Part shown: piece after piece, positions 1 to 55,859 of the stretch
Position numbering within the stretch: the stretch's first letter is position 1
Layout of the letters: every line of letters begins with the position of its first letter
IMG/VR virus record: IMGVR_UViG_3300045988_012935
Span: 1-55,859 of that record
From: a virus
Direction: 5' to 3' (one strand)
Length of the DNA stretch: 55,859 nucleotides
Notes under the pieces: model-generated
What the model saw: only the letters and a program-made list of their open reading frames with translations
Database searches by the model: none
Told to the model about the DNA's origin: nothing
Position numbers and translations under genes: made by a program

Positions 1-55
1 GGCTTTAGATGTGGCAATACAGGCACTTGAAAAAGTAGAACAGTACCGAGCAATC
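1..55. repeat. 55-bp terminal direct repeat, left copy
   Basis: ggctttagatgtggcaatacaggcacttgaaaaagtagaacagtaccgagcaatc is repeated exactly at 55805-55859. Confidence 0.95.
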
Positions 56-268
56 GGCACACCGGAAGAATGTCGGGCGGCGGCGGTTAAGCAGACGGCA
101 AAGAAACCTATATTTAACCATAACCTTAGTGATACTCTTTCTATATTCCATTGTGAATGCGGAAACAAAATTAAAGTCAGTCACGATATAGGGATAATGA
201 ATAACAACAATGCGCCAAATTACTGTAGCAAGTGCGGTTGCAGGTTTGATTGGAGTGATGAAGAATGA
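11..268 (+). CDS. Small Cys-rich (zinc-ribbon-like) protein. The frame continues upstream across the circular junction to ATG 55728 but is interrupted by TAA 55740-55742
   Basis: ORF track; Cys pairs HCECG and CSKCGC; the GTG at 11 would start inside a helix-like ALDVAIQALEK segment. Confidence 0.5.
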   Translation: MAIQALEKVEQYRAIGTPEECRAAAVKQTAKKPIFNHNLSDTLSIFHCECGNKIKVSHDIGIMNNNNAPNYCSKCGCRFDWSDEE

Positions 269-435
269 TGTTTCAATCGTACATAAATTTCTTTCTACTA
301 ATACTTATAGCCGTTAGGTTAGATATTCTAACAGAATTTGGAGTTAATCTTTTTTGCATTCTGTCAGTTGTAGGGATGATTGGACATGAGATTTTTGATT
401 ATTTGAAAAAAGGAGATGGAAAGCGATGGGACTGA
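265..435 (+). CDS. Small hydrophobic (2-TM-like) protein, 56 aa
   Basis: ATGA overlap with the preceding stop; hand translation MMFQSYINFFLLILIAV...GMIGHEIF; below the ORF-track size cutoff. Confidence 0.3.
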   Translation: MMFQSYINFFLLILIAVRLDILTEFGVNLFCILSVVGMIGHEIFDYLKKGDGKRWD

Positions 436-668
436 TTGGCGCAGACGCACTAAAAGAATATTGCATGAATGCGAGTAAATCTGATGATGATTTTAGGAGA
501 GTAAGTTTGGCAACATTGGCAAGCGTGATAGATGCACAGCCGACCGCCTACGATGTGGACAAGGTTGTGGAACAGTTGGAGGAATATCGCGAAGAGATGG
601 AGCAGTTTAAGTGTGGCGGAATGTTGTCAGATATGATCGAGGTTGTAAAGGCAGGTGGGGTCGAGTGA
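426..668 (+). CDS. Hypothetical protein
   Basis: ORF track, GGAGATGG upstream, acidic 80-aa product, no recognisable motif. Confidence 0.5.
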   Translation: MGLIGADALKEYCMNASKSDDDFRRVSLATLASVIDAQPTAYDVDKVVEQLEEYREEMEQFKCGGMLSDMIEVVKAGGVE

Positions 669-688
669 CAAGCACAGAATTATGCAAA

Positions 689-865
689 ATGTGTACAGAG
701 TATTCCATTCACTCAAAATGTGAGTACAGAAAAACGTGTAAATTACAGAAGATTTTGAAAGAAAACAAAGATCTGAAAGCAAAAAATAGAGAACTTAAAG
801 CGAAAGTTGAAGAGTTAGAATTTGAAAAATCATGGCATGATTCTCCGGACATGATGGGAAAGTGA
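689..865 (+). CDS. Small Cys-containing coiled-coil protein
   Basis: Internal ATG 689 of ORF 611..865 removes the overlap with the upstream gene; KDLKAKNRELKAKVEELEFEK heptad-like segment. Confidence 0.45.
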   Translation: MCTEYSIHSKCEYRKTCKLQKILKENKDLKAKNRELKAKVEELEFEKSWHDSPDMMGK

Positions 866-875
866 GGTGGAGTAG

Positions 876-1040
876 ATGGTTAATTTTGACAGATTTGACT
901 TTCTGGTTGATACACAAGATGTATATATTCTCCCGACAATTAGGATAAGCACACAGCATGAAATGATTGATAAAAATTTCAACATTCAGATTCATTTTGC
1001 AGTATTTCATTTTAGATGGAGGTGGGTGAATGGCAATTAA
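876..1040 (+). CDS. Hypothetical 54-aa protein
   Basis: GAGGTGGAG RBS at 864-872, ATG 876, hand translation MVNFDRFDFLVDTQDVYILPTIRIS..., TAA 1038-1040. Confidence 0.4.
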   Translation: MVNFDRFDFLVDTQDVYILPTIRISTQHEMIDKNFNIQIHFAVFHFRWRWVNGN

Positions 1041-1102
1041 ACCGATTTTATTCAATACAGAAATTTTTGAGCGGTGTGAGAAACCGGAAGGAGTGTGAAA
1101 AC

Positions 1103-1207
1103 ATGGGGAAAAGCAGAGCTAGTAAAATGAACGGCTATCGTAGCATGGTAAGCCGGCAGAAAAATGATGTTTTTAAGTTTAAGTCTAAGAAGAAAAAGAA
1201 AGGGTGA
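1103..1207 (+). CDS. Possible 34-aa Lys-rich basic peptide
   Basis: AAGGAG 8 nt upstream of ATG 1103; C-terminal part of ORF 1016..1207. Confidence 0.2.
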   Translation: MGKSRASKMNGYRSMVSRQKNDVFKFKSKKKKKG

Positions 1208-1213
1208 TACAGA

Positions 1214-1495
1214 ATGAAGATTTTAAGAAAGAAGAAATACAACAAACTCATTGAAGATCTTGAGGAATCGCAGAAAAAGGTCGAGGAACTCAAAAGGATA
1301 AACGAGAGTATCGGGAAAAAGATGGAAGATAAAAAGACAAATTGCAAGGCAAATGTTGGAAAAGATTTTTGTAATGTTTGCAAAAATTCTTACAGTTATA
1401 AGAACAATAATGGGCTTATTGCCGTTAACTGTGTAGGTTGCTTGCTGTGTCTTGCGAGGATTTTAAGAAAAAAGAAAGTAGGTGATTCAAAGTGA
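1214..1495 (+). CDS. Hypothetical coiled-coil/Cys-rich protein
   Basis: ORF track; N-terminal charged helix, C-terminal CNVCKN...CVGCLLC. Confidence 0.5.
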   Translation: MKILRKKKYNKLIEDLEESQKKVEELKRINESIGKKMEDKKTNCKANVGKDFCNVCKNSYSYKNNNGLIAVNCVGCLLCLARILRKKKVGDSK

Positions 1496-1665
1496 GTAAC
1501 AATGCAAAGATAGTAATAGCACAGGCTTTAATGATGAGAATTAAAGATTATGCAGAAAGAGCCTTGGATAAAAAAGATGTAACACTTGATATGGCTATGG
1601 TTGAAATACGCGATACAGTTGACGCTTATGACGAGTATTTTCAGACAGGCAGAAAGCCACAGTAA
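1492..1665 (+). CDS. Hypothetical 57-aa protein (GTG start)
   Basis: GTGA overlap with the upstream stop, AGGTGA RBS, open frame to TAA 1663-1665. Confidence 0.35.
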   Translation: MSNNAKIVIAQALMMRIKDYAERALDKKDVTLDMAMVEIRDTVDAYDEYFQTGRKPQ

Positions 1666-1734
1666 ATAACTAAAATCAAAGAAAGGAATAGGTTGTCGCG
1701 ACATAAAACCGAGGTTTCCTTTTGGTAAGAGAAA

Positions 1735-2445
1735 ATGTTAGATTTTGGATATTACAACATGGATTGTATGCAAGGAATGAAAGAATTTCCCGACAAATAT
1801 TTTGACCTTGCGATTGTTGATGTGCCTTATGGAATTGGCGAAAGCGGCGGTAAAAACAAGAGCAGGGGTAAATTAGCAAAGCCTACTGATTATAAGGATT
1901 ATATTGGAAATGATAGTAAGCCCCCGAATAAAGATTATTTTGGGGAATTATTCAGAGTATCAAAAAACCAAATTATATGGGGTGCAAATCATTTTATAAG
2001 CAAAATTCCATACGATAGCAGTTGTTGGATTGTTTGGGATAAAGTAAATGGAAACACAGATTTTGCAGATTGTGAACTTGCGTGGACTTCGTTTGATACT
2101 GCAGTAAGAAAAATATCATTTATGTGGAATGGAATGTTACAGGGAAAGAGTATTTCAGAAGGTCATTTAATGCAAGGCGACAAAAGTAAAAACGAGAAAA
2201 GAATACATCCAAATCAAAAGCCGGTTGCATTGTACGAATGGATTTTAAGCAGATATGCAAAGCCTAATGACATTATCCTTGATACTCATGTAGGCAGTGC
2301 GAGTAGCTTGATAGCTTGCTATAACACAAATCATAAATTTGTAGGGTTTGAGCTTGACGAATACTATTACAAGGTATCAAAGCAGAGGTTAGATACCGAA
2401 ATGGCACAAATGAGATTGAGTGATTTTATAGGAGATACAGTATGA
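1735..2445 (+). CDS. DNA methyltransferase, beta-class N6-adenine/N4-cytosine type
   Basis: Motif IV-like IVDVPYG near the N-terminus, HPNQKPVALYEWIL, motif I-like ILDTHVGSASS near the C-terminus (order IV then I). Confidence 0.85.
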   Translation: MLDFGYYNMDCMQGMKEFPDKYFDLAIVDVPYGIGESGGKNKSRGKLAKPTDYKDYIGNDSKPPNKDYFGELFRVSKNQIIWGANHFISKIPYDSSCWIVWDKVNGNTDFADCELAWTSFDTAVRKISFMWNGMLQGKSISEGHLMQGDKSKNEKRIHPNQKPVALYEWILSRYAKPNDIILDTHVGSASSLIACYNTNHKFVGFELDEYYYKVSKQRLDTEMAQMRLSDFIGDTV

Positions 2446-3150
2446 TAGTACATTGTTTATTTGAACAGTCAGGAACATTCAAGAATGCTTTCAAGAAGTA
2501 TGGTATTGAAGCCTACGACTATGATATTCAGAACGAATTTGGCGAAACAGACTATGTTACTGATCTTTTTAAAGAGATTGAGGGGGGGGTATCAAGGTAA
2601 ACCGAGTTTATTCGATAGGATAAGTCCAGAGGATTTGATATTTGCATTTTTCCCTTGCACTTATTTTGAATGTCAAAGTCAATTATGGTTTTCTGGTAAT
2701 AATTATTCACAAAGAAATTGGAGTTTGGAAAAGAAATGCGAAAGTGCAATAGAAAGGCACGATGCATTGAATGAATTTTACGGATTACTTAATAAATTAG
2801 TCATAAATTGTATAAGGCGAAAAATAAGATTAGTTATAGAAAATCCGTATAATCAACCACATTATCTTACATCGTATTGGTGCTTAAAGCCTGACCTAAT
2901 AGACAAAGATAGAACACAAAATGGAGATTACTATAAAAAGCCGACACAATATTGGTTTGTGAATTTTAAACCAAAAAACAATCTCGTATTTGAAACTATT
3001 GATTATGTAAAAACGAAAATAATAGAAAAAAGTAGGGTAAATGACGATGGACTATCAGTTAAAACACAAAGGTCAATGATACACCCACAGTATGCAGATA
3101 GATTTATCAGGCAATATATTCTTGATGAAGAAATATGGAGAAATCAATAG
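2442..3150 (+). pseudogene. Second methyltransferase-like gene (C5-cytosine-MTase-like motifs) split by a frameshift at a G8 tract
   Basis: ATG 2442 (ATGA overlap) gives MIVHCLFEQSGTFKNAFKKYGIEAYDYD...EIEGG, then a stop at 2598. The +1 frame continues GKPSLFDRISPEDLIFAFFPCTYF...LVIENPY to 3150. G7 would fuse both parts. Confidence 0.6.
2582..2589 (+). repeat. G8 homopolymer at the frameshift point
   Basis: Sequence gag-gggggggg-tatc read directly. Confidence 0.95.
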
Positions 3151-3211
3151 TTATCAGATTTCAAACATTAAAAAATTAAATATCAACCAATAAAATAAGG
3201 AGAAATGGCTT

Positions 3212-3439
3212 ATGAAATTTACAAAATTCATTAAGCCAGAACTTGAACAAATCAAAGAAAATGCCAATTTCACGGAAGAAGAGGAGAGGATTTTCTCTCT
3301 TCTCTGCCGTGGTTTTTCACAAAAGCAAATATCCACAAAAGAAAACCTATCACTAAGAACGATAGAGTACAGAGTGAGAGATATAAAAGATAAAATAGAA
3401 AGAACGGGGGTATTTGATTGGATGAAAAAGAACTGTTGA
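3212..3439 (+). CDS. Small HTH regulator, LuxR / sigma-70 region-4-like
   Basis: EEEERIFSLLCRGFSQKQISTKENLSLRTIEYRVRDIKDKI resembles the GerE/LuxR-type HTH. Confidence 0.55.
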   Translation: MKFTKFIKPELEQIKENANFTEEEERIFSLLCRGFSQKQISTKENLSLRTIEYRVRDIKDKIERTGVFDWMKKNC

Positions 3440-4635
3440 AATATGCCGTTGATAGTGGTATTCTCGACATAGCACTTGTGCAAGAACAAGTTGAAATGAA
3501 CAAAAGAGAAAAGATACTAAAGAAACACCCATATGATATATGGGAAGGGAAAGATGGGTATTGGAGAACCTATATTTCATGCAAGGAGAAAGGGAGAAAG
3601 CTACTTAAGAAAAAAGATAGGGTCGATATTGAAAATGAGGTTATCGATTATTTACAGATTCAAGAAGAAAATCCAACCATTGATGAAGTGTTTGAAGAGT
3701 GGAACGACAGGCGGTTGGCACTGAACAAGATTGGAAATGCAACGCACCAAAGGAATCGCAACTTTTATCAAAGGCACTTTAAACAAATGGGTAAAAGGCG
3801 CATAAAATCAATATCGGAAGATGAATGGGGAGATTTCCTTGAAGAGCAGATTCCGAAGTTTAACTTGACGGCAAAGGCGTTTTCCGGACTAAAAGGGATA
3901 ACCAAAGGGTTTCTGAAACGAGCCAAAAAGCGGAAGTTGATTGATTTTAATGTTGAAGAATTGTTTGAGGAGCTTGATACATCTGATTCCGATTTCAAAC
4001 GAACGATCAAGGAAGATTACGAAGAGGTTTTTGACGAGAATGAAACTGATATTATGATTAAATATTTGGAATGCAACCTTGATTTATCAAACATAGCAAT
4101 ACTTCTAATGTTCGTGACCGGAATGAGAATAGGAGAGGTTGTGTGCCTAAAACATGATGATTTTGACGGTAATACGGTCAAGGTTCGGCGAACCGAAACA
4201 AGGTATCGTGGAGAGGATGATGCAAAATATACGGTTGCGATAAAGGATTTCCCAAAGACGAGAGCTGGGGCAAGAACAATTATCATCCCAAAGGACTACG
4301 AGTGGTTGTGTGATAGGATCAGAAAAACGAATCCATTTGAAGAATTTGTGTTCATTAAAGAAAATGGAGAGCGCTTGAATGCGAATTGTGTAAGAATGCG
4401 ATTACAGAGATTGTGCGATAAGTTAGGAATCTATCGAAAGTCTCCACATAAGATCCGAAAGACATACGGAACCATCCTTCTTGACAACAATATTGACGAG
4501 CGGTTGATCCTTGGTCAGATGGGGCACGCAAGCCTAGGAACTACAGAGGAACACTACCACAGGAACCGCAGATCTATCGAGAAAAAGTCAGATATTTTAA
4601 GTAGTATACCAGACTTCAAAGCACGAACAAGTTAG
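3418..4635 (+). CDS. int: Tyrosine recombinase / phage integrase
   Basis: C-terminal catalytic pattern: ...MRIGEV..., HKIRKTYGT, GHASLGTTEEHYHR (R..H-x-x-R..H/Y). TTG start at 3418; alternative ATG at 3496. Confidence 0.9.
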   Translation: MDEKELLKYAVDSGILDIALVQEQVEMNKREKILKKHPYDIWEGKDGYWRTYISCKEKGRKLLKKKDRVDIENEVIDYLQIQEENPTIDEVFEEWNDRRLALNKIGNATHQRNRNFYQRHFKQMGKRRIKSISEDEWGDFLEEQIPKFNLTAKAFSGLKGITKGFLKRAKKRKLIDFNVEELFEELDTSDSDFKRTIKEDYEEVFDENETDIMIKYLECNLDLSNIAILLMFVTGMRIGEVVCLKHDDFDGNTVKVRRTETRYRGEDDAKYTVAIKDFPKTRAGARTIIIPKDYEWLCDRIRKTNPFEEFVFIKENGERLNANCVRMRLQRLCDKLGIYRKSPHKIRKTYGTILLDNNIDERLILGQMGHASLGTTEEHYHRNRRSIEKKSDILSSIPDFKARTS

Positions 4636-4638
4636 TCG

Positions 4639-4679
4639 TTTGATTACTATTTTGAAAAAAGTAATCAAAAGTAATCAAA
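4639..4679. repeat. attP arm-type repeats (P arm): GTAATCAAA x3
   Basis: tttgattac (inverted) at 4639-4647; gtaatcaaa at 4661-4669 and 4671-4679. Confidence 0.7.
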
Positions 4680-4721
4680 GTAAAAACGCTACAAGCCGCA
4701 TAAACACTGAAAAGTTGATGC

Positions 4722-4753
4722 TTTGTGCAGGGGTTCGAATCCCCTTATTGGCT
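4722..4753 (+). other. attP core: 3-prime fragment of a tRNA gene (T-arm plus acceptor strand)
   Basis: AGGGG-TTCGAAT-CCCCT followed by TATTGGC at 4729-4752; no matching 5-prime half upstream; 90 bp downstream of int. Confidence 0.7.
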
Positions 4754-4803
4754 TTCAGAAAACCGCATAAAATCAAGGTTTTCTATAGATTAGGGGAAAG
4801 AGA

Positions 4804-4834
4804 GTAATCAAAAAGTAATCAAAAGGTAATCAAA
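4804..4834. repeat. attP arm-type repeats (P-prime arm): GTAATCAAA x3
   Basis: gtaatcaaa at 4804, 4815 and 4826; an inverted partial copy tgattac at 4905-4911. Confidence 0.7.
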
Positions 4835-4923
4835 AAAGGCTCGGAAGCCTTGATTATACTAAAGAAAGGAGTTTCTTGTACAAGTGCTAAAAGTTAATTG
4901 AATATGATTACTATGGAAGTTTG

Positions 4924-4946
4924 GACGCATTGAGCGTCTTTTTTTT
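4924..4946 (+). terminator. Rho-independent terminator
   Basis: GACGC-attga-GCGTC followed by T8. Confidence 0.6.
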
Positions 4947-5023
4947 ATGCGGTTTTTCTGCTTATTTTTTGCGGAAGAACCGTATTTTTTTATGCAAAAA
5001 TATAAGCATAGGAGGGATGCGGA

Positions 5024-5176
5024 ATGTTATTTACAGATGAAATTCTTGAAAAAATCTTAACAAGAGAAGATGTGTCAAAGGTTCCGCTTGTGTATCAGTC
5101 AGCAATGATTCACGCAATCAAGGAAGTATTGGAGGAAGAGAATGTATCAGATGCAAAATCAGAATATGGCATTTAA
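5024..5176 (+). CDS. Hypothetical 50-aa protein, first ORF of the cargo cassette
   Basis: GGAGGGA RBS 5011-5017, ATG 5024, MLFTDEILEKILTREDVSKVPLVYQSAMIHAIKEVLEEE... Confidence 0.4.
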   Translation: MLFTDEILEKILTREDVSKVPLVYQSAMIHAIKEVLEEENVSDAKSEYGI

Positions 5177-5618
5177 CCCAAACCCAAGCTATGCCGCATA
5201 TCAGTACAACCCAATGCAGAGGTTTCAACAGCCAGAGCCACAGATTCCGCAGATGCAACCACAGTTTCTTGGAATCCAAGGAAAAGTAGTGCAGTCGGAA
5301 TCAGCGATCATGGCGAATGATGTGCCTATGGATGGAAGCGTTGCGTTTTTCCCAATGCAGGATATGAGCGCAATCGTAGCAAAACAATGGGATGCCAATG
5401 GAACAATCAGAAAGACCGTTTACAAGCCTTTTAATGAACAGATGGCGGATTCTTCAAGTGACGATAAAAGAATCGAAATAGGGCTATCTGACGATGCGAC
5501 AAAGGCTATTACTGACAAATTAGATTGCTTGTTTGGAAAGATGGAAGAGTTGGAAGATAAGCTATCTTCGCAAACGCAAAGAAAATCTTCACGAACACAA
5601 AAGGAGAGTGAGTCTTAA
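5142..5618 (+). CDS. Q/P/M/N-rich low-complexity protein
   Basis: ORF track; the N-terminal 45 aa are almost only Q, P, M, N, Y; GGAGGA RBS. Confidence 0.6.
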   Translation: MYQMQNQNMAFNPNPSYAAYQYNPMQRFQQPEPQIPQMQPQFLGIQGKVVQSESAIMANDVPMDGSVAFFPMQDMSAIVAKQWDANGTIRKTVYKPFNEQMADSSSDDKRIEIGLSDDATKAITDKLDCLFGKMEELEDKLSSQTQRKSSRTQKESES

Positions 5619-5845
5619 TGAATCCTATGCAAATGTTACAAGGTATGAGAAACCCACAGCAGTTTTTACAACAAATGATGGGGAATAAAAGCGTAATGAA
5701 CAACCCTATGGCTCGTAATGCTATGCAGATGGCACAAAAGGGAGATTCCAAGGGCATCGAACAGATGGCTAGGAATTTGTGCAAAGAAAAGGGAATTGAC
5801 GCAGACAAGGCTTTTGAGTCGTTTAAAAGCCAATTAGGAATGTGA
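5618..5845 (+). CDS. Met/Gln/Asn-rich 75-aa protein
   Basis: ORF track; MNPMQMLQGMRNPQQFLQQMMGNKSVMNNPMARNAMQMAQ; ATGA-type overlap with the upstream gene. Confidence 0.55.
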   Translation: MNPMQMLQGMRNPQQFLQQMMGNKSVMNNPMARNAMQMAQKGDSKGIEQMARNLCKEKGIDADKAFESFKSQLGM

Positions 5846-5899
5846 TACTAATTCTTGCAAGATTATGTATATAAAAAATGAATTATGGAGGTAAATTCT

Positions 5900-6661
5900 A
5901 TGTTTAACACAGGTAATTGTGCATCCGTTCCGCTTGTCGCGAACATTGACGGAAACGGAAATAACAACGGATGGGGCGCAGAAGGCTCATGGTTATGGTT
6001 CATTATCGTTATCTTCGCTATCTTCGGATGGGGTGGATTCGGTAACGGATTCGGAGGAAACGGAATGAATGGTGGTGTCGGAAGCGAAATCCAGCGCGGA
6101 TTTGATAATCAGGCGGTTGTGTCAAAACTTGACGGCATTACAAACGGACTTTGTGACGGATTCTATGCAGTGCAAACCGGCATGAACGGCATCAACACAA
6201 ACATTTTGCAGACCGGATTCGGCATTCAGCAGGCTATCAACGCTGATACAGTCGCTAATATGCAGAATACAAACGCATTACAGTCACAGCTTGCTAACTG
6301 CTGCTGCGAAACAAGAGAAGCTATCCAAGGTGTAAACTACAACATGGCAACTAACACTTGCGCTTTGCAGAACACCATGAACAGCAACACGAGAGACATT
6401 ATCGACAGTCAGAATGCAGGAACACGCGCTATCCTTGATTATCTCTGCAATGAGAAAATTTCTAGCTTACAGGCAGAAAATAACGACCTTCGCAGAGCAG
6501 CTTCACAGGATCGTCAGAGTGCACTGCTTACAACTCAGATGGCGGCTCAGACACAGCAGATTATCAATGCAGTAAATCCGGCTGCAATCCCGGCATATGT
6601 CGTACCTAACCCAAATGCTTATGCATATGGATGTGGATGCAACGCCGGTTGTAACTGCTAA
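5900..6661 (+). CDS. Single-pass membrane protein, Gly/Asn-rich N-terminus, N/Q-rich body, Cys-rich C-terminus
   Basis: GGAGG then ATG 5900; TM WLWFIIVIFAIFGW; CCC motif; ends ...YGCGCNAGCNC. Confidence 0.6.
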   Translation: MFNTGNCASVPLVANIDGNGNNNGWGAEGSWLWFIIVIFAIFGWGGFGNGFGGNGMNGGVGSEIQRGFDNQAVVSKLDGITNGLCDGFYAVQTGMNGINTNILQTGFGIQQAINADTVANMQNTNALQSQLANCCCETREAIQGVNYNMATNTCALQNTMNSNTRDIIDSQNAGTRAILDYLCNEKISSLQAENNDLRRAASQDRQSALLTTQMAAQTQQIINAVNPAAIPAYVVPNPNAYAYGCGCNAGCNC

Positions 6662-6731
6662 AACTAAATAATTGAGTATCTTAATTGAGTTTAACTCAAT
6701 CATGTCTGCTATGCAGTATTACTTATAACCA

Positions 6732-6763
6732 AAGGGCAGACTATAATGTTTGCCCTTATTTTT
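6732..6763 (+). terminator. Rho-independent terminator inside the cargo cassette
   Basis: AAGGGCA-12 nt-TGCCCTT followed by ATTTTT. Confidence 0.55.
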
Positions 6764-6783
6764 ATGAAAGAGAGGTAAAAATA

Positions 6784-7203
6784 ATGGAAATAACAGGAAT
6801 TGCATTACAAACCGTTGCTGCTGGAGAAGATGTGGCATTCACAGAAACAGCAGTAAACGGAACAAAATGTATCGTACACAGACAGGGAAGTGGAATTATC
6901 AAGCTAAGAGGTATCACAAATCAGTGCAAGGCTAGATTCCTTGTGTCGTATTCCGGCAACATTCAGGTCCCGACAGGCGGAACAGTTGGAGAGATTTCAC
7001 TTGCAATCGCGGTTGATGGAGAGCCTTTGCAGTCAACAAAGATGATCGTAACGCCAGCCGCAGTTGAGAATTTCTTTAATGTATCGGCGCAGGCATACGT
7101 TGATGTGCCTTGCGGTTGTTGCAGTACCGTAGCCGTGCAGAATACGTCCACACAGGCTATTGAAGTACAGAACAGTAATTTGATTGCAGTAAGGGAGGCT
7201 TGA
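6784..7203 (+). CDS. All-beta protein resembling C1q/TNF-like BclA C-terminal (exosporium) domains
   Basis: AGAGAGG RBS, ATG 6784. The pattern QTVAAGEDVAF..GSGIIKLRG..FLVSYSGNIQV..ISLAIAVDGEPL..NVSAQAYVDV..VAVQN..IEV is recalled from the BclA-CTD family; not searched. Confidence 0.45.
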   Translation: MEITGIALQTVAAGEDVAFTETAVNGTKCIVHRQGSGIIKLRGITNQCKARFLVSYSGNIQVPTGGTVGEISLAIAVDGEPLQSTKMIVTPAAVENFFNVSAQAYVDVPCGCCSTVAVQNTSTQAIEVQNSNLIAVREA

Positions 7204-7207
7204 TATT

Positions 7208-7888
7208 ATGCATAAGTTTGCGAAACAGATTATGGATTGTGTGAAAGCCCACGTTGACGGCATCGGAATTGAGAATTTTGAGGGTCAAAACCTTGATGAT
7301 CTCAAGGATTGGACAGAAATTGCGAAGAACATCGTATGCTTTGACAAGGACTATAACATTGTTGAAGCCATGAAAAAGTCTGAAGATGAAGAAATCATGC
7401 GCATGGTGGAAGAATTTGGGGATTATCCGGGAAGAAGATACTACAATGAGTACCGGTACTCAAACGGAAGATTTGCACCGAAAGGACGTGGAACACGCAG
7501 AGGATATGTGGAACCGCCATATTATCATCAGATGCCGGAAGATTACCACGAATGGGAGAGTATGCCGGAATACGACCGAATGAGAGACCTTGACAGAATG
7601 AGTATGGGAAAGATGTATTATTCAGGGCCTATGAGCGGAAATAACGGCATGGGTACCGGTACTCACGATGCAAGAGAGGGCAGAGCCGGTATGAGCCGGA
7701 GAAGCTACATGGAGACAAAGGAAATGCATAACGGAAATTCACCGGAAGATAAGGACGCAAAGATGAAAGAACTTGAAAAGTACATGAAATCTCTTTCGGA
7801 AGATGTGACAGAACTGTTTTCCGGTATGTCCCCAGAAGAGAAACAGTTGACCAAGACAAAGCTGACTACTCTTGTCACGAAAATGTAA
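7208..7888 (+). CDS. Tyr/Arg/Met/Glu-rich protein of unknown function
   Basis: ORF track; central YYNEYRYSNGRFAPKGRGTRRGYVEPPYYHQMPEDYHEWESMPEYDRMRDLDRM. Confidence 0.55.
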   Translation: MHKFAKQIMDCVKAHVDGIGIENFEGQNLDDLKDWTEIAKNIVCFDKDYNIVEAMKKSEDEEIMRMVEEFGDYPGRRYYNEYRYSNGRFAPKGRGTRRGYVEPPYYHQMPEDYHEWESMPEYDRMRDLDRMSMGKMYYSGPMSGNNGMGTGTHDAREGRAGMSRRSYMETKEMHNGNSPEDKDAKMKELEKYMKSLSEDVTELFSGMSPEEKQLTKTKLTTLVTKM

Positions 7889-8247
7889 TGGAGAGGGCAT
7901 TTTGCCCTCTTTGTTTGCGAGGTGGTAAATTGTTCACGATAAACAATGAAATATGGAATTTGGTCAAAGTATCGCGTTACAGCGATATGCTACAGAGAAG
8001 TGACGGAAGCAGAACGGTAGGCATGACCGACAGGGACACGAAAACGATATATCTTGCGGATGATCTACGCGGAAAATTCCTTGACCGTGTGTTATGCCAC
8101 GAATTATGTCATGCGTTCTGTCTTTCGTATAATGTATACATGGATATTGATACAGAGGAAATTGTAGCAGACTTCTTGGCTACATACGGAAGAGAAGTAT
8201 TTGAAATAGCAGACAGACTATTGATTGAACTTATGGAGGTTGCATAA
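7888..8247 (+). CDS. Small HExxH zinc-metallopeptidase-like protein (SprT-like)
   Basis: CPLC near the N-terminus and VLCHELCHAF (HExxH). Confidence 0.5.
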   Translation: MERAFCPLCLRGGKLFTINNEIWNLVKVSRYSDMLQRSDGSRTVGMTDRDTKTIYLADDLRGKFLDRVLCHELCHAFCLSYNVYMDIDTEEIVADFLATYGREVFEIADRLLIELMEVA

Positions 8248-8249
8248 TA

Positions 8250-8408
8250 ATGGATAAAATTTCAGAACTCTTACAGTACGTGCACCGGACGAATCCGGAA
8301 ATGACTAGAGAAAGGCTGATAGAAGAGTTGAGCAAAAGTGATTATGCGGCGCGGTCTTTGATTTTTACGAAAGAAAATTTTTCCCGCGCGCCAAAAAATA
8401 TTTCGTAA
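8250..8408 (+). CDS. Hypothetical 52-aa protein
   Basis: ATG 8250 after GGAGG; MDKISELLQYVHRTNPEMTRERLIEELSKS...; TAA 8406-8408. Confidence 0.4.
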   Translation: MDKISELLQYVHRTNPEMTRERLIEELSKSDYAARSLIFTKENFSRAPKNIS

Positions 8409-8416
8409 TTTTTTTG

Positions 8417-8439
8417 TACCCCCCTGGGGTAGCGTTTTT
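8417..8439 (+). terminator. Hairpin plus T-run closing the cargo cassette
   Basis: TACCCC-cct-GGGGTA then gcgTTTTT. Confidence 0.4.
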
Positions 8440-8621
8440 GGGGTCAAGATTCCATTTTCACGGATTCCCCAAAACGTGCAATTATCTCAAGATGTGTAAC
8501 TTTAATAGATTGATGCGGTGCGCCATGGTTTGAGGGGTGGTGCACCGCTAAACATAATCGTATATGGGTTATTGGGAATAATACATATACATTTAGAGGC
8601 TATCATAACAGAAACAACAAG

Positions 8622-8891
8622 TCAATAGCTTTCTTTGTAACCGTCGTCGCTGTAACTGCAGTATGTCTGCGTTGTATGCTCTGGCTCTTCTGTGATTGCG
8701 TTGTATGTTGTTTGCGTGATCTGCAACCAATCACCGCCGCGCTGTGCGGTTATTTTTAATCTTGGCGATTCCAGCCACTCGATACCATCAAATTTTGAAT
8801 AGCTGCAAAGCTTGCCGGATGTCATCGGATAGCCAAGGGCAGACACCCGCCGCATGATCTCCCTTTTGCCGATATACTCATATTTTCCCAT
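8622..8891 (-). CDS. Hypothetical protein (leftward block)
   Basis: ORF track 8622..8921; internal ATG at 8891 preceded by GGAGGTGGG. Confidence 0.5.
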   Translation of the reverse strand: MGKYEYIGKREIMRRVSALGYPMTSGKLCSYSKFDGIEWLESPRLKITAQRGGDWLQITQTTYNAITEEPEHTTQTYCSYSDDGYKESY

Positions 8892-9045
8892 CTTTCCCAC
8901 CTCCAGATGTTTCGCGCTCACTCATGCATATATCTTTGCATCCGTCGCGTGATAGCTGGTTTATAATTAACCATGCTTGCATATCTCCATACGCCACCCG
9001 GCGCAGAGTTTGCCCCTTAAAAGTTGCCTTAATATCATAGATCAT
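8878..9045 (-). CDS. Hypothetical 55-aa protein (leftward block)
   Basis: AGGAGGGA RBS (9053-9060 complement), ATG 9045, MIYDIKATFKGQTLRRVAYGDMQAWLIINQ... Confidence 0.35.
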   Translation of the reverse strand: MIYDIKATFKGQTLRRVAYGDMQAWLIINQLSRDGCKDICMSERETSGGGKDGKI

Positions 9046-9254
9046 AGGTTTATCCCTCCTTTTCTGTGTTTATTTGTCAATTTTCGCATGGAAACTAATT
9101 TCCATGTATTCCGCGCCGCCGGAATCGGACCGGAACACAACGCCACCAAGCACGCGAAAAGGGCGCGTATTACGCCGTTTTCGTTTCGTTATTGCAGAAA
9201 TTCCGCCCCTAGGTCATGAACCTGCGCCCACAGCAGTGGGGGAGCGGGAGAGTA
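9046..9254 (-). other. GC-rich, highly structured 209-nt spacer inside the leftward operon (candidate cis-regulatory RNA or sRNA)
   Basis: On the - strand: CCCAC-tgct-GTGGG, GGCGT-aatac-GCGCC plus a U-run, CCGG-tccgatt-CCGG (T-arm-like), CATGGAAA-ttag-TTTCCATG. Confidence 0.3.
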
Positions 9255-9620
9255 CTAATATTTTTCTGGATTTGTAACTCTGTCAAAACCAAAGAAAAAC
9301 TTTGCATTGCTTGCCCTGTTTGCCTTGTCCGCTGTAGCCTTGTCAATTTCGCAATATCCTATCACCTCGCGATTCCTCCATATAGCATACTTTTTCAATG
9401 GTTTCTTGTCATCAACTATAAGAAAATGCCTATTTTCAAAAAATAATGTTGTACCATATCCAGGCAAGAAAGCACTTTTGATTGTTTTGTCTATTATTTC
9501 CTTTTGGGTATAATCAACAATATAATTTGTTTTGTAATCGTTCGGTATTCTTTCCCATTCTTCCCTTGTTAAAATGTGTAAAACGCTTTTGCTTTCGTCT
9601 GATAACTGTATTTTTTTCAT
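9255..9620 (-). CDS. Hypothetical protein (leftward block)
   Basis: ORF track 9255..9686; ATG 9620 (MKKIQLSDESK...) preceded by GGTGG. Confidence 0.5.
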   Translation of the reverse strand: MKKIQLSDESKSVLHILTREEWERIPNDYKTNYIVDYTQKEIIDKTIKSAFLPGYGTTLFFENRHFLIVDDKKPLKKYAIWRNREVIGYCEIDKATADKANRASNAKFFFGFDRVTNPEKY

Positions 9621-9706
9621 ATAAATACCACCTTTCAATTTTATTATCCTCTTATGAGGTAAAAGCAAGCCGGGGAATCGAACCACGGAAAAGCCGGCAT
9701 TGCTAA

Positions 9707-9976
9707 TTATGCTAAGAGCTGCATAAGCTCCGCGCGTTTAGTCTGTATTAATTCCTTTGCTTTCATAAAATCAACAGCGCCGCCTGTCATATATTCGATA
9801 TACCTTGCAGCGTTGATATATGCGTCAAATTCTGCCTTGTATGCCTCATCAAAGGCACTTTCAAGCTCTGCGTTTTCTGGCTCTTCTGTATATCTTGCCT
9901 CTGCTTCATCTGCGGCTTTTTCCAGTTGTTCCAACTTTTCCAATTTTTCAAGTAAAATCTTCATAAAATCAACCAT
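9707..9976 (-). CDS. Acidic coiled-coil protein (leftward block)
   Basis: ORF track; LEKLEKLEQLEKAADEAEARY; alternative start at 9964. Confidence 0.5.
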   Translation of the reverse strand: MVDFMKILLEKLEKLEQLEKAADEAEARYTEEPENAELESAFDEAYKAEFDAYINAARYIEYMTGGAVDFMKAKELIQTKRAELMQLLA

Positions 9977-10048
9977 CCTTTCATTGTGTGCCCTGTCTCA
10001 TCGGTGCAGGTGGGGCAATTCCTGCAGACCGCCAAGCGGCGGTTTCGA

Positions 10049-10438
10049 CTATTCGCAAATTCTGCGGAAAATTTCAATTGTAAGTTCTGCAGCAGCTCTT
10101 TTTCTGTCTGCTGTATAGCCTTTGCGCTTGCTTTTTAATGCTTTTTCTGCTTGTTCAAGGTTTCCAACTCCCCAAGATGCCGCTTTATCAAGTTTTTTCC
10201 ATTCATCCGGTGCAACTTTTACGGCTTTAAGTGTTGCCGTGTTAATCTCGTAACTGTTTTTGTCTTCTGGGCGTAAATCTTCGCAAACCGGAATATATTC
10301 ATGTGTTCCCATGTTTTCGCCGATATTCCAGACAAAAAAGCGAACCGGGATTTTTTCCACGATTTCAAAAGTGTCGTTTCTGTCACAAAGTGTAGAAGTG
10401 CTATAAATTTTGTTGTTATCAATTTTAAATTTTGTCAT
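10049..10438 (-). CDS. Hypothetical protein, first gene of the leftward block
   Basis: ORF track; GAGGAAAACAACATG RBS context. Confidence 0.55.
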   Translation of the reverse strand: MTKFKIDNNKIYSTSTLCDRNDTFEIVEKIPVRFFVWNIGENMGTHEYIPVCEDLRPEDKNSYEINTATLKAVKVAPDEWKKLDKAASWGVGNLEQAEKALKSKRKGYTADRKRAAAELTIEIFRRICE

Positions 10439-10477
10439 GTTGTTTTCCTCGATTTCTGTACTTTATTTGATACTTGT

Positions 10478-10506
10478 ATTATATTAAATATAAGGCACAA
10501 AATCAA
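10478..10506 (-). promoter_or_regulatory. Leftward sigma-70-type promoter with an operator box in the spacer
   Basis: On the - strand: TTGATT-17 nt-TATAAT; the spacer contains the reverse complement of TATAAGGCACAAAA. Confidence 0.6.
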
Positions 10507-10612
10507 TTGACATAATATACAAAATATAAGGCACAAAACATAATTTTGCTTGTGAAATATGTATAAGGCGCAAAACCGCATGAAACATTATATAAGGAAA
10601 GAAAACTTTTCC

Positions 10613-10641
10613 TTGACTTATAAGGCACAAAACATTATAAT
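10613..10641 (+). promoter_or_regulatory. Rightward promoter of the RHH gene, box in the spacer
   Basis: TTGACT-17 nt (tataaggcacaaaacat)-TATAAT. Confidence 0.7.
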
Positions 10642-10672
10642 GATAGCAAACAGAGAAAGAGAGGTTCGAAGC

Positions 10673-10864
10673 ATGGAACGTAAGACAACAGAAGCAACAC
10701 GGCGCGCAATCTATAGATATGATGATAAGTTTGAGCGTGTTAATTGCAGATTTGCAAAAGGAACAAAGGATCGCATAGAAAAGCTTGGATACAAGAGCGC
10801 AAACGACTTTATTAAACTTGCAGTCGCGGAAAAGCTGGAGCATGACGAAAAAATCTTGAAATAA
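10673..10864 (+). CDS. Ribbon-helix-helix (Arc/CopG-like) DNA-binding protein
   Basis: AGAGAGG RBS, ATG 10673; KTTEATRRAIYRYDDKFERVNCRFAKGTKDRIEKLGYKSANDFIKLAV resembles RHH fold proteins. Confidence 0.5.
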   Translation: MERKTTEATRRAIYRYDDKFERVNCRFAKGTKDRIEKLGYKSANDFIKLAVAEKLEHDEKILK

Positions 10865-10878
10865 GGCACAAAAAACTA

Positions 10879-10907
10879 TTGACATATAAGGCACAAAATG
10901 TTATAGT
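10879..10907 (+). promoter_or_regulatory. Second rightward promoter, box in the spacer
   Basis: TTGACA-17 nt (tataaggcacaaaatgt)-TATAGT. Confidence 0.65.
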
Positions 10908-10962
10908 ATAGACAGATCAAAGAAATAGATCAAAGGCGAAAGCCAAGAAAGGGGAACAACAT

Positions 10963-11250
10963 ATGAAGATCAAAGGAATCGGAACAATTAGCAAAGACAA
11001 AGCTATGGAGATCTTGACCCGAGAAGGACGCGAGGCTGTAAAAGCCGGAGAGATCACAGCAGAAGAGCTTGGCGAGATGTACAAGCTCGAAATGGTCAAG
11101 AAAGCATCCAAGATCGGACAGAACAGCGATACATTCCGGGAGTCTTACAAGTGGATTCCGGAAGAACTAAAAGAAGAGTTGATACCAGAACAGCTTGGGA
11201 AACTCGTAGATAACTTTTATGAGTGCTACGGAGCAGGGAAGAATGCATAA
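10963..11250 (+). CDS. Hypothetical protein
   Basis: ORF track; AAAGGGGAACAACATATG context. Confidence 0.55.
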   Translation: MKIKGIGTISKDKAMEILTREGREAVKAGEITAEELGEMYKLEMVKKASKIGQNSDTFRESYKWIPEELKEELIPEQLGKLVDNFYECYGAGKNA

Positions 11251-11273
11251 ACAAAGCATAGGAGGAAATAAAC

Positions 11274-11594
11274 ATGAAAAGAAATGATTTCAAAAAGATT
11301 ATAAAAATTAGAAGTCAGTGGCAATTTACAGGCGATAATTATAAGTTGCCAAGCGGTGATCCGATTTCCGTATATGTAAGAAAATTGGTTGAATCGCAGA
11401 TGAATGTCGATAGCTTGGCAATATTGAAAAATGGGGATTTGTCTTTTGCGACCGGAGGAAAGTGGAACGACACAACAAAAGAGTTTGAAGGCTATGTGCT
11501 GATGCCAGCATTTCAGGAAAATGAGACTTGCGAGTTTGACGAAATGGAAAAACGTATTGACGCATTGGTTTACGAGCTGGTTCAGAAGCAATAA
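11274..11594 (+). CDS. Hypothetical protein
   Basis: ORF track; AGGAGGAAATAAACATG. Confidence 0.6.
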   Translation: MKRNDFKKIIKIRSQWQFTGDNYKLPSGDPISVYVRKLVESQMNVDSLAILKNGDLSFATGGKWNDTTKEFEGYVLMPAFQENETCEFDEMEKRIDALVYELVQKQ

Positions 11595-11612
11595 GAAAGA
11601 GAGGAAAGAAAA

Positions 11613-11846
11613 ATGAAAAAAGAATGTAAAATGTTTAACGGAAAAACTTTAGAGGTTGGAGAAGAAATCAGATTCGCTGACTTGTGGCAGGTAGATGACG
11701 GAGACGAAGAAGAACTCCTTGATTCCGGCTGTGTGTGCGTAGGAAACAACGAGTATGGCGCACCTGTTATAGCTGGGTTTGAAATTGTAGACAAAGACGA
11801 GGAAAACTTAATAAATACGGTTGTAAAAGTTGTAGAACTGTACTAA
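11613..11846 (+). CDS. Hypothetical acidic protein
   Basis: ORF track; AGAGAGGAAAG RBS. Confidence 0.55.
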   Translation: MKKECKMFNGKTLEVGEEIRFADLWQVDDGDEEELLDSGCVCVGNNEYGAPVIAGFEIVDKDEENLINTVVKVVELY

Positions 11847-11932
11847 AATCAAATATGATAAACCATAACATAAGATGTGCATAATCGTATAATAGCGGTT
11901 TTGCACATCTTTTTTATATTTGGAGGAAACCC

Positions 11933-12670
11933 ATGGGAGAAAAACGAAAATATACAAAAGCGGAAGATCTTGTCGGGACAACTTACAAAGGCTTTAAAGT
12001 TTTGGATTGCAAAAGGGAAAACAGACGATCTTTTTTACAAGTAGAATGCCCTTATTGCAAAAAAATTAAATGGATTCGCAAAGATCAACTTGACGATCCA
12101 CACCGCAAGGGATGCGGATGTTTAATGGCAAAGACACAATTTAAGCAAAAGGATTTAGCAAGAGAAAGATTTGGGCGGCTGGAAGTAATAAAGGCAACCA
12201 GCGAGCGCGATCCACACAATGGATCTGTTATATGGCTATGTCGGTGCGACTGCGGAAAGTTTAAAAAAGTATCTGCCAGCTCTTTAAAAAACGGAGGCGT
12301 AGCAAGCTGTGGGTGCCTTGGCAGGGAAAATAGTTCAAAAAATGGGAAGATTTACGGCAAAAAAATAGTAGATAATTATTGCATTGCCGGAACAAATGTA
12401 AATAATTTAACCGCAAAAATTCCAAAAAACAATAAATCTGGTCATAAGGGTGTGCATTGGAATGCAAACAAGGGCAGATGGATAGCGCAAATTGAATTTA
12501 TGGGAAAACATTATAATTTAGGGAGTTTCCAAGAGAAAGAAGATGCGATAAAAGTAAGAGAGGAAGCAGAAAAGAAAATGTTTGGCAATTTTCTGGAGTG
12601 GTACGCGGAAACGTTCCCGAACGCAAAGAAAAATATTAAAGACAGAGAAAAAGCGAGTGGGAAAGATTAA
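11933..12670 (+). CDS. AP2-domain DNA-binding protein with N-terminal repeated Cys motifs
   Basis: GHKGVHWNANKGRWIAQIEFMGKHYNLGSFQEKEDAIKVREEAE matches the AP2/ERF-type pattern; CPYC...GCGC and CRCDCG...CGCLG repeats. Confidence 0.65.
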   Translation: MGEKRKYTKAEDLVGTTYKGFKVLDCKRENRRSFLQVECPYCKKIKWIRKDQLDDPHRKGCGCLMAKTQFKQKDLARERFGRLEVIKATSERDPHNGSVIWLCRCDCGKFKKVSASSLKNGGVASCGCLGRENSSKNGKIYGKKIVDNYCIAGTNVNNLTAKIPKNNKSGHKGVHWNANKGRWIAQIEFMGKHYNLGSFQEKEDAIKVREEAEKKMFGNFLEWYAETFPNAKKNIKDREKASGKD

Positions 12671-12831
12671 GCATCTGACCCACTCGTTTTCATTATTCGA
12701 AATGCTATTGTTTCAATCCGTGGCCGCCGGAATCGCTGGCGGCACCGCATCGGCAAGCATCCATGCCGTGCGACTTGTCTATACTCTATCATCAGATCGG
12801 ACAAAATGCAAGTAAATATTTTCAAACAAAG

Positions 12832-12860
12832 GGTAGCTTTTCCGGCTGCCTTTTCTTTTT
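12832..12860 (+). terminator. Rho-independent terminator
   Basis: GGTAGC-ttttccg-GCTGCC followed by TTTTCTTTTT. Confidence 0.5.
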
Positions 12861-13013
12861 GCCATATCCAAAATCGACAACGCGTCCGGGCATATCTTAC
12901 AAAATCTCTGAAAAACTGTAAACAATCTATAAAACTTTTCTTAAATTTTTATAAACAAGGCTAGGTTTGTCAGGTCTTTGATAAGTCCCAAAATGATAGA
13001 ATAGTATCAGTTT

Positions 13014-13100
13014 TGTTGCAATGCAACATACTTGCAACACCAATGCAACAAAGTGCAACATTTTTGCAACGTAGATATAGAGTAAGAGATAGAGTATATT
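13014..13100. repeat. Intergenic iteron cluster (second copy of the origin module)
   Basis: TGCAAT/TGCAAC at 13017, 13022, 13033, 13044, 13054 and 13065 (spacing 5, 11, 11, 10, 11), then GTAGATATAGAGTAAGAGATAGAG; collinear with 50916-50999. Confidence 0.8.
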
Positions 13101-13309
13101 CTCTGTTGTTATATTTATATATATTATTAAGGGTTTAAAATACAGTATATACAAAACCTATAGATGTATTGTAAGTGTATAGACGCATGCGCGCAGTGTA
13201 AGTATATATACTCACTGTCTCTAAGTTGTGAAAACTTTTTATTGACTTTAAACCCAAAAATAGTGTATACCAAAAGCAGAGAGATTAACAGATTGGAGGT
13301 GTGAAATAT

Positions 13310-13984
13310 ATGCAGGATGTAGAAAACGTAGATATTACAAGACTTATAGTGGATCTGGGCACAGTACAAATATATACATCAACTGTACAAGATTTAATAG
13401 ACAACGCTTGTATAGAATTTCACATTGACGATCTTTTAAAAGCTGGACAGAGACAGTGGAAAGCTGTTATGCAGTATGTTGGTATGCATCTATTCCCGGA
13501 TACGAAAGTATTAAAGGACAAGAGTTTAAGTCCTCTTAACAATGGGACTATACCGACTAACTGTAATAGGTATGATAGAGAGGTATTATATAAACTCTGT
13601 GATTATTATATATACATCTCCAATGTGTACAGCAAGTTGGTGAGTACAGTAGCATTTAGTTATTTTTGTAATATACCTACTACAACATTTGACCTATGGA
13701 AAGACGAGGAATCAAGTTCGGTGGCTTTTAAGATTTGGCAAAAACTGCAACGATCTCGTAAGGATTGCATCCTAGATCGTGCATACGACTCCAATAGCCC
13801 GGTAGGCACTATGTTCGTAGGAAACAACGAGTTCGGCATGAATCAGCCGGGAATTGGCGATAATGCCACCCAGCGCAAGGCAATCACAGCGCAGGAGCTG
13901 CCAAGGCTGGACGAGAAAAAGGGCCAAGAATTGCACGCAATTGATACACAATTTGTCGGTGTGGCTGCAAATAATACAGTTTAA
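13310..13984 (+). CDS. Putative terminase small subunit
   Basis: GGAGGTG RBS, ATG 13310; the central region (YKLCDYYIYISNVYSKLVSTVAFSYFCNIPTTTFDLWK...NNEFGM) resembles TerS families from memory; it lies upstream of TerL. Confidence 0.4.
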   Translation: MQDVENVDITRLIVDLGTVQIYTSTVQDLIDNACIEFHIDDLLKAGQRQWKAVMQYVGMHLFPDTKVLKDKSLSPLNNGTIPTNCNRYDREVLYKLCDYYIYISNVYSKLVSTVAFSYFCNIPTTTFDLWKDEESSSVAFKIWQKLQRSRKDCILDRAYDSNSPVGTMFVGNNEFGMNQPGIGDNATQRKAITAQELPRLDEKKGQELHAIDTQFVGVAANNTV

Positions 13985-14043
13985 ATTGTGTGTGATTATT
14001 CTACAATTCACAAATGCAGTAATACCAAGGGTTGCAGCGTTTT

Positions 14044-14088
14044 AACTATTCGTGAACTATTCGGAAAAGTGGAGTTAAGCGAATAGTT
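14044..14088. repeat. Direct plus inverted repeat of AACTATTCG (hairpin)
   Basis: aactattcg at 14044 and 14055, cgaatagtt at 14080. Confidence 0.6.
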
Positions 14089-14282
14089 ATACCTAGGGCA
14101 TATAGAATTGTGCTAAGTGTTTGAGAATGATAAACAATTCTAGCAAAGCAAACGAACCAAGCAAAGTAGCACAAACAATGGTCCTGAATACATGGGGAGG
14201 GGGTCTGACAGAAAGTCCACCGGGCGGCTACTAAGTCCCTTAAATACCTCAAAAAATAAAAAGCCACTTACAACAACACCCA

Positions 14283-14310
14283 TTGACTTTCACCGTAAAT
14301 AGGCTATAAT
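14283..14310 (+). promoter_or_regulatory. Sigma-70-type promoter upstream of the MazG operon
   Basis: TTGACT-16 nt-TATAAT. Confidence 0.6.
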
Positions 14311-14334
14311 AAATTTATAACAATTCACTTTCAC

Positions 14335-14349
14335 GTTGCGAATCGCAAC
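14335..14349. promoter_or_regulatory. Perfect palindrome GTTGCGA-A-TCGCAAC (operator-like)
   Basis: Read directly; 25 bp downstream of the -10 element. Confidence 0.5.
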
Positions 14350-14407
14350 TACATTTCCAAAAAAATTTTTAAAAATAAAAAGAGTGTTTCGGACAGGAGA
14401 ATGATAT

Positions 14408-14827
14408 ATGACCGGAAATGAGTATCAGTCATTAGCCATGCGGACAAACGATCGCAAAGCAACAGACAGAATGCTTGAAAATATTTTAACGTGCGATATG
14501 AAATATCTTCTACAGCAAAATTTGATCGCAGAAGACGAACAGCATCTTGATTTTGGCGGAATCTTTAATGCTTGCCTTGGACTATCCGGTGAAGTTGGAG
14601 AATTTAACGACATAATCAAAAAATGGATTTTCCACGAGAAACAGCTTGATATTGACCACGCAAAGAAAGAAGTTGGCGATATTTGTTGGTATCTTGCAAT
14701 GCTTTGCGAATCCTTCGGCTGGAGCCTTGATGAAATCATGCAAATGAACGTAGACAAACTTAAGGCACGTTATCCGGAAGGGTTTGACATTGAAAGAGCA
14801 AACCACAGGGCGGAGGGCGATGTGTAA
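14408..14827 (+). CDS. mazG: MazG-like nucleoside triphosphate pyrophosphohydrolase
   Basis: YQSLAMRT..., LGLSGEVGEFNDIIKK, EVGDICWYLAML..., typical MazG helices with EExxE-like motifs. Confidence 0.8.
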   Translation: MTGNEYQSLAMRTNDRKATDRMLENILTCDMKYLLQQNLIAEDEQHLDFGGIFNACLGLSGEVGEFNDIIKKWIFHEKQLDIDHAKKEVGDICWYLAMLCESFGWSLDEIMQMNVDKLKARYPEGFDIERANHRAEGDV

Positions 14828-15186
14828 TGGCAAGCTGCAGCAATGAGTTGATGAAAACCGAGTATTCCGAAACCTTTGATGAAAAACGCAAAGGATTGAT
14901 TGAACAGTCGTATTACAAATACGGACCGGCAAGAATGAACTTTTCTACCGGAAATGTGGATGCAATCGAAAGTTTGAAAATGAATCTTTCCAAGTTTGAA
15001 GAGACCGGGAATCTTGAATATCTGTGCGACGTTGCAAATTATGCCATGTTCCGGTTCATGTTTCCGCAACAGGGAGAATATTTCAAACATACGAATTCTG
15101 ATGAATCTGCTGGACTTTTCGGTATGAGCGTAAATGAAATGGAACGATTCAAACAGGAACACAGCTTTGAGGATGGGAGATATTGA
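14827..15186 (+). CDS. Hypothetical protein translationally coupled to MazG
   Basis: ORF track; ATG overlaps the mazG stop; KYGPAR...LEYLCDVANYAMFRF faintly recalls nucleotide-pyrophosphohydrolase-associated domains (weak). Confidence 0.5.
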   Translation: MASCSNELMKTEYSETFDEKRKGLIEQSYYKYGPARMNFSTGNVDAIESLKMNLSKFEETGNLEYLCDVANYAMFRFMFPQQGEYFKHTNSDESAGLFGMSVNEMERFKQEHSFEDGRY

Positions 15187-15187
15187 T

Positions 15188-15340
15188 ATGATTTTAAATA
15201 TAATCGCAACAGCGACAGATGTCCTCGTAATATTGGGGCTTATGGGAGGACAGGTAAAACAAAAAGACAATTCAAACGCAATGGGGTATTTGCTTTCATA
15301 TGCGATTTTTGCAATGAATATTATGACCATTTGGAGATAA
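15188..15340 (+). CDS. Small 2-TM membrane protein, 50 aa
   Basis: ATG 15188; MILNIIATATDVLVILGLMGG...YLLSYAIFAMNIMTIW. Confidence 0.4.
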   Translation: MILNIIATATDVLVILGLMGGQVKQKDNSNAMGYLLSYAIFAMNIMTIWR

Positions 15341-15344
15341 CAAC

Positions 15345-15512
15345 ATGACAATTTATGATCCAATATTTGGTATTTACTTTCTGCCGCCAATTTTGAGCGT
15401 GGTCGAAAGAATACATATAACAAAATCAAAGGAACCGGACAGCACCGGAGATTTACTCAATCTGGATAGTGACGCCGAGCACCAGAGCGAGAAATCGGAG
15501 CATCCGGTATAG
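15345..15512 (+). CDS. Hypothetical 55-aa protein
   Basis: GGAGA RBS, ATG 15345, hydrophobic N-terminus and acidic tail, TAG 15510-15512. Confidence 0.35.
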   Translation: MTIYDPIFGIYFLPPILSVVERIHITKSKEPDSTGDLLNLDSDAEHQSEKSEHPV

Positions 15513-15598
15513 CTTAAGTCCGCAAATGATAATTCTCTGCTGAATAATTGATCTATCGGCGTTAGGCTTTGAATTACGTTTGCGGACGAATGCAACAT

Positions 15599-15669
15599 TG
15601 GGCTATCGCCAAGCGGTAAGGCACAGGATTTTGATTCCTGCATTCCGGGTTCGAATCCCGGTAGCCTAA
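15599..15669 (+). tRNA. tRNA-Gln (anticodon UUG)
   Basis: Hand-folded cloverleaf: acceptor TGGGCTA/TAGCCTA (U1-A72 as in bacterial tRNA-Gln), anticodon arm CAGGA-TTTTGAT-TCCTG, T-arm CCGGG-TTCGAAT-CCCGG; near-collinear with E. coli tRNA-Gln. Confidence 0.85.
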
Positions 15670-15896
15670 TTGGTTACATGTTGACGTTTCATGTAGCCAC
15701 GTATGTTTTCCATACGTACTTGAACCATTGGCTGAGAGTTTCAGACATTGGGTTCTCCTTTCACCAACTAGGACGCTTTCTGTTAAGGGCGGTGCGAGAC
15801 CGTCAGGTTGGTCTATATCATGCGTCTATCCAACGGCGCATGATCGTGTAACGCATAGCACGTAAAACATATTGCTAACCGTCTCGTGGCGGTTAT
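15670..15896 (+). ncRNA. 227-nt structured spacer between tRNA-Gln and tRNA-Glu (unassigned RNA)
   Basis: Hairpins at 15672-15698 (9 bp), 15699-15717 (7 bp perfect), 15817-15844 (8 bp perfect) and 15877-15894 (5 bp); no T-loop, no convincing ORF. Confidence 0.3.
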
Positions 15897-15967
15897 GATC
15901 GGTTAGTCGAGCGGTAAGACACCACCCTTTCACGGTGGTAACACGAGTTCAAATCTCGTACCGGTCA
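15897..15967 (+). tRNA. tRNA-Glu (anticodon UUC)
   Basis: Acceptor GATCGGT/ACCGGTC, D-loop AGCGGTAA, anticodon arm CCACC-CTTTCAC-GGTGG, T-arm ACGAG-TTCAAAT-CTCGT. Confidence 0.8.
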
Positions 15968-15973
15968 CTATAT

Positions 15974-16045
15974 TGGGATTTAATTCAGTGGTAGAAGACA
16001 CGGCTTATATCCGGGTTGTCGCGGGTTCGATTCCTGCAATCCCAA
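15974..16045 (+). tRNA. tRNA-Ile (anticodon UAU, reads AUA)
   Basis: Acceptor TGGGATT/AATCCCA, D-loop AGTGGTA, anticodon arm CACGG-CTTATAT-CCGGG (one A-G mismatch), T-arm GCGGG-TTCGATT-CCTGC. Confidence 0.7.
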
Positions 16046-16154
16046 CGACAGGGGTGAACCTTGCCGTAAGCGGTAGAAAGTCCGCATGAAATTGTACAAA
16101 AGTAGCGACAAAAGCAATTTCGAGTGTAGCGGTTTCGCTATAGCCGCTATATTT

Positions 16155-16238
16155 GCCGTGTGTCCGGTTGGTCGAGGGTGCTGTCTTGAAAACAGTCTGG
16201 ATGTAAAAGTCTCTGGGGTTCAAATCCCTAACACGGCG
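16155..16238 (+). tRNA. tRNA-Ser (anticodon UGA), type II with a long variable arm
   Basis: Acceptor GCCGTGT/ACACGGC perfect, anticodon arm GCTGT-CTTGAAA-ACAGT, 17-nt variable region, T-arm TGGGG-TTCAAAT-CCCTA. Confidence 0.7.
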
Positions 16239-16390
16239 TGCGTTGCTGAAGGATGCGACCAGTGGTTGCTATTGAGAAGCGAAAATTCTAGAAAGTAACT
16301 TTGTTGAGATAGTGACAAATCCTCTTGTTTTGGAAAGAAATGAAAAAGTTTGACCGTTTCAAGTTTCAAAAAATCGTGACAACTTTATGT

Positions 16391-16458
16391 GCGCTTGTCT
16401 GTTGGCCAGAATGAGGTCTCCAAAATCTCTAACGAAAGTTCGATTCTTTCCGGGCGTG
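16391..16458 (+). tRNA. Non-canonical tRNA-like element, possible tRNA-Trp (CCA) with a reduced D-arm
   Basis: T-arm GAAAG-TTCGATT-CTTTC, anticodon arm GAGGT-CTCCAAA-ATCTC, acceptor GCGCTTG/CGGGCGT with three G-U pairs, only 15 nt in the D region. Confidence 0.35.
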
Positions 16459-16527
16459 CTTATCTTTATCTCCACTTAGTCGGGTACTACTGCAATAGTT
16501 CCGGTCGATGGGAGACTTATGGATGGT

Positions 16528-16631
16528 AGCGGTATAATTGGTAACAGAAAACCCTTCCGTGATTAGAAATTGCAGATTTGAAAGCGGTTGGCATGGTTTT
16601 GGCTGACAGGGTTCGATTCCCTGTGCCGCTA
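16528..16631 (+). ncRNA. tRNA-like 3-prime module (perfect T-arm plus acceptor strand) with two alternative 5-prime partners; too long for a tRNA
   Basis: CAGGG-TTCGATT-CCCTG then TGCCGCT at 16607-16630; complementary AGCGGTA at 16528 and AGCGGTT at 16583; I could not fold the interior into D/anticodon arms. Confidence 0.3.
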
Positions 16632-16725
16632 TTCGATGATAAAAACATTATGGAATATTTATATCAAACAAAAGACACGGAATCTCACGAGGATTCCGAT
16701 TTTTGCTATGATTGGGGGATGGAAT

Positions 16726-16995
16726 ATGGTTTTAAATTGTGTGAATTGCGGAGCACCAATCGAAACAGACAAAAAGGTGTGTCCTTATTGCAAAACTCCA
16801 TATGACGTAAGCGGATTCAAGGCTGAAATAGGGGAAATGTTCGGAGAAATCACGATTGGTGGAAAAACAAGTAGAGTATATCTAGGAAATGTAGAACGCA
16901 AACAGCTATTAATCGAACCATATTATGATGCAGATGGTATTTTGCATCGTGAGATTCCAAAAACAATAAGAAAATTTACTTTGATTGAGGTGTAA
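16726..16995 (+). CDS. Zinc-ribbon protein
   Basis: ATG 16726 after GGGGGATGG; CVNCGAPIETDKKVCPYCKTPY. Confidence 0.55.
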   Translation: MVLNCVNCGAPIETDKKVCPYCKTPYDVSGFKAEIGEMFGEITIGGKTSRVYLGNVERKQLLIEPYYDADGILHREIPKTIRKFTLIEV

Positions 16996-16996
16996 T

Positions 16997-17215
16997 ATGT
17001 GTGATTTTTGCAATAATAAGCCCAGAGCGATAATTTCATATATAAAACAGAAGATTGATGTAATTGAAATTGTTACTGCTGGAATAGAAGGTGGTAATAC
17101 TTTAAAAGTTATAGGAACTTTACAAAGTTCATATTTTGTAGGTGCCATTCCTTTGAAAGCGGAAGCAAAAATATCTTATTGCCCTATCTGCGGCAGAAAG
17201 TTGGTGGAAGAATGA
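16997..17215 (+). CDS. Zinc-ribbon protein
   Basis: GAGGTG RBS, ATG 16997; MCDFCNN...YCPICGRKL. Confidence 0.5.
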   Translation: MCDFCNNKPRAIISYIKQKIDVIEIVTAGIEGGNTLKVIGTLQSSYFVGAIPLKAEAKISYCPICGRKLVEE

Positions 17216-17403
17216 ATAAATTATTACAAAATATACTTTTTCAGAAACCTACAGATTGTAAATATTGCGGAATGTTAAGTTGCGGAATGCTTGGCGCGAC
17301 TTACACATGCGTGAATGAGAAAAGCAATTGTTATTTTGTTTACCCAGTTATATGCCCTAAAGAGTGTACATTTTATGAAAAAGACACGGACTCCCAATGT
17401 TAA
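17212..17403 (+). CDS. Cys-rich small protein
   Basis: ATGA overlap; CKYCGMLSCGMLGATYTCVNEKSNCYFVYPVICPKEC. Confidence 0.5.
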   Translation: MNKLLQNILFQKPTDCKYCGMLSCGMLGATYTCVNEKSNCYFVYPVICPKECTFYEKDTDSQC

Positions 17404-17468
17404 AACGCTATTCAAACAACACAGAATGGCCAATAACGGATTTTTATTTGATAAGTGAGGGTTTTTAT

Positions 17469-17636
17469 ATGAAACATCAAAAAGAATGGCGCGCTTGCGA
17501 TAGATGTGGTGCTGAAATTGAAAAAGGCATACTGTGCGGAAATTTGATTACACAGAACAGCACTTTTAATACTGTATACGACTTGTGCCCTAAGTGTATG
17601 GAAGATTTTGAGGAGTTTATGAGAAATGACAGTTAA
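17469..17636 (+). CDS. Zinc-ribbon protein
   Basis: GAGGG RBS, ATG 17469; CDRCGAEI...CPKCMEDF. Confidence 0.5.
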   Translation: MKHQKEWRACDRCGAEIEKGILCGNLITQNSTFNTVYDLCPKCMEDFEEFMRNDS

Positions 17637-17841
17637 TATGGGAACCCAAACCTATGAAATGAGCCGAAAGCAGACAAAAGCTATCCTTGGAACGGCTAAG
17701 AAACTTGCAAATTGCAACATATACGGCATCGAAAAAGGCAATGTGGTGATTATGCTGAATGAAAAGTATGAGGACGATATGAGCCTTAAAAAAGCCGTAG
17801 AGGAGTATAAAAAGAAAGGGTTCAAGGTGCATTGGAAATGA
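17626..17841 (+). CDS. Hypothetical 71-aa protein
   Basis: ORF track, overlaps both neighbours by a few nt (translational coupling). Confidence 0.5.
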   Translation: MTVNMGTQTYEMSRKQTKAILGTAKKLANCNIYGIEKGNVVIMLNEKYEDDMSLKKAVEEYKKKGFKVHWK

Positions 17842-18020
17842 AAATAATCAAAGAAGGCAGCCTTAGGTACGAAAGAAAACCTTTAAAGTTTGAGTGTAAG
17901 AATTGCAAAACCGTTTTTGAAGCGGAAAAGACTGAATATGAATATTGTGGAGATCAAAGGGAAGGCGATAACTACAAGTGTGAATGCCCATTGTGCCACA
18001 AAATGGTATATTACAATTAA
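17838..18020 (+). CDS. Zinc-ribbon protein
   Basis: ATGA overlap; CKNCKTVF...CECPLCHKMV. Confidence 0.5.
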   Translation: MKIIKEGSLRYERKPLKFECKNCKTVFEAEKTEYEYCGDQREGDNYKCECPLCHKMVYYN

Positions 18021-18114
18021 AAGACAACCGGCTAACAAATGGAGTAGTCGCTACCCTAAAACAGTTATAGGCAGAGGTCAAGGCACTTCTGCTTTTTGCG
18101 GAGGTGCTTTTTAT

Positions 18115-19905
18115 TTGGCTTCAAAGCAGTTAATCAATGCAGTAAATGGATATGAAAATTACATACAGAGAAAAGGCGTTGATGAACAGGTAATAGATGC
18201 CCTTTTGAAAGCGTGCAATGTGGCAATTCGGACGGAAAAAGACGTTGACTACGGATTGGCTATAACAGAAAGAACAAAGTCTTTAATCAACGAATATACG
18301 CAGAAAAACGCGGGCGGTAGCATATGGGAACTTGAACGATATGCGCAGAATCATGACATTAAAGGCGGATACAAACTTGTGGATCAGTTCTATGAAGTCT
18401 TGCGGTTAGAGAGCTTTTATCGTTTCGAGAGCTTCATCTACTTTATGGAGCGCAAAAGAAATTGGAGTAAACGGTTTTATTATCCACGCCGCAAGACGCT
18501 GAATATAGTCGCCCACGATCTTGAAGATTTGGAAAACCGGAAGATTAAATTTTACGGATTGTCAATGCCATCGCGTGTCGGTAAATCGACTATCTGTATT
18601 TTCTTCCTTGCGTGGGTAGCTTTGCGCAGACCAAACAGTCATAGTGCTATGGGCGGTCACTCCGGTATTTTGGCAAAAGGATTTTACAAAGAACTGATGA
18701 ATCTTTTTACCACGGAAGAATATACGTTTGCTGAACTTTTTACTTATTGGCATCCGGAATATGCAAACACAACACTTCCGACAGACAAGAGCGCGGATGA
18801 ATTTACGATCACGCTTGGAGATCCGGACAGATTCGCAACCGTAACGTGCCGTGGTATTGATGGAACATGGACAGGAGCGGTCGATGTTTCAGAAGACGGA
18901 TATTTATATGTCGATGACTTGGTTCGTGATCGTGAACATTCATTAAGTCCTACTCGAATGAAAAACACATACCAAGAGTACCTAAACAAGATGGTTGACC
19001 GTAAAAATGACGGTGCAAGGGAATTGATGGTCGGTACTCTTTGGAATGTTTTAGATCCATTGGAGCGCATGAGAAAGCAATATGAGCATGATCCACAATA
19101 CCGATTCCGTAAGATTCCGGCACTTAATGAAAATGACGAAAGCAATTTTGCGTATGAAATCAAAGGATTTTCCACGGAATACTATCGGGATATGCGCGAT
19201 AAGCTTGATAATGCCGAATGGATGGCTAAGTTTATGCAGCAACCATATGTCCGCGAGGGATTGCTTTATACTGATTTGAGACTATTTAACGGAATCCTAC
19301 CGGACGGAGATTTCCGGCGCATCGGAGTTGTGGATGTCGCCTGGGGTGGCGGCGATAGCTTGTCAATGCCGATTGGGGCAGAATATGAAAACGGTGATGT
19401 TTATATTTACGATTGGGTATTCAACAAAGGCCCGAAAGAGGTAACAATCCCTCTTGTTGTTGGACGAATTATCGGGAATGAGATTAGGCAGACAAGATTT
19501 GAGGGAAATACCGGAGGAGATCTGTATTGCAAATATGTAGATGAAAAGTTGCAGGCGCAGGACTATAAATGCTCGTGCACAAGCAGAAAAGCACCAAACA
19601 ATGTTGAAAAGTTATCGAAGATCATAGCATATTCCGGTGATGTTAAAAGAAAATTCATATTTCTTGATACGCACCGACCTACGCAGGAACAAATGAAGAA
19701 AGATTCAGATCTTGGAGTAACAAGATATTACAGAAATGACGAATATCAAGCGGCTATGGATGAACTCTCTATGTTTGTAAGTATTGGCGGTAATGACCAC
19801 GACGATGCAGCAGACGGTTTAACTCAGCTTGAAATGTTTATAGAAAACCCAAACAATACCGCAAAAGTAGAAGCGGCAGTACACCCATTTAGGAGGTATT
19901 TTTAA
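18115..19905 (+). CDS. terL: Terminase large subunit
   Basis: Walker-A-like GLSMPSRVGKST, later DDLVRD, C-terminal nuclease-like VDVAWGGGDS. The frame is open from 17890; the proposed TTG 18115 is preceded by GGAGGTG (start uncertain). Confidence 0.8.
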   Translation: MASKQLINAVNGYENYIQRKGVDEQVIDALLKACNVAIRTEKDVDYGLAITERTKSLINEYTQKNAGGSIWELERYAQNHDIKGGYKLVDQFYEVLRLESFYRFESFIYFMERKRNWSKRFYYPRRKTLNIVAHDLEDLENRKIKFYGLSMPSRVGKSTICIFFLAWVALRRPNSHSAMGGHSGILAKGFYKELMNLFTTEEYTFAELFTYWHPEYANTTLPTDKSADEFTITLGDPDRFATVTCRGIDGTWTGAVDVSEDGYLYVDDLVRDREHSLSPTRMKNTYQEYLNKMVDRKNDGARELMVGTLWNVLDPLERMRKQYEHDPQYRFRKIPALNENDESNFAYEIKGFSTEYYRDMRDKLDNAEWMAKFMQQPYVREGLLYTDLRLFNGILPDGDFRRIGVVDVAWGGGDSLSMPIGAEYENGDVYIYDWVFNKGPKEVTIPLVVGRIIGNEIRQTRFEGNTGGDLYCKYVDEKLQAQDYKCSCTSRKAPNNVEKLSKIIAYSGDVKRKFIFLDTHRPTQEQMKKDSDLGVTRYYRNDEYQAAMDELSMFVSIGGNDHDDAADGLTQLEMFIENPNNTAKVEAAVHPFRRYF

Positions 19906-20339
19906 TGACAACGAATGAATATCTTTCTCAAATCGAGAGACTAGACCATACGATTGCAAATAAGCTGGAAGAAATCAAGAAGTTATCCGATATGGCAACT
20001 TCCATATCCATATCTCCGAAAGAGGTGGATGTGCAATCATCCGGCAATCCTGACAAAATGGGGAGCGCGGTATCGAAGATTGTTGATTTGCAGAATGAGA
20101 TTCAGACACTTGTAGATGAATTGGTTAATAAAAGACGAATTATCATATCGCAAATTGACAGCATGGATAATACAGATGTGTATATCGTGCTTTCATCACA
20201 CTACGTTAATGGAAAAGATTGGAACTTGATTTCCGTTGAGATGAAATATTCCTACAGGAACATTATGAAACTTAGAAAAAAAGCATTGCGGGAGTTTGAA
20301 AGACGTTATGGACAGCTTTATTCTGAAAAGAGTGCATAA
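19905..20339 (+). CDS. Possible sigma-region-4/DUF1492-like regulator between TerL and portal
   Basis: ATGA overlap with terL; N-terminal coiled coil, C-terminal ...VLSSHYVNGKDWNLISVEMKYSYRNIMKLRKKALREF resembles a region-4 HTH. Confidence 0.35.
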   Translation: MTTNEYLSQIERLDHTIANKLEEIKKLSDMATSISISPKEVDVQSSGNPDKMGSAVSKIVDLQNEIQTLVDELVNKRRIIISQIDSMDNTDVYIVLSSHYVNGKDWNLISVEMKYSYRNIMKLRKKALREFERRYGQLYSEKSA

Positions 20340-20446
20340 AAGTACACAATAGTTCACATTCTTTCACAACATTTCCTAAAACTTGCATGGTATACTAAAA
20401 GAGTAGAAAAACAAAATCCTACAACCCCAAAAGCATATAACCCGTA

Positions 20447-20479
20447 AAAGGCACTGTCAGAAATGGCGGTGCCTTTTTT
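20447..20479 (+). terminator. Rho-independent terminator
   Basis: AAAGGCAC...GTGCCTTT followed by a T-run. Confidence 0.6.
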
Positions 20480-20496
20480 GTAAGAAAGAGGTTGCT

Positions 20497-20688
20497 ATGA
20501 AAAAAGTAACTATATATTGCCCGGATTGCGGAAGAATTGCCGGACATTACGATGGAAGATCTACGATAGATCATCCGTGTAAATGTAAAAAATGCAATCA
20601 TATTGTGATTTATCGCGTGGCAACAGGCAAAGTTGAAACAAAGCCGATACCAAAACGCGCTTGCAGTAGTGGAGTTTTATTTATATGA
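20497..20688 (+). CDS. Com-like zinc-ribbon small protein
   Basis: IYCPDCGRIAGHYDGRSTIDHPCKCKKCNHIVIY has the CxxC-16-CxxC layout of Mu Com-type proteins. Confidence 0.4.
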   Translation: MKKVTIYCPDCGRIAGHYDGRSTIDHPCKCKKCNHIVIYRVATGKVETKPIPKRACSSGVLFI

Positions 20689-22142
20689 ATACACAATATT
20701 TTCATGACCTTGTAAAAGGCAGATACGGAAGAAAAATTGCATATGCTAACGTAGAACAGATTACGGCAGACAATATCAAAAAAGTTGTCGGAAACTGCAT
20801 TGGTGCATTTTATTTCAACAAGACGGTCATTCGGTATCTGTGGAACTATTACAAGGGCGATCAGCCTGTATTGTACCGAACAAAGATACAGAATGCGGAT
20901 ATAACCAATAAGGTGTCTGAAAACCATGCCTATGAGATTGTTCAATTCAAGGTTGGCCAGACTTACGGTGAGCCAATTCAGCTTATCAGTAGGAAAGACG
21001 ATGATCGTATAAACAATGCGGTTGATGAATTTAACGATTATCTTACCGATGCTAATAAGCAGGAAAAGGACATTAAGGCAGGAGAGTGGCAATCGGCAAC
21101 CGGAACGTCATTTAAGGCGGTGCAGTTTGCAAATGGAGATATACCATTTAGAATTGTCGCACCAACACCAATGAATACATTTGTTATTTATAATGAATCC
21201 ACAGAAGAACCACTTTTAGCAATCCAAGAACTTAAGGATGCCGATGGACAGATGTATAAACTCTGCTACACGGACTCTTACGAGTGCAAGATTGTGAACG
21301 GAGAGGTTCGAGATTGGAAACTGCATGGCTTTGGCGGGATCCCAATTGTTGAGTTTCCGAACAACCATGAGCGCATTTCTGACGTTGAGCTTGTGATCGG
21401 ACTATTGGATGCAATCAACACAATGCAGTCAAACCGAATGGATGGCGTTGAGCAGTTTGTTCAGTTTTGGATAAAGTTTGTAAATTGCGACATTGACCCG
21501 GAAACCTTTGAAAAAATGAAGATTTCCCATGCGCTTACGGTAAAATCCAACAATGAGCAGAATAAATCAGATGTTGATATTATGACACAAGAGTTGAATC
21601 AAACAGAGTGCCAAGTTGCAAAGGATGATTTGTGGAATAATGCACAGTCCATTCTTGCTATACCAAATAAGAACAACAATAATTCCGGTGGAGATACACA
21701 GGGAGCGGTTGAACTTAGAAACGGATGGGATTTCTCAAAGTCGAGAGCCAAACTGAAAGACCCAATCGTAAAGTCGGCTGAAAAAAGGCTTGCGAAAGTT
21801 GTTTTGAATGTAATTCGTATACAAGATCACGATTTGGGATTGAGTTTGCGAGACTTTGATGTTCAGATTAACCATAGCCCACAAGACAATATGTACACCA
21901 AGTCACAGACCCTATATCAGCTTTTACAAGCTGGTATTCATCCACTTGTGGCAATTAAATCTGTCGGACTTTGGGGAGATGCAGAAAAGACATTCCTGTT
22001 GTCGAAGCCATACTTGGATAATCTGTGGAAAACGATTGACGATGTAGAAGCGCAGGAGAAAAAGGCACAAGAATTGATAAATAAAATGAATACAGATGGC
22101 ACACAGAGCCAGACAAACAAAGATAAGACAGTCACCGAGTAA
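20685..22142 (+). CDS. Portal protein (SPP1 gp6-type)
   Basis: 485 aa directly after the packaging genes; YLWNYYKGDQPVLYRTK...NKVSENHAYEIVQFKVGQTYGEPI region typical of SPP1-type portals. Confidence 0.8.
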   Translation: MNTQYFHDLVKGRYGRKIAYANVEQITADNIKKVVGNCIGAFYFNKTVIRYLWNYYKGDQPVLYRTKIQNADITNKVSENHAYEIVQFKVGQTYGEPIQLISRKDDDRINNAVDEFNDYLTDANKQEKDIKAGEWQSATGTSFKAVQFANGDIPFRIVAPTPMNTFVIYNESTEEPLLAIQELKDADGQMYKLCYTDSYECKIVNGEVRDWKLHGFGGIPIVEFPNNHERISDVELVIGLLDAINTMQSNRMDGVEQFVQFWIKFVNCDIDPETFEKMKISHALTVKSNNEQNKSDVDIMTQELNQTECQVAKDDLWNNAQSILAIPNKNNNNSGGDTQGAVELRNGWDFSKSRAKLKDPIVKSAEKRLAKVVLNVIRIQDHDLGLSLRDFDVQINHSPQDNMYTKSQTLYQLLQAGIHPLVAIKSVGLWGDAEKTFLLSKPYLDNLWKTIDDVEAQEKKAQELINKMNTDGTQSQTNKDKTVTE

Positions 22143-22257
22143 TCGGCGGCTGTTTTTATTTTATAAAAATTCGCAAAGTTGTGAGCGTAAAAATCAACAA
22201 TGTCGTTCGGTGTCGTTGCACCGTATAAAAATTCGTATGACATATCGGAGGTAATGA

Positions 22258-22812
22258 ATGAAGAGAGAAGATCTGATTGCTATGGGATTAAGCGAGGAAA
22301 ACGCGGACAAGATCATGGCAGATTACGGAAGTTCCGTACAGAGAGCCAAAGCAAAGGTTGACGAGTACAAGACAAAGGCTGACAAAGCCGAAGAGTTGCA
22401 GAAGCAGCTTGATGATATCGAACAGGGAAAGCTCACGGAAGTCGAGCAGGCAAATAAGAACCTCGAAAAAGCCAATGCGAGAATCGCGGAACTTGAAAAA
22501 GCGCAGGCAATAGCCACGCAGAGAGCCAATGCCGCATCTAAATTTAATGTTACTGCAGAACAGGCAGCGCAGATTGTAAAAGACGATGGTAGCTTTGATT
22601 ATGACGTTCTTGGAAAGATTATCTCTGAAAAAGAGACCGCCGCAGCACAAGCCAAGGAACAGGAGATTGCAAAAGGCAGTACGAATCCGGGCGGTGGCAC
22701 GGCTGGCGGCAATAAAGACAACGAAAAGACAGCGGATGTCGAGAATGCTGAAAAGATTACTTTTGGAAGCAATTCAGCTACCGCAGAAGAAAAAAATCAT
22801 TATGTAATTTAG
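22258..22812 (+). CDS. Scaffolding protein
   Basis: Alpha-helical, charged, A/E/K/Q-rich 184-aa protein between portal and capsid. Confidence 0.7.
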   Translation: MKREDLIAMGLSEENADKIMADYGSSVQRAKAKVDEYKTKADKAEELQKQLDDIEQGKLTEVEQANKNLEKANARIAELEKAQAIATQRANAASKFNVTAEQAAQIVKDDGSFDYDVLGKIISEKETAAAQAKEQEIAKGSTNPGGGTAGGNKDNEKTADVENAEKITFGSNSATAEEKNHYVI

Positions 22813-22824
22813 GAGGTAAAAATC

Positions 22825-23154
22825 ATGGGTAAGCCTATTGAAAGAGATTTTACTCAAGAACTTGGTATTTTAAAACATTTCCCTTATCTGGGAGCCGCTT
22901 GTATTGTTCCACAGACAATGGTAACAAGCGCAGATGCAAACGGAAGAAAGATCGTAAAAGGTGGAACACCATTCCCATCCAACGATGAAAGCTGTGTAGG
23001 TTATCTGCTTAATGATGTTGACGTAACGATGGGGGATGCACCGGGAACTTACGTTTACGAGGGCGATATCGACAATGCAAAACTTACAAAGAACGGAGTA
23101 ACTGTTGAGGAAACGGCAAAAGCCAAAACCCCAAGAGTTACTTTTTTTGATTAA
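22825..23154 (+). CDS. Head decoration-like / minor head protein
   Basis: 109-aa ORF directly upstream of the capsid gene, as in gpD-gpE type arrangements. Confidence 0.4.
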   Translation: MGKPIERDFTQELGILKHFPYLGAACIVPQTMVTSADANGRKIVKGGTPFPSNDESCVGYLLNDVDVTMGDAPGTYVYEGDIDNAKLTKNGVTVEETAKAKTPRVTFFD

Positions 23155-23171
23155 AGAAAGAGGTGTAAATT

Positions 23172-24263
23172 ATGGCATTACCATTAGTAGAAGCATTTAC
23201 CGCAAGAAGTCTCGGTGTAATGTGGAATAACTATGAAAAGACTTTAGGTTCTCAACCTTATCTCGGCAGACAGAAGTTTGGTACAAGAAAGCAAGAGAGC
23301 CTTGACCTTAGATTTATTAAGGGAAAGAGCGGACTTCCTGTTTCTCTGAAAGCATCTAACTTTGATGCACAGGCAGAGTTAAGAGATGTTGGCGGTTTCT
23401 CTGATATCCAAAACGAGATGCCTTTCTATCGTGAGTCCTACATGGTAACAGAGAGAGAGGAACAGGAGTACGACAATTACAGAAACGCAGAGAACGCTTC
23501 TCTTGCGAATGATGTACTTCGTGAGATCAGCAAAAAACCTATGATGCTGATCGAGGGTGCGAGAGTCGTACCAGAGAGACAGATTTGGAGCTTGCTTGCA
23601 CCTGCTGACGGTGTACCAAAAATTGATGTAAATATCGGAAAGAAGAAGTACACAGTCGAGTACACTTCTGACGGTGGCGAAGCGCACAAGAAAGATCACT
23701 TTGTTGAGATTTCAGGTGAAGCCGATAAGTGGAACGTTCCGGAAACGGCAACGCCACTTGATGATCTTATCGAGACAAGACGTAACTTTGCTAAGAAAAC
23801 CGGATATTCTCTGACAAGATTCAGTATGAACACAGAGACATGGGAAATGGTTCTCAAAGCAGAGGACACAAAGAAACAGGTTCTCGGTATTACTGCATAC
23901 ACAGGCGGTATTCGTTTACAGCAGTCACAGGTAACTGAATATCTGCGCGGCTATGGAATTGAGATCGAGGTATACGATAAGTTATACGTTGATCCGGCTG
24001 ACGGTCAGACAAAATACTTTATTCCAACAGGAATTGTATCTTGCCAGTGTGCCGGAGTTTATCTTGGAGACTATGTATTTGGAAAAACACCGGAAGAGAG
24101 AAGCGGAAGTCTTACAGACGGAAACCTTTCTATCGTAGAAACCGGTATTTCTGTTTACACATATGCTACAAACCATCCAATCAATACTCACTGCGTAGTA
24201 TCTATGATCGGACTTCCAACATTTGAGGGAATGGACAGCGTTGTTGTAATGAAAGTTATGTAG
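23172..24263 (+). CDS. Major capsid protein (lambda gpE-like family)
   Basis: 363 aa, position after the scaffold; N-terminal ...FTARSLGVMWNNYEKTLGSQPYLGRQKF... recalls the Phage_cap_E family. Confidence 0.7.
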   Translation: MALPLVEAFTARSLGVMWNNYEKTLGSQPYLGRQKFGTRKQESLDLRFIKGKSGLPVSLKASNFDAQAELRDVGGFSDIQNEMPFYRESYMVTEREEQEYDNYRNAENASLANDVLREISKKPMMLIEGARVVPERQIWSLLAPADGVPKIDVNIGKKKYTVEYTSDGGEAHKKDHFVEISGEADKWNVPETATPLDDLIETRRNFAKKTGYSLTRFSMNTETWEMVLKAEDTKKQVLGITAYTGGIRLQQSQVTEYLRGYGIEIEVYDKLYVDPADGQTKYFIPTGIVSCQCAGVYLGDYVFGKTPEERSGSLTDGNLSIVETGISVYTYATNHPINTHCVVSMIGLPTFEGMDSVVVMKVM

Positions 24264-24276
24264 GAGGTGATCCAGC

Positions 24277-24504
24277 GTGGTAGCAACACACACAATTAAA
24301 TGTGGTGGAAAATGGTACAAGGCAGGAGAAAAAATGCCGGAGAGTAATTATCCGGTATCTTCCGTTGGGTATACAAAGACCGAAATCAACAGAATGAGTA
24401 CCGCAGACTTGCAAAAACTTGCCGCGGAGCAGGGAATTGAAAATGCACAAGCGACAAGCGGTGCGGAACTGAAAGAAATTCTGATTGCAAAATTTAATCT
24501 GTAG
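24277..24504 (+). CDS. Small head-module protein with a C-terminal Rho-N/SAP-like HeH motif
   Basis: GTG start; STADLQKLAAEQGIENAQATSGAELKEILIAKF. Confidence 0.45.
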   Translation: MVATHTIKCGGKWYKAGEKMPESNYPVSSVGYTKTEINRMSTADLQKLAAEQGIENAQATSGAELKEILIAKFNL

Positions 24505-24514
24505 GAGATCGCTT

Positions 24515-24895
24515 ATGTCATACACACTTGTCGAACAAGTAAAGATTCGTTTACAACAATTTCATATAGAAGAGGTAGAGGACGAAACGACCGGGGAAAA
24601 GTCCGATAAAGTTGTGTTTGATGAAAAAGAATGTAACCCTTTGATTGAACAGCTTTTAGAGCAGGCAAGAAAAGAGATTATCAGCAGACGGAACTATCCG
24701 GACACATACACGCAAGACCAGATTGACAGTGATGTTAAGAACTATGAAAACATTATGGTCAATTTGGCAGTGTACGACCGGTCGCAGGCAGGAGAAGCAT
24801 ACATGGCAAGTTCTTCCGAAAACGGTGTGAGCCGGACATGGAAAGACCGTGAAAGCCTTTTTGTTGGAGTGTTTCCGTTTGTAAAAGCAATGTAA
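24515..24895 (+). CDS. Head-tail connector (gp6-like) protein
   Basis: ATG 24515; position and LVEQVKIRL....E.D...IEQLLEQARKEI pattern typical of gp6-type connectors. Confidence 0.5.
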   Translation: MSYTLVEQVKIRLQQFHIEEVEDETTGEKSDKVVFDEKECNPLIEQLLEQARKEIISRRNYPDTYTQDQIDSDVKNYENIMVNLAVYDRSQAGEAYMASSSENGVSRTWKDRESLFVGVFPFVKAM

Positions 24896-24978
24896 TTAAA
24901 GAAGATTGAGCGTGACCATTATGGTTGCAGGCGGCGCACATTAAGCGGTGGTGGGCAGTGCGTCAAAAGGAGATTCAA

Positions 24979-25308
24979 ATGAAAAGTATTTTGATTCAAA
25001 CTTATCTTGTAGCACTTCCGATAGTGCTTGGATATATAGTTTGGCTTCTTAAACAACAAAAGAAAAGCAGGGATGCGAACAGTAAAGGAACAATGCTTCT
25101 TTTGCGTGTCCAGCTTATTGAATACCATGCAAAGTACACCAGAATCGGAGAAATACCGTCATATGCCTATCAGAACTTCTGCGAGATGTATGATGCGTAC
25201 CATGCGTTAGGCGGAAATGGAATGGTTACGAAAATGAAACATGAGATTGAAGAGATTCATATAGGAAAAGGAGATAAAAGCCATGAGAAATTGGAAAGAT
25301 TGGACTAA
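24979..25308 (+). CDS. N-terminally membrane-anchored protein
   Basis: AAAGGAG RBS, ATG 24979; TM ILIQTYLVALPIVLGYIVWLL. Confidence 0.5.
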   Translation: MKSILIQTYLVALPIVLGYIVWLLKQQKKSRDANSKGTMLLLRVQLIEYHAKYTRIGEIPSYAYQNFCEMYDAYHALGGNGMVTKMKHEIEEIHIGKGDKSHEKLERLD

Positions 25309-25486
25309 AAAAGCCGGAATCCGAGCAATCAAGACTGTTGCACAGGCGGCGGTTGCTGGAATTGGAACGGCGGCATTTATGGGTGCGGTAGATTGGAAAT
25401 ATGTTCTTTCTGCATCAGTACTTGCCGGGGTGTTATCGCTTCTGACAAGTGTTGCCGGAATCCCAGAGGAAAACACCAATGCTTGA
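25283..25486 (+). CDS. Holin (LL-H/phage_holin_6-like)
   Basis: 67 aa, W..W.KKAGIRAIKTVAQAAVAGIG...WKYVLSASVLAGVLSLLTSVAGIPE, two hydrophobic helices. Confidence 0.6.
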   Translation: MRNWKDWTKKAGIRAIKTVAQAAVAGIGTAAFMGAVDWKYVLSASVLAGVLSLLTSVAGIPEENTNA

Positions 25487-25937
25487 CATTAACAAGCAGA
25501 AAATGAAATATTCACAATCTGGTCAGAGGGTATTCATCCCACAAACTGACGAAAATGGAGATATTGTCTATGAAGGGTACAAGGATTCCGATGGGAACTT
25601 TGTACCTTATTTAGATTCCGAAGGCAACAAGATTCCAAAAGGCGAGGAAATTGAAGGGTTTTCAGAACCTACGACATTCAAAGCCAATATCAGCAATAAG
25701 TTGTCGGAAGCCCTTGTGAAAGAATTCGGAATTGATGATAGTACATCATACTGTCAGATTGTCACGGATAAAGGATATTTGCCACTGAAAGCCGGTGATG
25801 TGGTGTGGAAACGTTCGGAAGTCAAACGCACTGATGATGGACTTGTGGATTCAGAAACCGCAGATTACATCGTAAAAGGCGTTGCAGACGAAGGACTGAC
25901 CACGGATTTGTTTCTTCTTCGGAAGAATATTAAGTAG
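25479..25937 (+). CDS. Head-tail joining protein (putative)
   Basis: ATG 25479 overlaps the holin stop; position in the connector block. Confidence 0.4.
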   Translation: MLDINKQKMKYSQSGQRVFIPQTDENGDIVYEGYKDSDGNFVPYLDSEGNKIPKGEEIEGFSEPTTFKANISNKLSEALVKEFGIDDSTSYCQIVTDKGYLPLKAGDVVWKRSEVKRTDDGLVDSETADYIVKGVADEGLTTDLFLLRKNIK

Positions 25938-25945
25938 GTGATTGC

Positions 25946-26488
25946 GTGGCAAAGAAAACTATTTCAATGACACTATCCACTAAGTCCATACAAGCCGCCA
26001 TAAAGGAATTAGAAAAGTACCGCGATAGTTTACAGGCTAAATGCGATTTACTTGTTTCTAGGCTTGCGCAGGAAGGTCAGACGGTGGCAATACAACACAT
26101 ATCGGAATCTCCATTAGGGAACACGATAACGGTAAGGGTAGATAAAGCACCACAGTTAATGACCTCAAACGCGATTCTGATTGCAACCGGAAAAACGGTA
26201 ACGTCAGAAGATAGAGAACCGTTCTATACTTTGTTGGCGGTAGAGTTTGGAGCCGGTATTTTTTATAACTCCAAAGAGAACCCGAAAGCACCGGAACTTG
26301 GATTCGGTGTCGGCACATATCCGGGGCAAATACACGCTTTTGAAGATGGTTGGTACTATTGGGATGATAAGACCGAAACATGGCATTATACCCACGGTAT
26401 CAAAGCCACAATGCCTATGCATAATGCGGAACAACAGATTATTCAACAGTATGTAAAGATTGCAAGGGAGGTATTCGGTGGAAAATGA
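25946..26488 (+). CDS. Tail-completion / HK97 gp10-like protein (putative)
   Basis: GTG start after AGGTGA; position. Confidence 0.35.
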   Translation: MAKKTISMTLSTKSIQAAIKELEKYRDSLQAKCDLLVSRLAQEGQTVAIQHISESPLGNTITVRVDKAPQLMTSNAILIATGKTVTSEDREPFYTLLAVEFGAGIFYNSKENPKAPELGFGVGTYPGQIHAFEDGWYYWDDKTETWHYTHGIKATMPMHNAEQQIIQQYVKIAREVFGGK

Positions 26489-26888
26489 GTTAAATAGTTG
26501 GGCACTTGATTTTGAAGATACCTTATGTTCTCTTTTGAAATCGTACATGGAAAGCAAGGTAAAAGGAATTAAAGTGACGCAAGATGAAGAATCGGGTGGC
26601 ACCGCAACATTTCCGACACTTTTAGTCAGACAAATCGGGGGCACAGAAGCCGGACGAACCAATGAAGCAAAGACAATCAATGCAATTCGCCCAACATTTC
26701 AGATTACAATTACAAACAAAGGTTCAAGAAAAGCAACTAAGGACATCGCAGCATATGCGGTGTCTTTTTTTAAGCAACAAATGTTTGAGGTATCAGATAC
26801 AGTCCCAACAATTTCCAAGCAAGTGCGGACGGTTACATTCCGCGCGACTCGCGTAATTGGAAACGTTGAGCATTTAGATCAGCTATAA
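26478..26888 (+). CDS. Tail terminator-like protein (putative)
   Basis: GGGAGG RBS, GTG 26478; directly upstream of the major tail gene. Confidence 0.35.
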   Translation: MENELNSWALDFEDTLCSLLKSYMESKVKGIKVTQDEESGGTATFPTLLVRQIGGTEAGRTNEAKTINAIRPTFQITITNKGSRKATKDIAAYAVSFFKQQMFEVSDTVPTISKQVRTVTFRATRVIGNVEHLDQL

Positions 26889-26908
26889 GCAGAAAGGAAG
26901 TAGAAAAT

Positions 26909-27394
26909 ATGGCATCAACAAGTTATAAAACGCGTGCAATTATTAAAGAGCACACAGCGGAACAAACCGACTTTGCGGGAACTTACAACCTCTTGATGGC
27001 TGCTAAGTCGATGCCTTCTCCGGTTCAGCCACCAAACACAGTTGAATCAACGACTATGGAAGATGGTCAGCAGACATTTGAAGAAGGTATTAAAACAGCG
27101 GACGCACGAGAGATCACAGGAAACCTTGAAAAAACGCATCTTGACAAGATTGATGAGCTTTCAGGCAAAAAGGTTGACATTATCCAGCTTTATGGCACTG
27201 ATGGAGTTGGTGGCGTAGCCAAGTATGCGCAAACAGGAACAGTTACCGCAACACCTAACGATGTAGGCGGCAATGATGAAATTCTTGAAATGACCGCAAC
27301 GATTATCCCGGCAACCACTGCCGAAAAGTGTACAGACAAACTTAAGGTCGTTGACAACAACGATGGTACATTTACCGTAACAGTGGTGGGGTAA
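26909..27394 (+). CDS. Major tail protein
   Basis: 161 aa, upstream of the chaperone pair and tape measure; composition typical of TP901-1/phi13-type tail tube proteins. Confidence 0.6.
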   Translation: MASTSYKTRAIIKEHTAEQTDFAGTYNLLMAAKSMPSPVQPPNTVESTTMEDGQQTFEEGIKTADAREITGNLEKTHLDKIDELSGKKVDIIQLYGTDGVGGVAKYAQTGTVTATPNDVGGNDEILEMTATIIPATTAEKCTDKLKVVDNNDGTFTVTVVG

Positions 27395-27537
27395 AAAGCC
27401 TATCGGACGAGCAATCGACCGCACCGGTAGGCGAGGATGAACGGTCGATAGCAGAACTTGAAGCAATGAGATAAGCAACAATGGGGCGGTGGCAACACTG
27501 CCCCTTGCCAATATAGGGCAGAAAGGCAAGGTAAAAC

Positions 27538-27963
27538 ATGAAAGTTAAATTAGGTGGAAAAGAATATACAATTCAGTTTGCAACAAGACCATCATTAAAA
27601 TCACATATCTTACAGGATATTATGAAGACACAGGACATGGAAGATATTTCTTCTATGGAAGATATTCTTCTTGAAACACTTCCTAAGACGCTTCTTGTGG
27701 GATTGCAGATGCATCACAATGACGAATTTGGATATGATTACAAAACGAACAACGGATACGATAGGCAGTTTGAGAAGGTGTCTAACATTCTCTGTGATTC
27801 GATTGATACAAACGAGATTAACTGCATGGATTTATTCGCTGATATGCAGGAGGAAATGATGACAAACGGTTTTTTAGCGCAGATGATGGAGTCGTTGGAG
27901 AGAGCACAGGCACAGGAGCAGGAGAAGAAAAAGACCCCATCCAAAGCGAAAGCCAAGAATTAA
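27538..27963 (+). CDS. Tail assembly chaperone (gpG-like)
   Basis: Position; acidic C-terminus; overlaps an open -1 frame. Confidence 0.6.
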   Translation: MKVKLGGKEYTIQFATRPSLKSHILQDIMKTQDMEDISSMEDILLETLPKTLLVGLQMHHNDEFGYDYKTNNGYDRQFEKVSNILCDSIDTNEINCMDLFADMQEEMMTNGFLAQMMESLERAQAQEQEKKKTPSKAKAKN

Positions 27964-28343
27964 CATGGGAATATTACGTTGCGGAAATCCGTCCGTTTTA
28001 CCTTGTGGTAACGAAAGGCTACGGATTTTCCGTTGATGATATAGATATGATGAATCCAGAGTTGCTTAAGCCTTATGTGGATGCATACAAGGCAGAATGG
28101 AAGCAACGCGACATGGAAATGTATATGTGGTTTGGCAGATATGCAACGTCAGCACTTGTGACAGCAATAGACGCGACATTCGGTAAGGGTAATAGTAAGT
28201 ACGTGAAAGAAACTTGCTATGATTCCATCGAAAAGCATAATACGGACGATCCCGATGCAGAGATGCGAGAAATGCTTAAGGCAGAAGAAGCATGGGCGGC
28301 TGAATCAAGGAAATCGCATTTACCAAAGCCAAAGATAGTTTAA
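27538..28343 (+). CDS. Tail assembly chaperone frameshift product (gpGT-like)
   Basis: ORF 28005..28343 has no RBS, and its frame is open upstream back to 27843, overlapping the end of the gpG-like gene in the -1 frame. Confidence 0.5.
27870..27876 (+). promoter_or_regulatory. Candidate -1 slippery heptamer T TTT TTA
   Basis: Zero-frame codons ggt ttt tta; X XXY YYZ form; the -1 frame is open from 27843 to 28343. Alternative site AAAAAG at 27928-27933. Confidence 0.5.
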
Positions 28344-28359
28344 GAAAAGAGGTATTGCT

Positions 28360-29049
28360 ATGGCAGTAATTATCGGAAGTGCGCGGCACGATGAACACGG
28401 AAACTGTTATTCTGGTGGAAAAGCCGGAGACCAGACCGGACAGGAAGTGTCTACGCAGAAGTTTTATAACCATTCTAAGGGATGGTACGTGCTAAGGGCG
28501 AAGGACGATAGGGTTGCGGAGAAGTTAGCCGAAGCTATGCAGATTGCATCTGACAACAAAAATATCGGCTATGACCAATCAGAACGCTACGGAGTCATTA
28601 AGCATGGCATTAACACAAAGGTCAAGACGGAATGCGATTGTTCTTCTCTTGTGCGTGCCTGTATTATCTATGCATCCGGCAAGGATGTGGGAGATTTCAA
28701 TACATCTAATGAACGACCGGTAATTTTGAAATCCGGTTTGTTTGATGATATGGGTTCTTATCATGCCGGTTTTATTCTTCGCAACGGAGATATTCTTGTG
28801 ACACGCATAAAAGGGCACACAGTTATTGTTGTAAAAGGCGCAAAGAAATGCAAAGCCAAGTATTATCCGAAGTATAAGGGAAACTCAAACTCAATCGTTG
28901 AAGCATTAAAAGCGGTTGGGGAAGATGATGTGTCGAAAGAACATCGTGCGGAAATCGCAAAAAAGAACGGATTTTCCAATTTTAAGTTTACATCAGAGGA
29001 AAATTCAAAAATGCTTTCTCTTCTGAAAAAGGGAAAACTGAAAAAGTAA
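28360..29049 (+). CDS. Cell-wall hydrolase (NlpC/P60- or CHAP-like Cys-His peptidase/amidohydrolase), candidate endolysin
   Basis: GKAGDQTGQEV, IGYDQSERY, ECDCSSLVRACI (catalytic Cys) and KGHTVIVV (His); C-terminal SIVEALKAVG...NGFSNF...LSLLKKGKL module. Confidence 0.6.
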   Translation: MAVIIGSARHDEHGNCYSGGKAGDQTGQEVSTQKFYNHSKGWYVLRAKDDRVAEKLAEAMQIASDNKNIGYDQSERYGVIKHGINTKVKTECDCSSLVRACIIYASGKDVGDFNTSNERPVILKSGLFDDMGSYHAGFILRNGDILVTRIKGHTVIVVKGAKKCKAKYYPKYKGNSNSIVEALKAVGEDDVSKEHRAEIAKKNGFSNFKFTSEENSKMLSLLKKGKLKK

Positions 29050-29114
29050 TTCAAGGGCGGTAGGGGTCAAATCCTGCCGCCTTTTTCTAAAACTAAATAA
29101 AGGAGGTGTAACTG

Positions 29115-32100
29115 TTGGAATTAGAAACCTTAGAAATAAAAATCCAAGCACAGGCAAGACAGGCAAGCGGTCAGATAGATGCGCTTGTGACAAGGCTTGG
29201 AAGATTATCTTCCGCGCTTTCCGGGCTTAGTACCGGAAATCTGAATAGCCTTGCCACAGGGGTAAAACGATTGTCAAACTCAATGAGTGCTATGCGAAGT
29301 GTTGACACAAGAACGTTTTCCGCTTTAGCAAGAAACTTGAATAAGCTTTCGGGAATTAATGCAACCGGACTAAATAATGTGTCAAATGCAATCAGTACGA
29401 TCAGCGGTTCTATAAGAGCACTTAGCGGCATAGATTTTAAAGGAAACGGACTCAATGCATTTATCAATTCAGTTACTAAGCTATCTAGCGCAAATCTAAG
29501 CAGTTTGAATAGATTTGATTTTGGCAGTCTTGGAAATAAGATTAATCAGCTATCAAACTCATTGTCGGGAGCGAAAAAAGTCCAAGGAAATACGATTCAG
29601 CTTGTCAATGCAATAGGCAGACTCGCATCATCTTCGGGAAACATGGCGGAAACCGCTTCGTCATTGCCGAGCCTTGGAAGAGCGATTAGAAGTGTAACAA
29701 ATTCACTATCTTCTGCAAAAGCAGTATCGGAAAACATAATTAAATTCACTTCCGCAATCGGTCAGCTCGCCATCGCCGGGAAAAAGACCGCGCAAACGGC
29801 ATCAAACCTTGGGATTCTAGCAACGGAACTAAAAAAGTTTATGCAAGTCATGTCTAACGCGCCTGTTCTGAATAATAACATTATTCAAATGACGCAGGCG
29901 ATTGCTCAACTTGCTTCATCGGGAGGTAGAGCCGGAAATGCATCTAAAAGTTTTTCAAATATGTTTAGCGGGTATTCTTCCAGTGCTTCCGTGGCTACCA
30001 AGAAGTCATTTTCCCTTGCGTCTGCAATCGGAAAAGTGTATGCAACGTATTGGACTTTATTCCGAGCATTTAGGCTACTTAGAGATGCTATTGACATATC
30101 ATCCTCACTGACAGAGGTTGAGAACGTTGTAAGGCAGACATTCGGGCAGTATGAAAGCCTAATTAACAATTTCGCAAAAACATCCATTGAAAAATTTGGT
30201 ATGTCTGAATTGTCCGCAAAACAGTTTGCAAGCCGTTTCCAAGCTATGGGAACTGCCCTTGATATTCCACAGGGGAAAATGGCAGATATGTCTATCCGGT
30301 TGACCGAATTAGCCGGAGATATGGCTTCATTCTATGATGTGAGCCAAGAAGATATTGCCAAGAGTCTGCAATCTGTATTTTCCGGTACTACGGCACCTAT
30401 GCGGCGTTATGGTATCGACTTGACACAGGCAACATTAAAGGAATGGGCGTTAAAGCAGGGACTTGATGCGAACATTTCCTCAATGACGCAGGCTCAAAAA
30501 GCCATGTTGCGTTATCAGTATGTGCTTGCACATACAACCAATATCACCGGAGATTTCGCACGTACAGCAGATACGTGGCACAATCAGATAACCATGCTTA
30601 AAGAGAACTTCAAAGCACTTGGAGCGGTAGTTGGTGGTGGTTTAATCAACGCATTTAAGCCATTTATCAAGGCACTTAATTCAGTTCTGCAGAAGGTGAT
30701 TTCTTTTGCGGAAATGGTAACAAACGCTTTAGGTTCTATCTTCGGATGGAAGTATGAAGCAAGCAAAGGAGCAGGAATCAGCGGTCTTGCTGATGATATT
30801 GGAAGCGCATCTGATGGCATGGACGATTTAAGTAATGCCGCAGGAAGCGCAGGGAAAAACACAGGCGGTATCGCAAAAAATGCCAAGAAAGCAAAAAAAG
30901 AAATACAACAGGCAACTCGTGCATTTGATGAATTAAAGGTTATTTCAAAGCAGAGCAAAGATAACACTTCCGGTTCTGGAAGCGGTGGAAGTGGTGGTGG
31001 CTCTGGTGCTGGTGGTTCTGGTGGTGGAGATACTGGAAAGTTGGTTCAGACCGACACGATATTTAAGAAATTCAAAAGCGACATCAAAGACCTTGAAGGA
31101 CTCGGAGAATCTATCAGAGATGCCCTTGTAAACGCCGTTGGTGGCATTGAATGGGATAAAATATACGCTAAAGCGTCCGGCTTCGGTAGTGGGCTCGCAT
31201 CGTTTCTTAACGGTTTGTTTTCAGAAGATAAAAAAGGAAATAGTGTATTTACCGCAACCGCAGATGTGATTGCAGGAGCGTTGAATACTGCGATATTCGC
31301 ATCAAAGGGATTTACGGATAAATTTGATTTTGAAACATTTGGAACAAATCTTGCACATGGATTTAACCGTTTTTTTAAGAAATTTAAATGGAAACAGTGC
31401 GCAGAAGCTATCAACGGATGGGTTGATGGTTTTTGGAGCTTTGCAGTTGGTTTTTTTGGCGATTTGAGTTGGAGCGGTATTTTTAACGGATTAAAAACAT
31501 TTCTTACATCTTTAAGCTCTAAGACAATTGCAACAATTCTTGGTGCCTATGCACTAAAGAAGTTTAGTAAATCAGCCGTTGGCGCACTTGCTGATTCTGT
31601 TGGAGGACAGATACTTACTGCAAAAATTAAAAAAGCATTTTTCACAATAGCTGCAATTACAATAGCGGCGGAGGGTGGTCTTACAATCGGAGAAGCAATC
31701 GGCAAAAAGATTGCTGAATTGACGCAGCCGGAGGAAATGCAGAAATATCAAACAACATTTAATTTCAGCGATTTATTCTCGTATTCTCTTGACGATTGGA
31801 AGCAAGGATTTAGTGATTGGTGGGATGACACGTTCGGTCCCGCGTTTGAACTAATGGCCTTGGATATGGCAACCGGAAATTACAAATTCAAAATTCCTTT
31901 TACAGATTTTGAGCTTCCTTCGTTCAATGAAGCAAAGAAAGGTTTTGCCAATTGGTTATCCGGAGTAAATAAATATTGGAGCAAAAAGAAAGACAGCGTT
32001 CTTGAAATTGGCGCAAAGATAAAGAACAAAGCATCTGAATTATGGAACGGATTTAAAAAAGACTGGGAGAATGTCAAAAACAAGGTTGCGGAGTTCAAGA

Positions 32101-32870
32101 CGAAGATAGCTTCAAAGGCTTCTGATCTTTGGGAAAAGTTTAAGACTTCGTGGGGCAAGTCGAAAACCGCGCAGTTCTTACTGAAAATTGGTTCAAAGGC
32201 AAAAGATTTATGGAGCAATTTTAAAACCGCATGGGGTGAAAGCAAAACAGCGAAATTCTTCCTTAAAATAGGCTCTAAGATTAGTGAATTGTGGAAAGAT
32301 TTTAAAGAATCATGGGGCGAGAAGAGAACAGTCAAATTTTTGACAAAGAGAGCAACAAGGATAAGTGAGTTATGGAAAGACTTTAAAGATTCATGGGGGG
32401 ATAAAAAAGCCGTAACTATTGGAATTGGGTTTGCGAAGAACTCATTAAACAATCTTTGGTCATCTGTAAAAGGATTTTTCGGTGGTAAGACTGTTAGTGT
32501 TGGTACGAAAGCTACAAAGAAAGCTGATGGCGGTGTATTTTCCGGCGGAAGTTGGAAGCCGGTTAAGAAATACGCAGTCGGTGGATTGCCGAATATGGGA
32601 CAGATGTTCGTTGCAAGAGAAGCAGGACCGGAACTTGTCGGAACGCTTGGTGGTCATACAGCAGTAATGAATAACGATCAGATTGTATCGTCTGTTTCTT
32701 ACGGAGTTGCACAGGCTGTAAAGGAAGTTATTCAGCCACTTGTGAAAATGGGTGGAGGAAATAATCGACCGATTCAGATTGCACTTGACGGAAAAGTTAT
32801 CTTTGATAGCACACGGCAAAGCGCAAAAGAATATTTTGATCGTACCGGAAGATCTCCATATCCGGTATAG
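29115..32870 (+). CDS. Tape measure protein
   Basis: 1251 aa, TTG start after AAGGAGGTG; long helical N-terminus, Gly-rich linker SGSGSGGSGGGSGAGGSGGGD, tandem W/F repeats. Confidence 0.9.
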   Translation: MELETLEIKIQAQARQASGQIDALVTRLGRLSSALSGLSTGNLNSLATGVKRLSNSMSAMRSVDTRTFSALARNLNKLSGINATGLNNVSNAISTISGSIRALSGIDFKGNGLNAFINSVTKLSSANLSSLNRFDFGSLGNKINQLSNSLSGAKKVQGNTIQLVNAIGRLASSSGNMAETASSLPSLGRAIRSVTNSLSSAKAVSENIIKFTSAIGQLAIAGKKTAQTASNLGILATELKKFMQVMSNAPVLNNNIIQMTQAIAQLASSGGRAGNASKSFSNMFSGYSSSASVATKKSFSLASAIGKVYATYWTLFRAFRLLRDAIDISSSLTEVENVVRQTFGQYESLINNFAKTSIEKFGMSELSAKQFASRFQAMGTALDIPQGKMADMSIRLTELAGDMASFYDVSQEDIAKSLQSVFSGTTAPMRRYGIDLTQATLKEWALKQGLDANISSMTQAQKAMLRYQYVLAHTTNITGDFARTADTWHNQITMLKENFKALGAVVGGGLINAFKPFIKALNSVLQKVISFAEMVTNALGSIFGWKYEASKGAGISGLADDIGSASDGMDDLSNAAGSAGKNTGGIAKNAKKAKKEIQQATRAFDELKVISKQSKDNTSGSGSGGSGGGSGAGGSGGGDTGKLVQTDTIFKKFKSDIKDLEGLGESIRDALVNAVGGIEWDKIYAKASGFGSGLASFLNGLFSEDKKGNSVFTATADVIAGALNTAIFASKGFTDKFDFETFGTNLAHGFNRFFKKFKWKQCAEAINGWVDGFWSFAVGFFGDLSWSGIFNGLKTFLTSLSSKTIATILGAYALKKFSKSAVGALADSVGGQILTAKIKKAFFTIAAITIAAEGGLTIGEAIGKKIAELTQPEEMQKYQTTFNFSDLFSYSLDDWKQGFSDWWDDTFGPAFELMALDMATGNYKFKIPFTDFELPSFNEAKKGFANWLSGVNKYWSKKKDSVLEIGAKIKNKASELWNGFKKDWENVKNKVAEFKTKIASKASDLWEKFKTSWGKSKTAQFLLKIGSKAKDLWSNFKTAWGESKTAKFFLKIGSKISELWKDFKESWGEKRTVKFLTKRATRISELWKDFKDSWGDKKAVTIGIGFAKNSLNNLWSSVKGFFGGKTVSVGTKATKKADGGVFSGGSWKPVKKYAVGGLPNMGQMFVAREAGPELVGTLGGHTAVMNNDQIVSSVSYGVAQAVKEVIQPLVKMGGGNNRPIQIALDGKVIFDSTRQSAKEYFDRTGRSPYPV
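32036..32400 (+). repeat. Five tandem ~27-aa (81-bp) repeats within the tape measure
   Basis: SKASDLWEKFKTSWGKSKTAQFLLKIG / SKAKDLWSNFKTAWGESKTAKFFLKIG / SKISELWKDFKESWGEKRTVKFLTKRA / TRISELWKDFKDSWGDKK... Confidence 0.85.
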
Positions 32871-32934
32871 TGACAAACTCCTCTGCTTGTGGTATATTGA
32901 TATGTATATATTACAAGCAAGGAGGAATTTGATT

Positions 32935-33609
32935 ATGAAACAAAGTGGATGGGGAATTGCATCTTTAGTGTGCGGAATAGCAGGCGTTTTGTTAGCGTGC
33001 GTTGTCATCGGAATATTTCCGGCAATAGTTGGAATTGTATTTGCGATTATAGCACTTGCGCAGAAAAACAGGGGGCACGGAACGGCTATAGGCGGTTTGG
33101 TATGTTCAATAGTCGGCATTATTATTTTCTTTTTAGCAATGTTTGTATTCACAAGCGATGATACGAATGATACGCCTAAAAAAATATCATCGAATGAAGA
33201 AGCACAAACTCAGGCAACGGAAGAAAAGGTTAATGAACCATTTAAAGTTGGAGATACTGTTGAGACGGAAGATTTGAGGATTACGTTTTTGAAAGCCGAG
33301 CCGTACACAGAAGAATACGACGAGCCAGCAAAAGGACATGAGTTTTACAAATTTGAGTTTGAATTTGTAAATATTTCAGATTCGGATCAATGTGTTTCTT
33401 CTTTGGATTTCAACTGTTATGCGGATGGATATGATATGGAAAGCGCATATTCAAGCAAGGATAAAGATTTGGATGCAACATTATCAGCCGGGAAGAAGAC
33501 AAAAGGTGTTGTATGCTTTGAAATCCCAAAGGATGCCAAAGATATTTCTCTTGAATATGAAACAAACTATTGGAACGAATCAAAGGTATGCTTTGAAGTT
33601 AAAAAGTAA
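32935..33609 (+). CDS. Membrane protein, DUF4190-like TM N-terminus plus DUF4352-like beta domain (moron)
   Basis: AAGGAGG RBS, ATG 32935; GWGIASLVCGIAGVLLACVVIG..., then VGDTVETEDLRITFLKAE...FEFEFVNISDSD...LSAGKKTKGVVCFEIPKDAKDISLEY. Confidence 0.55.
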   Translation: MKQSGWGIASLVCGIAGVLLACVVIGIFPAIVGIVFAIIALAQKNRGHGTAIGGLVCSIVGIIIFFLAMFVFTSDDTNDTPKKISSNEEAQTQATEEKVNEPFKVGDTVETEDLRITFLKAEPYTEEYDEPAKGHEFYKFEFEFVNISDSDQCVSSLDFNCYADGYDMESAYSSKDKDLDATLSAGKKTKGVVCFEIPKDAKDISLEYETNYWNESKVCFEVKK

Positions 33610-33618
33610 ATGATATTT

Positions 33619-33645
33619 AAGCCGTGGAAACACGGCTTATTTTAA
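33619..33645 (+). terminator. Rho-independent terminator
   Basis: AAGCCGTG-gaaa-CACGGCTT then ATTTTAATT. Confidence 0.65.
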
Positions 33646-33658
33646 TTCAAAAATCTGA

Positions 33659-33687
33659 TTGACACAAAATCAAAAATAGTCTATCCT
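33659..33687 (+). promoter_or_regulatory. Candidate promoter
   Basis: TTGACA-17 nt-TATCCT. Confidence 0.4.
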
Positions 33688-33754
33688 TATTACTAAGGAA
33701 ACAACCTTATCCGTGAAGAAGCGGATTACTTACTCGAACGCCATACTGTACGAA

Positions 33755-33797
33755 AGAGGAAACCAATGTGATTTCACAAGTGGCTTCCTCTTTTTTA
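33755..33797 (+). terminator. Strong hairpin plus U-run about 70 nt downstream of the candidate promoter (attenuator or sRNA terminator)
   Basis: AGAGGAAACCA...TGGCTTCCTCT (10 of 11 bp) with inner TGTGA/TCACA, followed by TTTTTT; 31 nt upstream of the Bro-N gene. Confidence 0.55.
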
Positions 33798-33828
33798 TTC
33801 AGATAAAAATGTATGGAGGTAGACACGA

Positions 33829-34629
33829 ATGAAAAAATCACAACTTATGCTTAAGATTCAAAACGGCATTAAGGTATTTGAGAATCCAATATTCGGACAG
33901 ATTAGAATGACCATGGTCGATGATGAACCGATGTTTTGCCTTGTTGATGTTTGCAGGGCATTGGAAATGTCAAACAGCCGTATTGTTGCTGATAGACTAG
34001 ACGAGGATGAACGACGTAAGTTAAACTTACCCCGTCAAGGAGAAACTTGGTTTGTTACTGAATCCGGCTTATATGCGGTTATCGTTCGGAGCGATAAGCC
34101 GAATGCCAGGAAGTTTCGCAAGTGGGTAACATCAGATGTTCTCCCTACAATCCGTAAAACAGGTGGGTATGTCAATAATGATGAATTATTTATTTCCACT
34201 TACCTACCATATGCAGATGAAAACACTAAGCTGATATTTTCCCAGACATTAAAAACTGTTAGGGAGCAGAACGAAACCATTAAAAGGCAGAAGAAAGAAA
34301 TCATCCATAAGGAAGATGTTATTATCGGGCTTGTTGATGATATTGACTTGGCAACCAAGAGACAGCGGATAACGCAGATTGTCCGTTTCGGTGCCGATGG
34401 AAAGTATCAAGAACGCTATTCATTGCTTTATGGAGAATTTGAAAGGAAATATCACTGCAACCTTAAATCAAGGATGGAAGGGTGCACACTCAAACCGAAA
34501 GTAAGAAACAAGATGGATTATATCGACAGGGAAATGGGAATGATTCCGCAGTTGTACGAAATCGCTTGCAAACTTTTTGAAAACGATGTAGAAAAGCTGA
34601 AATCTGAATGGGAATCAGTAGTAGCTTAA
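33829..34629 (+). CDS. Bro-N domain protein (antirepressor-like), moron in the tail module
   Basis: FENPIFGQIRMTMVDDEPMFCLVDVCRALEM...FVTESGLYAVIVRSDKPNARKFRKWVTSDVLPTIRKTGGY. Confidence 0.75.
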   Translation: MKKSQLMLKIQNGIKVFENPIFGQIRMTMVDDEPMFCLVDVCRALEMSNSRIVADRLDEDERRKLNLPRQGETWFVTESGLYAVIVRSDKPNARKFRKWVTSDVLPTIRKTGGYVNNDELFISTYLPYADENTKLIFSQTLKTVREQNETIKRQKKEIIHKEDVIIGLVDDIDLATKRQRITQIVRFGADGKYQERYSLLYGEFERKYHCNLKSRMEGCTLKPKVRNKMDYIDREMGMIPQLYEIACKLFENDVEKLKSEWESVVA

Positions 34630-34700
34630 AATTTAATTAAATGGATAGCATCTACCAAACGGTAGGTGCTATTTTTATACCCATTTTTAGGAGGTAAACG

Positions 34701-35117
34701 ATGGGATATGGCGGATATTTAGTAAAGTTTGGTAATTATACCATACCGAACAATTTAATAAAGCAGGACACGTTTAGTTCCTATGTAAATATGCAGGACA
34801 AAGACCCATGGACGGATGAAAACGGATATGAGCATCGTGATGCCGTGGAACTGAAAGCCTTAAAGGTTGAGTTTGAAACCAAAGCCATGCTGACCGAAAA
34901 GCAGTTTGATGATTTTTGGAAGAATATCGAAAAGAACTATACCAAGGCAAAGGAACGCGGTGGCTATATCACGGCATACGTGCCGGAGAAACGCGGATAT
35001 GTGACGCAGTACGGATATATCGCTGATATTCAGCCAACGTTCTATTCTGTGGCACATGGGAAGATTAAGTATGACGCAATCAAATTTTCATTTATAGGCG
35101 GTGTATATGATAAATAG
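34701..35117 (+). CDS. Distal tail protein-like (putative Dit)
   Basis: Position immediately upstream of the Tal-like gene; 138 aa, shorter than typical Dit. Confidence 0.35.
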   Translation: MGYGGYLVKFGNYTIPNNLIKQDTFSSYVNMQDKDPWTDENGYEHRDAVELKALKVEFETKAMLTEKQFDDFWKNIEKNYTKAKERGGYITAYVPEKRGYVTQYGYIADIQPTFYSVAHGKIKYDAIKFSFIGGVYDK

Positions 35118-37377
35118 CAGTTTGAAAGAAAAGTATTGGGATTCCGCGACAGATAAACAGATGGTCATATCTGTTGTTGGAACGAATCAGAAAATAGACA
35201 ATTCGATGCTTGAAATCGGTACGTTTGCGCTCGAAGAAAGTCTTTGTTCGGAATCTGAATTAAAGTTTGGAGCGTGCGAAGCGAATTGTGTAAAATTCAC
35301 AGCACGAAACACCGCAGGAAACATTATTGGAAAGACAATCTCTATCGAAGAAACGATTGACGGAGATAGCAAAAATCCGATGCCATACGGAGTTTTTAAG
35401 GTGGCATCCGATGTTCCTACGGCTGACCGTACAAAACGTCAGATTACGGCATATGACGCAATGTATGACATTATCAATACAGACGTAAAGGCTTGGTATG
35501 CAGGACTTAGCTTTCCAATGACATTAAAGAAGTTCCGGGATAGCTTCTTTACGCATCTTGGAATTGCTCAAGTTGAAATAAGCCTTGTCAATGATTCCAT
35601 GACGGTCAATAAGACGATTGTAGCCACGCAGACGGACGATTCAAGCGCGGTAACAGAAGAGTCCTCTATCAGCGGAAAAACGGTTGTAACGGCAATCTGT
35701 GAGATTAACGGATGCTTTGGTAACATCAATCGAGATGGAAAGTTTGAATATGTATTTCTGAAAGCAATTACAAGCGCACTTTATCCGCGAGAAGATTTGT
35801 TCCCGTCAGATGATCTGTTCCCAAGTGATGCAAACACGGAGTCCATGACCGGGCATTATATTACGTTTGATTATGAGGATTTCCAGTCACAGGCAATCAC
35901 ACAGCTTGAAATCAAGACAAGCAATGATAATGCCGGTGCTATTGTTGGAACTGCCGGAAACAACTATTCGATTACAGGAAACTTTCTTGTATCAGACAAG
36001 ACCGGAGCAGAGCTGGAACAGATTGCAAATAACCTATTGCCGATTATGAAACAGGCAGCATACACACCGATTAAAAGTTGCACTTGCGTCGGCAATCCAT
36101 GTCTGACACTTGGCGAACCCATCCGGTTCAATACCACAAGAGAGATTGTTGAAACGTATCTGTTGCAACGCACCCTAACCGGAGTACAAAGCAAGCGAGA
36201 TTCAATCTCGGCACAGGGCACACAGACGCACTCCGCAAAGGTTAATTCTATCAGAGATACGATTGAAAGCGTGGAAAGACGTACCGGAAAGTTAGAGAGG
36301 AACGCAGACCATCTTCAATCCACGTATGAGGATTTAGAGGACCAGACAAATACCAAGTTTGAGCAGACCGCAAATAGCATTTCCGCAGAAGTCGATCGTG
36401 CGCAAAAAGCGGAAGGGCAATTAGACGCATCATTAGAATTGAAGTTAGGCAGAGATGAGAACGACCAAGTTGTTTCTATGATTAACGCAAGTGCAGACCA
36501 AATTGTGTTGCGAGGAAACAGATTGATTGTAGAATGTAGCAATTTCGAGCTGGACGCTCTTGGACGAGCACATATAGTAGACTCTCTGCTTTTTGACAGT
36601 GGCGATGCATATGGGGTAGAGATATTAGGGCATGACGGAAGAAATAATGCGCTATTGCAGAATGTTATGTTGGACTTGTCATCTGTTACTGACGCAAATG
36701 GGGATGCCATAGGGGATCATGCGAGTACGGCAGATTATGCAACAACCGCAGGAAGCGCAACAACCGCAGAAAGCGCAGAGAGGGCGAGGGAGTGCGTAAA
36801 TGCATCAATCGCATATTATTTACAAGGCATTGGAATAAGTGATTATGTACATATTTCCGGCAACGGAAATTTAATTCCAAGCTCTAGTTCTGTGTACTGT
36901 GGAACTAACCCCAACCCATTTGCCGGAGGGTATTCTTCCGGTGGTTGGAAAACAACGTCTGACCGTAGAAAGAAAAAAGATTTCCGGAAACTGTTAGAGG
37001 ATGATCGGTTTGAGAGATTTTTCGAGTTGCTACAACCGATGAAATATCGGCTCATAGAAAATGACGATAAAATGCACATTGGATTTGTTGCACAGGATGT
37101 CGAACAGGCAATGACGGATTGTGGCATATCTGAAAATGAGTTTTACGGATTGGAACATGCGGTATTATCCGAAAAAGATTTTGAATCTAATGAGGAATGG
37201 GAAAAATTCTTAGAGCAGAATGGTGGCGCAAATGATATGTATACGCTGTGCTACCAAGAATTTATTGCTTTAAATACTGCCATGATACAGAAATTGCAGA
37301 ACAGATGCAACGATTTTGAACGCAGACTATCCGCGTTAGAAAGGAAGTGGTCAGATGGCATATCAGAAAATCTATAG
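35107..37377 (+). CDS. Tail-associated protein (Tal-like) with a C-terminal intramolecular chaperone (peptidase S74) domain
   Basis: About 757 aa; C-terminus GGWKTTSDRRKKKDF...MHIGFVAQDVEQAM...YTLCYQEFIALNTAMIQKLQ matches the self-cleaving chaperone domain of tail fibres/spikes. Confidence 0.65.
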   Translation: MINSSLKEKYWDSATDKQMVISVVGTNQKIDNSMLEIGTFALEESLCSESELKFGACEANCVKFTARNTAGNIIGKTISIEETIDGDSKNPMPYGVFKVASDVPTADRTKRQITAYDAMYDIINTDVKAWYAGLSFPMTLKKFRDSFFTHLGIAQVEISLVNDSMTVNKTIVATQTDDSSAVTEESSISGKTVVTAICEINGCFGNINRDGKFEYVFLKAITSALYPREDLFPSDDLFPSDANTESMTGHYITFDYEDFQSQAITQLEIKTSNDNAGAIVGTAGNNYSITGNFLVSDKTGAELEQIANNLLPIMKQAAYTPIKSCTCVGNPCLTLGEPIRFNTTREIVETYLLQRTLTGVQSKRDSISAQGTQTHSAKVNSIRDTIESVERRTGKLERNADHLQSTYEDLEDQTNTKFEQTANSISAEVDRAQKAEGQLDASLELKLGRDENDQVVSMINASADQIVLRGNRLIVECSNFELDALGRAHIVDSLLFDSGDAYGVEILGHDGRNNALLQNVMLDLSSVTDANGDAIGDHASTADYATTAGSATTAESAERARECVNASIAYYLQGIGISDYVHISGNGNLIPSSSSVYCGTNPNPFAGGYSSGGWKTTSDRRKKKDFRKLLEDDRFERFFELLQPMKYRLIENDDKMHIGFVAQDVEQAMTDCGISENEFYGLEHAVLSEKDFESNEEWEKFLEQNGGANDMYTLCYQEFIALNTAMIQKLQNRCNDFERRLSALERKWSDGISENL

Positions 37378-38089
37378 CCGAGAATATTGGGAAAATTTTC
37401 CAAGCGAAAAGACTTCAATTAATCAAAATAGGCTGAACAACATAGAGGGTGGAATTGATGCAATCGACGATCGTGTGTGTGCACTTGATACCACAAAAGT
37501 TGACTTGACCAAAGCTAACGAACTTGTAAAGGAAATTCTTTGGGATGAATCCAACGGTACGTTGACGGTCGTTAAGATGAACGGTTCCAAGGCTGTGATT
37601 GACACAAAATTGGAAAAACTGGCGGTCAACTTCACATACAATCCGCAGACACAACAGTTGGTAATCACGTTGGATGATGGCACAGTGCAGAACGTGGATC
37701 TATCCGCGCTAATCACGCAGTATGAGTTCTTAGATTCTGATACGATTGCATTTGAGATTACAGATGGCAAGGTTAAGGCTATCGTAAAGAACGGTTCAAT
37801 TACCGAAGATAAGTTGCAACCGAACTTTTTGGCGGATATCAAGGTGGAATCTGCCAAGGCGGTAGCATCTGCCAAAAACGCAGGAGAGTCCGAAACCAAC
37901 GCAGCAAAATCCGCCACAGATGCCAAGGACAGCGCAGACCGAGCGCAGGGAATCGAAGACGAGATTAACAAGAAACTCACAATGACAGAATTTGATGTGA
38001 ATGAGGATGGGGAGTTGATTTACACGGACAATGCGGCATACAACTTTGTCGTTGACAATGACGGAAATTTAAATTGGGAGGTGGCTTAA
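37355..38089 (+). CDS. Tail fibre protein
   Basis: N-terminus Y.REYWENFPSEKTSINQNRLNNIEGGIDAID typical of Firmicute phage fibre/upper baseplate proteins. Confidence 0.55.
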   Translation: MAYQKIYSREYWENFPSEKTSINQNRLNNIEGGIDAIDDRVCALDTTKVDLTKANELVKEILWDESNGTLTVVKMNGSKAVIDTKLEKLAVNFTYNPQTQQLVITLDDGTVQNVDLSALITQYEFLDSDTIAFEITDGKVKAIVKNGSITEDKLQPNFLADIKVESAKAVASAKNAGESETNAAKSATDAKDSADRAQGIEDEINKKLTMTEFDVNEDGELIYTDNAAYNFVVDNDGNLNWEVA

Positions 38090-38884
38090 ATGGCTATAGC
38101 AGGAAGAGTAGCAATTGTGCCAAAAGGAGATTGGAGCGCAGAGACGGAGTATAAGAGACTTGATGAGGTAACATATAATAACACAATGTTCATAGCAAAA
38201 AAAGCTGTGCCGAAGGGGACGTTACCCACAAATGCAGAATATTGGTCGAAATCGATTGTGGGCGGTGTCGGTGCAATCGCAACAACAGAGGAAGCCGGAA
38301 TTGTAAAACCGGACGGAAAAAGCATGAGCGTAGATGAGAGTGGAACGCTTAGTATTAACTTGGATGGAACCACAATTACATTAGATGAAGCGAAAAACGT
38401 CATAAAGTTGGCGGATACATTAAAGGATAAAATCGGAAGCGCACTGCAACCGGAAAGTATCGTAAACAACCAGATCACCACAGTGGAAGGCTTCGCACTT
38501 GACGCACGACAGGCAAACCCTAATCTGGATGGTACGCTTGCAAAGCAGGTAGCTGATTTAAACGGCAGTTTAAATCTATGCGTAAAACAATTTACGATTC
38601 CAGTAAATGAAAGTATTGCAATTCCATGTTTAAACTGCATTATTTTCTATAACGGAAGTAATGCAAGAACATTCAGCATTGCAACAACTATCGGATATGC
38701 CTCCGATACTATTCGTAGTAGAATATCGTATATAAATGGCGATGAATCAAATGGGTTAAAATTGTCATATTCAGAAGAAGGGACACGTGATGCTTGGTTA
38801 GGCATTTTTAAAATTGAAAACACTAATACTATCAATGTAGCAAGAATTGCTGTTATTGGAATAAAAAACTTTAGTTTAATGTAA
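38090..38884 (+). CDS. Tail fibre / receptor-binding protein (putative)
   Basis: N-terminal PKGDWSAETEYKRLDEVTYNNTMFIAKKAVPKGTLPTNAEYW motif common in fibre proteins; last structural ORF. Confidence 0.5.
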   Translation: MAIAGRVAIVPKGDWSAETEYKRLDEVTYNNTMFIAKKAVPKGTLPTNAEYWSKSIVGGVGAIATTEEAGIVKPDGKSMSVDESGTLSINLDGTTITLDEAKNVIKLADTLKDKIGSALQPESIVNNQITTVEGFALDARQANPNLDGTLAKQVADLNGSLNLCVKQFTIPVNESIAIPCLNCIIFYNGSNARTFSIATTIGYASDTIRSRISYINGDESNGLKLSYSEEGTRDAWLGIFKIENTNTINVARIAVIGIKNFSLM

Positions 38885-39021
38885 CGTCTTACTTTTTTAG
38901 AGGTGCTTGAATTTAAAACTCATGCCATGAACTTTTATTATAAAAATACATTTTACTAAAGGCATACCGAACCTTATTAAAAGGAAAATGGAGCGATTGG
39001 AAAACTCTTAATTTTTAAAAT

Positions 39022-39267
39022 TTATACTATTTTTCTTATTAATTTAACGCTTCCATTCATATATACCCAATAATTAAAGCAATAATTATCGCTACCTGCA
39101 TAGGAGTCGAAATCGTATTCTATTACAGTCGCAGTTGTTTGACTGCGATCAATTATATTAGTTGTGTAATATCCACCACTATATCGTATAGTAGCAATGA
39201 CCTTTTCTCTGATACTCAATTGTTCGACTACGGCTTTGATACTCTCTGATCTTCCCGCGTCATCCAT
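39022..39267 (-). CDS. Hypothetical 81-aa protein on the opposite strand
   Basis: ORF track; lies in an AT-rich gap between + strand genes. Confidence 0.35.
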   Translation of the reverse strand: MDDAGRSESIKAVVEQLSIREKVIATIRYSGGYYTTNIIDRSQTTATVIEYDFDSYAGSDNYCFNYWVYMNGSVKLIRKIV

Positions 39268-39374
39268 TTTGACATTAGCGTCATAGAATTTTGTTTTTAC
39301 AAAATTCTTATTTAAACTGCCGTTTAAATAAGTTTAGTAACCCGTAAATTTACACATAGAAAGGAATAAAAATC

Positions 39375-39755
39375 ATGGACAAAATTATTTTGAAAAACAA
39401 AACAGAGTTCGAGATTGCTGAAGGAGCGAGTCTCAGCAATATTCGAATTCAGTCAAAATCTTTTGACGAAATCAAGACAATTACAGATGCCTTTTCGGCG
39501 GAAAATATCTCTAAGGTCACATTTGCGCATAATAATCAGGCTTCCGGAGAGTACACGAATCTCAAATGTGAAAACTTCTCCTATGTGCCAAATGTGGGCG
39601 AGGATGGCACAGAAGATGGCACATATACCGTAACGGTCAGCTTGAGAACAAAGACGGAAATGGAAAAGGCAATTGATGAGCTTAAAGCAGGACATGAAGC
39701 AAATGCAGAAGCAATCGAAGAACTGGCAAGCATTGCCGCAGGAAGTGAGGTGTAG
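39375..39755 (+). CDS. Hypothetical protein (XkdW-position)
   Basis: ORF track; AAAGGAATAAAAATCATG. Confidence 0.5.
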   Translation: MDKIILKNKTEFEIAEGASLSNIRIQSKSFDEIKTITDAFSAENISKVTFAHNNQASGEYTNLKCENFSYVPNVGEDGTEDGTYTVTVSLRTKTEMEKAIDELKAGHEANAEAIEELASIAAGSEV

Positions 39756-39758
39756 GAT

Positions 39759-39884
39759 ATGGTTAAATTTTATGTAAGACGTATTCTTATCGACAAGAAA
39801 ATGACGATTGATGAAGTGCCTATGCGTTGGCGCGCAAAAGTGCAAGAAGAGATTGAGAAACAGCTTTCCGCTTCTCTGCAATGA
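39759..39884 (+). CDS. Small 41-aa protein (XkdX-position)
   Basis: GAGGTGTAGG upstream, ATG 39759, MVKFYVRRILIDKKMTIDEVPMRWRAKVQEEIEKQ... Confidence 0.35.
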   Translation: MVKFYVRRILIDKKMTIDEVPMRWRAKVQEEIEKQLSASLQ

Positions 39885-40018
39885 CATTTCCTGTCGAAAC
39901 TTGCGACCGAAAAATGTTGAAATCATGCATATTACAGTGATACTATGGACTTGTCCGAAAGGACGCTTCAAGTTCTGGCATGGGTGGGGTTTGGCATGGC
40001 TCCGCCCATAATTGGGGA

Positions 40019-40047
40019 TTGACTATGCCGAACACACGTTCTATAAT
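40019..40047 (+). promoter_or_regulatory. Near-consensus sigma-70 promoter
   Basis: TTGACT-17 nt-TATAAT. Confidence 0.65.
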
Positions 40048-40085
40048 ATTTGTATCGCTACATAGGGCACATGATTGGGGGTTTT

Positions 40086-40226
40086 ATGGTGGGAGAAGTA
40101 AAAACAAAAGAGACTTACAAAGAAGAAATTACAACTATGATAAAAGAAATTGAAAATTATAAGATTTTACGAATTTTGCATGAATTTGTAAAAGCTGGGT
40201 TAAAAGAAGAAAAGGCAGGGCGTTGA
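40086..40226 (+). CDS. 46-aa Lys/Glu-rich protein convergent with the repressor gene
   Basis: ATG 40086, MVGEVKTKETYKEEITTMIKEIENYKILRILHEFVKAGLKEEKAGR, driven by the promoter at 40019. Confidence 0.35.
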   Translation: MVGEVKTKETYKEEITTMIKEIENYKILRILHEFVKAGLKEEKAGR

Positions 40227-40244
40227 ACCCTGCCTTTTCTTTTA
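40212..40244. terminator. Bidirectional terminator
   Basis: AAGGCAGGG-cgttgaa-CCCTGCCTT with T-rich tracts on both strands. Confidence 0.65.
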
Positions 40245-40640
40245 GAATATAAATTTTTCGAAAAATTCACATAACAATTCTTTTTTGCTTACCGGCAATC
40301 TGCTATATTCAATAATAATTTTTTTGAAACGTTCATCATTCATTCCAATATTTAATGCAACACTTGAAAATTCTTCGTCAACAGGTTTATTAATGCGCGG
40401 GTCTATTAAATCTGTTTTTCCGATTTTGAAATAATCAGCCAATGCCTGAAGCTTTCCTGACCTTGGAAATGATTTTCCGGTACACCACATATTTAAGGTT
40501 GTTGGGTTAATACCTAAGTCTTTTGCAACATCTATTTGCTGTTTTTGATTTAATCCAATATAGTATCTTAAATTTTCAGCAAACACTTCTTTTTGGATAT
40601 CGTCTACATCCATTTCATTAAATTGATTTTCGTTATCCAT
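40242..40640 (-). CDS. CI-like repressor (XRE-family HTH)
   Basis: AAAGGAGGA RBS, ATG 40640; FAENLRYYIGLNQKQQIDVAKDLGINPTTLNMWCTGKSFPRSGKLQALADYF. Confidence 0.75.
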   Translation of the reverse strand: MDNENQFNEMDVDDIQKEVFAENLRYYIGLNQKQQIDVAKDLGINPTTLNMWCTGKSFPRSGKLQALADYFKIGKTDLIDPRINKPVDEEFSSVALNIGMNDERFKKIIIEYSRLPVSKKELLCEFFEKFIF

Positions 40641-40665
40641 TTCTTCTGTCCTCCTTTCTGATTGT

Positions 40666-40694
40666 ATTATAAACCAATAAAATAAAAAATTCAA
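40666..40694 (-). promoter_or_regulatory. Leftward promoter of the repressor gene
   Basis: On the - strand: TTGAAT-17 nt-TATAAT. Confidence 0.55.
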
Positions 40695-40724
40695 TATTAA
40701 ATCCAATAAATTTGAATTTTAGTG

Positions 40725-40753
40725 TTGACAATCCAAAATAATTGGATTATGAT
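40725..40753 (+). promoter_or_regulatory. Rightward early promoter with an operator palindrome in the spacer
   Basis: TTGACA-17 nt-TATGAT; AATCCAA-aataa-TTGGATT at 40730-40748. Confidence 0.7.
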
Positions 40754-40784
40754 TAAACCATCAAATATGAAAGGAGAAAAAAAG

Positions 40785-40988
40785 ATGCCTAGAATTTCAT
40801 TAGAAGCAGTTCGCGTAAATGCGAAAATGACACAAAAGGAATGGGCTGAAATGCTTGGTGTATCTAATGCAACCGTTGTCAATTGGGAAAAGGGCAAAAC
40901 AGAGCCTAGCTTATCACAGTTGAAAACCATGAGCAAATTATCTGGTATTCCAATGGATTTTATTTTTGTGCCAGATACATCCAATTAA
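40785..40988 (+). CDS. Cro-like XRE-family HTH protein
   Basis: GGAGAAAAAAAG RBS, ATG 40785; MTQKEWAEMLGVSNATVVNWEKGKTEPSLSQLKTMSKLSGIP. Confidence 0.75.
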   Translation: MPRISLEAVRVNAKMTQKEWAEMLGVSNATVVNWEKGKTEPSLSQLKTMSKLSGIPMDFIFVPDTSN

Positions 40989-40995
40989 ATTGGAT
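40979..40995. promoter_or_regulatory. Second operator-like palindrome ATCCAATT-A-AATTGGAT
   Basis: Perfect 8+8 palindrome overlapping the cro stop codon; same ATCCAAT core as the operator at 40730. Confidence 0.5.
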
Positions 40996-41022
40996 TATAA
41001 AAGAAAGGAAGCGAGTGAGGAC

Positions 41023-41286
41023 ATGAAAGAAATTAAATCCGTGAATGATTTGGTTGTTGTTCCGGTTTCTTATTTTAATGGAATGGAAAAGGAATTGCAG
41101 AAGATTTTAAACAAAGTGGATATTCACGATATGGATGTCATGGAACAGGTTCTTCATATGCGGAAATGGCTGAAAACCAAAACCGTATATGAAGAAACAA
41201 AGAGATTATATCCTAATCTCCGTTTGGAAAATATTCATTTGCTTTTACCGCAAGAAGATAGTGAAGAAAGGGGTGATAAAGGGTGA
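41023..41286 (+). CDS. Hypothetical early protein
   Basis: GAGTGAGGAC RBS, ATG 41023. Confidence 0.5.
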   Translation: MKEIKSVNDLVVVPVSYFNGMEKELQKILNKVDIHDMDVMEQVLHMRKWLKTKTVYEETKRLYPNLRLENIHLLLPQEDSEERGDKG

Positions 41287-41510
41287 AAGAAAAAAGATAC
41301 CGGCTTTTAGACGAAGAAGGAAAAGCTGTAATTGTAAAGAAAGACAAGGATAGATATATCGGTCTTGATGAATTAGCGCAGCACATAGCAATGAATATTG
41401 TTGATGATTACCAAAGTATTTTGGATGGCGATAAGAAAATCGAAGATACAAACATTGAATTATCCGTCAAAGTTCTTACCGCCATTTCTCCGGTCATTAA
41501 AACATATTAG
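41283..41510 (+). CDS. Hypothetical early protein (GTG start)
   Basis: ORF track; GTGA overlap. Confidence 0.45.
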   Translation: MKEKRYRLLDEEGKAVIVKKDKDRYIGLDELAQHIAMNIVDDYQSILDGDKKIEDTNIELSVKVLTAISPVIKTY

Positions 41511-41695
41511 AAATGTTTTATGTTGCGGAATGGGTTTTCTGCCACCTCTACGCTGGATAATTGATTTTCTTCTTTCGGTAGAGATTTTTTGATTTCTTCG
41601 CAGTATTGGTCGTACTTGGTTTTGAAATCATTGAAAGAATCATTGCATCCACAGATTTTAGCGATAGCGTAGGCAGATACATATTCATTGTTCAA
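41507..41695 (-). CDS. Hypothetical 62-aa protein on the - strand
   Basis: ORF track; GGGAGGTGAATTTTTG context upstream on the - strand. Confidence 0.45.
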   Translation of the reverse strand: MNNEYVSAYAIAKICGCNDSFNDFKTKYDQYCEEIKKSLPKEENQLSSVEVAENPFRNIKHF

Positions 41696-41749
41696 AAATT
41701 CACCTCCCTTATTTGATGATAAGGGAATTATACCACAGAAAGGAGAGTT

Positions 41750-42520
41750 ATGAACGAATTACAGATTTTCAATAATGAAGAGTTCGGAGAAGTCCGAACC
41801 GCAGTAGTAAATAGCGAGCCGATGTTTTGCTTGGCTGATGTTTGCAAGGCGTTGGGGTTGTCGCAACCGTCAAAGGTAAAGGAGAGATTAAACCCAAAGG
41901 GTGTGAATACTATTCCTACCCCTACAAATGGTGGTGAACAAAATCTTCTTTATATTAATGAAAGCAATTTTTACAAGGCAGTATTCCAAAGTCGAAAAGA
42001 GAGCGCAGAGAGATTTACAGAATGGGTAACATCAGAGGTTCTTCCGTCAATCCGTAAGAATGGCGGTTACATAGCAGGGCAGGAAACCTTGTCTGATGAA
42101 GAATTGCTTTCCAAGGCACTTATGGTGGCACAACGAAAGATTGACGAAAAGAACAACATCATTGCCATGCAGGACTCACGAATCCAAGGAATGATACCTA
42201 AAGAGATTTTCGCTGATGCGGTATCAGCAAGTCATACATCAATCCTCATCGGAGATTTAGCAAAGCTGATTTGTCAGAACGGTGTGCAGATAGGGCAGAA
42301 GCGGTTGTTTGAGTGGTTGCGAGAGAATAACTTCCTTATTAAAAGCGGTACTTCTAGGAACATGCCAAAACAGAGATATGTGGAGCAGGGATTGTTCGAG
42401 GTTAAGGAAAGCAACATTCAGAATCCGGACGGTTCAGTAAGAATCACAAAGACAACGAAAGTTACCGGAAAAGGACAGGTTTACTTTGTAAACAAGTTTC
42501 TGAAAGGAGCATGGGAATGA
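41750..42520 (+). CDS. Antirepressor (Bro-N domain plus ANT-like C-terminal domain)
   Basis: FNNEEFGEVRTAVVNSEPMFCLADVCKALGL...FTEWVTSEVLPSIRKNGGY; paralogous N-domain to 33829..34629. Confidence 0.75.
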   Translation: MNELQIFNNEEFGEVRTAVVNSEPMFCLADVCKALGLSQPSKVKERLNPKGVNTIPTPTNGGEQNLLYINESNFYKAVFQSRKESAERFTEWVTSEVLPSIRKNGGYIAGQETLSDEELLSKALMVAQRKIDEKNNIIAMQDSRIQGMIPKEIFADAVSASHTSILIGDLAKLICQNGVQIGQKRLFEWLRENNFLIKSGTSRNMPKQRYVEQGLFEVKESNIQNPDGSVRITKTTKVTGKGQVYFVNKFLKGAWE

Positions 42521-42741
42521 TATACCAGGTTATTAAATATGTCAGCTTTTTAATTGGAATGGTTACTTGTTGCTTCCTTGATTCATCTGATTCGGTTATC
42601 AACATTCCGACAGTGATTGCATTTGTATGCTTTGTAATAACACTGATCGCAGAGATAAAGATAACCATTGATTTATCAAGAGAGGAAACAAACCGAAGAA
42701 TACGAGAAAGGAGAAAGCAGATTGAAAAATGCTCATGGTAA
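42511..42741 (+). CDS. Small membrane protein
   Basis: ORF track; two hydrophobic segments. Confidence 0.45.
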   Translation: MGMIYQVIKYVSFLIGMVTCCFLDSSDSVINIPTVIAFVCFVITLIAEIKITIDLSREETNRRIRERRKQIEKCSW

Positions 42742-42911
42742 GCATGACTATTAGTGGCATCCGTTGTAGCGATTATGAAAGAAAAGCTTTAGTTGCACTG
42801 ATGCAGGGTAAAGTTAAGAAGAAACAAGACGATAAAGAGGACTTTGAAAAGGTTCTTGACAGAGAAATGGAAAGGAGAAGCAATGGAGAACAGAATAACG
42901 TTGATCGGTGA
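42729..42911 (+). CDS. Hypothetical 60-aa protein
   Basis: ORF track. Confidence 0.35.
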   Translation: MLMVSMTISGIRCSDYERKALVALMQGKVKKKQDDKEDFEKVLDREMERRSNGEQNNVDR

Positions 42912-43467
42912 TGTTGTATCAGCACCAAGGGAAAGCCATAAATCAAACGGTAAGATTTTTTATAAATTTTTCATCGGAGTTGAAAGAAGAAGCAGTGTCG
43001 CAGATATTCTTCCGGTACTGTTCGACAAAGAAATAAGCGATACAGGAATCAGCGGAACGGTATGTGTCAATGGGAAGATAATTACCCGGCACGTAAAAAC
43101 CGGGTCTGGAAAAGCCATTCTTATGTATGTTATGGCTGATACAATCACAAAGCCAGAGGATGATAGCCCTTTGAATGAAGTAAGCCTTGAGGGAATTATC
43201 GAGGAAAAGCAACTTAGAGAAACACCACTTGGTCGTAAAATCTGTGATGTGAAACTCAAAACTTTAAGAGAGAATGGGAAAGAGGATTTGATCACTTGCA
43301 TTGCATGGGGAAAGGGCGCAGAATATACGGACTCACTTGCTTTAGGCGATGGGGTAAGCACATATGGCAGATTGCAGAGCCGGAGATATAAGAAAACGTG
43401 TAAAGATGGTCGCGTTGTGGAAAAAGTTACATATGAGTTATCAATAAAAGGAATCGTGGGGGTGTAA
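42883..43467 (+). CDS. OB-fold single-stranded-DNA-binding-like protein
   Basis: AAAGGAGA RBS, ATG 42883; two repeats of the ITLIGDVVSAPR.../LEGIIEEKQLRETPLGRKICDVKL pattern, ending ...YGRLQSRRY. Confidence 0.45.
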   Translation: MENRITLIGDVVSAPRESHKSNGKIFYKFFIGVERRSSVADILPVLFDKEISDTGISGTVCVNGKIITRHVKTGSGKAILMYVMADTITKPEDDSPLNEVSLEGIIEEKQLRETPLGRKICDVKLKTLRENGKEDLITCIAWGKGAEYTDSLALGDGVSTYGRLQSRRYKKTCKDGRVVEKVTYELSIKGIVGV

Positions 43468-43469
43468 TA

Positions 43470-45521
43470 ATGCGAATGATTTTAAAATCGTTACATATTG
43501 AAAATTTCAAAGGGGTAAAGGATAAGACATACGAATTCGGAAAGACAACAAGGGTTTCCGGCATGAACCGGAGAGGAAAGACCACAATCGGGGCGGCATG
43601 GTACTGGCTGACATCTGATAAGAACTATGAGCTTGTCAGCAATCCAAACATTAGACCGGACAATGTAGAAGATTGTATTCCGACTGTTACTGCAAATGTC
43701 GATGTAGACGAAAAAGAAATCACTCTTTCCAAGATGCAGAAGCGAAAAGTTGGAAAACCGGATAAAAATGGAGTTTCGAAAGTTACTATCACAAATACAT
43801 ATGAGATCAATTCTGTGCCTAAGACAGAACGTGATTTTAAGGCATATCTGGAAGAATTAGGGTTTGAGTTTGATAAATTCCTCATTTGTTCGCACCCGAA
43901 TGTGTTTACCAAGGATTTGTCGTTAAAGAAAAAACAGGATGAAATGCGCAAATATTTATTCACTATGGCAAGCGAAAAAACAGATTTAGAGATTGCACAA
44001 ATGTATAAAGAAACTGCCGATGTTGCAAAACTACTTGAATCTTATAAATTCGAGGAAATTGAAGCCATGAATAACGCTTCCAAGAAGAAAGCAGTTGAAC
44101 AGTTAGATGCGATTCCTAATCAGATTATCGGTCTGGAGAAAGCAAAAGTTGATGTAGATGTGGCAGAGCAGGAACTTGCCAAGGCTGATCTGACAAGAAG
44201 AATCGCTGAATGCGATAAGAAGATTGCCGGTGCCGATCATTCGCTTGACGAATTGCGCGATAAGGAAATGCGGTTACAACTTGATATATCCGGAATTACA
44301 CAGACGATGAACCGCGAATTATCCAATCGTAGATACGAAATTGATGCTGATCTGTGCGGTTGCGAAGATGAATTAAAACATCTGGAGCAGACGATTTCTT
44401 TGAAAGAAAATCAGATTGTCGGTAATGAAAAGGCTATCACAGATGCGGATGCAGAACGGAAGAAAATTGGAGAAAAGTACAATGCAGAATATGCCAAGGC
44501 ATTTGATGAAGCGCCTTACCTGTTTGACGAATCCAAGTGGGTATTTGATGAAAATAGCACTGTTTGTTCACTGTGCGGTCAGAAGTTGCCAGAAGATAAA
44601 ATCGAGCAGTTAAAGGCTGATTTTGAAAGCCGGAAAGAAAAAGCCAAGGCGGATGCAGAAGAAAAACTGAAAGCAAAAAGATTTAAGTTTGACACTGACA
44701 AAAAGGTTGAACTGAATCGGTTGAATACTATTGGCACCGAGAAGAAAGAACTTATTACCGAACTTACAAAGAAAAATGCTGATCTGAATACAGAAATTGA
44801 CGCTTTAAAGAAACAGGAACAGGATGCCATTGCAAAGAAAGAAGAACTTTCGAAGCAGTTATCCGAGATCCCGAGCGAAGCTGATTACACGCAGAATGAA
44901 GATTATGTGAAACTGAAAGCAGAGCGTGACAAGGTTCTCGCCGATATTGAAAAGCTGGAATCTGATGGTGCGGACAAGATTGTTACTGATTTGAAAGTCG
45001 AGAAAGCAGATCTGCAGAGCAAGCTTGATGAAGTAAATAAGATTATTGCACAGGCTGAAAACAATGTTCAAATTGATGACAAGATTGCAGATATGCAACA
45101 TAAACAGAACGAGTATGGACAAGCAAAGGCAGATGCCGAGAGGATTCTTTATCAGCTCAAAGAAGTTTCAAAACGAAAGAATAAGTTACTTGTTGAAGAA
45201 ATCAATCAGCATTTCGGTATTGTACGTTGGAAGTTGTTCGATTTCCAGAAAAACGGAGAATATAAGGAAGTTTGTATTCCTACGGTGCTTGATGAAGAAG
45301 CTGGCATTTACAAGGTGTTCGGTGACACGACTAACACTGGCAGGGAAATTGAAGCGAAGATTGATATTTGCAACAGTTTTCAGAAGTTCTTTAATATGTA
45401 TGTTCCGATTTTCCTTGATGGTGCAGAAAGTATCAATGATGAATATGTACCGGCTGTTGATACACAGTTAATTCTTTTGAGCGTTTCCGAGGACAAGCAG
45501 TTGAAAGTGGAGGGTGTGTAG
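43470..45521 (+). CDS. Rad50/SbcC/RecF-like SMC-type ATPase
   Basis: N-terminal LHIENFKGV...GMNRRGKTT (Walker A), about 400 aa of coiled coil with a central CSLCGQKL (CxxC hook-like), C-terminal ...PIFLDGAESI (Walker B-like). Confidence 0.6.
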   Translation: MRMILKSLHIENFKGVKDKTYEFGKTTRVSGMNRRGKTTIGAAWYWLTSDKNYELVSNPNIRPDNVEDCIPTVTANVDVDEKEITLSKMQKRKVGKPDKNGVSKVTITNTYEINSVPKTERDFKAYLEELGFEFDKFLICSHPNVFTKDLSLKKKQDEMRKYLFTMASEKTDLEIAQMYKETADVAKLLESYKFEEIEAMNNASKKKAVEQLDAIPNQIIGLEKAKVDVDVAEQELAKADLTRRIAECDKKIAGADHSLDELRDKEMRLQLDISGITQTMNRELSNRRYEIDADLCGCEDELKHLEQTISLKENQIVGNEKAITDADAERKKIGEKYNAEYAKAFDEAPYLFDESKWVFDENSTVCSLCGQKLPEDKIEQLKADFESRKEKAKADAEEKLKAKRFKFDTDKKVELNRLNTIGTEKKELITELTKKNADLNTEIDALKKQEQDAIAKKEELSKQLSEIPSEADYTQNEDYVKLKAERDKVLADIEKLESDGADKIVTDLKVEKADLQSKLDEVNKIIAQAENNVQIDDKIADMQHKQNEYGQAKADAERILYQLKEVSKRKNKLLVEEINQHFGIVRWKLFDFQKNGEYKEVCIPTVLDEEAGIYKVFGDTTNTGREIEAKIDICNSFQKFFNMYVPIFLDGAESINDEYVPAVDTQLILLSVSEDKQLKVEGV

Positions 45522-45522
45522 A

Positions 45523-45696
45523 ATGTCAAGAGTAGGTACAAAGAACAACATCACACAGCCGGATGCACGGTGTATGTCATGCAAGCGTTGGAAGAGTGCA
45601 AGTAAAGGGTTCTGGGGAAGAGCCGGACATTGTTCTCTTCCGTATTGCGAGAAAGATATGAGAAATAAAGGAAAGAGAGGTCGTGTACATGGATGA
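45523..45696 (+). CDS. Small basic Cys-containing protein
   Basis: GGAGGGTG RBS, ATG 45523. Confidence 0.4.
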   Translation: MSRVGTKNNITQPDARCMSCKRWKSASKGFWGRAGHCSLPYCEKDMRNKGKRGRVHG

Positions 45697-45865
45697 TATT
45701 GAAAAATTGAAGGCTGAAAACTCGGATTTGCGAACAAAGGTAGATGAACTTACGAGTAATAAATATTGCCTTGAAGGAGAACTTAGAAAAGCCACAGAAA
45801 CCAACGAAAGACTTTTGCGTATTCTCGAAAATTTGTCAAATGGATATGTGAAAAAGGAGGGTTAA
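45689..45865 (+). CDS. Small coiled-coil protein
   Basis: ATG 45689; IEKLKAENSDLRTKVDELTSNKYCLEGELRK. Confidence 0.4.
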   Translation: MDDIEKLKAENSDLRTKVDELTSNKYCLEGELRKATETNERLLRILENLSNGYVKKEG

Positions 45866-46602
45866 TGATGCATTATATTAAAGCAAAATTTCCAAACAGC
45901 ACCAGAAGTTATACATACCGCACCGAGGATTCCGTAAAAGCCGGTGACACGGTTGTAAATGCCAAGGGCGCAAAGCTGACGGTCACGGATGAAACCGTGG
46001 ATATGAAGTGGGTAGAAACCTACGGTGCTGATAAGATGGCGGTTGTGAAGAAGTATGAGGAACCGGAGAAAAGGTACATTGTCGAGCGTGAGTTTGAACA
46101 CGCAGGCTACAAATGTGTTGTGATATTTGGAAGTATCGGCTACAGATGCGGTTATGTTGGTATTCCAAAGAATCATCCGTTATACGGAAAATATTACGGC
46201 AATCATCTTGAAATCAAGAAATCTGATGTTGGAGACAGAGCGGTAAGTGGGATTTTCCCTTTGCTTGGTGCTTGCCTGGATGAAGATGAAAGAATCCGAA
46301 TTGAAGTATATTTTCAGTGCCACGGTGGTATTACATACGCAGGCGGTGGAGAGCATTCAGATTATCCGATTGAAAGTGATTTGTGGTGGTTTGGATTCGA
46401 TTGCGGTCATGCAGAAGATAGACCGGATTACGAGTATGCAATCAAGAAGTTCCCAAAACGCAGGGATGAACTTGAAAGAATTTTAGATATTCAAAATCAG
46501 TGTCATTATGACGGCGATGTTATTCGCACCGAAGAATACGTTGCAGATGAGTGCAAGAAGTTAGCAGGGCAGTTAAAAGAATTTGAAGAAAGCGAGGAAT
46601 AG
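45865..46602 (+). CDS. Conserved phage protein of unknown function
   Basis: ORF track; CHGGITYAGG...WWFGFDCGHAEDRPDY motif that I recall from many Firmicute phages without an assigned function. Confidence 0.55.
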   Translation: MMHYIKAKFPNSTRSYTYRTEDSVKAGDTVVNAKGAKLTVTDETVDMKWVETYGADKMAVVKKYEEPEKRYIVEREFEHAGYKCVVIFGSIGYRCGYVGIPKNHPLYGKYYGNHLEIKKSDVGDRAVSGIFPLLGACLDEDERIRIEVYFQCHGGITYAGGGEHSDYPIESDLWWFGFDCGHAEDRPDYEYAIKKFPKRRDELERILDIQNQCHYDGDVIRTEEYVADECKKLAGQLKEFEESEE

Positions 46603-46604
46603 AT

Positions 46605-46805
46605 ATGATTAAATCAGATTTTGGAACAATAGAAGTAGACGGAAGAGAGCCGGTTATTATGACTGAATTTGAAACTCTTTTAGTAGTATTAAGGAGAGTT
46701 CTCGGAGAGGAGAAATACAACCTTGTTTTGCAGAGAGCAAGCGAAGATGAGCTGCCAAGGATGGTAAAGAAATATCAAGAAAAGGCGAAAAAGAACGCTT
46801 GGTAG
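46605..46805 (+). CDS. Hypothetical protein
   Basis: ORF track. Confidence 0.45.
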   Translation: MIKSDFGTIEVDGREPVIMTEFETLLVVLRRVLGEEKYNLVLQRASEDELPRMVKKYQEKAKKNAW

Positions 46806-46848
46806 AAGCTCTCAAAACTTTTTTTAGTGAAATGGAGGATAAATAATT

Positions 46849-47928
46849 ATGGCAGAAACAAAGAAACAGGAAGTTGCAGTTAAGCAGGAAATGAATACAA
46901 GACTTTCATTTTATGCAAATCAGTATACCGGACTTATGGAGCGTGATTTCGCAGAACATGGTCTTGCCTTTGATGATTATTCCAAACAGTGCGTTATGGC
47001 ATCTATGAGTGCCATTTACAACCTTGTTACATCGAATAAGGCGGCTATGGAAAATCTGAATGGTTCTAATTTGAGACAGGTTATCGGGCAGGTTTCCAGC
47101 CTTAAACTTAATGCAAATGCCGTGCCAAGAGAGTGTTATTTCCAGTTGAGAAATAAGCAGGATGCCAATGGAAATTGGTATAAAGAGGTTGAAATGGGTA
47201 TTGAGGGAGACGGAAACGATGCACTTCTCCGTAATTTCGGTGTTGGTGTTAAAAAGGTCTATCCGGTATGGCTTGTGAAAGAAGGGGATGAATTTACATA
47301 TCCGAAGCACAGAGGTGTTGAAGTTACGCCGCCGGAGTGGGAAGAAAAAGGATTGTCGCAGAAAGTAATCCGTGTAGTTTATCCAGTCGAGATGGACGGT
47401 GGAAAGATTGAATACATGATTGCGGAACGTGAAGGCGTGAAAGGAAACCTTTTGGCTCATGTGCGCAACAATCTTTTGAATGAAACGTTTGGAATTTGCG
47501 AGAATAAGCGCAAGGCAACCGACAAGCAAAAGGCTGAAATTAAGGCTAAAAAGGACGAGATTATCAGTGCACTTCTCGGATGCAAGACATTGGAAGAAAT
47601 GCTTGCTTGTGAAGTGGCAAGACCTTATATGAGCGCGGCGTGGAGAGAAACTTCCGAAGCTATGATTATTCGCAAGATGCGTAACAATGCAATCAAAAAG
47701 CATCCAAAAGACCTTAATGCTATTGCGAAACAGTCTCTTATGCAGATGGATGAAACTTATCAGCAGACGCAGGAGGAAATTGCGGAAAATGCCAATTCAG
47801 AGCCGTTTGTTGTAGCTGAATCCGAAGCTATTGAGACCGGGAGCGAAGTAGTTGAATCACAGCCGGAGAAAGTAGCCGGAGAAGTCGTTGAGAATGACGA
47901 GAACGTACCGGACTTTATGAAGGACTAG
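46849..47928 (+). CDS. recT: RecT-like single-strand annealing protein
   Basis: ...NAVPRECYFQLRNKQ...EVEMGIEGDGNDALLRNFGVGVKKVYPVWLVKEGDEFTY fits the RecT core pattern; acidic C-terminal tail. Confidence 0.5.
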   Translation: MAETKKQEVAVKQEMNTRLSFYANQYTGLMERDFAEHGLAFDDYSKQCVMASMSAIYNLVTSNKAAMENLNGSNLRQVIGQVSSLKLNANAVPRECYFQLRNKQDANGNWYKEVEMGIEGDGNDALLRNFGVGVKKVYPVWLVKEGDEFTYPKHRGVEVTPPEWEEKGLSQKVIRVVYPVEMDGGKIEYMIAEREGVKGNLLAHVRNNLLNETFGICENKRKATDKQKAEIKAKKDEIISALLGCKTLEEMLACEVARPYMSAAWRETSEAMIIRKMRNNAIKKHPKDLNAIAKQSLMQMDETYQQTQEEIAENANSEPFVVAESEAIETGSEVVESQPEKVAGEVVENDENVPDFMKD

Positions 47929-47937
47929 GAGGTTGCT

Positions 47938-48303
47938 ATGAGAGTTATATCACAGGACGGAACGATTGATATACCATATGAACAGGTGATTATTCAGAGA
48001 TTCGGGTCAAAAATTTACTTTATGAACAAAAACTTAACAGGTGTTGAGCCACTTACTTATGACATGCAAATTGCTGAATATTCCACCAAAGAAAAAGCAA
48101 AGAAAGCTATGGAAATGCTTAGAGATGCATATACAGGTATGCCTATCGCAATGCAGAATGTTGATGTTTCAGAAGATGTGGCAAGGGAATTTGAAAGATT
48201 AAAGAAATGCGGAATTATGGTGAAAACAGAAAGTCAGCCGTCAAAAATAGAATGCATTAGCAATGCTATCTTTCAGTTTCCTGCAGAGGAAGAATTGGAG
48301 TAG
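47938..48303 (+). CDS. Hypothetical protein
   Basis: ORF track; GGAGG RBS. Confidence 0.5.
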   Translation: MRVISQDGTIDIPYEQVIIQRFGSKIYFMNKNLTGVEPLTYDMQIAEYSTKEKAKKAMEMLRDAYTGMPIAMQNVDVSEDVAREFERLKKCGIMVKTESQPSKIECISNAIFQFPAEEELE

Positions 48304-48306
48304 GGT

Positions 48307-48489
48307 ATGGAAAAAGCGTTATTCGGACTAATAGCATATATTCCTTGGCTTGTTTGGGTGATTGGATTTCATATTTACAAGAAAATTCGGCGAGGGGAAG
48401 TTTGGGAAAGTGATGTATTCATCCCGGTTATGTGGATTCTTATGATATTCGGTCAGTTTTTATACCCGATTCTCCAGTATTTGTATTAA
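48307..48489 (+). CDS. Small 2-TM membrane protein
   Basis: ORF track; LFGLIAYIPWLVWVIGFHIY and VFIPVMWILMIFGQFLYPIL. Confidence 0.45.
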   Translation: MEKALFGLIAYIPWLVWVIGFHIYKKIRRGEVWESDVFIPVMWILMIFGQFLYPILQYLY

Positions 48490-48507
48490 GAAAGCGAGGT
48501 GGTTTAA

Positions 48508-49245
48508 ATGCTTATGCGTTGTTGCGGTTCATCATCAGCAGGCAACAGTTACGCTTTAATCAGCAGCAGTGGTGAGATTCTTGCCATTGAAGCGGGATGC
48601 AAATTTCTTGATTTTAAGAAAATGATTGATTGGAAAATAGCAAATGTTTCCGGATGCATTGTGAGCCACGAACACGGAGACCATGCACGATACATAAAAG
48701 ATTTCATGAAATCCGGCATTCCGGTTTATACGGCATTTGAAACACAGACCGCACTTGAAACCATTACAGGAGAGCGTACAATAGCCATTCCACCGCGCAG
48801 AGTACGGCAAATCGGCAATTTTACGGTAACACCATTCAATGTACCGCATGATACAGAAATCGAGTGCTACGGCTATTTAATCGAGCATGAGGAAATGGGC
48901 AAGCTGTTATTCTTGACCGACTTGGAATATTGCAAGTATGACTTTTCCGGCATGAAGGTTGAGCATATCATGGTTGAAGCCAATTATAGCATGGACTTGG
49001 TAGACCGGAATGAGCCAAATTACGAACACAGATTAAGAGGTCATATGAGCCTTGATACGGCACTTAAATTTATTCAGACGAACGACAACCCAGCTTTACG
49101 GAATGTCGTTTTAATACACTTATCGGACACAAGCGGAGATCCCGCGTTATTCCTACAACGAACGAAAGAAACAATTGAATATGGAGCAAATGTTTATGTT
49201 GCAGAAAAAGGACTAGAGGTTGATATGAACCTTTGTCCGTTCTGA
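48508..49245 (+). CDS. Metallo-beta-lactamase-fold hydrolase (likely recombination-associated nuclease)
   Basis: VSHEHGDHA (HxHxDH) motif. Confidence 0.7.
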   Translation: MLMRCCGSSSAGNSYALISSSGEILAIEAGCKFLDFKKMIDWKIANVSGCIVSHEHGDHARYIKDFMKSGIPVYTAFETQTALETITGERTIAIPPRRVRQIGNFTVTPFNVPHDTEIECYGYLIEHEEMGKLLFLTDLEYCKYDFSGMKVEHIMVEANYSMDLVDRNEPNYEHRLRGHMSLDTALKFIQTNDNPALRNVVLIHLSDTSGDPALFLQRTKETIEYGANVYVAEKGLEVDMNLCPF

Positions 49246-49256
49246 AAGGAGAAAAG

Positions 49257-49462
49257 ATGAAAAAAAGGAACAAAGTGCAGAGTTATTAGTGATGATTATG
49301 GGTTTTTTAAACCGGGAGAAATCGTTGTTACATTAGAAACCGATGATGTGCCATATTGCGCAAAAGAGTCGGCATATTCTCCGAAAAAAAGCACTTAGCA
49401 GTTATAAATTAAGCGATTACAGTTCTTTAACAGAAAGTGAACTTGAAGTAATTGAAGAATAA
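49257..49462 (+). pseudogene. Small ORF broken by two +1 frameshifts, each at an A7 run
   Basis: ATG 49257 plus A7 (49260-49266) stops at 49287. The +1 frame reads CRVISDDYGFFKPGEIVVTLETDDVPYCAKESAYSPKK until A7 (49384-49390) and a stop at 49396. The next +1 frame reads ALSSYKLSDYSSLTESELEVIEE to 49462. A6 at both sites gives one 67-aa ORF. Confidence 0.5.
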
Positions 49463-49556
49463 CTAGGTTGAAACACCGGCTGAAAAGCGAAAGAAACCAT
49501 TCTAACGCATGGCGAATAATAGTTATCACAAGCTTATTGTAAGCCATTGATTACTT

Positions 49557-49582
49557 GGCGGCATATCCCCCTATATGCCGCC
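49557..49582. promoter_or_regulatory. Perfect 10-bp hairpin GGCGGCATAT-ccccct-ATATGCCGCC
   Basis: Read directly; 17 nt upstream of ATG 49599. Confidence 0.5.
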
Positions 49583-49598
49583 TACGGAAGAAAAAATT

Positions 49599-49946
49599 AT
49601 GAGTGAAATTAGAATTTGTAAATATTGTTCAACAGAGTTTACTCCAATAAGGAGTACGCAAGTTTGTTGTTGCCGAAGATGCACAAGCAGGCTGAATCTC
49701 GCAAGGCATCAAGATTCATTGGGCAAAGAAGTTTTTAAAAAACAGTGCCCTAAGTGCGGAAAAACATTTATGACAGTTGGAAGCAAAAGAAATTTGTGTC
49801 CAGATTGCGATGCAGTAAAGCGTAAGGAGAAGAAGCTTAGCAACAATAAGAAAATCGACTTAATTAGCAAATTGGCCCGAGAATCCGGGATGAGTTACGG
49901 AAAGTTTGTGGCTCAAATGAGCATTAAACCATTGGAGAGGAAGTGA
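49599..49946 (+). CDS. Zinc-ribbon protein
   Basis: ATG 49599; CKYCSTEF...CCCRRC and CPKCGKTF...CPDCD. Confidence 0.5.
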   Translation: MSEIRICKYCSTEFTPIRSTQVCCCRRCTSRLNLARHQDSLGKEVFKKQCPKCGKTFMTVGSKRNLCPDCDAVKRKEKKLSNNKKIDLISKLARESGMSYGKFVAQMSIKPLERK

Positions 49947-49950
49947 TCGA

Positions 49951-50553
49951 GTGGACTATAAGAAGTTTAGACAGGCAAAAGCTATAGAGGAAAAGAATAA
50001 GCAAAAATGGCTTGCCTTGAATCCAAAGCTTGATGAGGATAGCGGAATCTATATCTTGATTAGACAGGACGAAAACGGATTCAAATACGCTTACATAGGA
50101 CAAGCCAAGCATATTCTGACAAGACTTACGCAACACCTTACAGGGTACCAACATATAGATCTGTCATTGAAAAAGCATGGATTGTTCGACCCGAAAGAAA
50201 ATCATTATGGTTGGCATGTGGAGTGTTGGAAATATCCTGTGGCAGAGTTGGACGAAAAGGAACAGTTCTGGATTAAGCATTATGCAGACAAAGGTTATCA
50301 ACTTCGCAATAAAACAAGCGGTTCACAGGGCGAGGGAAAAGCTAAGATTGATGATTACCGCCCAGCAAAAGGCTATTATGACGGCATTAAACAGGGAAAA
50401 AAGAATCTTGCTAAGGAGCTGTCACATATCGCTGAAAAGCACCTTGAAATCCGTTTGAAGCCGGAGAAAGCCAATAATTCGGTGTCGCAGAAGCAGTATG
50501 AAAAATTTATGGATTTGCTTCATGGAGAGGGTGGTTCGAATGGCAGAGAATAA
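49951..50553 (+). CDS. GIY-YIG nuclease family protein
   Basis: GIYILIRQDENGFKYAYIGQAKHILTRLTQH (GIY...YIG), later ...YQLRNKTSG. Confidence 0.65.
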   Translation: MDYKKFRQAKAIEEKNKQKWLALNPKLDEDSGIYILIRQDENGFKYAYIGQAKHILTRLTQHLTGYQHIDLSLKKHGLFDPKENHYGWHVECWKYPVAELDEKEQFWIKHYADKGYQLRNKTSGSQGEGKAKIDDYRPAKGYYDGIKQGKKNLAKELSHIAEKHLEIRLKPEKANNSVSQKQYEKFMDLLHGEGGSNGRE

Positions 50554-51343
50554 GCGATATTACTGGCTTAAGCTGATGGATGATTTTTTTGATAGTAAAC
50601 GGATCAAGAAACTTCGAAAGATGGCCGGTGGCGATACATATACGATTATCTATCTCAAAATGCAGCTATTGTCTCTGAAAAAAGGTGGCTACCTTGAATA
50701 CTCCGGTCTTGAAGATGAATTTTACAAAGAAATTGCTTTGGATATTGACGAGGACGAAATCAACGTTCAAGTTACGATTCAGTATCTTCTTTCCTGTGGA
50801 TTGCTTGAAACATCTGATTCTATCGAGTACAAATTACCATTTGTGCAAGATAACCTAGGAAGTGAGACGGCAAGTACGCGCAGAAGTCGAAAATCTAGGG
50901 AAAATGCACAAAAAACGTTGCAATGCAACAGTGGCGCAAAAACGTGCAACAATTTGCAACAAAAATGCAATGTAGAGATAGAGAAAGATATAGATAAAGA
51001 GATAGATAAAGAGATAGATACAGATAAAGAAAATACAAAAGAAAGTTCTTCCTTGTTCGATTTTGAGGATGCATGGAAAAAGACTTTTGATATATACCCT
51101 AAGAAAACAGCGTATAACACCGCTAAAACAGTTTGGATGGATAAAGTGCTAGAAGTTATCGAACCGAACCAACCGGACGTTGCAAGGCTGATTTACGGAG
51201 CCACAGAAGCATATTTGAGCGACTACCAAGAAAAGCATCCGGATGATGCAGCTTTTCAGTTCATCCCAAAATACGCCGAATGGCTGAAAGATGATTGCGA
51301 CTATTGGTTGCAGATTGCGGAGAAACGAGGTGGTTGCAGTTGA
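50540..51343 (+). CDS. Phage replisome organizer (DnaD-like N-terminal domain)
   Basis: ATG 50540; YYWLKLMDDFFDSKRIKKLRKMAGGDTYTIIYLKMQLLSLKKGGYL matches the replisome-organizer N-terminal family; contains iterons. Confidence 0.7.
   Translation: MAENKRYYWLKLMDDFFDSKRIKKLRKMAGGDTYTIIYLKMQLLSLKKGGYLEYSGLEDEFYKEIALDIDEDEINVQVTIQYLLSCGLLETSDSIEYKLPFVQDNLGSETASTRRSRKSRENAQKTLQCNSGAKTCNNLQQKCNVEIEKDIDKEIDKEIDTDKENTKESSSLFDFEDAWKKTFDIYPKKTAYNTAKTVWMDKVLEVIEPNQPDVARLIYGATEAYLSDYQEKHPDDAAFQFIPKYAEWLKDDCDYWLQIAEKRGGCS
50916..51033. repeat. Origin-like iterons plus GATAGATAAAGA tandem repeats inside the organizer gene
   Basis: TGCAAT/TGCAAC at 50919, 50924, (CGCAAA at 50935), 50945, 50955 and 50966; then gtagagatagagaaagatatagataaagagatagataaagagatagatacagataaaga. 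Confidence 0.8.
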
Positions 51344-52656
51344 CAGAAGCAGAGTTCGGAGTGATCGGGTGCATACTGATTGACAATGATGTGTTAAATA
51401 GTATCTGGCGGACGCTGAAACCGGAAATGTTTAGTTCAGATTTTGCGCAGGACACATACAAGGAAATGCTTGCCATGTATGACCGAAATGAAAGCATTGA
51501 CCCAATGTCTTTATCAATGGCACTTGAGAATCACAAATACACGCAGGAACAGATTAGCGAATTGATGAAATCCTGTATTACCGGAACAATCACTTCAACC
51601 ATGGTTAAAAGTTATGCCGATGCGGTTGCGAAAGAATACAAAGCAAGAACGGTTCGTGACATGTATCAGAAATCCAGTTTAAAACCATGCGACATTGATG
51701 ATACAATCAGCGATCTTCTTACGAGACTTGAACATTTGCAAGAGGGAAAAGAAGTAAAGTTAAAACCAATTAAGCAGATTTCAGTTGAGAATAAAGACAA
51801 ATATTTCAACGAAAGTGTTGGAGAGGGCGGTATAAAAATCGGGTTATCGCAACTTGATGATGCACTTGGAGACCTTGAACGCGGTGACGTAACAGTAATT
51901 GCTGCAAGACCGGCAGTTGGAAAATCCGCACTCACAACGCAGATTATTGGGAATATGTCAAAAAAAGGACTTAAAGTTGCGTATTTCAACTTGGAGATGA
52001 GTGATAAACAGGTGTATGAGCGATTTATTTCAAGGCTTGCGGAAATCGGCTTAACGAGAATCAGAAGGGCAAAAGCATTTCTTGGCGATGAACAGGAAAA
52101 ATTTAACCAAGCGAATGAAGAAATGAGTGATTATCAATTATGGATTGCATCTGGGACCGTATCTCCGAGGGAAATAAAGTCAGAATGCAGGCACCAAAAT
52201 TTTGATGTTATCGTTGTTGACTATCTGCAATTGCTTATGCCGGATAACAGATATTCCGGAAGAAATGAAGAAGTAGCATCAATTTCAAGAGGTTTAAAAT
52301 CGGTTGCAAGAGACTTAAATACACATGTGATAGCACTTTCGCAGATAACAAGAGCTTCCGAAAGTAGAGACACAAAAGAGCCTACCATGGCAGAGTTGAG
52401 GGAATCCGGGGCAATCGAACAGGACGCGTCAAACATAATTATGCTGTGGAATCTGTCAGACAATGACAAGGGAGCCAAGGGTGTAAAAATCGAGAAGAAC
52501 AGACAGGGAATGACAATGCGTGAAGCAATGGAGTTTGACGGAGATCACATGAAGTTTGTTGAAATCGAAAAACCATTCAATGATGTTGTTGCGGAGATAA
52601 AAAAGAAAGAACGCGGGGACGGATTCAAGCCATACAATGGCAATTGTCCGTTTTAG
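51340..52656 (+). CDS. dnaB: DnaB-type replicative helicase
   Basis: TTG 51340 after GAGGTGG; AARPAVGKSALTTQI (Walker A), VIVVDYLQLL (Walker B), LSQITRASE, ELRESGAIEQDAS. Confidence 0.85.
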   Translation: MTEAEFGVIGCILIDNDVLNSIWRTLKPEMFSSDFAQDTYKEMLAMYDRNESIDPMSLSMALENHKYTQEQISELMKSCITGTITSTMVKSYADAVAKEYKARTVRDMYQKSSLKPCDIDDTISDLLTRLEHLQEGKEVKLKPIKQISVENKDKYFNESVGEGGIKIGLSQLDDALGDLERGDVTVIAARPAVGKSALTTQIIGNMSKKGLKVAYFNLEMSDKQVYERFISRLAEIGLTRIRRAKAFLGDEQEKFNQANEEMSDYQLWIASGTVSPREIKSECRHQNFDVIVVDYLQLLMPDNRYSGRNEEVASISRGLKSVARDLNTHVIALSQITRASESRDTKEPTMAELRESGAIEQDASNIIMLWNLSDNDKGAKGVKIEKNRQGMTMREAMEFDGDHMKFVEIEKPFNDVVAEIKKKERGDGFKPYNGNCPF

Positions 52657-52667
52657 AGGTAGTGGTT

Positions 52668-52904
52668 ATGGCAAGTGCAAAGATTGAAAAGGGTTCGGAA
52701 GAATGGATGTTTTTCATGGATTTTTGGAAATTTCACCAAGACTACTACAAGGCGGATAATTGCGATGATTGGTATGTTGAAATGATGGATGCAGGAGAAA
52801 AGCTCATTGTGAAATATTCCAAGACAGAATTTTCAGATTTTGCAAGAGGTTTGGTATTTGAACATTTTGCAGAGGTGGAGAGAAAGGCAAGAAATGAAGT
52901 ATAG
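52668..52904 (+). CDS. Hypothetical protein
   Basis: ATG 52668 after GAGGTAGTGG. Confidence 0.5.
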   Translation: MASAKIEKGSEEWMFFMDFWKFHQDYYKADNCDDWYVEMMDAGEKLIVKYSKTEFSDFARGLVFEHFAEVERKARNEV

Positions 52905-53166
52905 AACTAATTCAGAGAAAACGGCTGAGAGAAACAGAATAAGAAGGTCTGAAGAGATTAGAAGTTATTATGATTCAAAGCCGGAGAAACGCGATCCGAA
53001 AGCATATGAACGTTTTAAAGCCGAATCTACAAATTACGGTAGCGGAAAGTTATGCGAATACGGAGATAAGACAAAGGTGTGCGATCCGAGTTGCCGGTTC
53101 TGGAATACCTGCATCAAGGGCAAACATCGGATAGAAGGGAGTACGAAAAATGAGCAACGCACTTAG
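52894..53166 (+). CDS. Hypothetical basic protein
   Basis: ATG 52894. Confidence 0.45.
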   Translation: MKYRTNSEKTAERNRIRRSEEIRSYYDSKPEKRDPKAYERFKAESTNYGSGKLCEYGDKTKVCDPSCRFWNTCIKGKHRIEGSTKNEQRT

Positions 53167-53749
53167 AAAAAAGAAAAAGCCGACATTCTTTACTAAGAAA
53201 GACACAATGATAATCGGTCGGAATGACTTTGAATCAAGGAATACAGAACGTGTAGTAATCAAATCATATAAGGATTATCAGGCTATTGGGTACATCATTC
53301 TGCATGACAAGTTTGGATTCGGTCAAAAACGCATGGCAAGGCTTGAACGGACGGTAAATGCATATTCCGAAGCTGCGGCAGAGGATAAAAACATGAACGG
53401 CGTAGCATTGGCGTATGTTCTGAAAGAAAAATACGAAGTGAATGTTACAGAAATTGTAAATAGCGTGCCGCAAAGCCAATTAATGAAGTTGTATGCATGG
53501 AAAGGACATTGCGTGGAACGTGAAGCATACAGGCTTTCCAGTGCATCGTTGTTTAACTATTTCGCACTGACACTTACGATTCTGAAAAAGGAATTTAAGA
53601 TAACAGCGAAACAGTTGCAATATTTCACGGACAAATTCATCGACTACATTGATACGTTAGCTAATTACAAGCAGTTCCAGTTGACGGTGCCGATGATAGC
53701 ACAGAGTTTGGCGGATGAGATTAAGTTTGTATGCGATTTGGAGGTTTAA
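53150..53749 (+). CDS. Hypothetical protein
   Basis: ORF track, 199 aa. Confidence 0.55.
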   Translation: MSNALRKKKKPTFFTKKDTMIIGRNDFESRNTERVVIKSYKDYQAIGYIILHDKFGFGQKRMARLERTVNAYSEAAAEDKNMNGVALAYVLKEKYEVNVTEIVNSVPQSQLMKLYAWKGHCVEREAYRLSSASLFNYFALTLTILKKEFKITAKQLQYFTDKFIDYIDTLANYKQFQLTVPMIAQSLADEIKFVCDLEV

Positions 53750-53750
53750 T

Positions 53751-54146
53751 ATGACGAATAAAGAAAAATACGGAAATGAGATCATAGAACTTGCGGTAAA
53801 CACAGGAAAGTTAGTATTAAAAAATGGAGAGCCTGCACTTTGCAGAGAAACTAAATGTGAAGAGTGTGATTTTTATGGGTTGGATTCGTGCAAAGGTAGT
53901 ACGTATAATTTCCACGAATGGCTTAATTCGGAGTATGTTGAGCCACCTGTTGATTGGAGTAAGGTTGCGGTCGATACGCCGATTTTGGTGAGAGATCATG
54001 AAAATCGCGAATGGACTAGAAGACATTTTGCAAAAATCAAAAACGGAACGGTGCTTGCATGGCGCGGTGGGGCAACGTCTTGGAGCGAGGATAATGAAGA
54101 GACTATTCCGTGGAAATTCGCAAAGCTGGCAGAAAGTGAGGAATAG
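53751..54146 (+). CDS. Hypothetical protein
   Basis: GGAGG RBS, ATG 53751. Confidence 0.55.
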   Translation: MTNKEKYGNEIIELAVNTGKLVLKNGEPALCRETKCEECDFYGLDSCKGSTYNFHEWLNSEYVEPPVDWSKVAVDTPILVRDHENREWTRRHFAKIKNGTVLAWRGGATSWSEDNEETIPWKFAKLAESEE

Positions 54147-54148
54147 AC

Positions 54149-54616
54149 ATGGAGAGATTAACAATTGATGAGATAATCGAGCATTGCGACAGAAAAACAG
54201 GAATGTACGAAAAAGCTTGTGATGTTAAGTATCTTGAAACAGCAGTTATGGGTAATGGGATAAAAGAATATTGGGAGCATAAACAGGTTGCTGAATATTT
54301 AAGAAAGCTCAAAGATTATGAGGACTTAGGATATACACCCGAAGAACTGAAAGTGTGCTTCGTAGGCACTCCTGAGGTATTGTACGCTATTGACAACAAC
54401 AGGGAAGAGGGCGAGAAAGTATACCCGATATATCCTGTTGATGGTAAACAGATAGAATATGACAAGAGCGGTATTTACTGGAATTGTCGAGATGACTACG
54501 GCGATTATGTAACTTTACCATTAAGTGGATTACATTATGATTATTTTGTTGACAGAGATGAAGCCGAAGCAAAACTGAAAGAATTGAGAGGTGGAGAAAA
54601 TGAAAGTAGTAATTAA
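54149..54616 (+). CDS. Hypothetical protein
   Basis: ORF track. Confidence 0.55.
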   Translation: MERLTIDEIIEHCDRKTGMYEKACDVKYLETAVMGNGIKEYWEHKQVAEYLRKLKDYEDLGYTPEELKVCFVGTPEVLYAIDNNREEGEKVYPIYPVDGKQIEYDKSGIYWNCRDDYGDYVTLPLSGLHYDYFVDRDEAEAKLKELRGGENESSN

Positions 54617-55181
54617 TATACCTAACGATTTTACAGGAGACTATATCGTTGACAAATTCAAAGATTTCTTTTCAAGGGTTATTGCAGATATTGATTGCAA
54701 AGGTATGTGTGGTAGATACGAGAAAGAAATTGCTGAAATGCTTTTAAAAGCATTTGACGATAGTGAAGAAAAGATTTCTTGCAACTGCAATTCAAGAGAT
54801 AATGAGCCTTGTTGCAGATGTGATAGCAAAGTTTCAGAAAATGATGATACAAAAAACAAAGTTACATCTCTGGAAATTATCGTAAGGATGATAGACAACA
54901 AGCCATATTACAAAATAAAGCACAAAAAAGTCGGCGAAGATTATTACCATGTAGGTTACAGTTCATTCAATATTGATAATGTATTGAAATGGCGTAATGA
55001 GTGTTTTGAGCTTGTTGATGTAAAAGCGACCAATGCCGACAGGATAAGGAATATGTCGGATGAAGAGTTGGCAAGTTGGTATGTAATTAAATGCGAAATT
55101 ATGATGGGAATTAAATGCCAAAAACCGTACAAAACTTGCAAGGATTGTATTTTACAATGGCTTCAATCAGAAGCGGAATAG
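54600..55181 (+). CDS. Hypothetical Cys-containing protein
   Basis: GAGGTGGAG RBS, ATG 54600. Confidence 0.55.
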   Translation: MKVVINIPNDFTGDYIVDKFKDFFSRVIADIDCKGMCGRYEKEIAEMLLKAFDDSEEKISCNCNSRDNEPCCRCDSKVSENDDTKNKVTSLEIIVRMIDNKPYYKIKHKKVGEDYYHVGYSSFNIDNVLKWRNECFELVDVKATNADRIRNMSDEELASWYVIKCEIMMGIKCQKPYKTCKDCILQWLQSEAE

Positions 55182-55191
55182 AGTGATAAAA

Positions 55192-55338
55192 ATGAATAAA
55201 GTTAGATTTGAGTTTCATCTTGCAGTAATAAAATTTTATTTTTCGATAAGGAATTTATTATATGAAAGATGTTGCGAACACATTATTAAAGCTGAGAAAA
55301 TTCTAGAGGAATTAGAAAGGAGAAAATATGGAAGATAG
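55192..55338 (+). CDS. Possible 48-aa protein
   Basis: ATG 55192, MNKVRFEFHLAVIKFYFSIRNLLYERCCEH..., TAG 55336-55338. Confidence 0.25.
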   Translation: MNKVRFEFHLAVIKFYFSIRNLLYERCCEHIIKAEKILEELERRKYGR

Positions 55339-55726
55339 ATACTTATTCAAGGCTAAGTTTGATGATTCCGACAGATGGGTTAAAGGGTAACTTATTGAAG
55401 TAAATGACACTTATTTGATTATTCCGAATCATGCAAGCAAAATATTAGCCGGTTGGTTTTCAACATCAAATATTATAGAAGTAAAGAAAGATACAATCTG
55501 CCGATGTACCGGCTTGAAAGATAAGAACGGCAAGTTGATTTGGGAGAATGATATTGTAAAAATAAATAATAGCAACGTGAATACGCTTATAACATTTAGA
55601 GATTTTGAAATTATATGTACAATTCCTAACGAAAAATATTATAAGCATAGGCTTGAATATGATACCGAATATGAAGTTATCGGCAACATATTTGACAATC
55701 CGGAGTTATTAGAAAGTGAGGAATAA
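55328..55726 (+). pseudogene. YopX-family gene interrupted by an in-frame TAA at 55388-55390
   Basis: AAGGAG RBS, ATG 55328, MEDRYLFKAKFDDSDRWVKG-stop-LIEVNDTYLIIP...CTGLKDKNGKLIWENDIV...EVIGNIFDNPELL in one frame. Confidence 0.6.
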
Positions 55727-55804
55727 TATGACAGCGAGTTAAGCAATTAAAGAATTACATGGAATAAGACCGAGAGGTGGTATCATCCCGCAAAAGAGAG
55801 CCGA

Positions 55805-55859
55805 GGCTTTAGATGTGGCAATACAGGCACTTGAAAAAGTAGAACAGTACCGAGCAATC
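55805..55859. repeat. 55-bp terminal direct repeat, right copy
   Basis: Exact match to positions 1-55. Confidence 0.95.

Follow-up and report, generated by a model that had tools for sequence, protein, structure and literature searches.

An eight-gene operon beside the attachment site of a temperate Roseburia faecis phage is a conserved gut-phage unit with a possible envelope function

What does a cassette of eight genes at the edge of a prophage do when, as a preliminary description had already noted, its products match no known family with a virion, replication or lysis function? The cassette lies in IMG/VR record IMGVR_UViG_3300045988_012935, whose full 55,859 nucleotides we call the window. 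That description read it as a lysogenic-conversion module whose products become part of the spore coat or exosporium of the host, or reshape it. We find, rather than host-type spore genes, a phage operon that is self-contained and maintained vertically.

The window is a circular contig of about 55.8 kb (comparison of its ends shows bases 1-55 to be identical to 55805-55859) and represents a temperate Roseburia faecis phage. The cassette is att-proximal, as first described: in an integrated copy within a 2.06 Mb R. faecis MAG contig (L108), the tRNA-Thr (6784-6856) is followed directly by a match to window positions 4747-5024 and then by c1, and several IMG/VR prophage contigs start at window position 4700 or 4728. 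An Rfam tmRNA match at the attP core (17 bits; gathering score 47) was rejected as T-arm similarity only.

Table 1. Features of the cassette and its surroundings (window coordinates).
Feature	Position	Strand	Description
attP core	4728..4753 (approximate)	+	identical to 3' end of host tRNA-Thr(CGT)
Upstream terminator	4923..4947	+	terminator scan; hairpin 4923-4939 and T-run; left recombination boundary of conserved block
Second GC hairpin	4970..4991	+	terminator scan; hairpin 4970-4984 and T-run, directly 5' of conserved element
18-nt element TTTTATGCAAAAATATAA	4988..5005	+	putative sigma-A-type promoter; TRTG extended -10 (TATG-C-AAAAAT)
c1	5024..5176	+	50 aa, acidic; pN/pS 0.08
c2	5142..5618	+	158 aa; Q/P/M/N/Y-rich head, conserved small domain, C-terminal helix; pN/pS 0.02
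c3	5618..5845	+	75 aa, Met/Gln/Asn-rich, NPxxM-type repeats; pN/pS 0.06
c4	5885..6661	+	single-pass membrane coiled coil, invariant CCC, Pro-rich/CxC tail; phrog_16490
Internal terminator	6732..6763	+	terminator scan; hairpin 6732-6757 and T-run; variable c4-c5 spacer
c5	6784..7203	+	139 aa, standalone TNF/C1q fold (BclA-CTD/BxpB-like); phrog_20016
c6	7208..7888	+	226 aa; helical ends, disordered Tyr/Arg/Gly/Met-rich centre; pN/pS 0.09
c7	7888..8247	+	119 aa; small HExxH Zn-metallopeptidase-like
c8	8250..8408	+	52 aa; pN/pS 0.13
Downstream terminator	8417..8439	+	terminator scan; hairpin 8417-8431 and T-run; right boundary

Terminators flank the cassette and a further one interrupts it, in agreement with the earlier account (Table 1); the region 4400-9400 holds 9 terminator-like sites, compared with 4.1 +/- 2.1 in shuffles. 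GC content of the cassette is ordinary. The block from 4921 to 8377/8478 is 94-97% conserved in 80 relatives, and around it relatives have exchanged the int/att module, the immunity module and the regulatory genes downstream: similarity restarts exactly at 4921 in most relatives, past the swapped integrase/att module, and relatives carry Rha/HTH regulatory insertions of 1.3-2 kb at about 8377, just 5' of the downstream terminator. The c4-c5 spacer carries insertions of 50-440 nt in relatives and whole genes in other lineages, such as a 371-aa ORF in L014 that, judged by eye from an LFAGIG motif, looks like a C5-methyltransferase; in L111 the spacer is just 12 nt. That a terminator and an insertion hot spot part c4 from c5 in the window is a point against a stalk joining their products, as proposed below.

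The element TTTTATGCAAAAATATAA occurs once in the window and exactly once, 5' of c1 or c2, in 72 of the 107 fetched loci, including the distant lineages L013, L020 and L106/L107. L002 and L005 carry the variant TGTG, which retains the TRTG consensus, and every lineage aligned has a hairpin, a T-run and TRTG-n-MAAAAT at the 5' end of the cassette. The element is probably a sigma-A-type extended -10 promoter, judging from its sequence. The putative -10 hexamer, AAAAAT, is weak and lacks a -35 partner, a further point against the stalk model. In favour of that model, the region 5' of the cassette does not contain the operator motif seen in the switch region of this genome.

All eight ORFs between 5024 and 8408 are co-oriented, and pN/pS values of 0.02-0.15 (28-63 distinct alleles) confirm that each is real and under strong purifying selection. 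The ORFs originally listed are all present on the + strand, though the list had missed c8. Their described compositions held: Q/P/M/N/Y account for 71% of the first 45 residues of c2, M/Q/N make up 39% of the 75-aa c3, the centre of the 226-aa c6, described as Tyr/Arg/Met/Glu-rich, is rich in Y/R/M/E/G/D/P, and c7 has CPLC at residue 6 and HELCH at residue 71. The c2 family could be aligned over 15 loci and matches phrog_21718 at 3.5e-4, Pfam and PDB searches with c2 giving no match. Homologues of c3 lie immediately 5' of c4 in 15 loci; c1 homologues occur in L002, L008, L009, L010 and L018, and c8 homologues in L002, L008, L010 and L018. Downstream of c5, c6 has homologues in L002, L003, L008-L010, L018 and L021 and compositional analogues in L001, L004, L005, L012, L111 and L112. 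For c7, phrog_1233 matches at 1.4e-12, and Pfam matches to DUF6782, SprT-like and M78 all fall below gathering thresholds; apart from these and a PADLOC match to ZorA (E 0.0096), searches of the cassette against Pfam, NCBIfam and PADLOC returned no family.

The guess that c5 resembles the C1q/TNF-like C-terminal domain of BclA-type proteins was borne out by structure prediction. Its AF2 model (pLDDT 98.1, pTM 0.90) is a TNF/C1q jelly-roll, and the top Foldseek matches in the PDB are the F-BclA CTD (E 6e-8), EDA-A1, BxpB (TMq 0.77), the BclA CTD and ExsFA (TMq 0.76-0.77 for BxpB/ExsFA). At the sequence level there is no homology to ExsF (hhalign probability 0.6%). c5 matches its PHROG family at 3e-67; the wider family comprises 3522 clusters (670 representatives at 50% identity), and its members are always standalone proteins of 130-160 aa. 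As a standalone protein with this fold, c5 is presumably a trimer. It lacks a signal peptide, and its alleles are swapped between close relatives (94% versus 54% identity).

The single-pass architecture described for c4 likewise stands. Most gene callers start c4 at 5900 (253 aa) rather than 5885 (258 aa); a hydrophobic segment with Gly/Asn on its flanks spans residues ~32-47 of the 253-aa form, CCC occupies 139-141 of the 258-aa ORF, and the C-terminal tail ends in YGCGCNAGCNC. c4 matches its PHROG family at 6e-58 and belongs to a family of at least 7996 clusters at 90% identity. In an alignment across lineages that takes in crAss-like phages, a Bacteroides phage and archaeal viruses, CCC is invariant and the tail Cys and Pro positions are near-invariant. 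The AF2 monomer is helical, with a TM helix and long helices, but of low confidence (pLDDT 45). The K/R bias (0.3 on the N side versus 1.0 on the C side) weakly favours an N-out/C-in topology, in which case a c4-c5 complex would be cytoplasmic.

c4 and c5 were present in 41 of 41 relatives sampled via an unrelated gene, so the cassette is fixed within its phage lineage; the proposal of optional lysogenic-conversion cargo does not fit this fixation alongside swapping integrase/att and immunity modules. The core unit c2-c3-c4-c5-c6 also recurs in unrelated phages, as expected of the co-occurring set suggested earlier, after lysis genes, within the head module or beside the integrase; Butyrivibrio virus Ceridwen, observed in lytic growth only and on a rumen host, is one carrier. 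c4 lay directly 5' of c5 in 19 of the first 21 loci examined and still does so in the most divergent c5 loci (38-39% identity to window c5; c4 HMM E-values 5e-42 and 9e-37). The two genes are nevertheless separable, which tells against the stalk model: L016 has c5-c6 and no c4, and crAss-like phages, Bacteroides phages and Methanomassiliicoccales viruses have c4 without detectable c5, a c6-like protein occurring with c4 in the crAss-like and Bacteroides phages. Virulent-looking carriers (Ceridwen, crAss-like phages) fit a benefit to the lysogen less well, and a module conserved to this degree could instead act in some core step of the phage's life cycle; both points also count against that model. 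Annotated public matches are phage records without exception, which, with the PHROG matches of c4 and c5, contradicts the view that these are not phage proteins. Taken together, the genes make up an operon that is very common among gut phages and strongly conserved.

We tentatively favour, at a probability of about 0.35, an autonomous phage operon whose products would set a TNF-fold trimer on a membrane-anchored coiled-coil stalk in the cell envelope, during infection or lysogeny. The insulating terminators and the probable extended -10 would allow the operon to be transcribed autonomously, in the lysogen as well. c4 would serve as a membrane anchor with a long helical, Cys-studded domain, and its Pro-rich/CxC tail might dock on the c5 trimer by analogy with the Pro-rich BclA/F-Anchor leader into ExsF/BxpB, yielding a membrane-anchored stalk-and-knob complex; clefts of the ExsF trimer bind a Pro-rich leader peptide (preprint 10.1101/2025.02.11.637640). 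c2, c3 and c6 would be low-complexity partners and c7 a small Zn-protease-like protein. Such a complex may alter, to the advantage of the phage, the envelope of a vegetative cell that is infected or lysogenic, serving most plausibly as an exclusion barrier, an adsorption barrier or an adhesin, independently of sporulation. Because c5 has no signal, an extracellular c4 domain would be reachable only after lysis, which counts against the model.

The spore-surface role has real points of contact with the data: c5 is nearest in fold to exosporium proteins (BclA-CTD, F-BclA, BxpB, ExsFA), a signal-less c5 would suit assembly in the mother cell, the Cys-rich, Q-rich and Tyr/Arg-rich compositions are reminiscent of coat proteins, and the cassette is insulated and att-proximal. 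Nevertheless, crAss-like and Bacteroides phages carry c4 with a c6-like protein, and archaeal viruses carry c4. The hosts of crAss-like, Bacteroides and Methanomassiliicoccales viruses are not spore-formers. Human-gut Lachnospiraceae do keep many sporulation genes, in favour of the idea, but rumen Lachnospiraceae lack 29 of them (PMC3971600), and the c2-c6 unit is carried by a phage of rumen Butyrivibrio. Searches of Pfam and NCBIfam gave no match to BclA_C, the exosporium leader or CotY/ExsY/Cde, and hhalign gave none to ExsF, arguing against membership of exosporium families; collagen repeats are absent, the 5' element resembles a sigma-A extended -10 rather than a sigma-E or sigma-K promoter, and the TNF/C1q fold is equally common among phage fibres. 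Occurring as it does in phages of non-spore-forming hosts, the operon finds no support as spore-decorating cargo, and we regard this role as very improbable.

Those fibres suggest another possibility, that c4 and c5 form a fibre and knob on the particle (head or tail fibre, or decoration) with c2, c3, c6 and c7 as assembly factors. TNF/C1q knobs are found on the short tail fibre of cyanophage A-1(L) (8ke9) and in the tail complex of cyanophage A4, and the c5 fold matches include many collagen/C1q tail-fibre proteins from BFVD. The cassette lies within the head module in Dulem virus 35, L014 and L106, and its fixation, the signal-less c5 and a c5 allele exchange like that of receptor-binding tips fit too. 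Although crAss-like c4 homologues amid structural genes are labelled "outer capsid protein/viral fiber" or "spike protein", these labels are homology-pipeline annotation of a coiled coil, not proteomics; the strongly hydrophobic TM-like segment is atypical of virion fibres, and the window cassette sits outside the late operon, between attP and the regulatory region, flanked by terminators of its own and preceded by a promoter-like element that late genes do not share, so we consider a virion role distinctly unlikely. The same segment would suit a different reading, in which c4 is a holin of the T4-T type (class III), an antiholin or a spanin-like protein and the other products tune lysis: its single TM lies between a short N-terminal tail and a large C-terminal domain that has conserved Cys. 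Holin/endolysin genes immediately precede the cassette in Ceridwen, Dulem virus 33, bajarodcaudo virus 5 and crAss cr109_1, a membrane-level function could transfer between host phyla, and the window has no recognisable holin-endolysin pair, an ELLD endolysin-like-domain protein (28360-29049) being the sole candidate. Phages with the cassette near lysis genes, however, have their own small holins, and cr109_1 an i-spanin-like gene; some 20 kb separates the window cassette from where the tail module ends, a constitutive-looking promoter would be dangerous for a lysis effector, Pfam gives no holin or spanin match, and c2, c5 and c6 would be left unaccounted for, making a lysis role a little less credible again. 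Somewhat likelier than either, though still improbable even with its variants taken jointly, is a cytoplasmic membrane-tethered complex (c4 N-out/C-in) acting on nucleic acids or regulation: a phi29 p16.7-like replication or assembly tether, an anti-defence device, or a relay from signal to induction through the c7 protease. Besides the charge bias, the Cys clusters and signal-less c5 suit a reducing cytoplasm, c6 has a disordered region of RGG/YS type, c7 is like SprT, ImmA or PolyVal-type Zn-proteases, c4 is common to viruses of different host domains, and the cassette adjoins the variable Rha/HTH region. The equivalent module in Bacteroides phage C3_41T2LP ends with a gene annotated as a PolyVal metallopeptidase, to which c7 has no BLASTP similarity. 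Against such a complex, no DNA-binding or defence family was matched, the ZorA match being at the coiled-coil level; the HTH character of c8 is an impression, and the c7 Pfam matches are sub-threshold.

The membrane-anchored stalk and knob that we favour has partial counterparts among known systems. c5 is like BxpB/ExsFA of the exosporium nap system in the Bacillus cereus group in being a standalone jelly-roll of ~140 aa and like the C-terminal domains of BclA and F-BclA, all without a signal peptide, and the Pro-rich end of c4 could by analogy dock as a leader; unlike that system, the cassette has no detectable sequence homology to BxpB/BclA and neither a collagen stalk nor an exosporium leader motif, the c5 partner would be a membrane-anchored coiled coil, and the genes are phage-borne, non-sporulating hosts included. 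TNF-family type II ligands such as EDA-A1 and 4-1BBL, both among the top c5 fold matches at 8-14% identity, which does not imply homology, share the order of short N-tail, one TM, long stalk and TNF-homology trimer, whereas here two polypeptides supply the stalk and the TNF-fold domain, and c5 lacks an export signal. Phage fibres with TNF/C1q knobs (8ke9, 9k09, BFVD fibres) likewise set a knob on a trimeric coiled-coil or collagen shaft, but are single polypeptides from tail modules without a TM, and the window cassette lies outside the structural operon. The Sf6-type tail-needle knob and PRD1 P5 are TNF-like knobs on fibre shafts. Comparison with these two draws partly on PMC3741392. T4 holin T and Rz-type i-spanins resemble c4 in N-tail, single TM and large helical Cys-conserved C-domain, and the cassette is often beside lysis genes; unlike them, c4 matches no family and is found alongside canonical holins or spanin-like genes, and the window cassette adjoins no lysin. 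Morons and Sie genes (lambda bor/lom, HK97 gp15, lactococcal Sie2009, TP-J34 Ltp), to whose known Sie proteins the cassette has no sequence relation, are similarly autonomous terminator-promoter-like-terminator units at prophage edges or module junctions, include a membrane protein and vary in position between phages. They comprise one or two genes and are sporadic, whereas the present cassette has eight genes of ordinary GC, is fixed in its lineage and has been kept across phages of different phyla.

The cassette of eight plus-strand genes (c1 to c8) beside the attachment site is a constant part of its phage lineage. c4 belongs to phrog_16490 (6e-58) and c5 to phrog_20016 (3e-67), tblastn recovered c4 in 28 phage records and c5 in 16, and the annotated c5 matches are all phages, so the preliminary description's view of these products as "not phage proteins" does not hold. 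The cassette follows the integrase in Dulem virus 39, as in the window, lies between endolysin and integrase in Dulem virus 33, follows the endolysin in Butyrivibrio virus Ceridwen, and closes the late operon, behind holin and lysin, in Bajarodcaudo virus 5. In Dulem virus 35 and two other fetched loci (L014 and L106), it sits in the head module, between a gp7-like minor capsid gene and the scaffold and major capsid genes, in a zone that also holds methyltransferases and HNH genes. The most divergent c5 loci (38-39% identity) have c4 immediately upstream (HMM E-values of 5e-42 and 9e-37), c2- and c3-like genes before c4, and c6-like genes after c5; in the relative L111, only 12 nt separate c4 and c5. 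The expectation that the genes co-occur as a unit is thus borne out for c2 to c6, even in the most divergent loci, and less so for c1, c7 and c8, which are less universal. The halves of the cassette are separable, since one locus (L016) has c5-c6 without c4.

The block 4921-8377/8478 is 94-97% identical in 80 relatives (L025-L104), all found through c5. Most of these have another integrase/att module in place of 3535-4920 (breakpoints 3534 and 4921); many carry alternative Rha/HTH regulatory inserts of 1.3-2 kb at ~8377, just after c8; and the c4-c5 spacer shows indels of 50-440 nt. The pattern is modular mosaicism around a constant cassette. As a control for sampling bias, relatives were also collected through an unrelated gene (11274-11594), among loci with enough upstream sequence. 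c4 and c5 were present in 41/41 of these, including relatives in which the probe gene is 68-72% identical and c2, c6 and c7 are at 37-49%. Within this second sample, c5 alleles have been shuffled (94% versus 54% identity). The cassette is therefore lineage core, and the earlier idea of optional lysogenic-conversion cargo has to be given up. Its own flanking terminators are a moron feature; sporadic presence and atypical composition were not found, given the 41/41 carriers and ordinary GC content (0.41-0.44 in the cassette, ~0.40 in the genome).

All ORFs, compositions and motifs listed in the preliminary description were found in the window, together with one further cassette ORF, the 52-aa c8. 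The pN/pS values of c1 to c8 are 0.08, 0.02, 0.06, 0.07, 0.05, 0.09, 0.15 and 0.13 (28-63 distinct alleles per ORF, from 80 IMG/VR relatives), showing that even the low-complexity ORFs are genuine constrained genes. The region 4400-9400, which holds the cassette, has nine terminator-like sites, compared with 4.1 +/- 2.1 in shuffled sequences. No cassette protein has a significant match in Pfam, NCBIfam or PADLOC (in the last, c4 gave a coiled-coil-level ZorA match with an E-value of 0.0096 and the others none), leaving no gene of the unit with a family or defence-system assignment from these libraries, and no library searched describes the module. Sequence and profile searches of the PDB with c2, c4, c5, c6 and c7 returned chance matches only, and a megablast search of the phage collection with 4600-8700 gave no matches, relatives being recovered at the protein level only. 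c7 has an HExxH motif (HELCH at residue 71) and matches phrog_1233 (1.4e-12), a PHROG without assigned function; its Pfam matches to three Zn-metallopeptidase families (SprT-like, ImmA-IrrE (M78) and DUF6782) all fall under the curated thresholds, the pairs of score and threshold being 21.6 vs 27, 20.4 vs 25.6 and 16.7 vs 22 bits.

The first and last 55 nt of the window are an exact repeat (1-55 and 55805-55859), which indicates a circular contig of ~55.8 kb. Among its products are TerL, portal, major head protein, tape measure, tail fibre, Ant, an SbcC-like protein, DnaB and two DNA methyltransferases; by circularity and gene content, it is a complete temperate siphophage genome and not a chromosomal segment. 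The host is Roseburia faecis: a c4 allele 98% identical to that of the window is located on a 2.06 Mb R. faecis MAG contig. In L108, the integrated copy on that contig, host genes and a tRNA-Thr(CGT) gene are directly followed by a match to window 4747-5024 and then c1, an arrangement that places attP at the tRNA-Thr 3' end. The cassette is the first feature past attL in the prophage, and several IMG/VR prophage contigs begin at window 4700 or 4728. A tmRNA was considered as the att target and rejected, as the Rfam match at attP was below threshold and the integrated copy shows tRNA-Thr. The AGTAATCAAAAG-type repeats around the attP core are likely integrase arm sites. Elsewhere, an Ant-like ORF, named by its similarity to the second Ant gene, shares with it a 47-nt stretch of 81% identity. 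A divergent pair upstream of the latter is apparently an XRE-type repressor (minus strand) and a Cro-like gene (plus strand), both HTH calls made by eye, and the genome seems to have two switch-like regions.

Coordinates of features in the window and, where a locus is named, in fetched relatives
Feature	Position	Remark
Tyrosine integrase	3418-4635	
AGTAATCAAAAG-type repeats	~4655-4685, ~4803-4835	both sides of attP core
attP	~4728-4753	
Terminator-like hairpins flanking the cassette	4923-4939, 4970-4984, 8417-8431	hairpin scan
Terminator-like hairpin within the cassette	6732-6757	hairpin scan
18-nt element TTTTATGCNAAAATNTAA	4988-5005	only copy in window
c1	5024-5176	
c2	5142-5618	
c3	5618-5845	
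c4	5885/5900-6661	
c5	6784-7203	139 aa
c6	7208-7888	
c7	7888-8247	
c8	8250-8408	
TATAAGGCACAAAA copies	10490-10898	switch region
Small ORF	~10674-10864	RHH-like by eye
Four phage tRNA genes (Gln-TTG, Glu-TTC, Ile-TAT, Ser-TGA)	15598-16239	upstream of packaging genes
ELLD "endolysin-like domain" protein (PF25309, 3e-35)	28360-29049	just upstream of tape measure gene; sole lysin-like gene
DUF4190/DUF4352 membrane protein and Ant-like ORF	32752-34629 (Ant-like ORF 33829-34629)	between tape measure and distal tail genes
Divergent HTH pair	40242-41286	low GC (0.32); upstream of Ant and replication genes
Second Ant gene	41750-42520	
tRNA-Thr(CGT), L108	6784-6856	host gene
~125-aa NPNP..GDCA protein, L001	5984-6361	directly before c2
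~125-aa NPNP..GDCA protein, L111	5237-5617	directly before c2
~125-aa NPNP..GDCA protein, L012	3246-3614	~1.4-1.7 kb upstream
~125-aa NPNP..GDCA protein, L014	3124-3507	~1.4-1.7 kb upstream
c4 homologue of cr109_1, L006	4668-5651	two in-frame stop codons within annotated CDS
139-aa protein of bajarodcaudo virus 5, L007	8866-9285	post-c4 slot

In several other lineages, a conserved protein of ~125 aa with NPNP..GDCA(V/I)RA and GNH motifs is encoded upstream of the cassette; it looks like a papain-type cysteine peptidase, and the window has no copy of it.

The c5 family comprises 3522 clusters at 90% identity and 670 representatives at 50% identity, 61 of which formed the alignment used for AlphaFold2. 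The resulting model is all-beta (pLDDT 98.1), and with Foldseek it identifies a TNF/C1q-type jelly-roll over all 139 aa. Against the PDB, the top match is the F-BclA C-terminal domain (9h38, 6e-8), followed by EDA-A1 (TMq 0.71), BxpB (TMq 0.77), the BclA C-terminal domain, ExsFA, 4-1BBL and C1q (among these searches, 1wck at 4e-6 and TMq 0.67, 8d02 at TMq 0.77, and 7r1m and 9h3d at TMq 0.76). The guess of a BclA-CTD/C1q/TNF fold, made from the sequence pattern of c5, was right. Among viral models, the best matches are standalone proteins of 130-145 aa from gut sipho-, myo- and podophage MAGs, two of them auto-annotated as "BclA protein".

c4 is more widespread, with at least 7996 clusters at 90% identity. 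It contains a single hydrophobic helix and two further, long helices (residues 70-101 and 145-225), and its N-terminal tail is acidic and almost without K/R. A CCC motif, further cysteines and a P(I/V)PAYVVxNP...CGC tail are invariant or nearly so. The AlphaFold2 monomer model (74-sequence alignment) reached a pLDDT of only 45 and was excluded from the fold search; such low monomer confidence would agree with a coiled coil that forms only as an oligomer. A protein of the same architecture is present in the crAss-like phage cr109_1, with the same Gly/Trp-rich hydrophobic segment, the motif LANCCCTT.RSIDGVN (window counterpart LANCCCETREAIQGVN) and a ...NNCGC tail at its C-terminus; it follows a c6-like protein with a helical domain and a Tyr/Arg/Asp/Glu-rich tail. 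The stop codons within this cr109_1 gene are consistent with stop-codon reassignment. Used as a query, the crAss protein has homologues in numerous crAss-like genomes, in a cultured phage of Bacteroides uniformis (C3_41T2LP) and in two Methanomassiliicoccales viruses; for these two, the label phrog_16490 was given to the gene independently in GenBank. All matched records come from gut, faecal or animal-tissue samples. In C3_41T2LP, the last gene of the module is annotated as a PolyVal metallopeptidase, and BLASTP found no similarity between it and c7. The idea that c3 became detached from the N-terminal part of the longer c4 proteins of crAss-like phages and archaeal viruses was rejected, the c3 HMM scoring only 2-5 bits. 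The c5 HMM found no homologue beside c4 in the crAss-like L006 or in L007, and BLASTP of c5 against the ORFs after c4 in crAss-like, Bacteroides-phage and archaeal-virus loci gave nothing significant. The L007 protein in the post-c4 slot, missed by the c5 HMM and without a Pfam match, carries at its N-terminus a Cys/Gly-rich stretch (GGYGCGGC) reminiscent of the cysteine connectors in subunits of Ena spore appendages.

Bacteroides and methanogens do not form spores, and c4 occurs in viruses of both. The cassette is also present in Ceridwen, seen in lytic growth only, on B. fibrisolvens (PMC7372960), and rumen Lachnospiraceae lack 29 sporulation genes kept by gut members (PMC3971600). No cassette protein matches any coat or exosporium family. 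These results speak against the spore or exosporium role first proposed, and a place on the spore surface is very improbable. Spore biology does not follow from a BclA/BxpB-like fold accompanied by Cys-, Gln- and Tyr-rich partners.

Of the 107 fetched loci, 72 have the element TTTTATGCNAAAATNTAA in a single copy, placed just before c1 or c2; lineages with the cassette in the head module are among them. The element persists at the 5' end of the cassette even where protein identity has dropped to 30-50%. As TRTG-n-MAAAAT, 18 nt upstream of c1, it is conserved in all lineages compared; a GC hairpin always precedes it, with the T-run of the hairpin merging into the element. A promoter scan of the plus strand upstream of c1 found no canonical -35/-10 pair. 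We infer that TTTTATGCNAAAATNTAA is probably a Gram-positive TRTG extended -10 (TATG/TGTG, one base, MAAAAT), the -16 region reportedly described by Voskuil and Chambliss; an A-to-G change in two loci (L002 and L005) leaves the TRTG consensus intact. It would act as a sigma-A-type promoter directly behind an insulating terminator, with a leader of ~15 nt containing a Shine-Dalgarno sequence. The sequence TATAAGGCACAAAA, present in six copies (five exact, one with one mismatch) against a chance expectation of 3.65 matches at up to 2 mismatches, suggests the operators of a genetic switch and was not found upstream of the cassette. Its copies lie between -35-like TTGACx and -10-like TATAAT hexamers, around the small RHH-like ORF. 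An element behind a terminator and the lack of TATAAGGCACAAAA would argue for transcription independent of the late genes, and for this reason we favour an envelope or lysogen-type role over one in the virion or in lysis.

Our leading, still tentative reading (probability of roughly 0.35) is a complex that remodels the envelope of vegetative cells, infected or lysogenic, and acts in exclusion or adhesion. The inter-subunit clefts of ExsF trimers bind a Pro-rich exosporium leader (preprint 10.1101/2025.02.11.637640). By analogy, docking of the c4 tail on a c5 trimer might produce a membrane-anchored stalk and knob, which the cysteines may help to stabilise; the conserved P(I/V)PAYVVxNP tail as an ExsF-like cleft ligand is only a lead. 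A cytoplasmic, membrane-tethered complex, acting as a tether or in regulation or anti-defence, is a serious alternative because c5 lacks a signal peptide and K/R is depleted on the N-terminal side of the c4 helix (0.3, against 1.0 on the C-terminal side); we nevertheless rate it as unlikely.

A virion fibre or decoration, distinctly unlikely in view of the apparent independence from late genes, may be set beside the two cyanophage tail proteins among the PDB matches of c5; in the viral models, collagen/C1q tail-fibre proteins rank behind the standalone proteins. An accessory role in lysis would suit a window in which no canonical holin-endolysin pair is recognisable, none being found after the tail-fibre genes, but no cassette protein has a Pfam or PHROG holin or spanin match and the nearest lysin-like gene, ELLD, is more than 20 kb away, making this more improbable still.

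Strong purifying selection, lineage fixation, a conserved cis-element and the spread of c4 over three host phyla or domains together suggest an important, unnamed function for the module. Its c4- and c5-bearing carrier is among the most often assembled Roseburia prophages in human-gut data (>598 IMG/VR matches), and single alleles are found on hundreds of contigs. A bolder proposal, which we consider doubtful, is that the cassette, or at least a c4 core with a variable small beta-protein and disordered partners, is an unrecognised habitat-wide gut-virus module that moves between Firmicutes phages, Bacteroidota phages and the viruses of methanogenic archaea and builds a cysteine-cross-linked, exosporium-nap-like stalk-and-knob on infected cells or particles. 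If so, it would represent a novel type of viral surface apparatus, directed at some feature of the gut environment or of rival viruses instead of at a host-specific receptor. Should the stalk-and-knob or exclusion model be true, the cassette would be a new envelope-modifying system relevant to competition among gut prophages.

The resemblance of c5 to BclA and ExsF is one of fold, not family. hhalign of the c5 profile against ExsF gave a probability of 0.56% (E-value 0.1), and c5 has no Pfam match at E<=1, BclA_C (PF18573) included, and none in NCBIfam. BclA carries a collagen-like GXY stalk and an exosporium leader on the same polypeptide, whereas c5, in a family of 130-160 aa proteins, has neither, and no cassette protein matches a TIGR03720-type exosporium leader. 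BxpB/ExsFA is, like c5, a standalone TNF-like protein (about 150 aa), but is tied to the sporulation programme of spore-formers, whereas c5 occurs in Ceridwen and its annotated matches are phages. The TNF/C1q fold is here part of the phage gene pool, and we rate the cassette as a probably autonomous phage accessory operon with a TNF-fold component; the fold of one component is known, and the architecture of another is generic.

Follow-up and report, generated by a model that had tools for sequence, protein, structure and literature searches.

Positions 13015-13175 of the window (the whole 55,859-nucleotide stretch of phage DNA that was analysed) probably constitute a second locus at which the phage's replisome organizer binds, matching that protein in repeat type and built like a replication origin. 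The first-pass annotation had taken this region for a duplicate of the origin module belonging to the organizer, in a two-site layout like that of phage SPP1; covariation of the repeats with the organizer, the origin-like anatomy of the site and a direct comparison with SPP1 all support that reading.

The first copy of the module lies within the organizer gene, in the following setting:

50540-51343, plus strand: replisome-organizer gene (PF09681, phrog_5968, TIGR01714)
50917-50999, plus strand: internal repeat array and purine box, in the linker between the organizer's two protein domains
50984-51043, no strand assigned: low-stability DNA beside the internal array (nearest-neighbour energy)
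51340-52656, plus strand: DnaB-type replicative helicase gene (PF03796, PF00772)

The identity proposed earlier for the organizer gene is borne out by its matches to PF09681 (E 2.5e-20, 73.1 bits against a cut-off of 23.3), phrog_5968 and TIGR01714 (94.6 bits against a cut-off of 49.8) and by the DnaB-type helicase gene immediately 3', which overlaps the organizer stop in the gene call taken from an identical contig (L780). The type B and C organizers of relatives, described below, pass the TIGR01714 cut-off as well. No loader gene was found between organizer and DnaB in the ORF list, with Pfam profiles or in the identical contig, and a fold search of the organizer against solved structures gave no match. 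The protein divides into an N-terminal domain of type A (50540-50884) and a C-terminal domain resembling that of the B lineage (51044-51343). In the PF09681/TIGR01714 family, which includes organizers of the lactococcal TP901-1/Tuc2009 type, the usual place of the origin is within the organizer gene. The internal array opens with a head-to-head pair (50917-50929) and continues with a degenerate CGCAAA at 50935, TGCAAC at 50945 and 50955 and TGCAAT at 50966; it is kept in 80 of 80 type A organizer loci. The purine box that follows (50972-50999) consists of GATAGAG repeats encoding an E/D/I/K-rich low-complexity linker peptide, and the adjoining 50984-51043 ranks sixth among the non-overlapping 60-nt stretches of the genome, within the least stable 0.16% of positions.

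The distant copy stands in a 630-bp non-coding region with these elements:

12828-12864, plus strand: intrinsic terminator with an 11-bp stem and T tail, closing the upstream HNH-endonuclease unit (terminator scan)
12990-13014, plus strand: conserved anchor, AAAATGATAGAATAGTATCAGTTTT (alignment of relatives; weak promoter-scan matches)
13015-13070, plus strand: distant iteron array with six exact TGCAAC sites
13071-13098, plus strand: purine-rich GATAGAG-type box, GTAGATATAGAGTAAGAGATAGAGTATA, collinear with 50972-50999
13099-13175, no strand assigned: AT-rich, easily melted DNA, candidate unwinding element (18-22% GC; nearest-neighbour energy)
13242-13271, plus strand: second promoter-like element, TTGACT-N18-TATACC (read from the sequence; kept in B-type relatives)
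13301-13984, plus strand: ORF13301, the first ORF after the site, 227 aa, weakly terminase-small-subunit-like (weak BFVD fold matches)

The two copies are collinear, as had been claimed for 13014-13098 and 50916-50999: a global alignment gives 63 of 87 positions identical, with both blocks on the plus strand. The same head-to-head pair, GTTGCA-A-TGCAAC, opens each block (13015-13027 and 50917-50929), and four further TGCAAC-type sites follow at 10-11-bp spacing in both arrays. Of the six TGCAAC hexamers in the distant array, one is on the minus strand (13015-13020) and five are on the plus strand (13022, 13033, 13044, 13054 and 13065), so that the pair is followed by four direct sites with spacings of 11, 11, 10 and 11 bp; at 10-11 bp apart, the direct sites are predicted to present themselves on the same face of the helix. 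A recount of the tails behind the arrays, GTAGATATAGAGTAAGAGATAGAGTATA and GTAGAGATAGAGAAAGATATAGATAAAG, returned the earlier figure of 21 of 28 identical. The window is a circular assembly (1-55 is identical to 55805-55859) and the distant copy lies 17.9 kb downstream of the internal one across the junction, in the same orientation, which bears out the approximate 18 kb given before. The duplicate of the internal module is real and beyond chance. The local alignment score between the two blocks is 40, while the best other 200-nt stretch of the genome reaches 18, and the six TGCAAC sites within 60 nt at the distant block compare with a maximum of three in shuffles (n=200); the hexamer occurs 69 times genome-wide against 35 expected. 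A third copy suggested at 10.65-10.95 kb by a long-query alignment was rejected as a gapped, purine-rich low-complexity match with zero TGCAAC sites.

The surroundings of the distant array resemble those of an origin. Its purine box is free of coding constraint, whereas the counterpart in the organizer gene encodes the linker, and a GATAGAG-type box is also present in the A- and C-type distant copies of relatives. Beyond it lies the DNA that is easiest to melt: by nearest-neighbour energy, the least stable 60-nt stretch of the whole genome is 13110-13170 and the least stable 100-nt stretch starts at 13075. The very AT-rich segment described earlier as 13100-13300 is confirmed for about 13090-13180 (18-25% GC) and not for its whole length. 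On the left, the terminator at 12828-12864 forms the edge of the non-coding region and is kept in aligned relatives. The anchor contains an extended -10-like element, TGATAGAAT (12994-13002), with a possible -35 TTGATA at 12978-12983, and differs at 0-3 of 25 nt across A- and B-type relatives while the adjacent sequence diverges. It may be a promoter, in which case transcription would run directly into the repeats. The idea that the anchor belongs to a repeated promoter class was dropped, there being one exact copy in the genome and mismatched copies at the chance level. The second promoter-like element, just 5' of ORF13301, resembles 10601-10631 (repeat family D18); it was missed by the consensus promoter scan, and we regard it as a promoter with low confidence. 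Rfam searches of the whole window, with a permissive run on 12500-13400, returned three tRNAs at 15.6-16.0 kb and no intergenic RNA, and the GC and AT skews over the genome display a monotonic coding-strand bias without an origin signal.

Relatives provide evidence for a connection between the two sites. Three types of organizer N-terminal domain occur in related contigs, accompanied by TGCAAC (type A), CGTCTGAC (type B) or GTGAC repeats (type C). The concern that the block might be missing from related genomes is answered by its conservation at the same position, where relatives with the other organizer types carry CGCTGAC-class CGTCTGAC or GTGAC repeats between conserved flanks. Internal and distant repeats resemble each other within each of these types, as AATCGTCTGACGTCGCTgTTTCAGA against AATCGTCTGACGTCGCTtTTTCAGA in type B and as a nearly identical segment of ~40 nt in type C. 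The type of the distant block equals that of the organizer in 36 of the 37 contigs typed at both places (22 A/A, 12 B/B, 2 C/C and 1 mismatch), a fraction that overstates the independent support, the concordant pairs coming mostly from a few lineages; counted as independent events, about three speak for matching and one against. Three of the B/B pairs were found through the integrase, independently of the repeats. In the exception, IMGVR_UViG_3300029481_000280, the organizer is of type B but the distant block of type A; there is no overlap between the two loci, and ~13 kb of the genome is absent between the contig ends. Unless this assembly is chimeric, matching of organizer and distant block is not obligatory, and it may not be absolute. 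Conserved hexamers with variable spacers were discarded as evidence, the loci having been retrieved with patterns that fix the hexamer. No close relative was found among GenBank phages.

The window itself is a mosaic in which two small patches of type A interrupt a B-type genome:

50529-50991, plus strand: A-type patch in a B-type replication module, comprising N-domain and internal repeats (breaks in nucleotide homology)
12990-13135 (approximate), plus strand: exchangeable A-type cassette with the repeats, the purine box and the greater part of the AT-rich DNA (B-type surroundings)

At the organizer locus, B-type homology (91-94% nt) spans 49001-50528, with short gaps, and 50992-52732 but is absent between them, where the patch is 88% identical to the A lineage in nucleotides and 100% in amino acids over the organizer N-domain. 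Against the B lineage the organizer C-domain is 79-80% identical in amino acids, against the A lineage 59%; for the DnaB-type helicase the values are 98% and 56%. At the distant locus, 12705-14088 aligns to B-type contigs (85% overall), while A-lineage contigs match the window only at 12990-13130 (79%), the anchor forming the left recombination boundary of the cassette. The six-site subtype (L446) comes closer, with 93% over 12990-13210, and L720 matches 12990-13130 at 97%. Likeness to the B lineage extends to the hydrolase (98%), the GIY-YIG protein (up to 95%) and ORF13301 (up to 97%). A type C counterpart of this double patch is present in contig 45988_036654, so that in two independent mosaics N-domain and distant cassette have been swapped together. 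Because the N-domain patch differs from its nearest A-type relatives at 12% of DNA positions yet is identical in protein, the swap in the window appears to be old, with the pair still matched. These short cassettes, ~125 bp and ~460 bp, probably set replication specificity. A further idea, that the GIY-YIG protein encoded just 5' of the organizer is an origin-directed nuclease with an organizer-like DNA-binding domain, for which ICP1 Odn is a precedent (PMC8263062), was abandoned when BLASTP against the type A and B organizers gave no similarity.

The exchange data also bear on the gene downstream. The earlier statement that a putative TerS gene follows the site holds as far as an ORF lies at 13301-13984; its naming as TerS does not go beyond weak fold matches. 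ORF13301 gave no match to Pfam, PHROG or NCBIfam, none in a PDB fold search (AlphaFold2 model, pLDDT 68) and, alone or as an alignment, none among GTDB representative genomes in a host search. In BFVD a 'DNA-packaging protein' (E 1.3e-6) is among the matches, as are several proteins bearing the name terminase small subunit (E 3.5e-3 to 0.14), at TM-scores of just 0.28-0.45; TerL begins at 17890, 3.9 kb beyond the ORF. Repeats directly 5' of such an ORF, with an HNH endonuclease gene upstream as in many packaging modules, could be a pac site bound by a small terminase encoded just downstream, and in the SPP1 record gene 1, for the small terminase, opens the genome, where the main pac cleavage is placed (PMC6316719). 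The window, however, joins A-type repeats to a B-type ORF, whereas phages of the A lineage have the identical repeat type with an ORF just 29% identical, and that repeat type recurs inside the organizer gene. More broadly, the repeats accompanying B-type ORFs can be of type A, B or C, and A-type blocks stand before three unrelated or distant versions of the ORF (up to 97%, 29% and 22% identity). The repeats thus track the organizer type rather than the downstream ORF and do not co-vary with the small terminase, which argues against a TerS or pac role and leaves it very improbable. A coding origin of the pattern is scarcely conceivable: the ORF list has minus-strand frames of 75 and 80 codons at 12927-13154 and 13127-13369, in which the repeats would represent a repetitive peptide, but gene callers predict nothing there on identical or related contigs, and both the replacement of the whole cassette in relatives and differences by 11-bp units break any frame. 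The type B repeat number by itself, which ranges between 1 and 5 and changes in units of 11 bp, is incompatible with a reading frame.

A transcriptional operator deserves more attention, although we consider it unlikely. The organizer or another regulator would block or switch transcription into ORF13301 and the packaging genes, linking late expression to the level of organizer. Such a role agrees with the array beginning ~12 nt past an extended -10-like element conserved in the A and B lineages, with the terminator just upstream, with a TATAAT-like element shortly 5' of the block in the type C contig 078048 and, if the organizer is the regulator, with the covariation; the start of the array so close to the -10-like element suits an operator no less than an origin. 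The promoter is only putative, however, and another promoter-like element lies nearer the ORF; the swapped cassette includes the purine box and AT-rich stretch, and an operator would not need a full collinear origin architecture beside the least stable DNA of the genome. Such regulation would in any case be compatible with a role in replication. It is more improbable still that the copy is functionless or nearly so, produced by gene conversion or carried along by module exchange, with matching reflecting mainly shared ancestry. The few lineages behind most concordant pairs, the one mismatched contig and the ability of Streptococcus phage PH10 and gut phage MT835520 to do without a second copy would fit this explanation. 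It accounts poorly for a position kept in three specificity types and beside three or more versions of the gene that follows, for two independent mosaics with small patches at exactly both places, 18 kb apart in a different backbone, and for an old swap (88% DNA, 100% protein identity in the patch) that is still matched.

We return to the favoured reading, a second organizer-binding locus. The type A N-terminal domain of the organizer would recognise the TGCAAC hexamers, occupying the palindromic pair and the four direct sites, one helical turn apart, along one face of the helix, and melting would begin in the adjoining DNA, the easiest to melt in the genome. Since the organizer's C-terminal domain travels with the DnaB-type helicase, it would be expected to bring the helicase in. 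The distant copy lies behind a terminator and a promoter-like element and heads the gene block that leads to the terminase. By analogy it most likely works like SPP1 oriR. Initiation could take place there as well, or a complex of organizer firmly bound to the site could stall forks arriving from the internal origin, so that circle-to-circle replication switches to concatemer synthesis. Provided that the organizer binds there, a rough split would favour no role outright: an active origin comes slightly ahead of a fork barrier or switch, and a looping or control partner of the internal origin follows somewhat behind.

SPP1 offers the closest parallel in layout. Its oriL is a repeat array with an AT-rich stretch within gene 38, in the linker after the DNA-binding domain, as in the window phage, and the gene 38 repeats have a collinear counterpart in oriR, which occupies about 4790-4970 in the interval separating genes 7 and 8 (in the SPP1 sequence, 4848-4970 aligns to 35909-36043 with a score of 51). 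The second copy lies downstream in non-coding DNA among late genes, in the same orientation, at a distance of roughly one third of the genome (12.9 of 44 kb in SPP1 and 17.9 of 55.8 kb in the window), and each phage encodes a DnaB-type helicase and a RecT-type annealing protein. SPP1 gp38 is reported to bind both sites, and for oriR the proposals are a second origin or a barrier to forks that sets off the theta-to-sigma switch (PMC6316719, PMC3485210). The window thus shares with SPP1 an array in the organizer gene, a collinear same-strand non-coding copy and, by composition and stability, AT-rich DNA by each array. It lacks a gp38-homologous organizer with a gp39-type loader: the SPP1 organizer G38P belongs to PF09524, not PF09681, and BLASTP against the window organizer finds no similarity, while the gp39-type loader of SPP1 has no counterpart gene in the window phage. 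SPP1 is moreover virulent and the window phage temperate, and oriR follows the portal gene and gene 7, whereas the window site precedes the terminase genes. The likeness to SPP1 is one of design and not of descent, as far as the sequences can tell, and this suggests that a layout with two sites evolved on more than one occasion and is of use.

Phages with organizers of the window's own family are alike at the internal site. PH10 and MT835520 have a PF09681 organizer with internal repeats in a low-complexity linker, as does the window phage, and the PH10 module is strikingly similar in form, with GTTACAATGTAAC, GTAAC repeats and then GGAGATATAGAGATAGAG. No second copy of the repeats was found anywhere in either record, so that the distant site belongs to the gut-phage group and not to the PF09681 family generally; the papers searched likewise contained no report of a second site for the PF09681/TIGR01714 family. 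Auxiliary repeat clusters kilobases from the origin are known from satellite phage P4 (ori and crr) and from the iteron plasmids P1 (incA) and R6K (gamma, alpha and beta); P4 crr is a required partner and P1 incA a control element, acting in cis through initiator-mediated pairing or looping. P4 crr and P1 incA resemble the distant block in being a separate cluster of the initiator's repeats, but the initiators of P4, P1 and R6K belong to families unrelated to the window organizer and their clusters lie a few kilobases away, against 18 kb here. In lambda, origin repeats and an AT-rich stretch lie within the O gene, between the DNA-binding and helicase-recruiting domains, and transcription through or near ori-lambda activates the origin; lambda, however, has a single origin without a distant duplicate, and its proteins are unrelated to those of the window phage.

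It is possible, and we suggest it tentatively from the exchange pattern, that the distant site is the third part of a portable specificity module that is obligatorily exchanged together with the N-domain and the internal repeats. If so, the double-patch mosaics would be the first comparative-genomic evidence of an oriR-like site selected to match its organizer, and the second site would have a real role in the phage cycle, such as a fork stop starting concatemers in front of the packaging genes, and would not be a spare origin that the phage could do without. Work on a second origin bound by the organizer has centred on SPP1, and there the function of the site is still given as a proposal (PMC6316719, PMC3485210). 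The SPP1 two-site design would here recur with an organizer dissimilar in sequence, in an abundant family of temperate phages, with roughly 300 full-length contigs, whose hosts are Lachnospiraceae of the human gut. Three natural alleles, co-exchanged mosaics, one natural mismatch and a known host group provide test material for the role of the second site, and specificity cassettes of this kind would bear on the incompatibility of co-infecting phages and on gut-phage engineering.

The temperate lifestyle follows from the integrase together with prophage contigs:

3418-4635, plus strand: tyrosine integrase gene (PF00589 on homologues)

The integrase stands at a prophage end beside bacterial genes in L781, whose integrase is identical to that of the window, and in other contigs, indicating from these junctions that the phage inserts into the genome of a Lachnospiraceae bacterium, where queH and argH adjoin the prophage; Roseburia faecis is the label on one integrase variant. 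The same genome was found in another sample and 119 blocks of the collection have an index entry for the integrase, so the genotype is viable and widespread. The integrase gene sits about midway between the two repeat sites, and in the contigs obtained for P0119 and P0126, all of them integrated prophages, the two sites lie at opposite ends of the prophage.

The intergenic block 3' of the HNH endonuclease gene repeats, in order and spacing, an array that lies inside the replisome organizer gene. The features concerned are:

11933-12670, HNH endonuclease gene, upstream of the distant block
12828-12864, strong terminator, 3' of the HNH endonuclease gene
12990-13014, 25-nt anchor with an extended -10-like sequence (TGATAGAAT), stopping one base before the repeats
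49951-50553, GIY-YIG nuclease gene, directly upstream of, and overlapping, the organizer gene
50540-51343, replisome organizer gene (PF09681, phrog_5968, TIGR01714)

The distant array (13015-13070) contains six exact TGCAAC sites, one of them inverted to form the pair GTTGCA-A-TGCAAC, with four more direct sites spaced 11, 11, 10 and 11 bp; shuffled sequence yielded at most 3 sites per 60 nt. The pair recurs at 50917-50929, where it is followed by CGCAAA, TGCAAC, TGCAAC and TGCAAT at matching spacing, and a GATAGAG-type purine box (21 of 28 positions identical) continues both arrays. The duplicate, collinear iteron module described in the first-pass annotation, including the likeness of the tails (to 13098 in the distant copy), is thus confirmed: the blocks are identical at 63 of 87 positions, with a local alignment score of 40 versus 18 or less elsewhere in the genome. 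Bases 1-55 recur at 55805-55859 as an exact 55-bp terminal direct repeat, which makes the window a circular assembly of ~55.8 kb (true length 55,804 bp), and across its junction the blocks lie 17.9 kb apart, in agreement with the ~18 kb first estimated. AT-rich DNA follows the distant repeats and purine box, and by nearest-neighbour energy the least stable 60-nt and 100-nt stretches of the genome start at 13110 and 13075, respectively, while 50984-51043, beside the internal array, ranks sixth.

No close relative was found among GenBank phages, and relatives were collected from IMG/VR by organizer (212), by ORF13301, the ORF at 13301-13984 3' of the distant block (290), and by RecT (244). In the 80 closest by ORF13301 (91-97% amino acid identity) the intergenic region has conserved flanks. 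Where the window has its TGCAAC block, 79 of them carry, at precisely that position, type B repeats (CGTCTGAC, one to five copies at 11-bp spacing), and the remaining one (L112) carries a type C block, with GTCAC/GTGAC repeats. Type B organizers differ from that of the window in the N-terminal half while their C-terminal domain is very similar, and at the equivalent position of their linker they have AATCGTCTGACGTCGCTGTTTCAGA, essentially the end of the type B intergenic block. Likewise, a run of about 40 nt in the organizer gene (L566) of type C contig 45988_078048 recurs nearly unchanged at an intergenic site (L555). The TGCAAC array is kept in all 80 A-type organizer loci, and in A-type genomes the same anchor precedes a TGCAAC block, with an ORF13301 homologue of only 29% identity downstream. 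The six-site block of the window with its right flank to ~13210 is 93-97% identical in L446, L688, L697, L698, L720, L765 and L775, phages in which the ORF that follows has only 22% identity to ORF13301; the cassette of the window probably came from this group.

Among contigs typed at both places, 22 were A/A, 12 B/B, 2 C/C and one mismatched. Three B/B pairs were retrieved via the integrase, whose position is midway between the two arrays, and were thus sampled independently of the repeats. Since many pairs share ancestry, mosaic genomes are more telling than this tally, and the window is itself such a mosaic.

Closest relatives of window segments by identity
Hydrolase: type B, 98% (A lineage 51%)
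GIY-YIG gene: type B, up to 95% (absent from the A lineage, present in B-backbone genomes)
Organizer C-domain: type B, 79-80% (A lineage 59%)
DnaB: type B, 98% (A lineage 56%)
ORF13301: type B, up to 97% (A lineage 29%)
Patch 50529-50991, N-domain and internal repeats: type A, 88% nucleotide, 100% protein
Patch ~12990-13135, distant cassette: type A, 79% to the A lineage, 93-97% to the six-site subtype

Contig 45988_036654 shows the same double patch in type C, with a type C organizer (L603) and the L112 block upstream of a B-type ORF13301 in a B backbone, and contig 066549 has an A N-domain and A block along with a third kind of C-domain and a downstream ORF of another version. What the block follows is thus the organizer N-domain and not the adjacent gene, which argues for its recognition by the organizer. 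Together with typed alleles, these mosaics form an informative natural experiment. The GIY-YIG nuclease showed no similarity to the type A or type B organizer proteins with which it was compared. The organizer (window 50540-52656; loci L281-L360) is modular, with N-domains and C-domains of at least three types each. The C-domain type pairs with the product encoded beside it, in the window a DnaB-type helicase directly 3' of the organizer gene, and among relatives either a DnaB (98% or 56% identical) or, in prophages such as L774 and L797, an IstB/DnaC-like loader, as expected if the C-domain contacts the helicase.

We consider it probable that the distant block is a second organizer-binding locus with origin anatomy, acting in replication in the way proposed for SPP1 oriR; it would serve either as a second initiation site or as a complex that arrests forks and thereby promotes concatemer synthesis dependent on RecT. 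The promoter-like anchor adjoining the repeats would also suit a transcriptional operator, a role that is compatible with one in replication and to which we give a small chance. That the block is a nearly neutral copy, kept alike by gene conversion, is somewhat less probable still and fits poorly with its conserved position and with the double patches. A pac site bound by the small terminase is very improbable, being contradicted by the tracking of the N-domain rather than ORF13301, and a coding region can practically be dismissed because type B copy number changes in 11-bp units.

The sole mismatched contig, IMGVR_UViG_3300029481_000280, lowers confidence in the replication reading, in that matching of organizer and block may not be obligatory. 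It combines a B-type organizer and helicase (L301) with an A-type six-site block (L720) that is 97% identical to that of the window and lies upstream of yet another ORF type; no B-type repeats were found near the L720 block. Its ends correspond to ~54.2 kb and ~11.8 kb of the window, so that ~13 kb is lacking, and the contig could have arisen by recent module recombination or by chimeric assembly. In prophages carrying the integrase that adjoins this six-site block in L775, every organizer is A-type, suggesting that A/A is the normal state of this group.

In SPP1, oriL lies inside gene 38 and oriR is intergenic, 12-13 kb away; each has direct repeats together with an AT-rich unwinding element, gp38 binds both, and for oriR a role in stalling forks and setting off the switch to concatemer synthesis has been proposed (PMC6316719, PMC3485210). 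On the SPP1 sequence, 4848-4970, located between genes 7 and 8, is collinear with the gene-38 linker repeats (~35910-36045) and has their orientation (alignment score 51), and the window shares this collinear, same-orientation two-array design. However, gp38 lacks PF09681 and has no similarity to the organizer of the window, which also lacks a gp39-type loader; the likeness is thus one of functional design and not of family membership. As far as sequence goes, the SPP1-like two-origin layout first proposed is supported, here in a gut phage group and in a protein family without detectable similarity to the SPP1 organizer. Very similar internal modules, with a palindromic pair and GTAAC-type repeats ahead of GATAGAG repeats, occur in other PF09681 organizers, those of Streptococcus phage PH10 (L682, 5309-5529) and of gut phage record MT835520 (L680/L681, reverse strand, ~38817-39400). 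No second copy was found in either record, and the literature searched held no report of a second site for the PF09681 family.

The phage is found integrated, and in the prophage form each site is close to a different end of the element, one end being marked by

3418-4635, tyrosine integrase gene

to which some relatives add another, shorter integrase gene immediately upstream. The same genome was recovered from another sample (L780, 99.99-100% identical over 21 kb). The exact integrase lies at a prophage end on a 200-kb bacterial contig (L781), preceded by 10 kb with the gene order of the window and an identical organizer, and adjoins queH, argH, asd and a gene for a topoisomerase. This argH shares 88-91% identity with its counterparts in MAGs of Lachnospiraceae, Agathobacter and Roseburia, and a near-identical integrase on a 2-Mb contig is labelled Roseburia faecis. 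At the integrase-bearing prophage ends (L781, L774, L776-L779, L785, L789, L792, L793, L797) the insertion site of the family adjoins an HD-domain gene, queH and argH, in genomes of Lachnospiraceae (Roseburia/Agathobacter-like).

Downstream of the block, ORF13301 is separated by MazG, three tRNAs and small ORFs from the large terminase and portal genes. In order, these features are:

15599-15669, 15897-15967 and 15974-16045, tRNA genes (Rfam), between ORF13301/MazG and the terminase
17890-19905, large terminase
20685-22142, portal

The first-pass annotation named ORF13301 a putative TerS. Among predicted viral structures, its predicted model (pLDDT 68, moderate confidence) hits a 'DNA-packaging protein' at E 1.3e-6 and, at E 3.5e-3 to 0.14, several small terminase subunits, all with low TM-scores, while no family match (Pfam, PHROG, NCBIfam) or PDB match was found; TerS is thus a possible but tentative assignment from the modelled fold.

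Upstream of the block, a conserved GC-rich non-coding stretch of ~150 nt (12705-12860) forms hairpins (GTGGCCGCCGGAATCGCTGGCGGCAC...) and has the terminator at its end. Several relatives share it, among them L677, in which gene calls place nothing of HNH size upstream; L675 lacks it, and Rfam gave no match. The stretch could be a small RNA or, alternatively, a remnant of the mobile HNH unit or its 3' element. A promoter-like unit, TTGAC(T/A)TATAAGGCACAAAA(C/T)(A/G)TTATA, is present in several copies at 10477-10905 (repeat families D3 and D6), and 13230-13260 resembles it. The copies fall in the sole region with minus-strand ORFs (~8.6-10.9 kb) and reversed GC skew, probably a lysogeny or early regulatory switch. 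Elsewhere, 34123-34169 and 42023-42069 (47 nt, 81% identical; ORFs 33829-34629 and 41750-42520) suggest a protein domain common to two otherwise separate genes.
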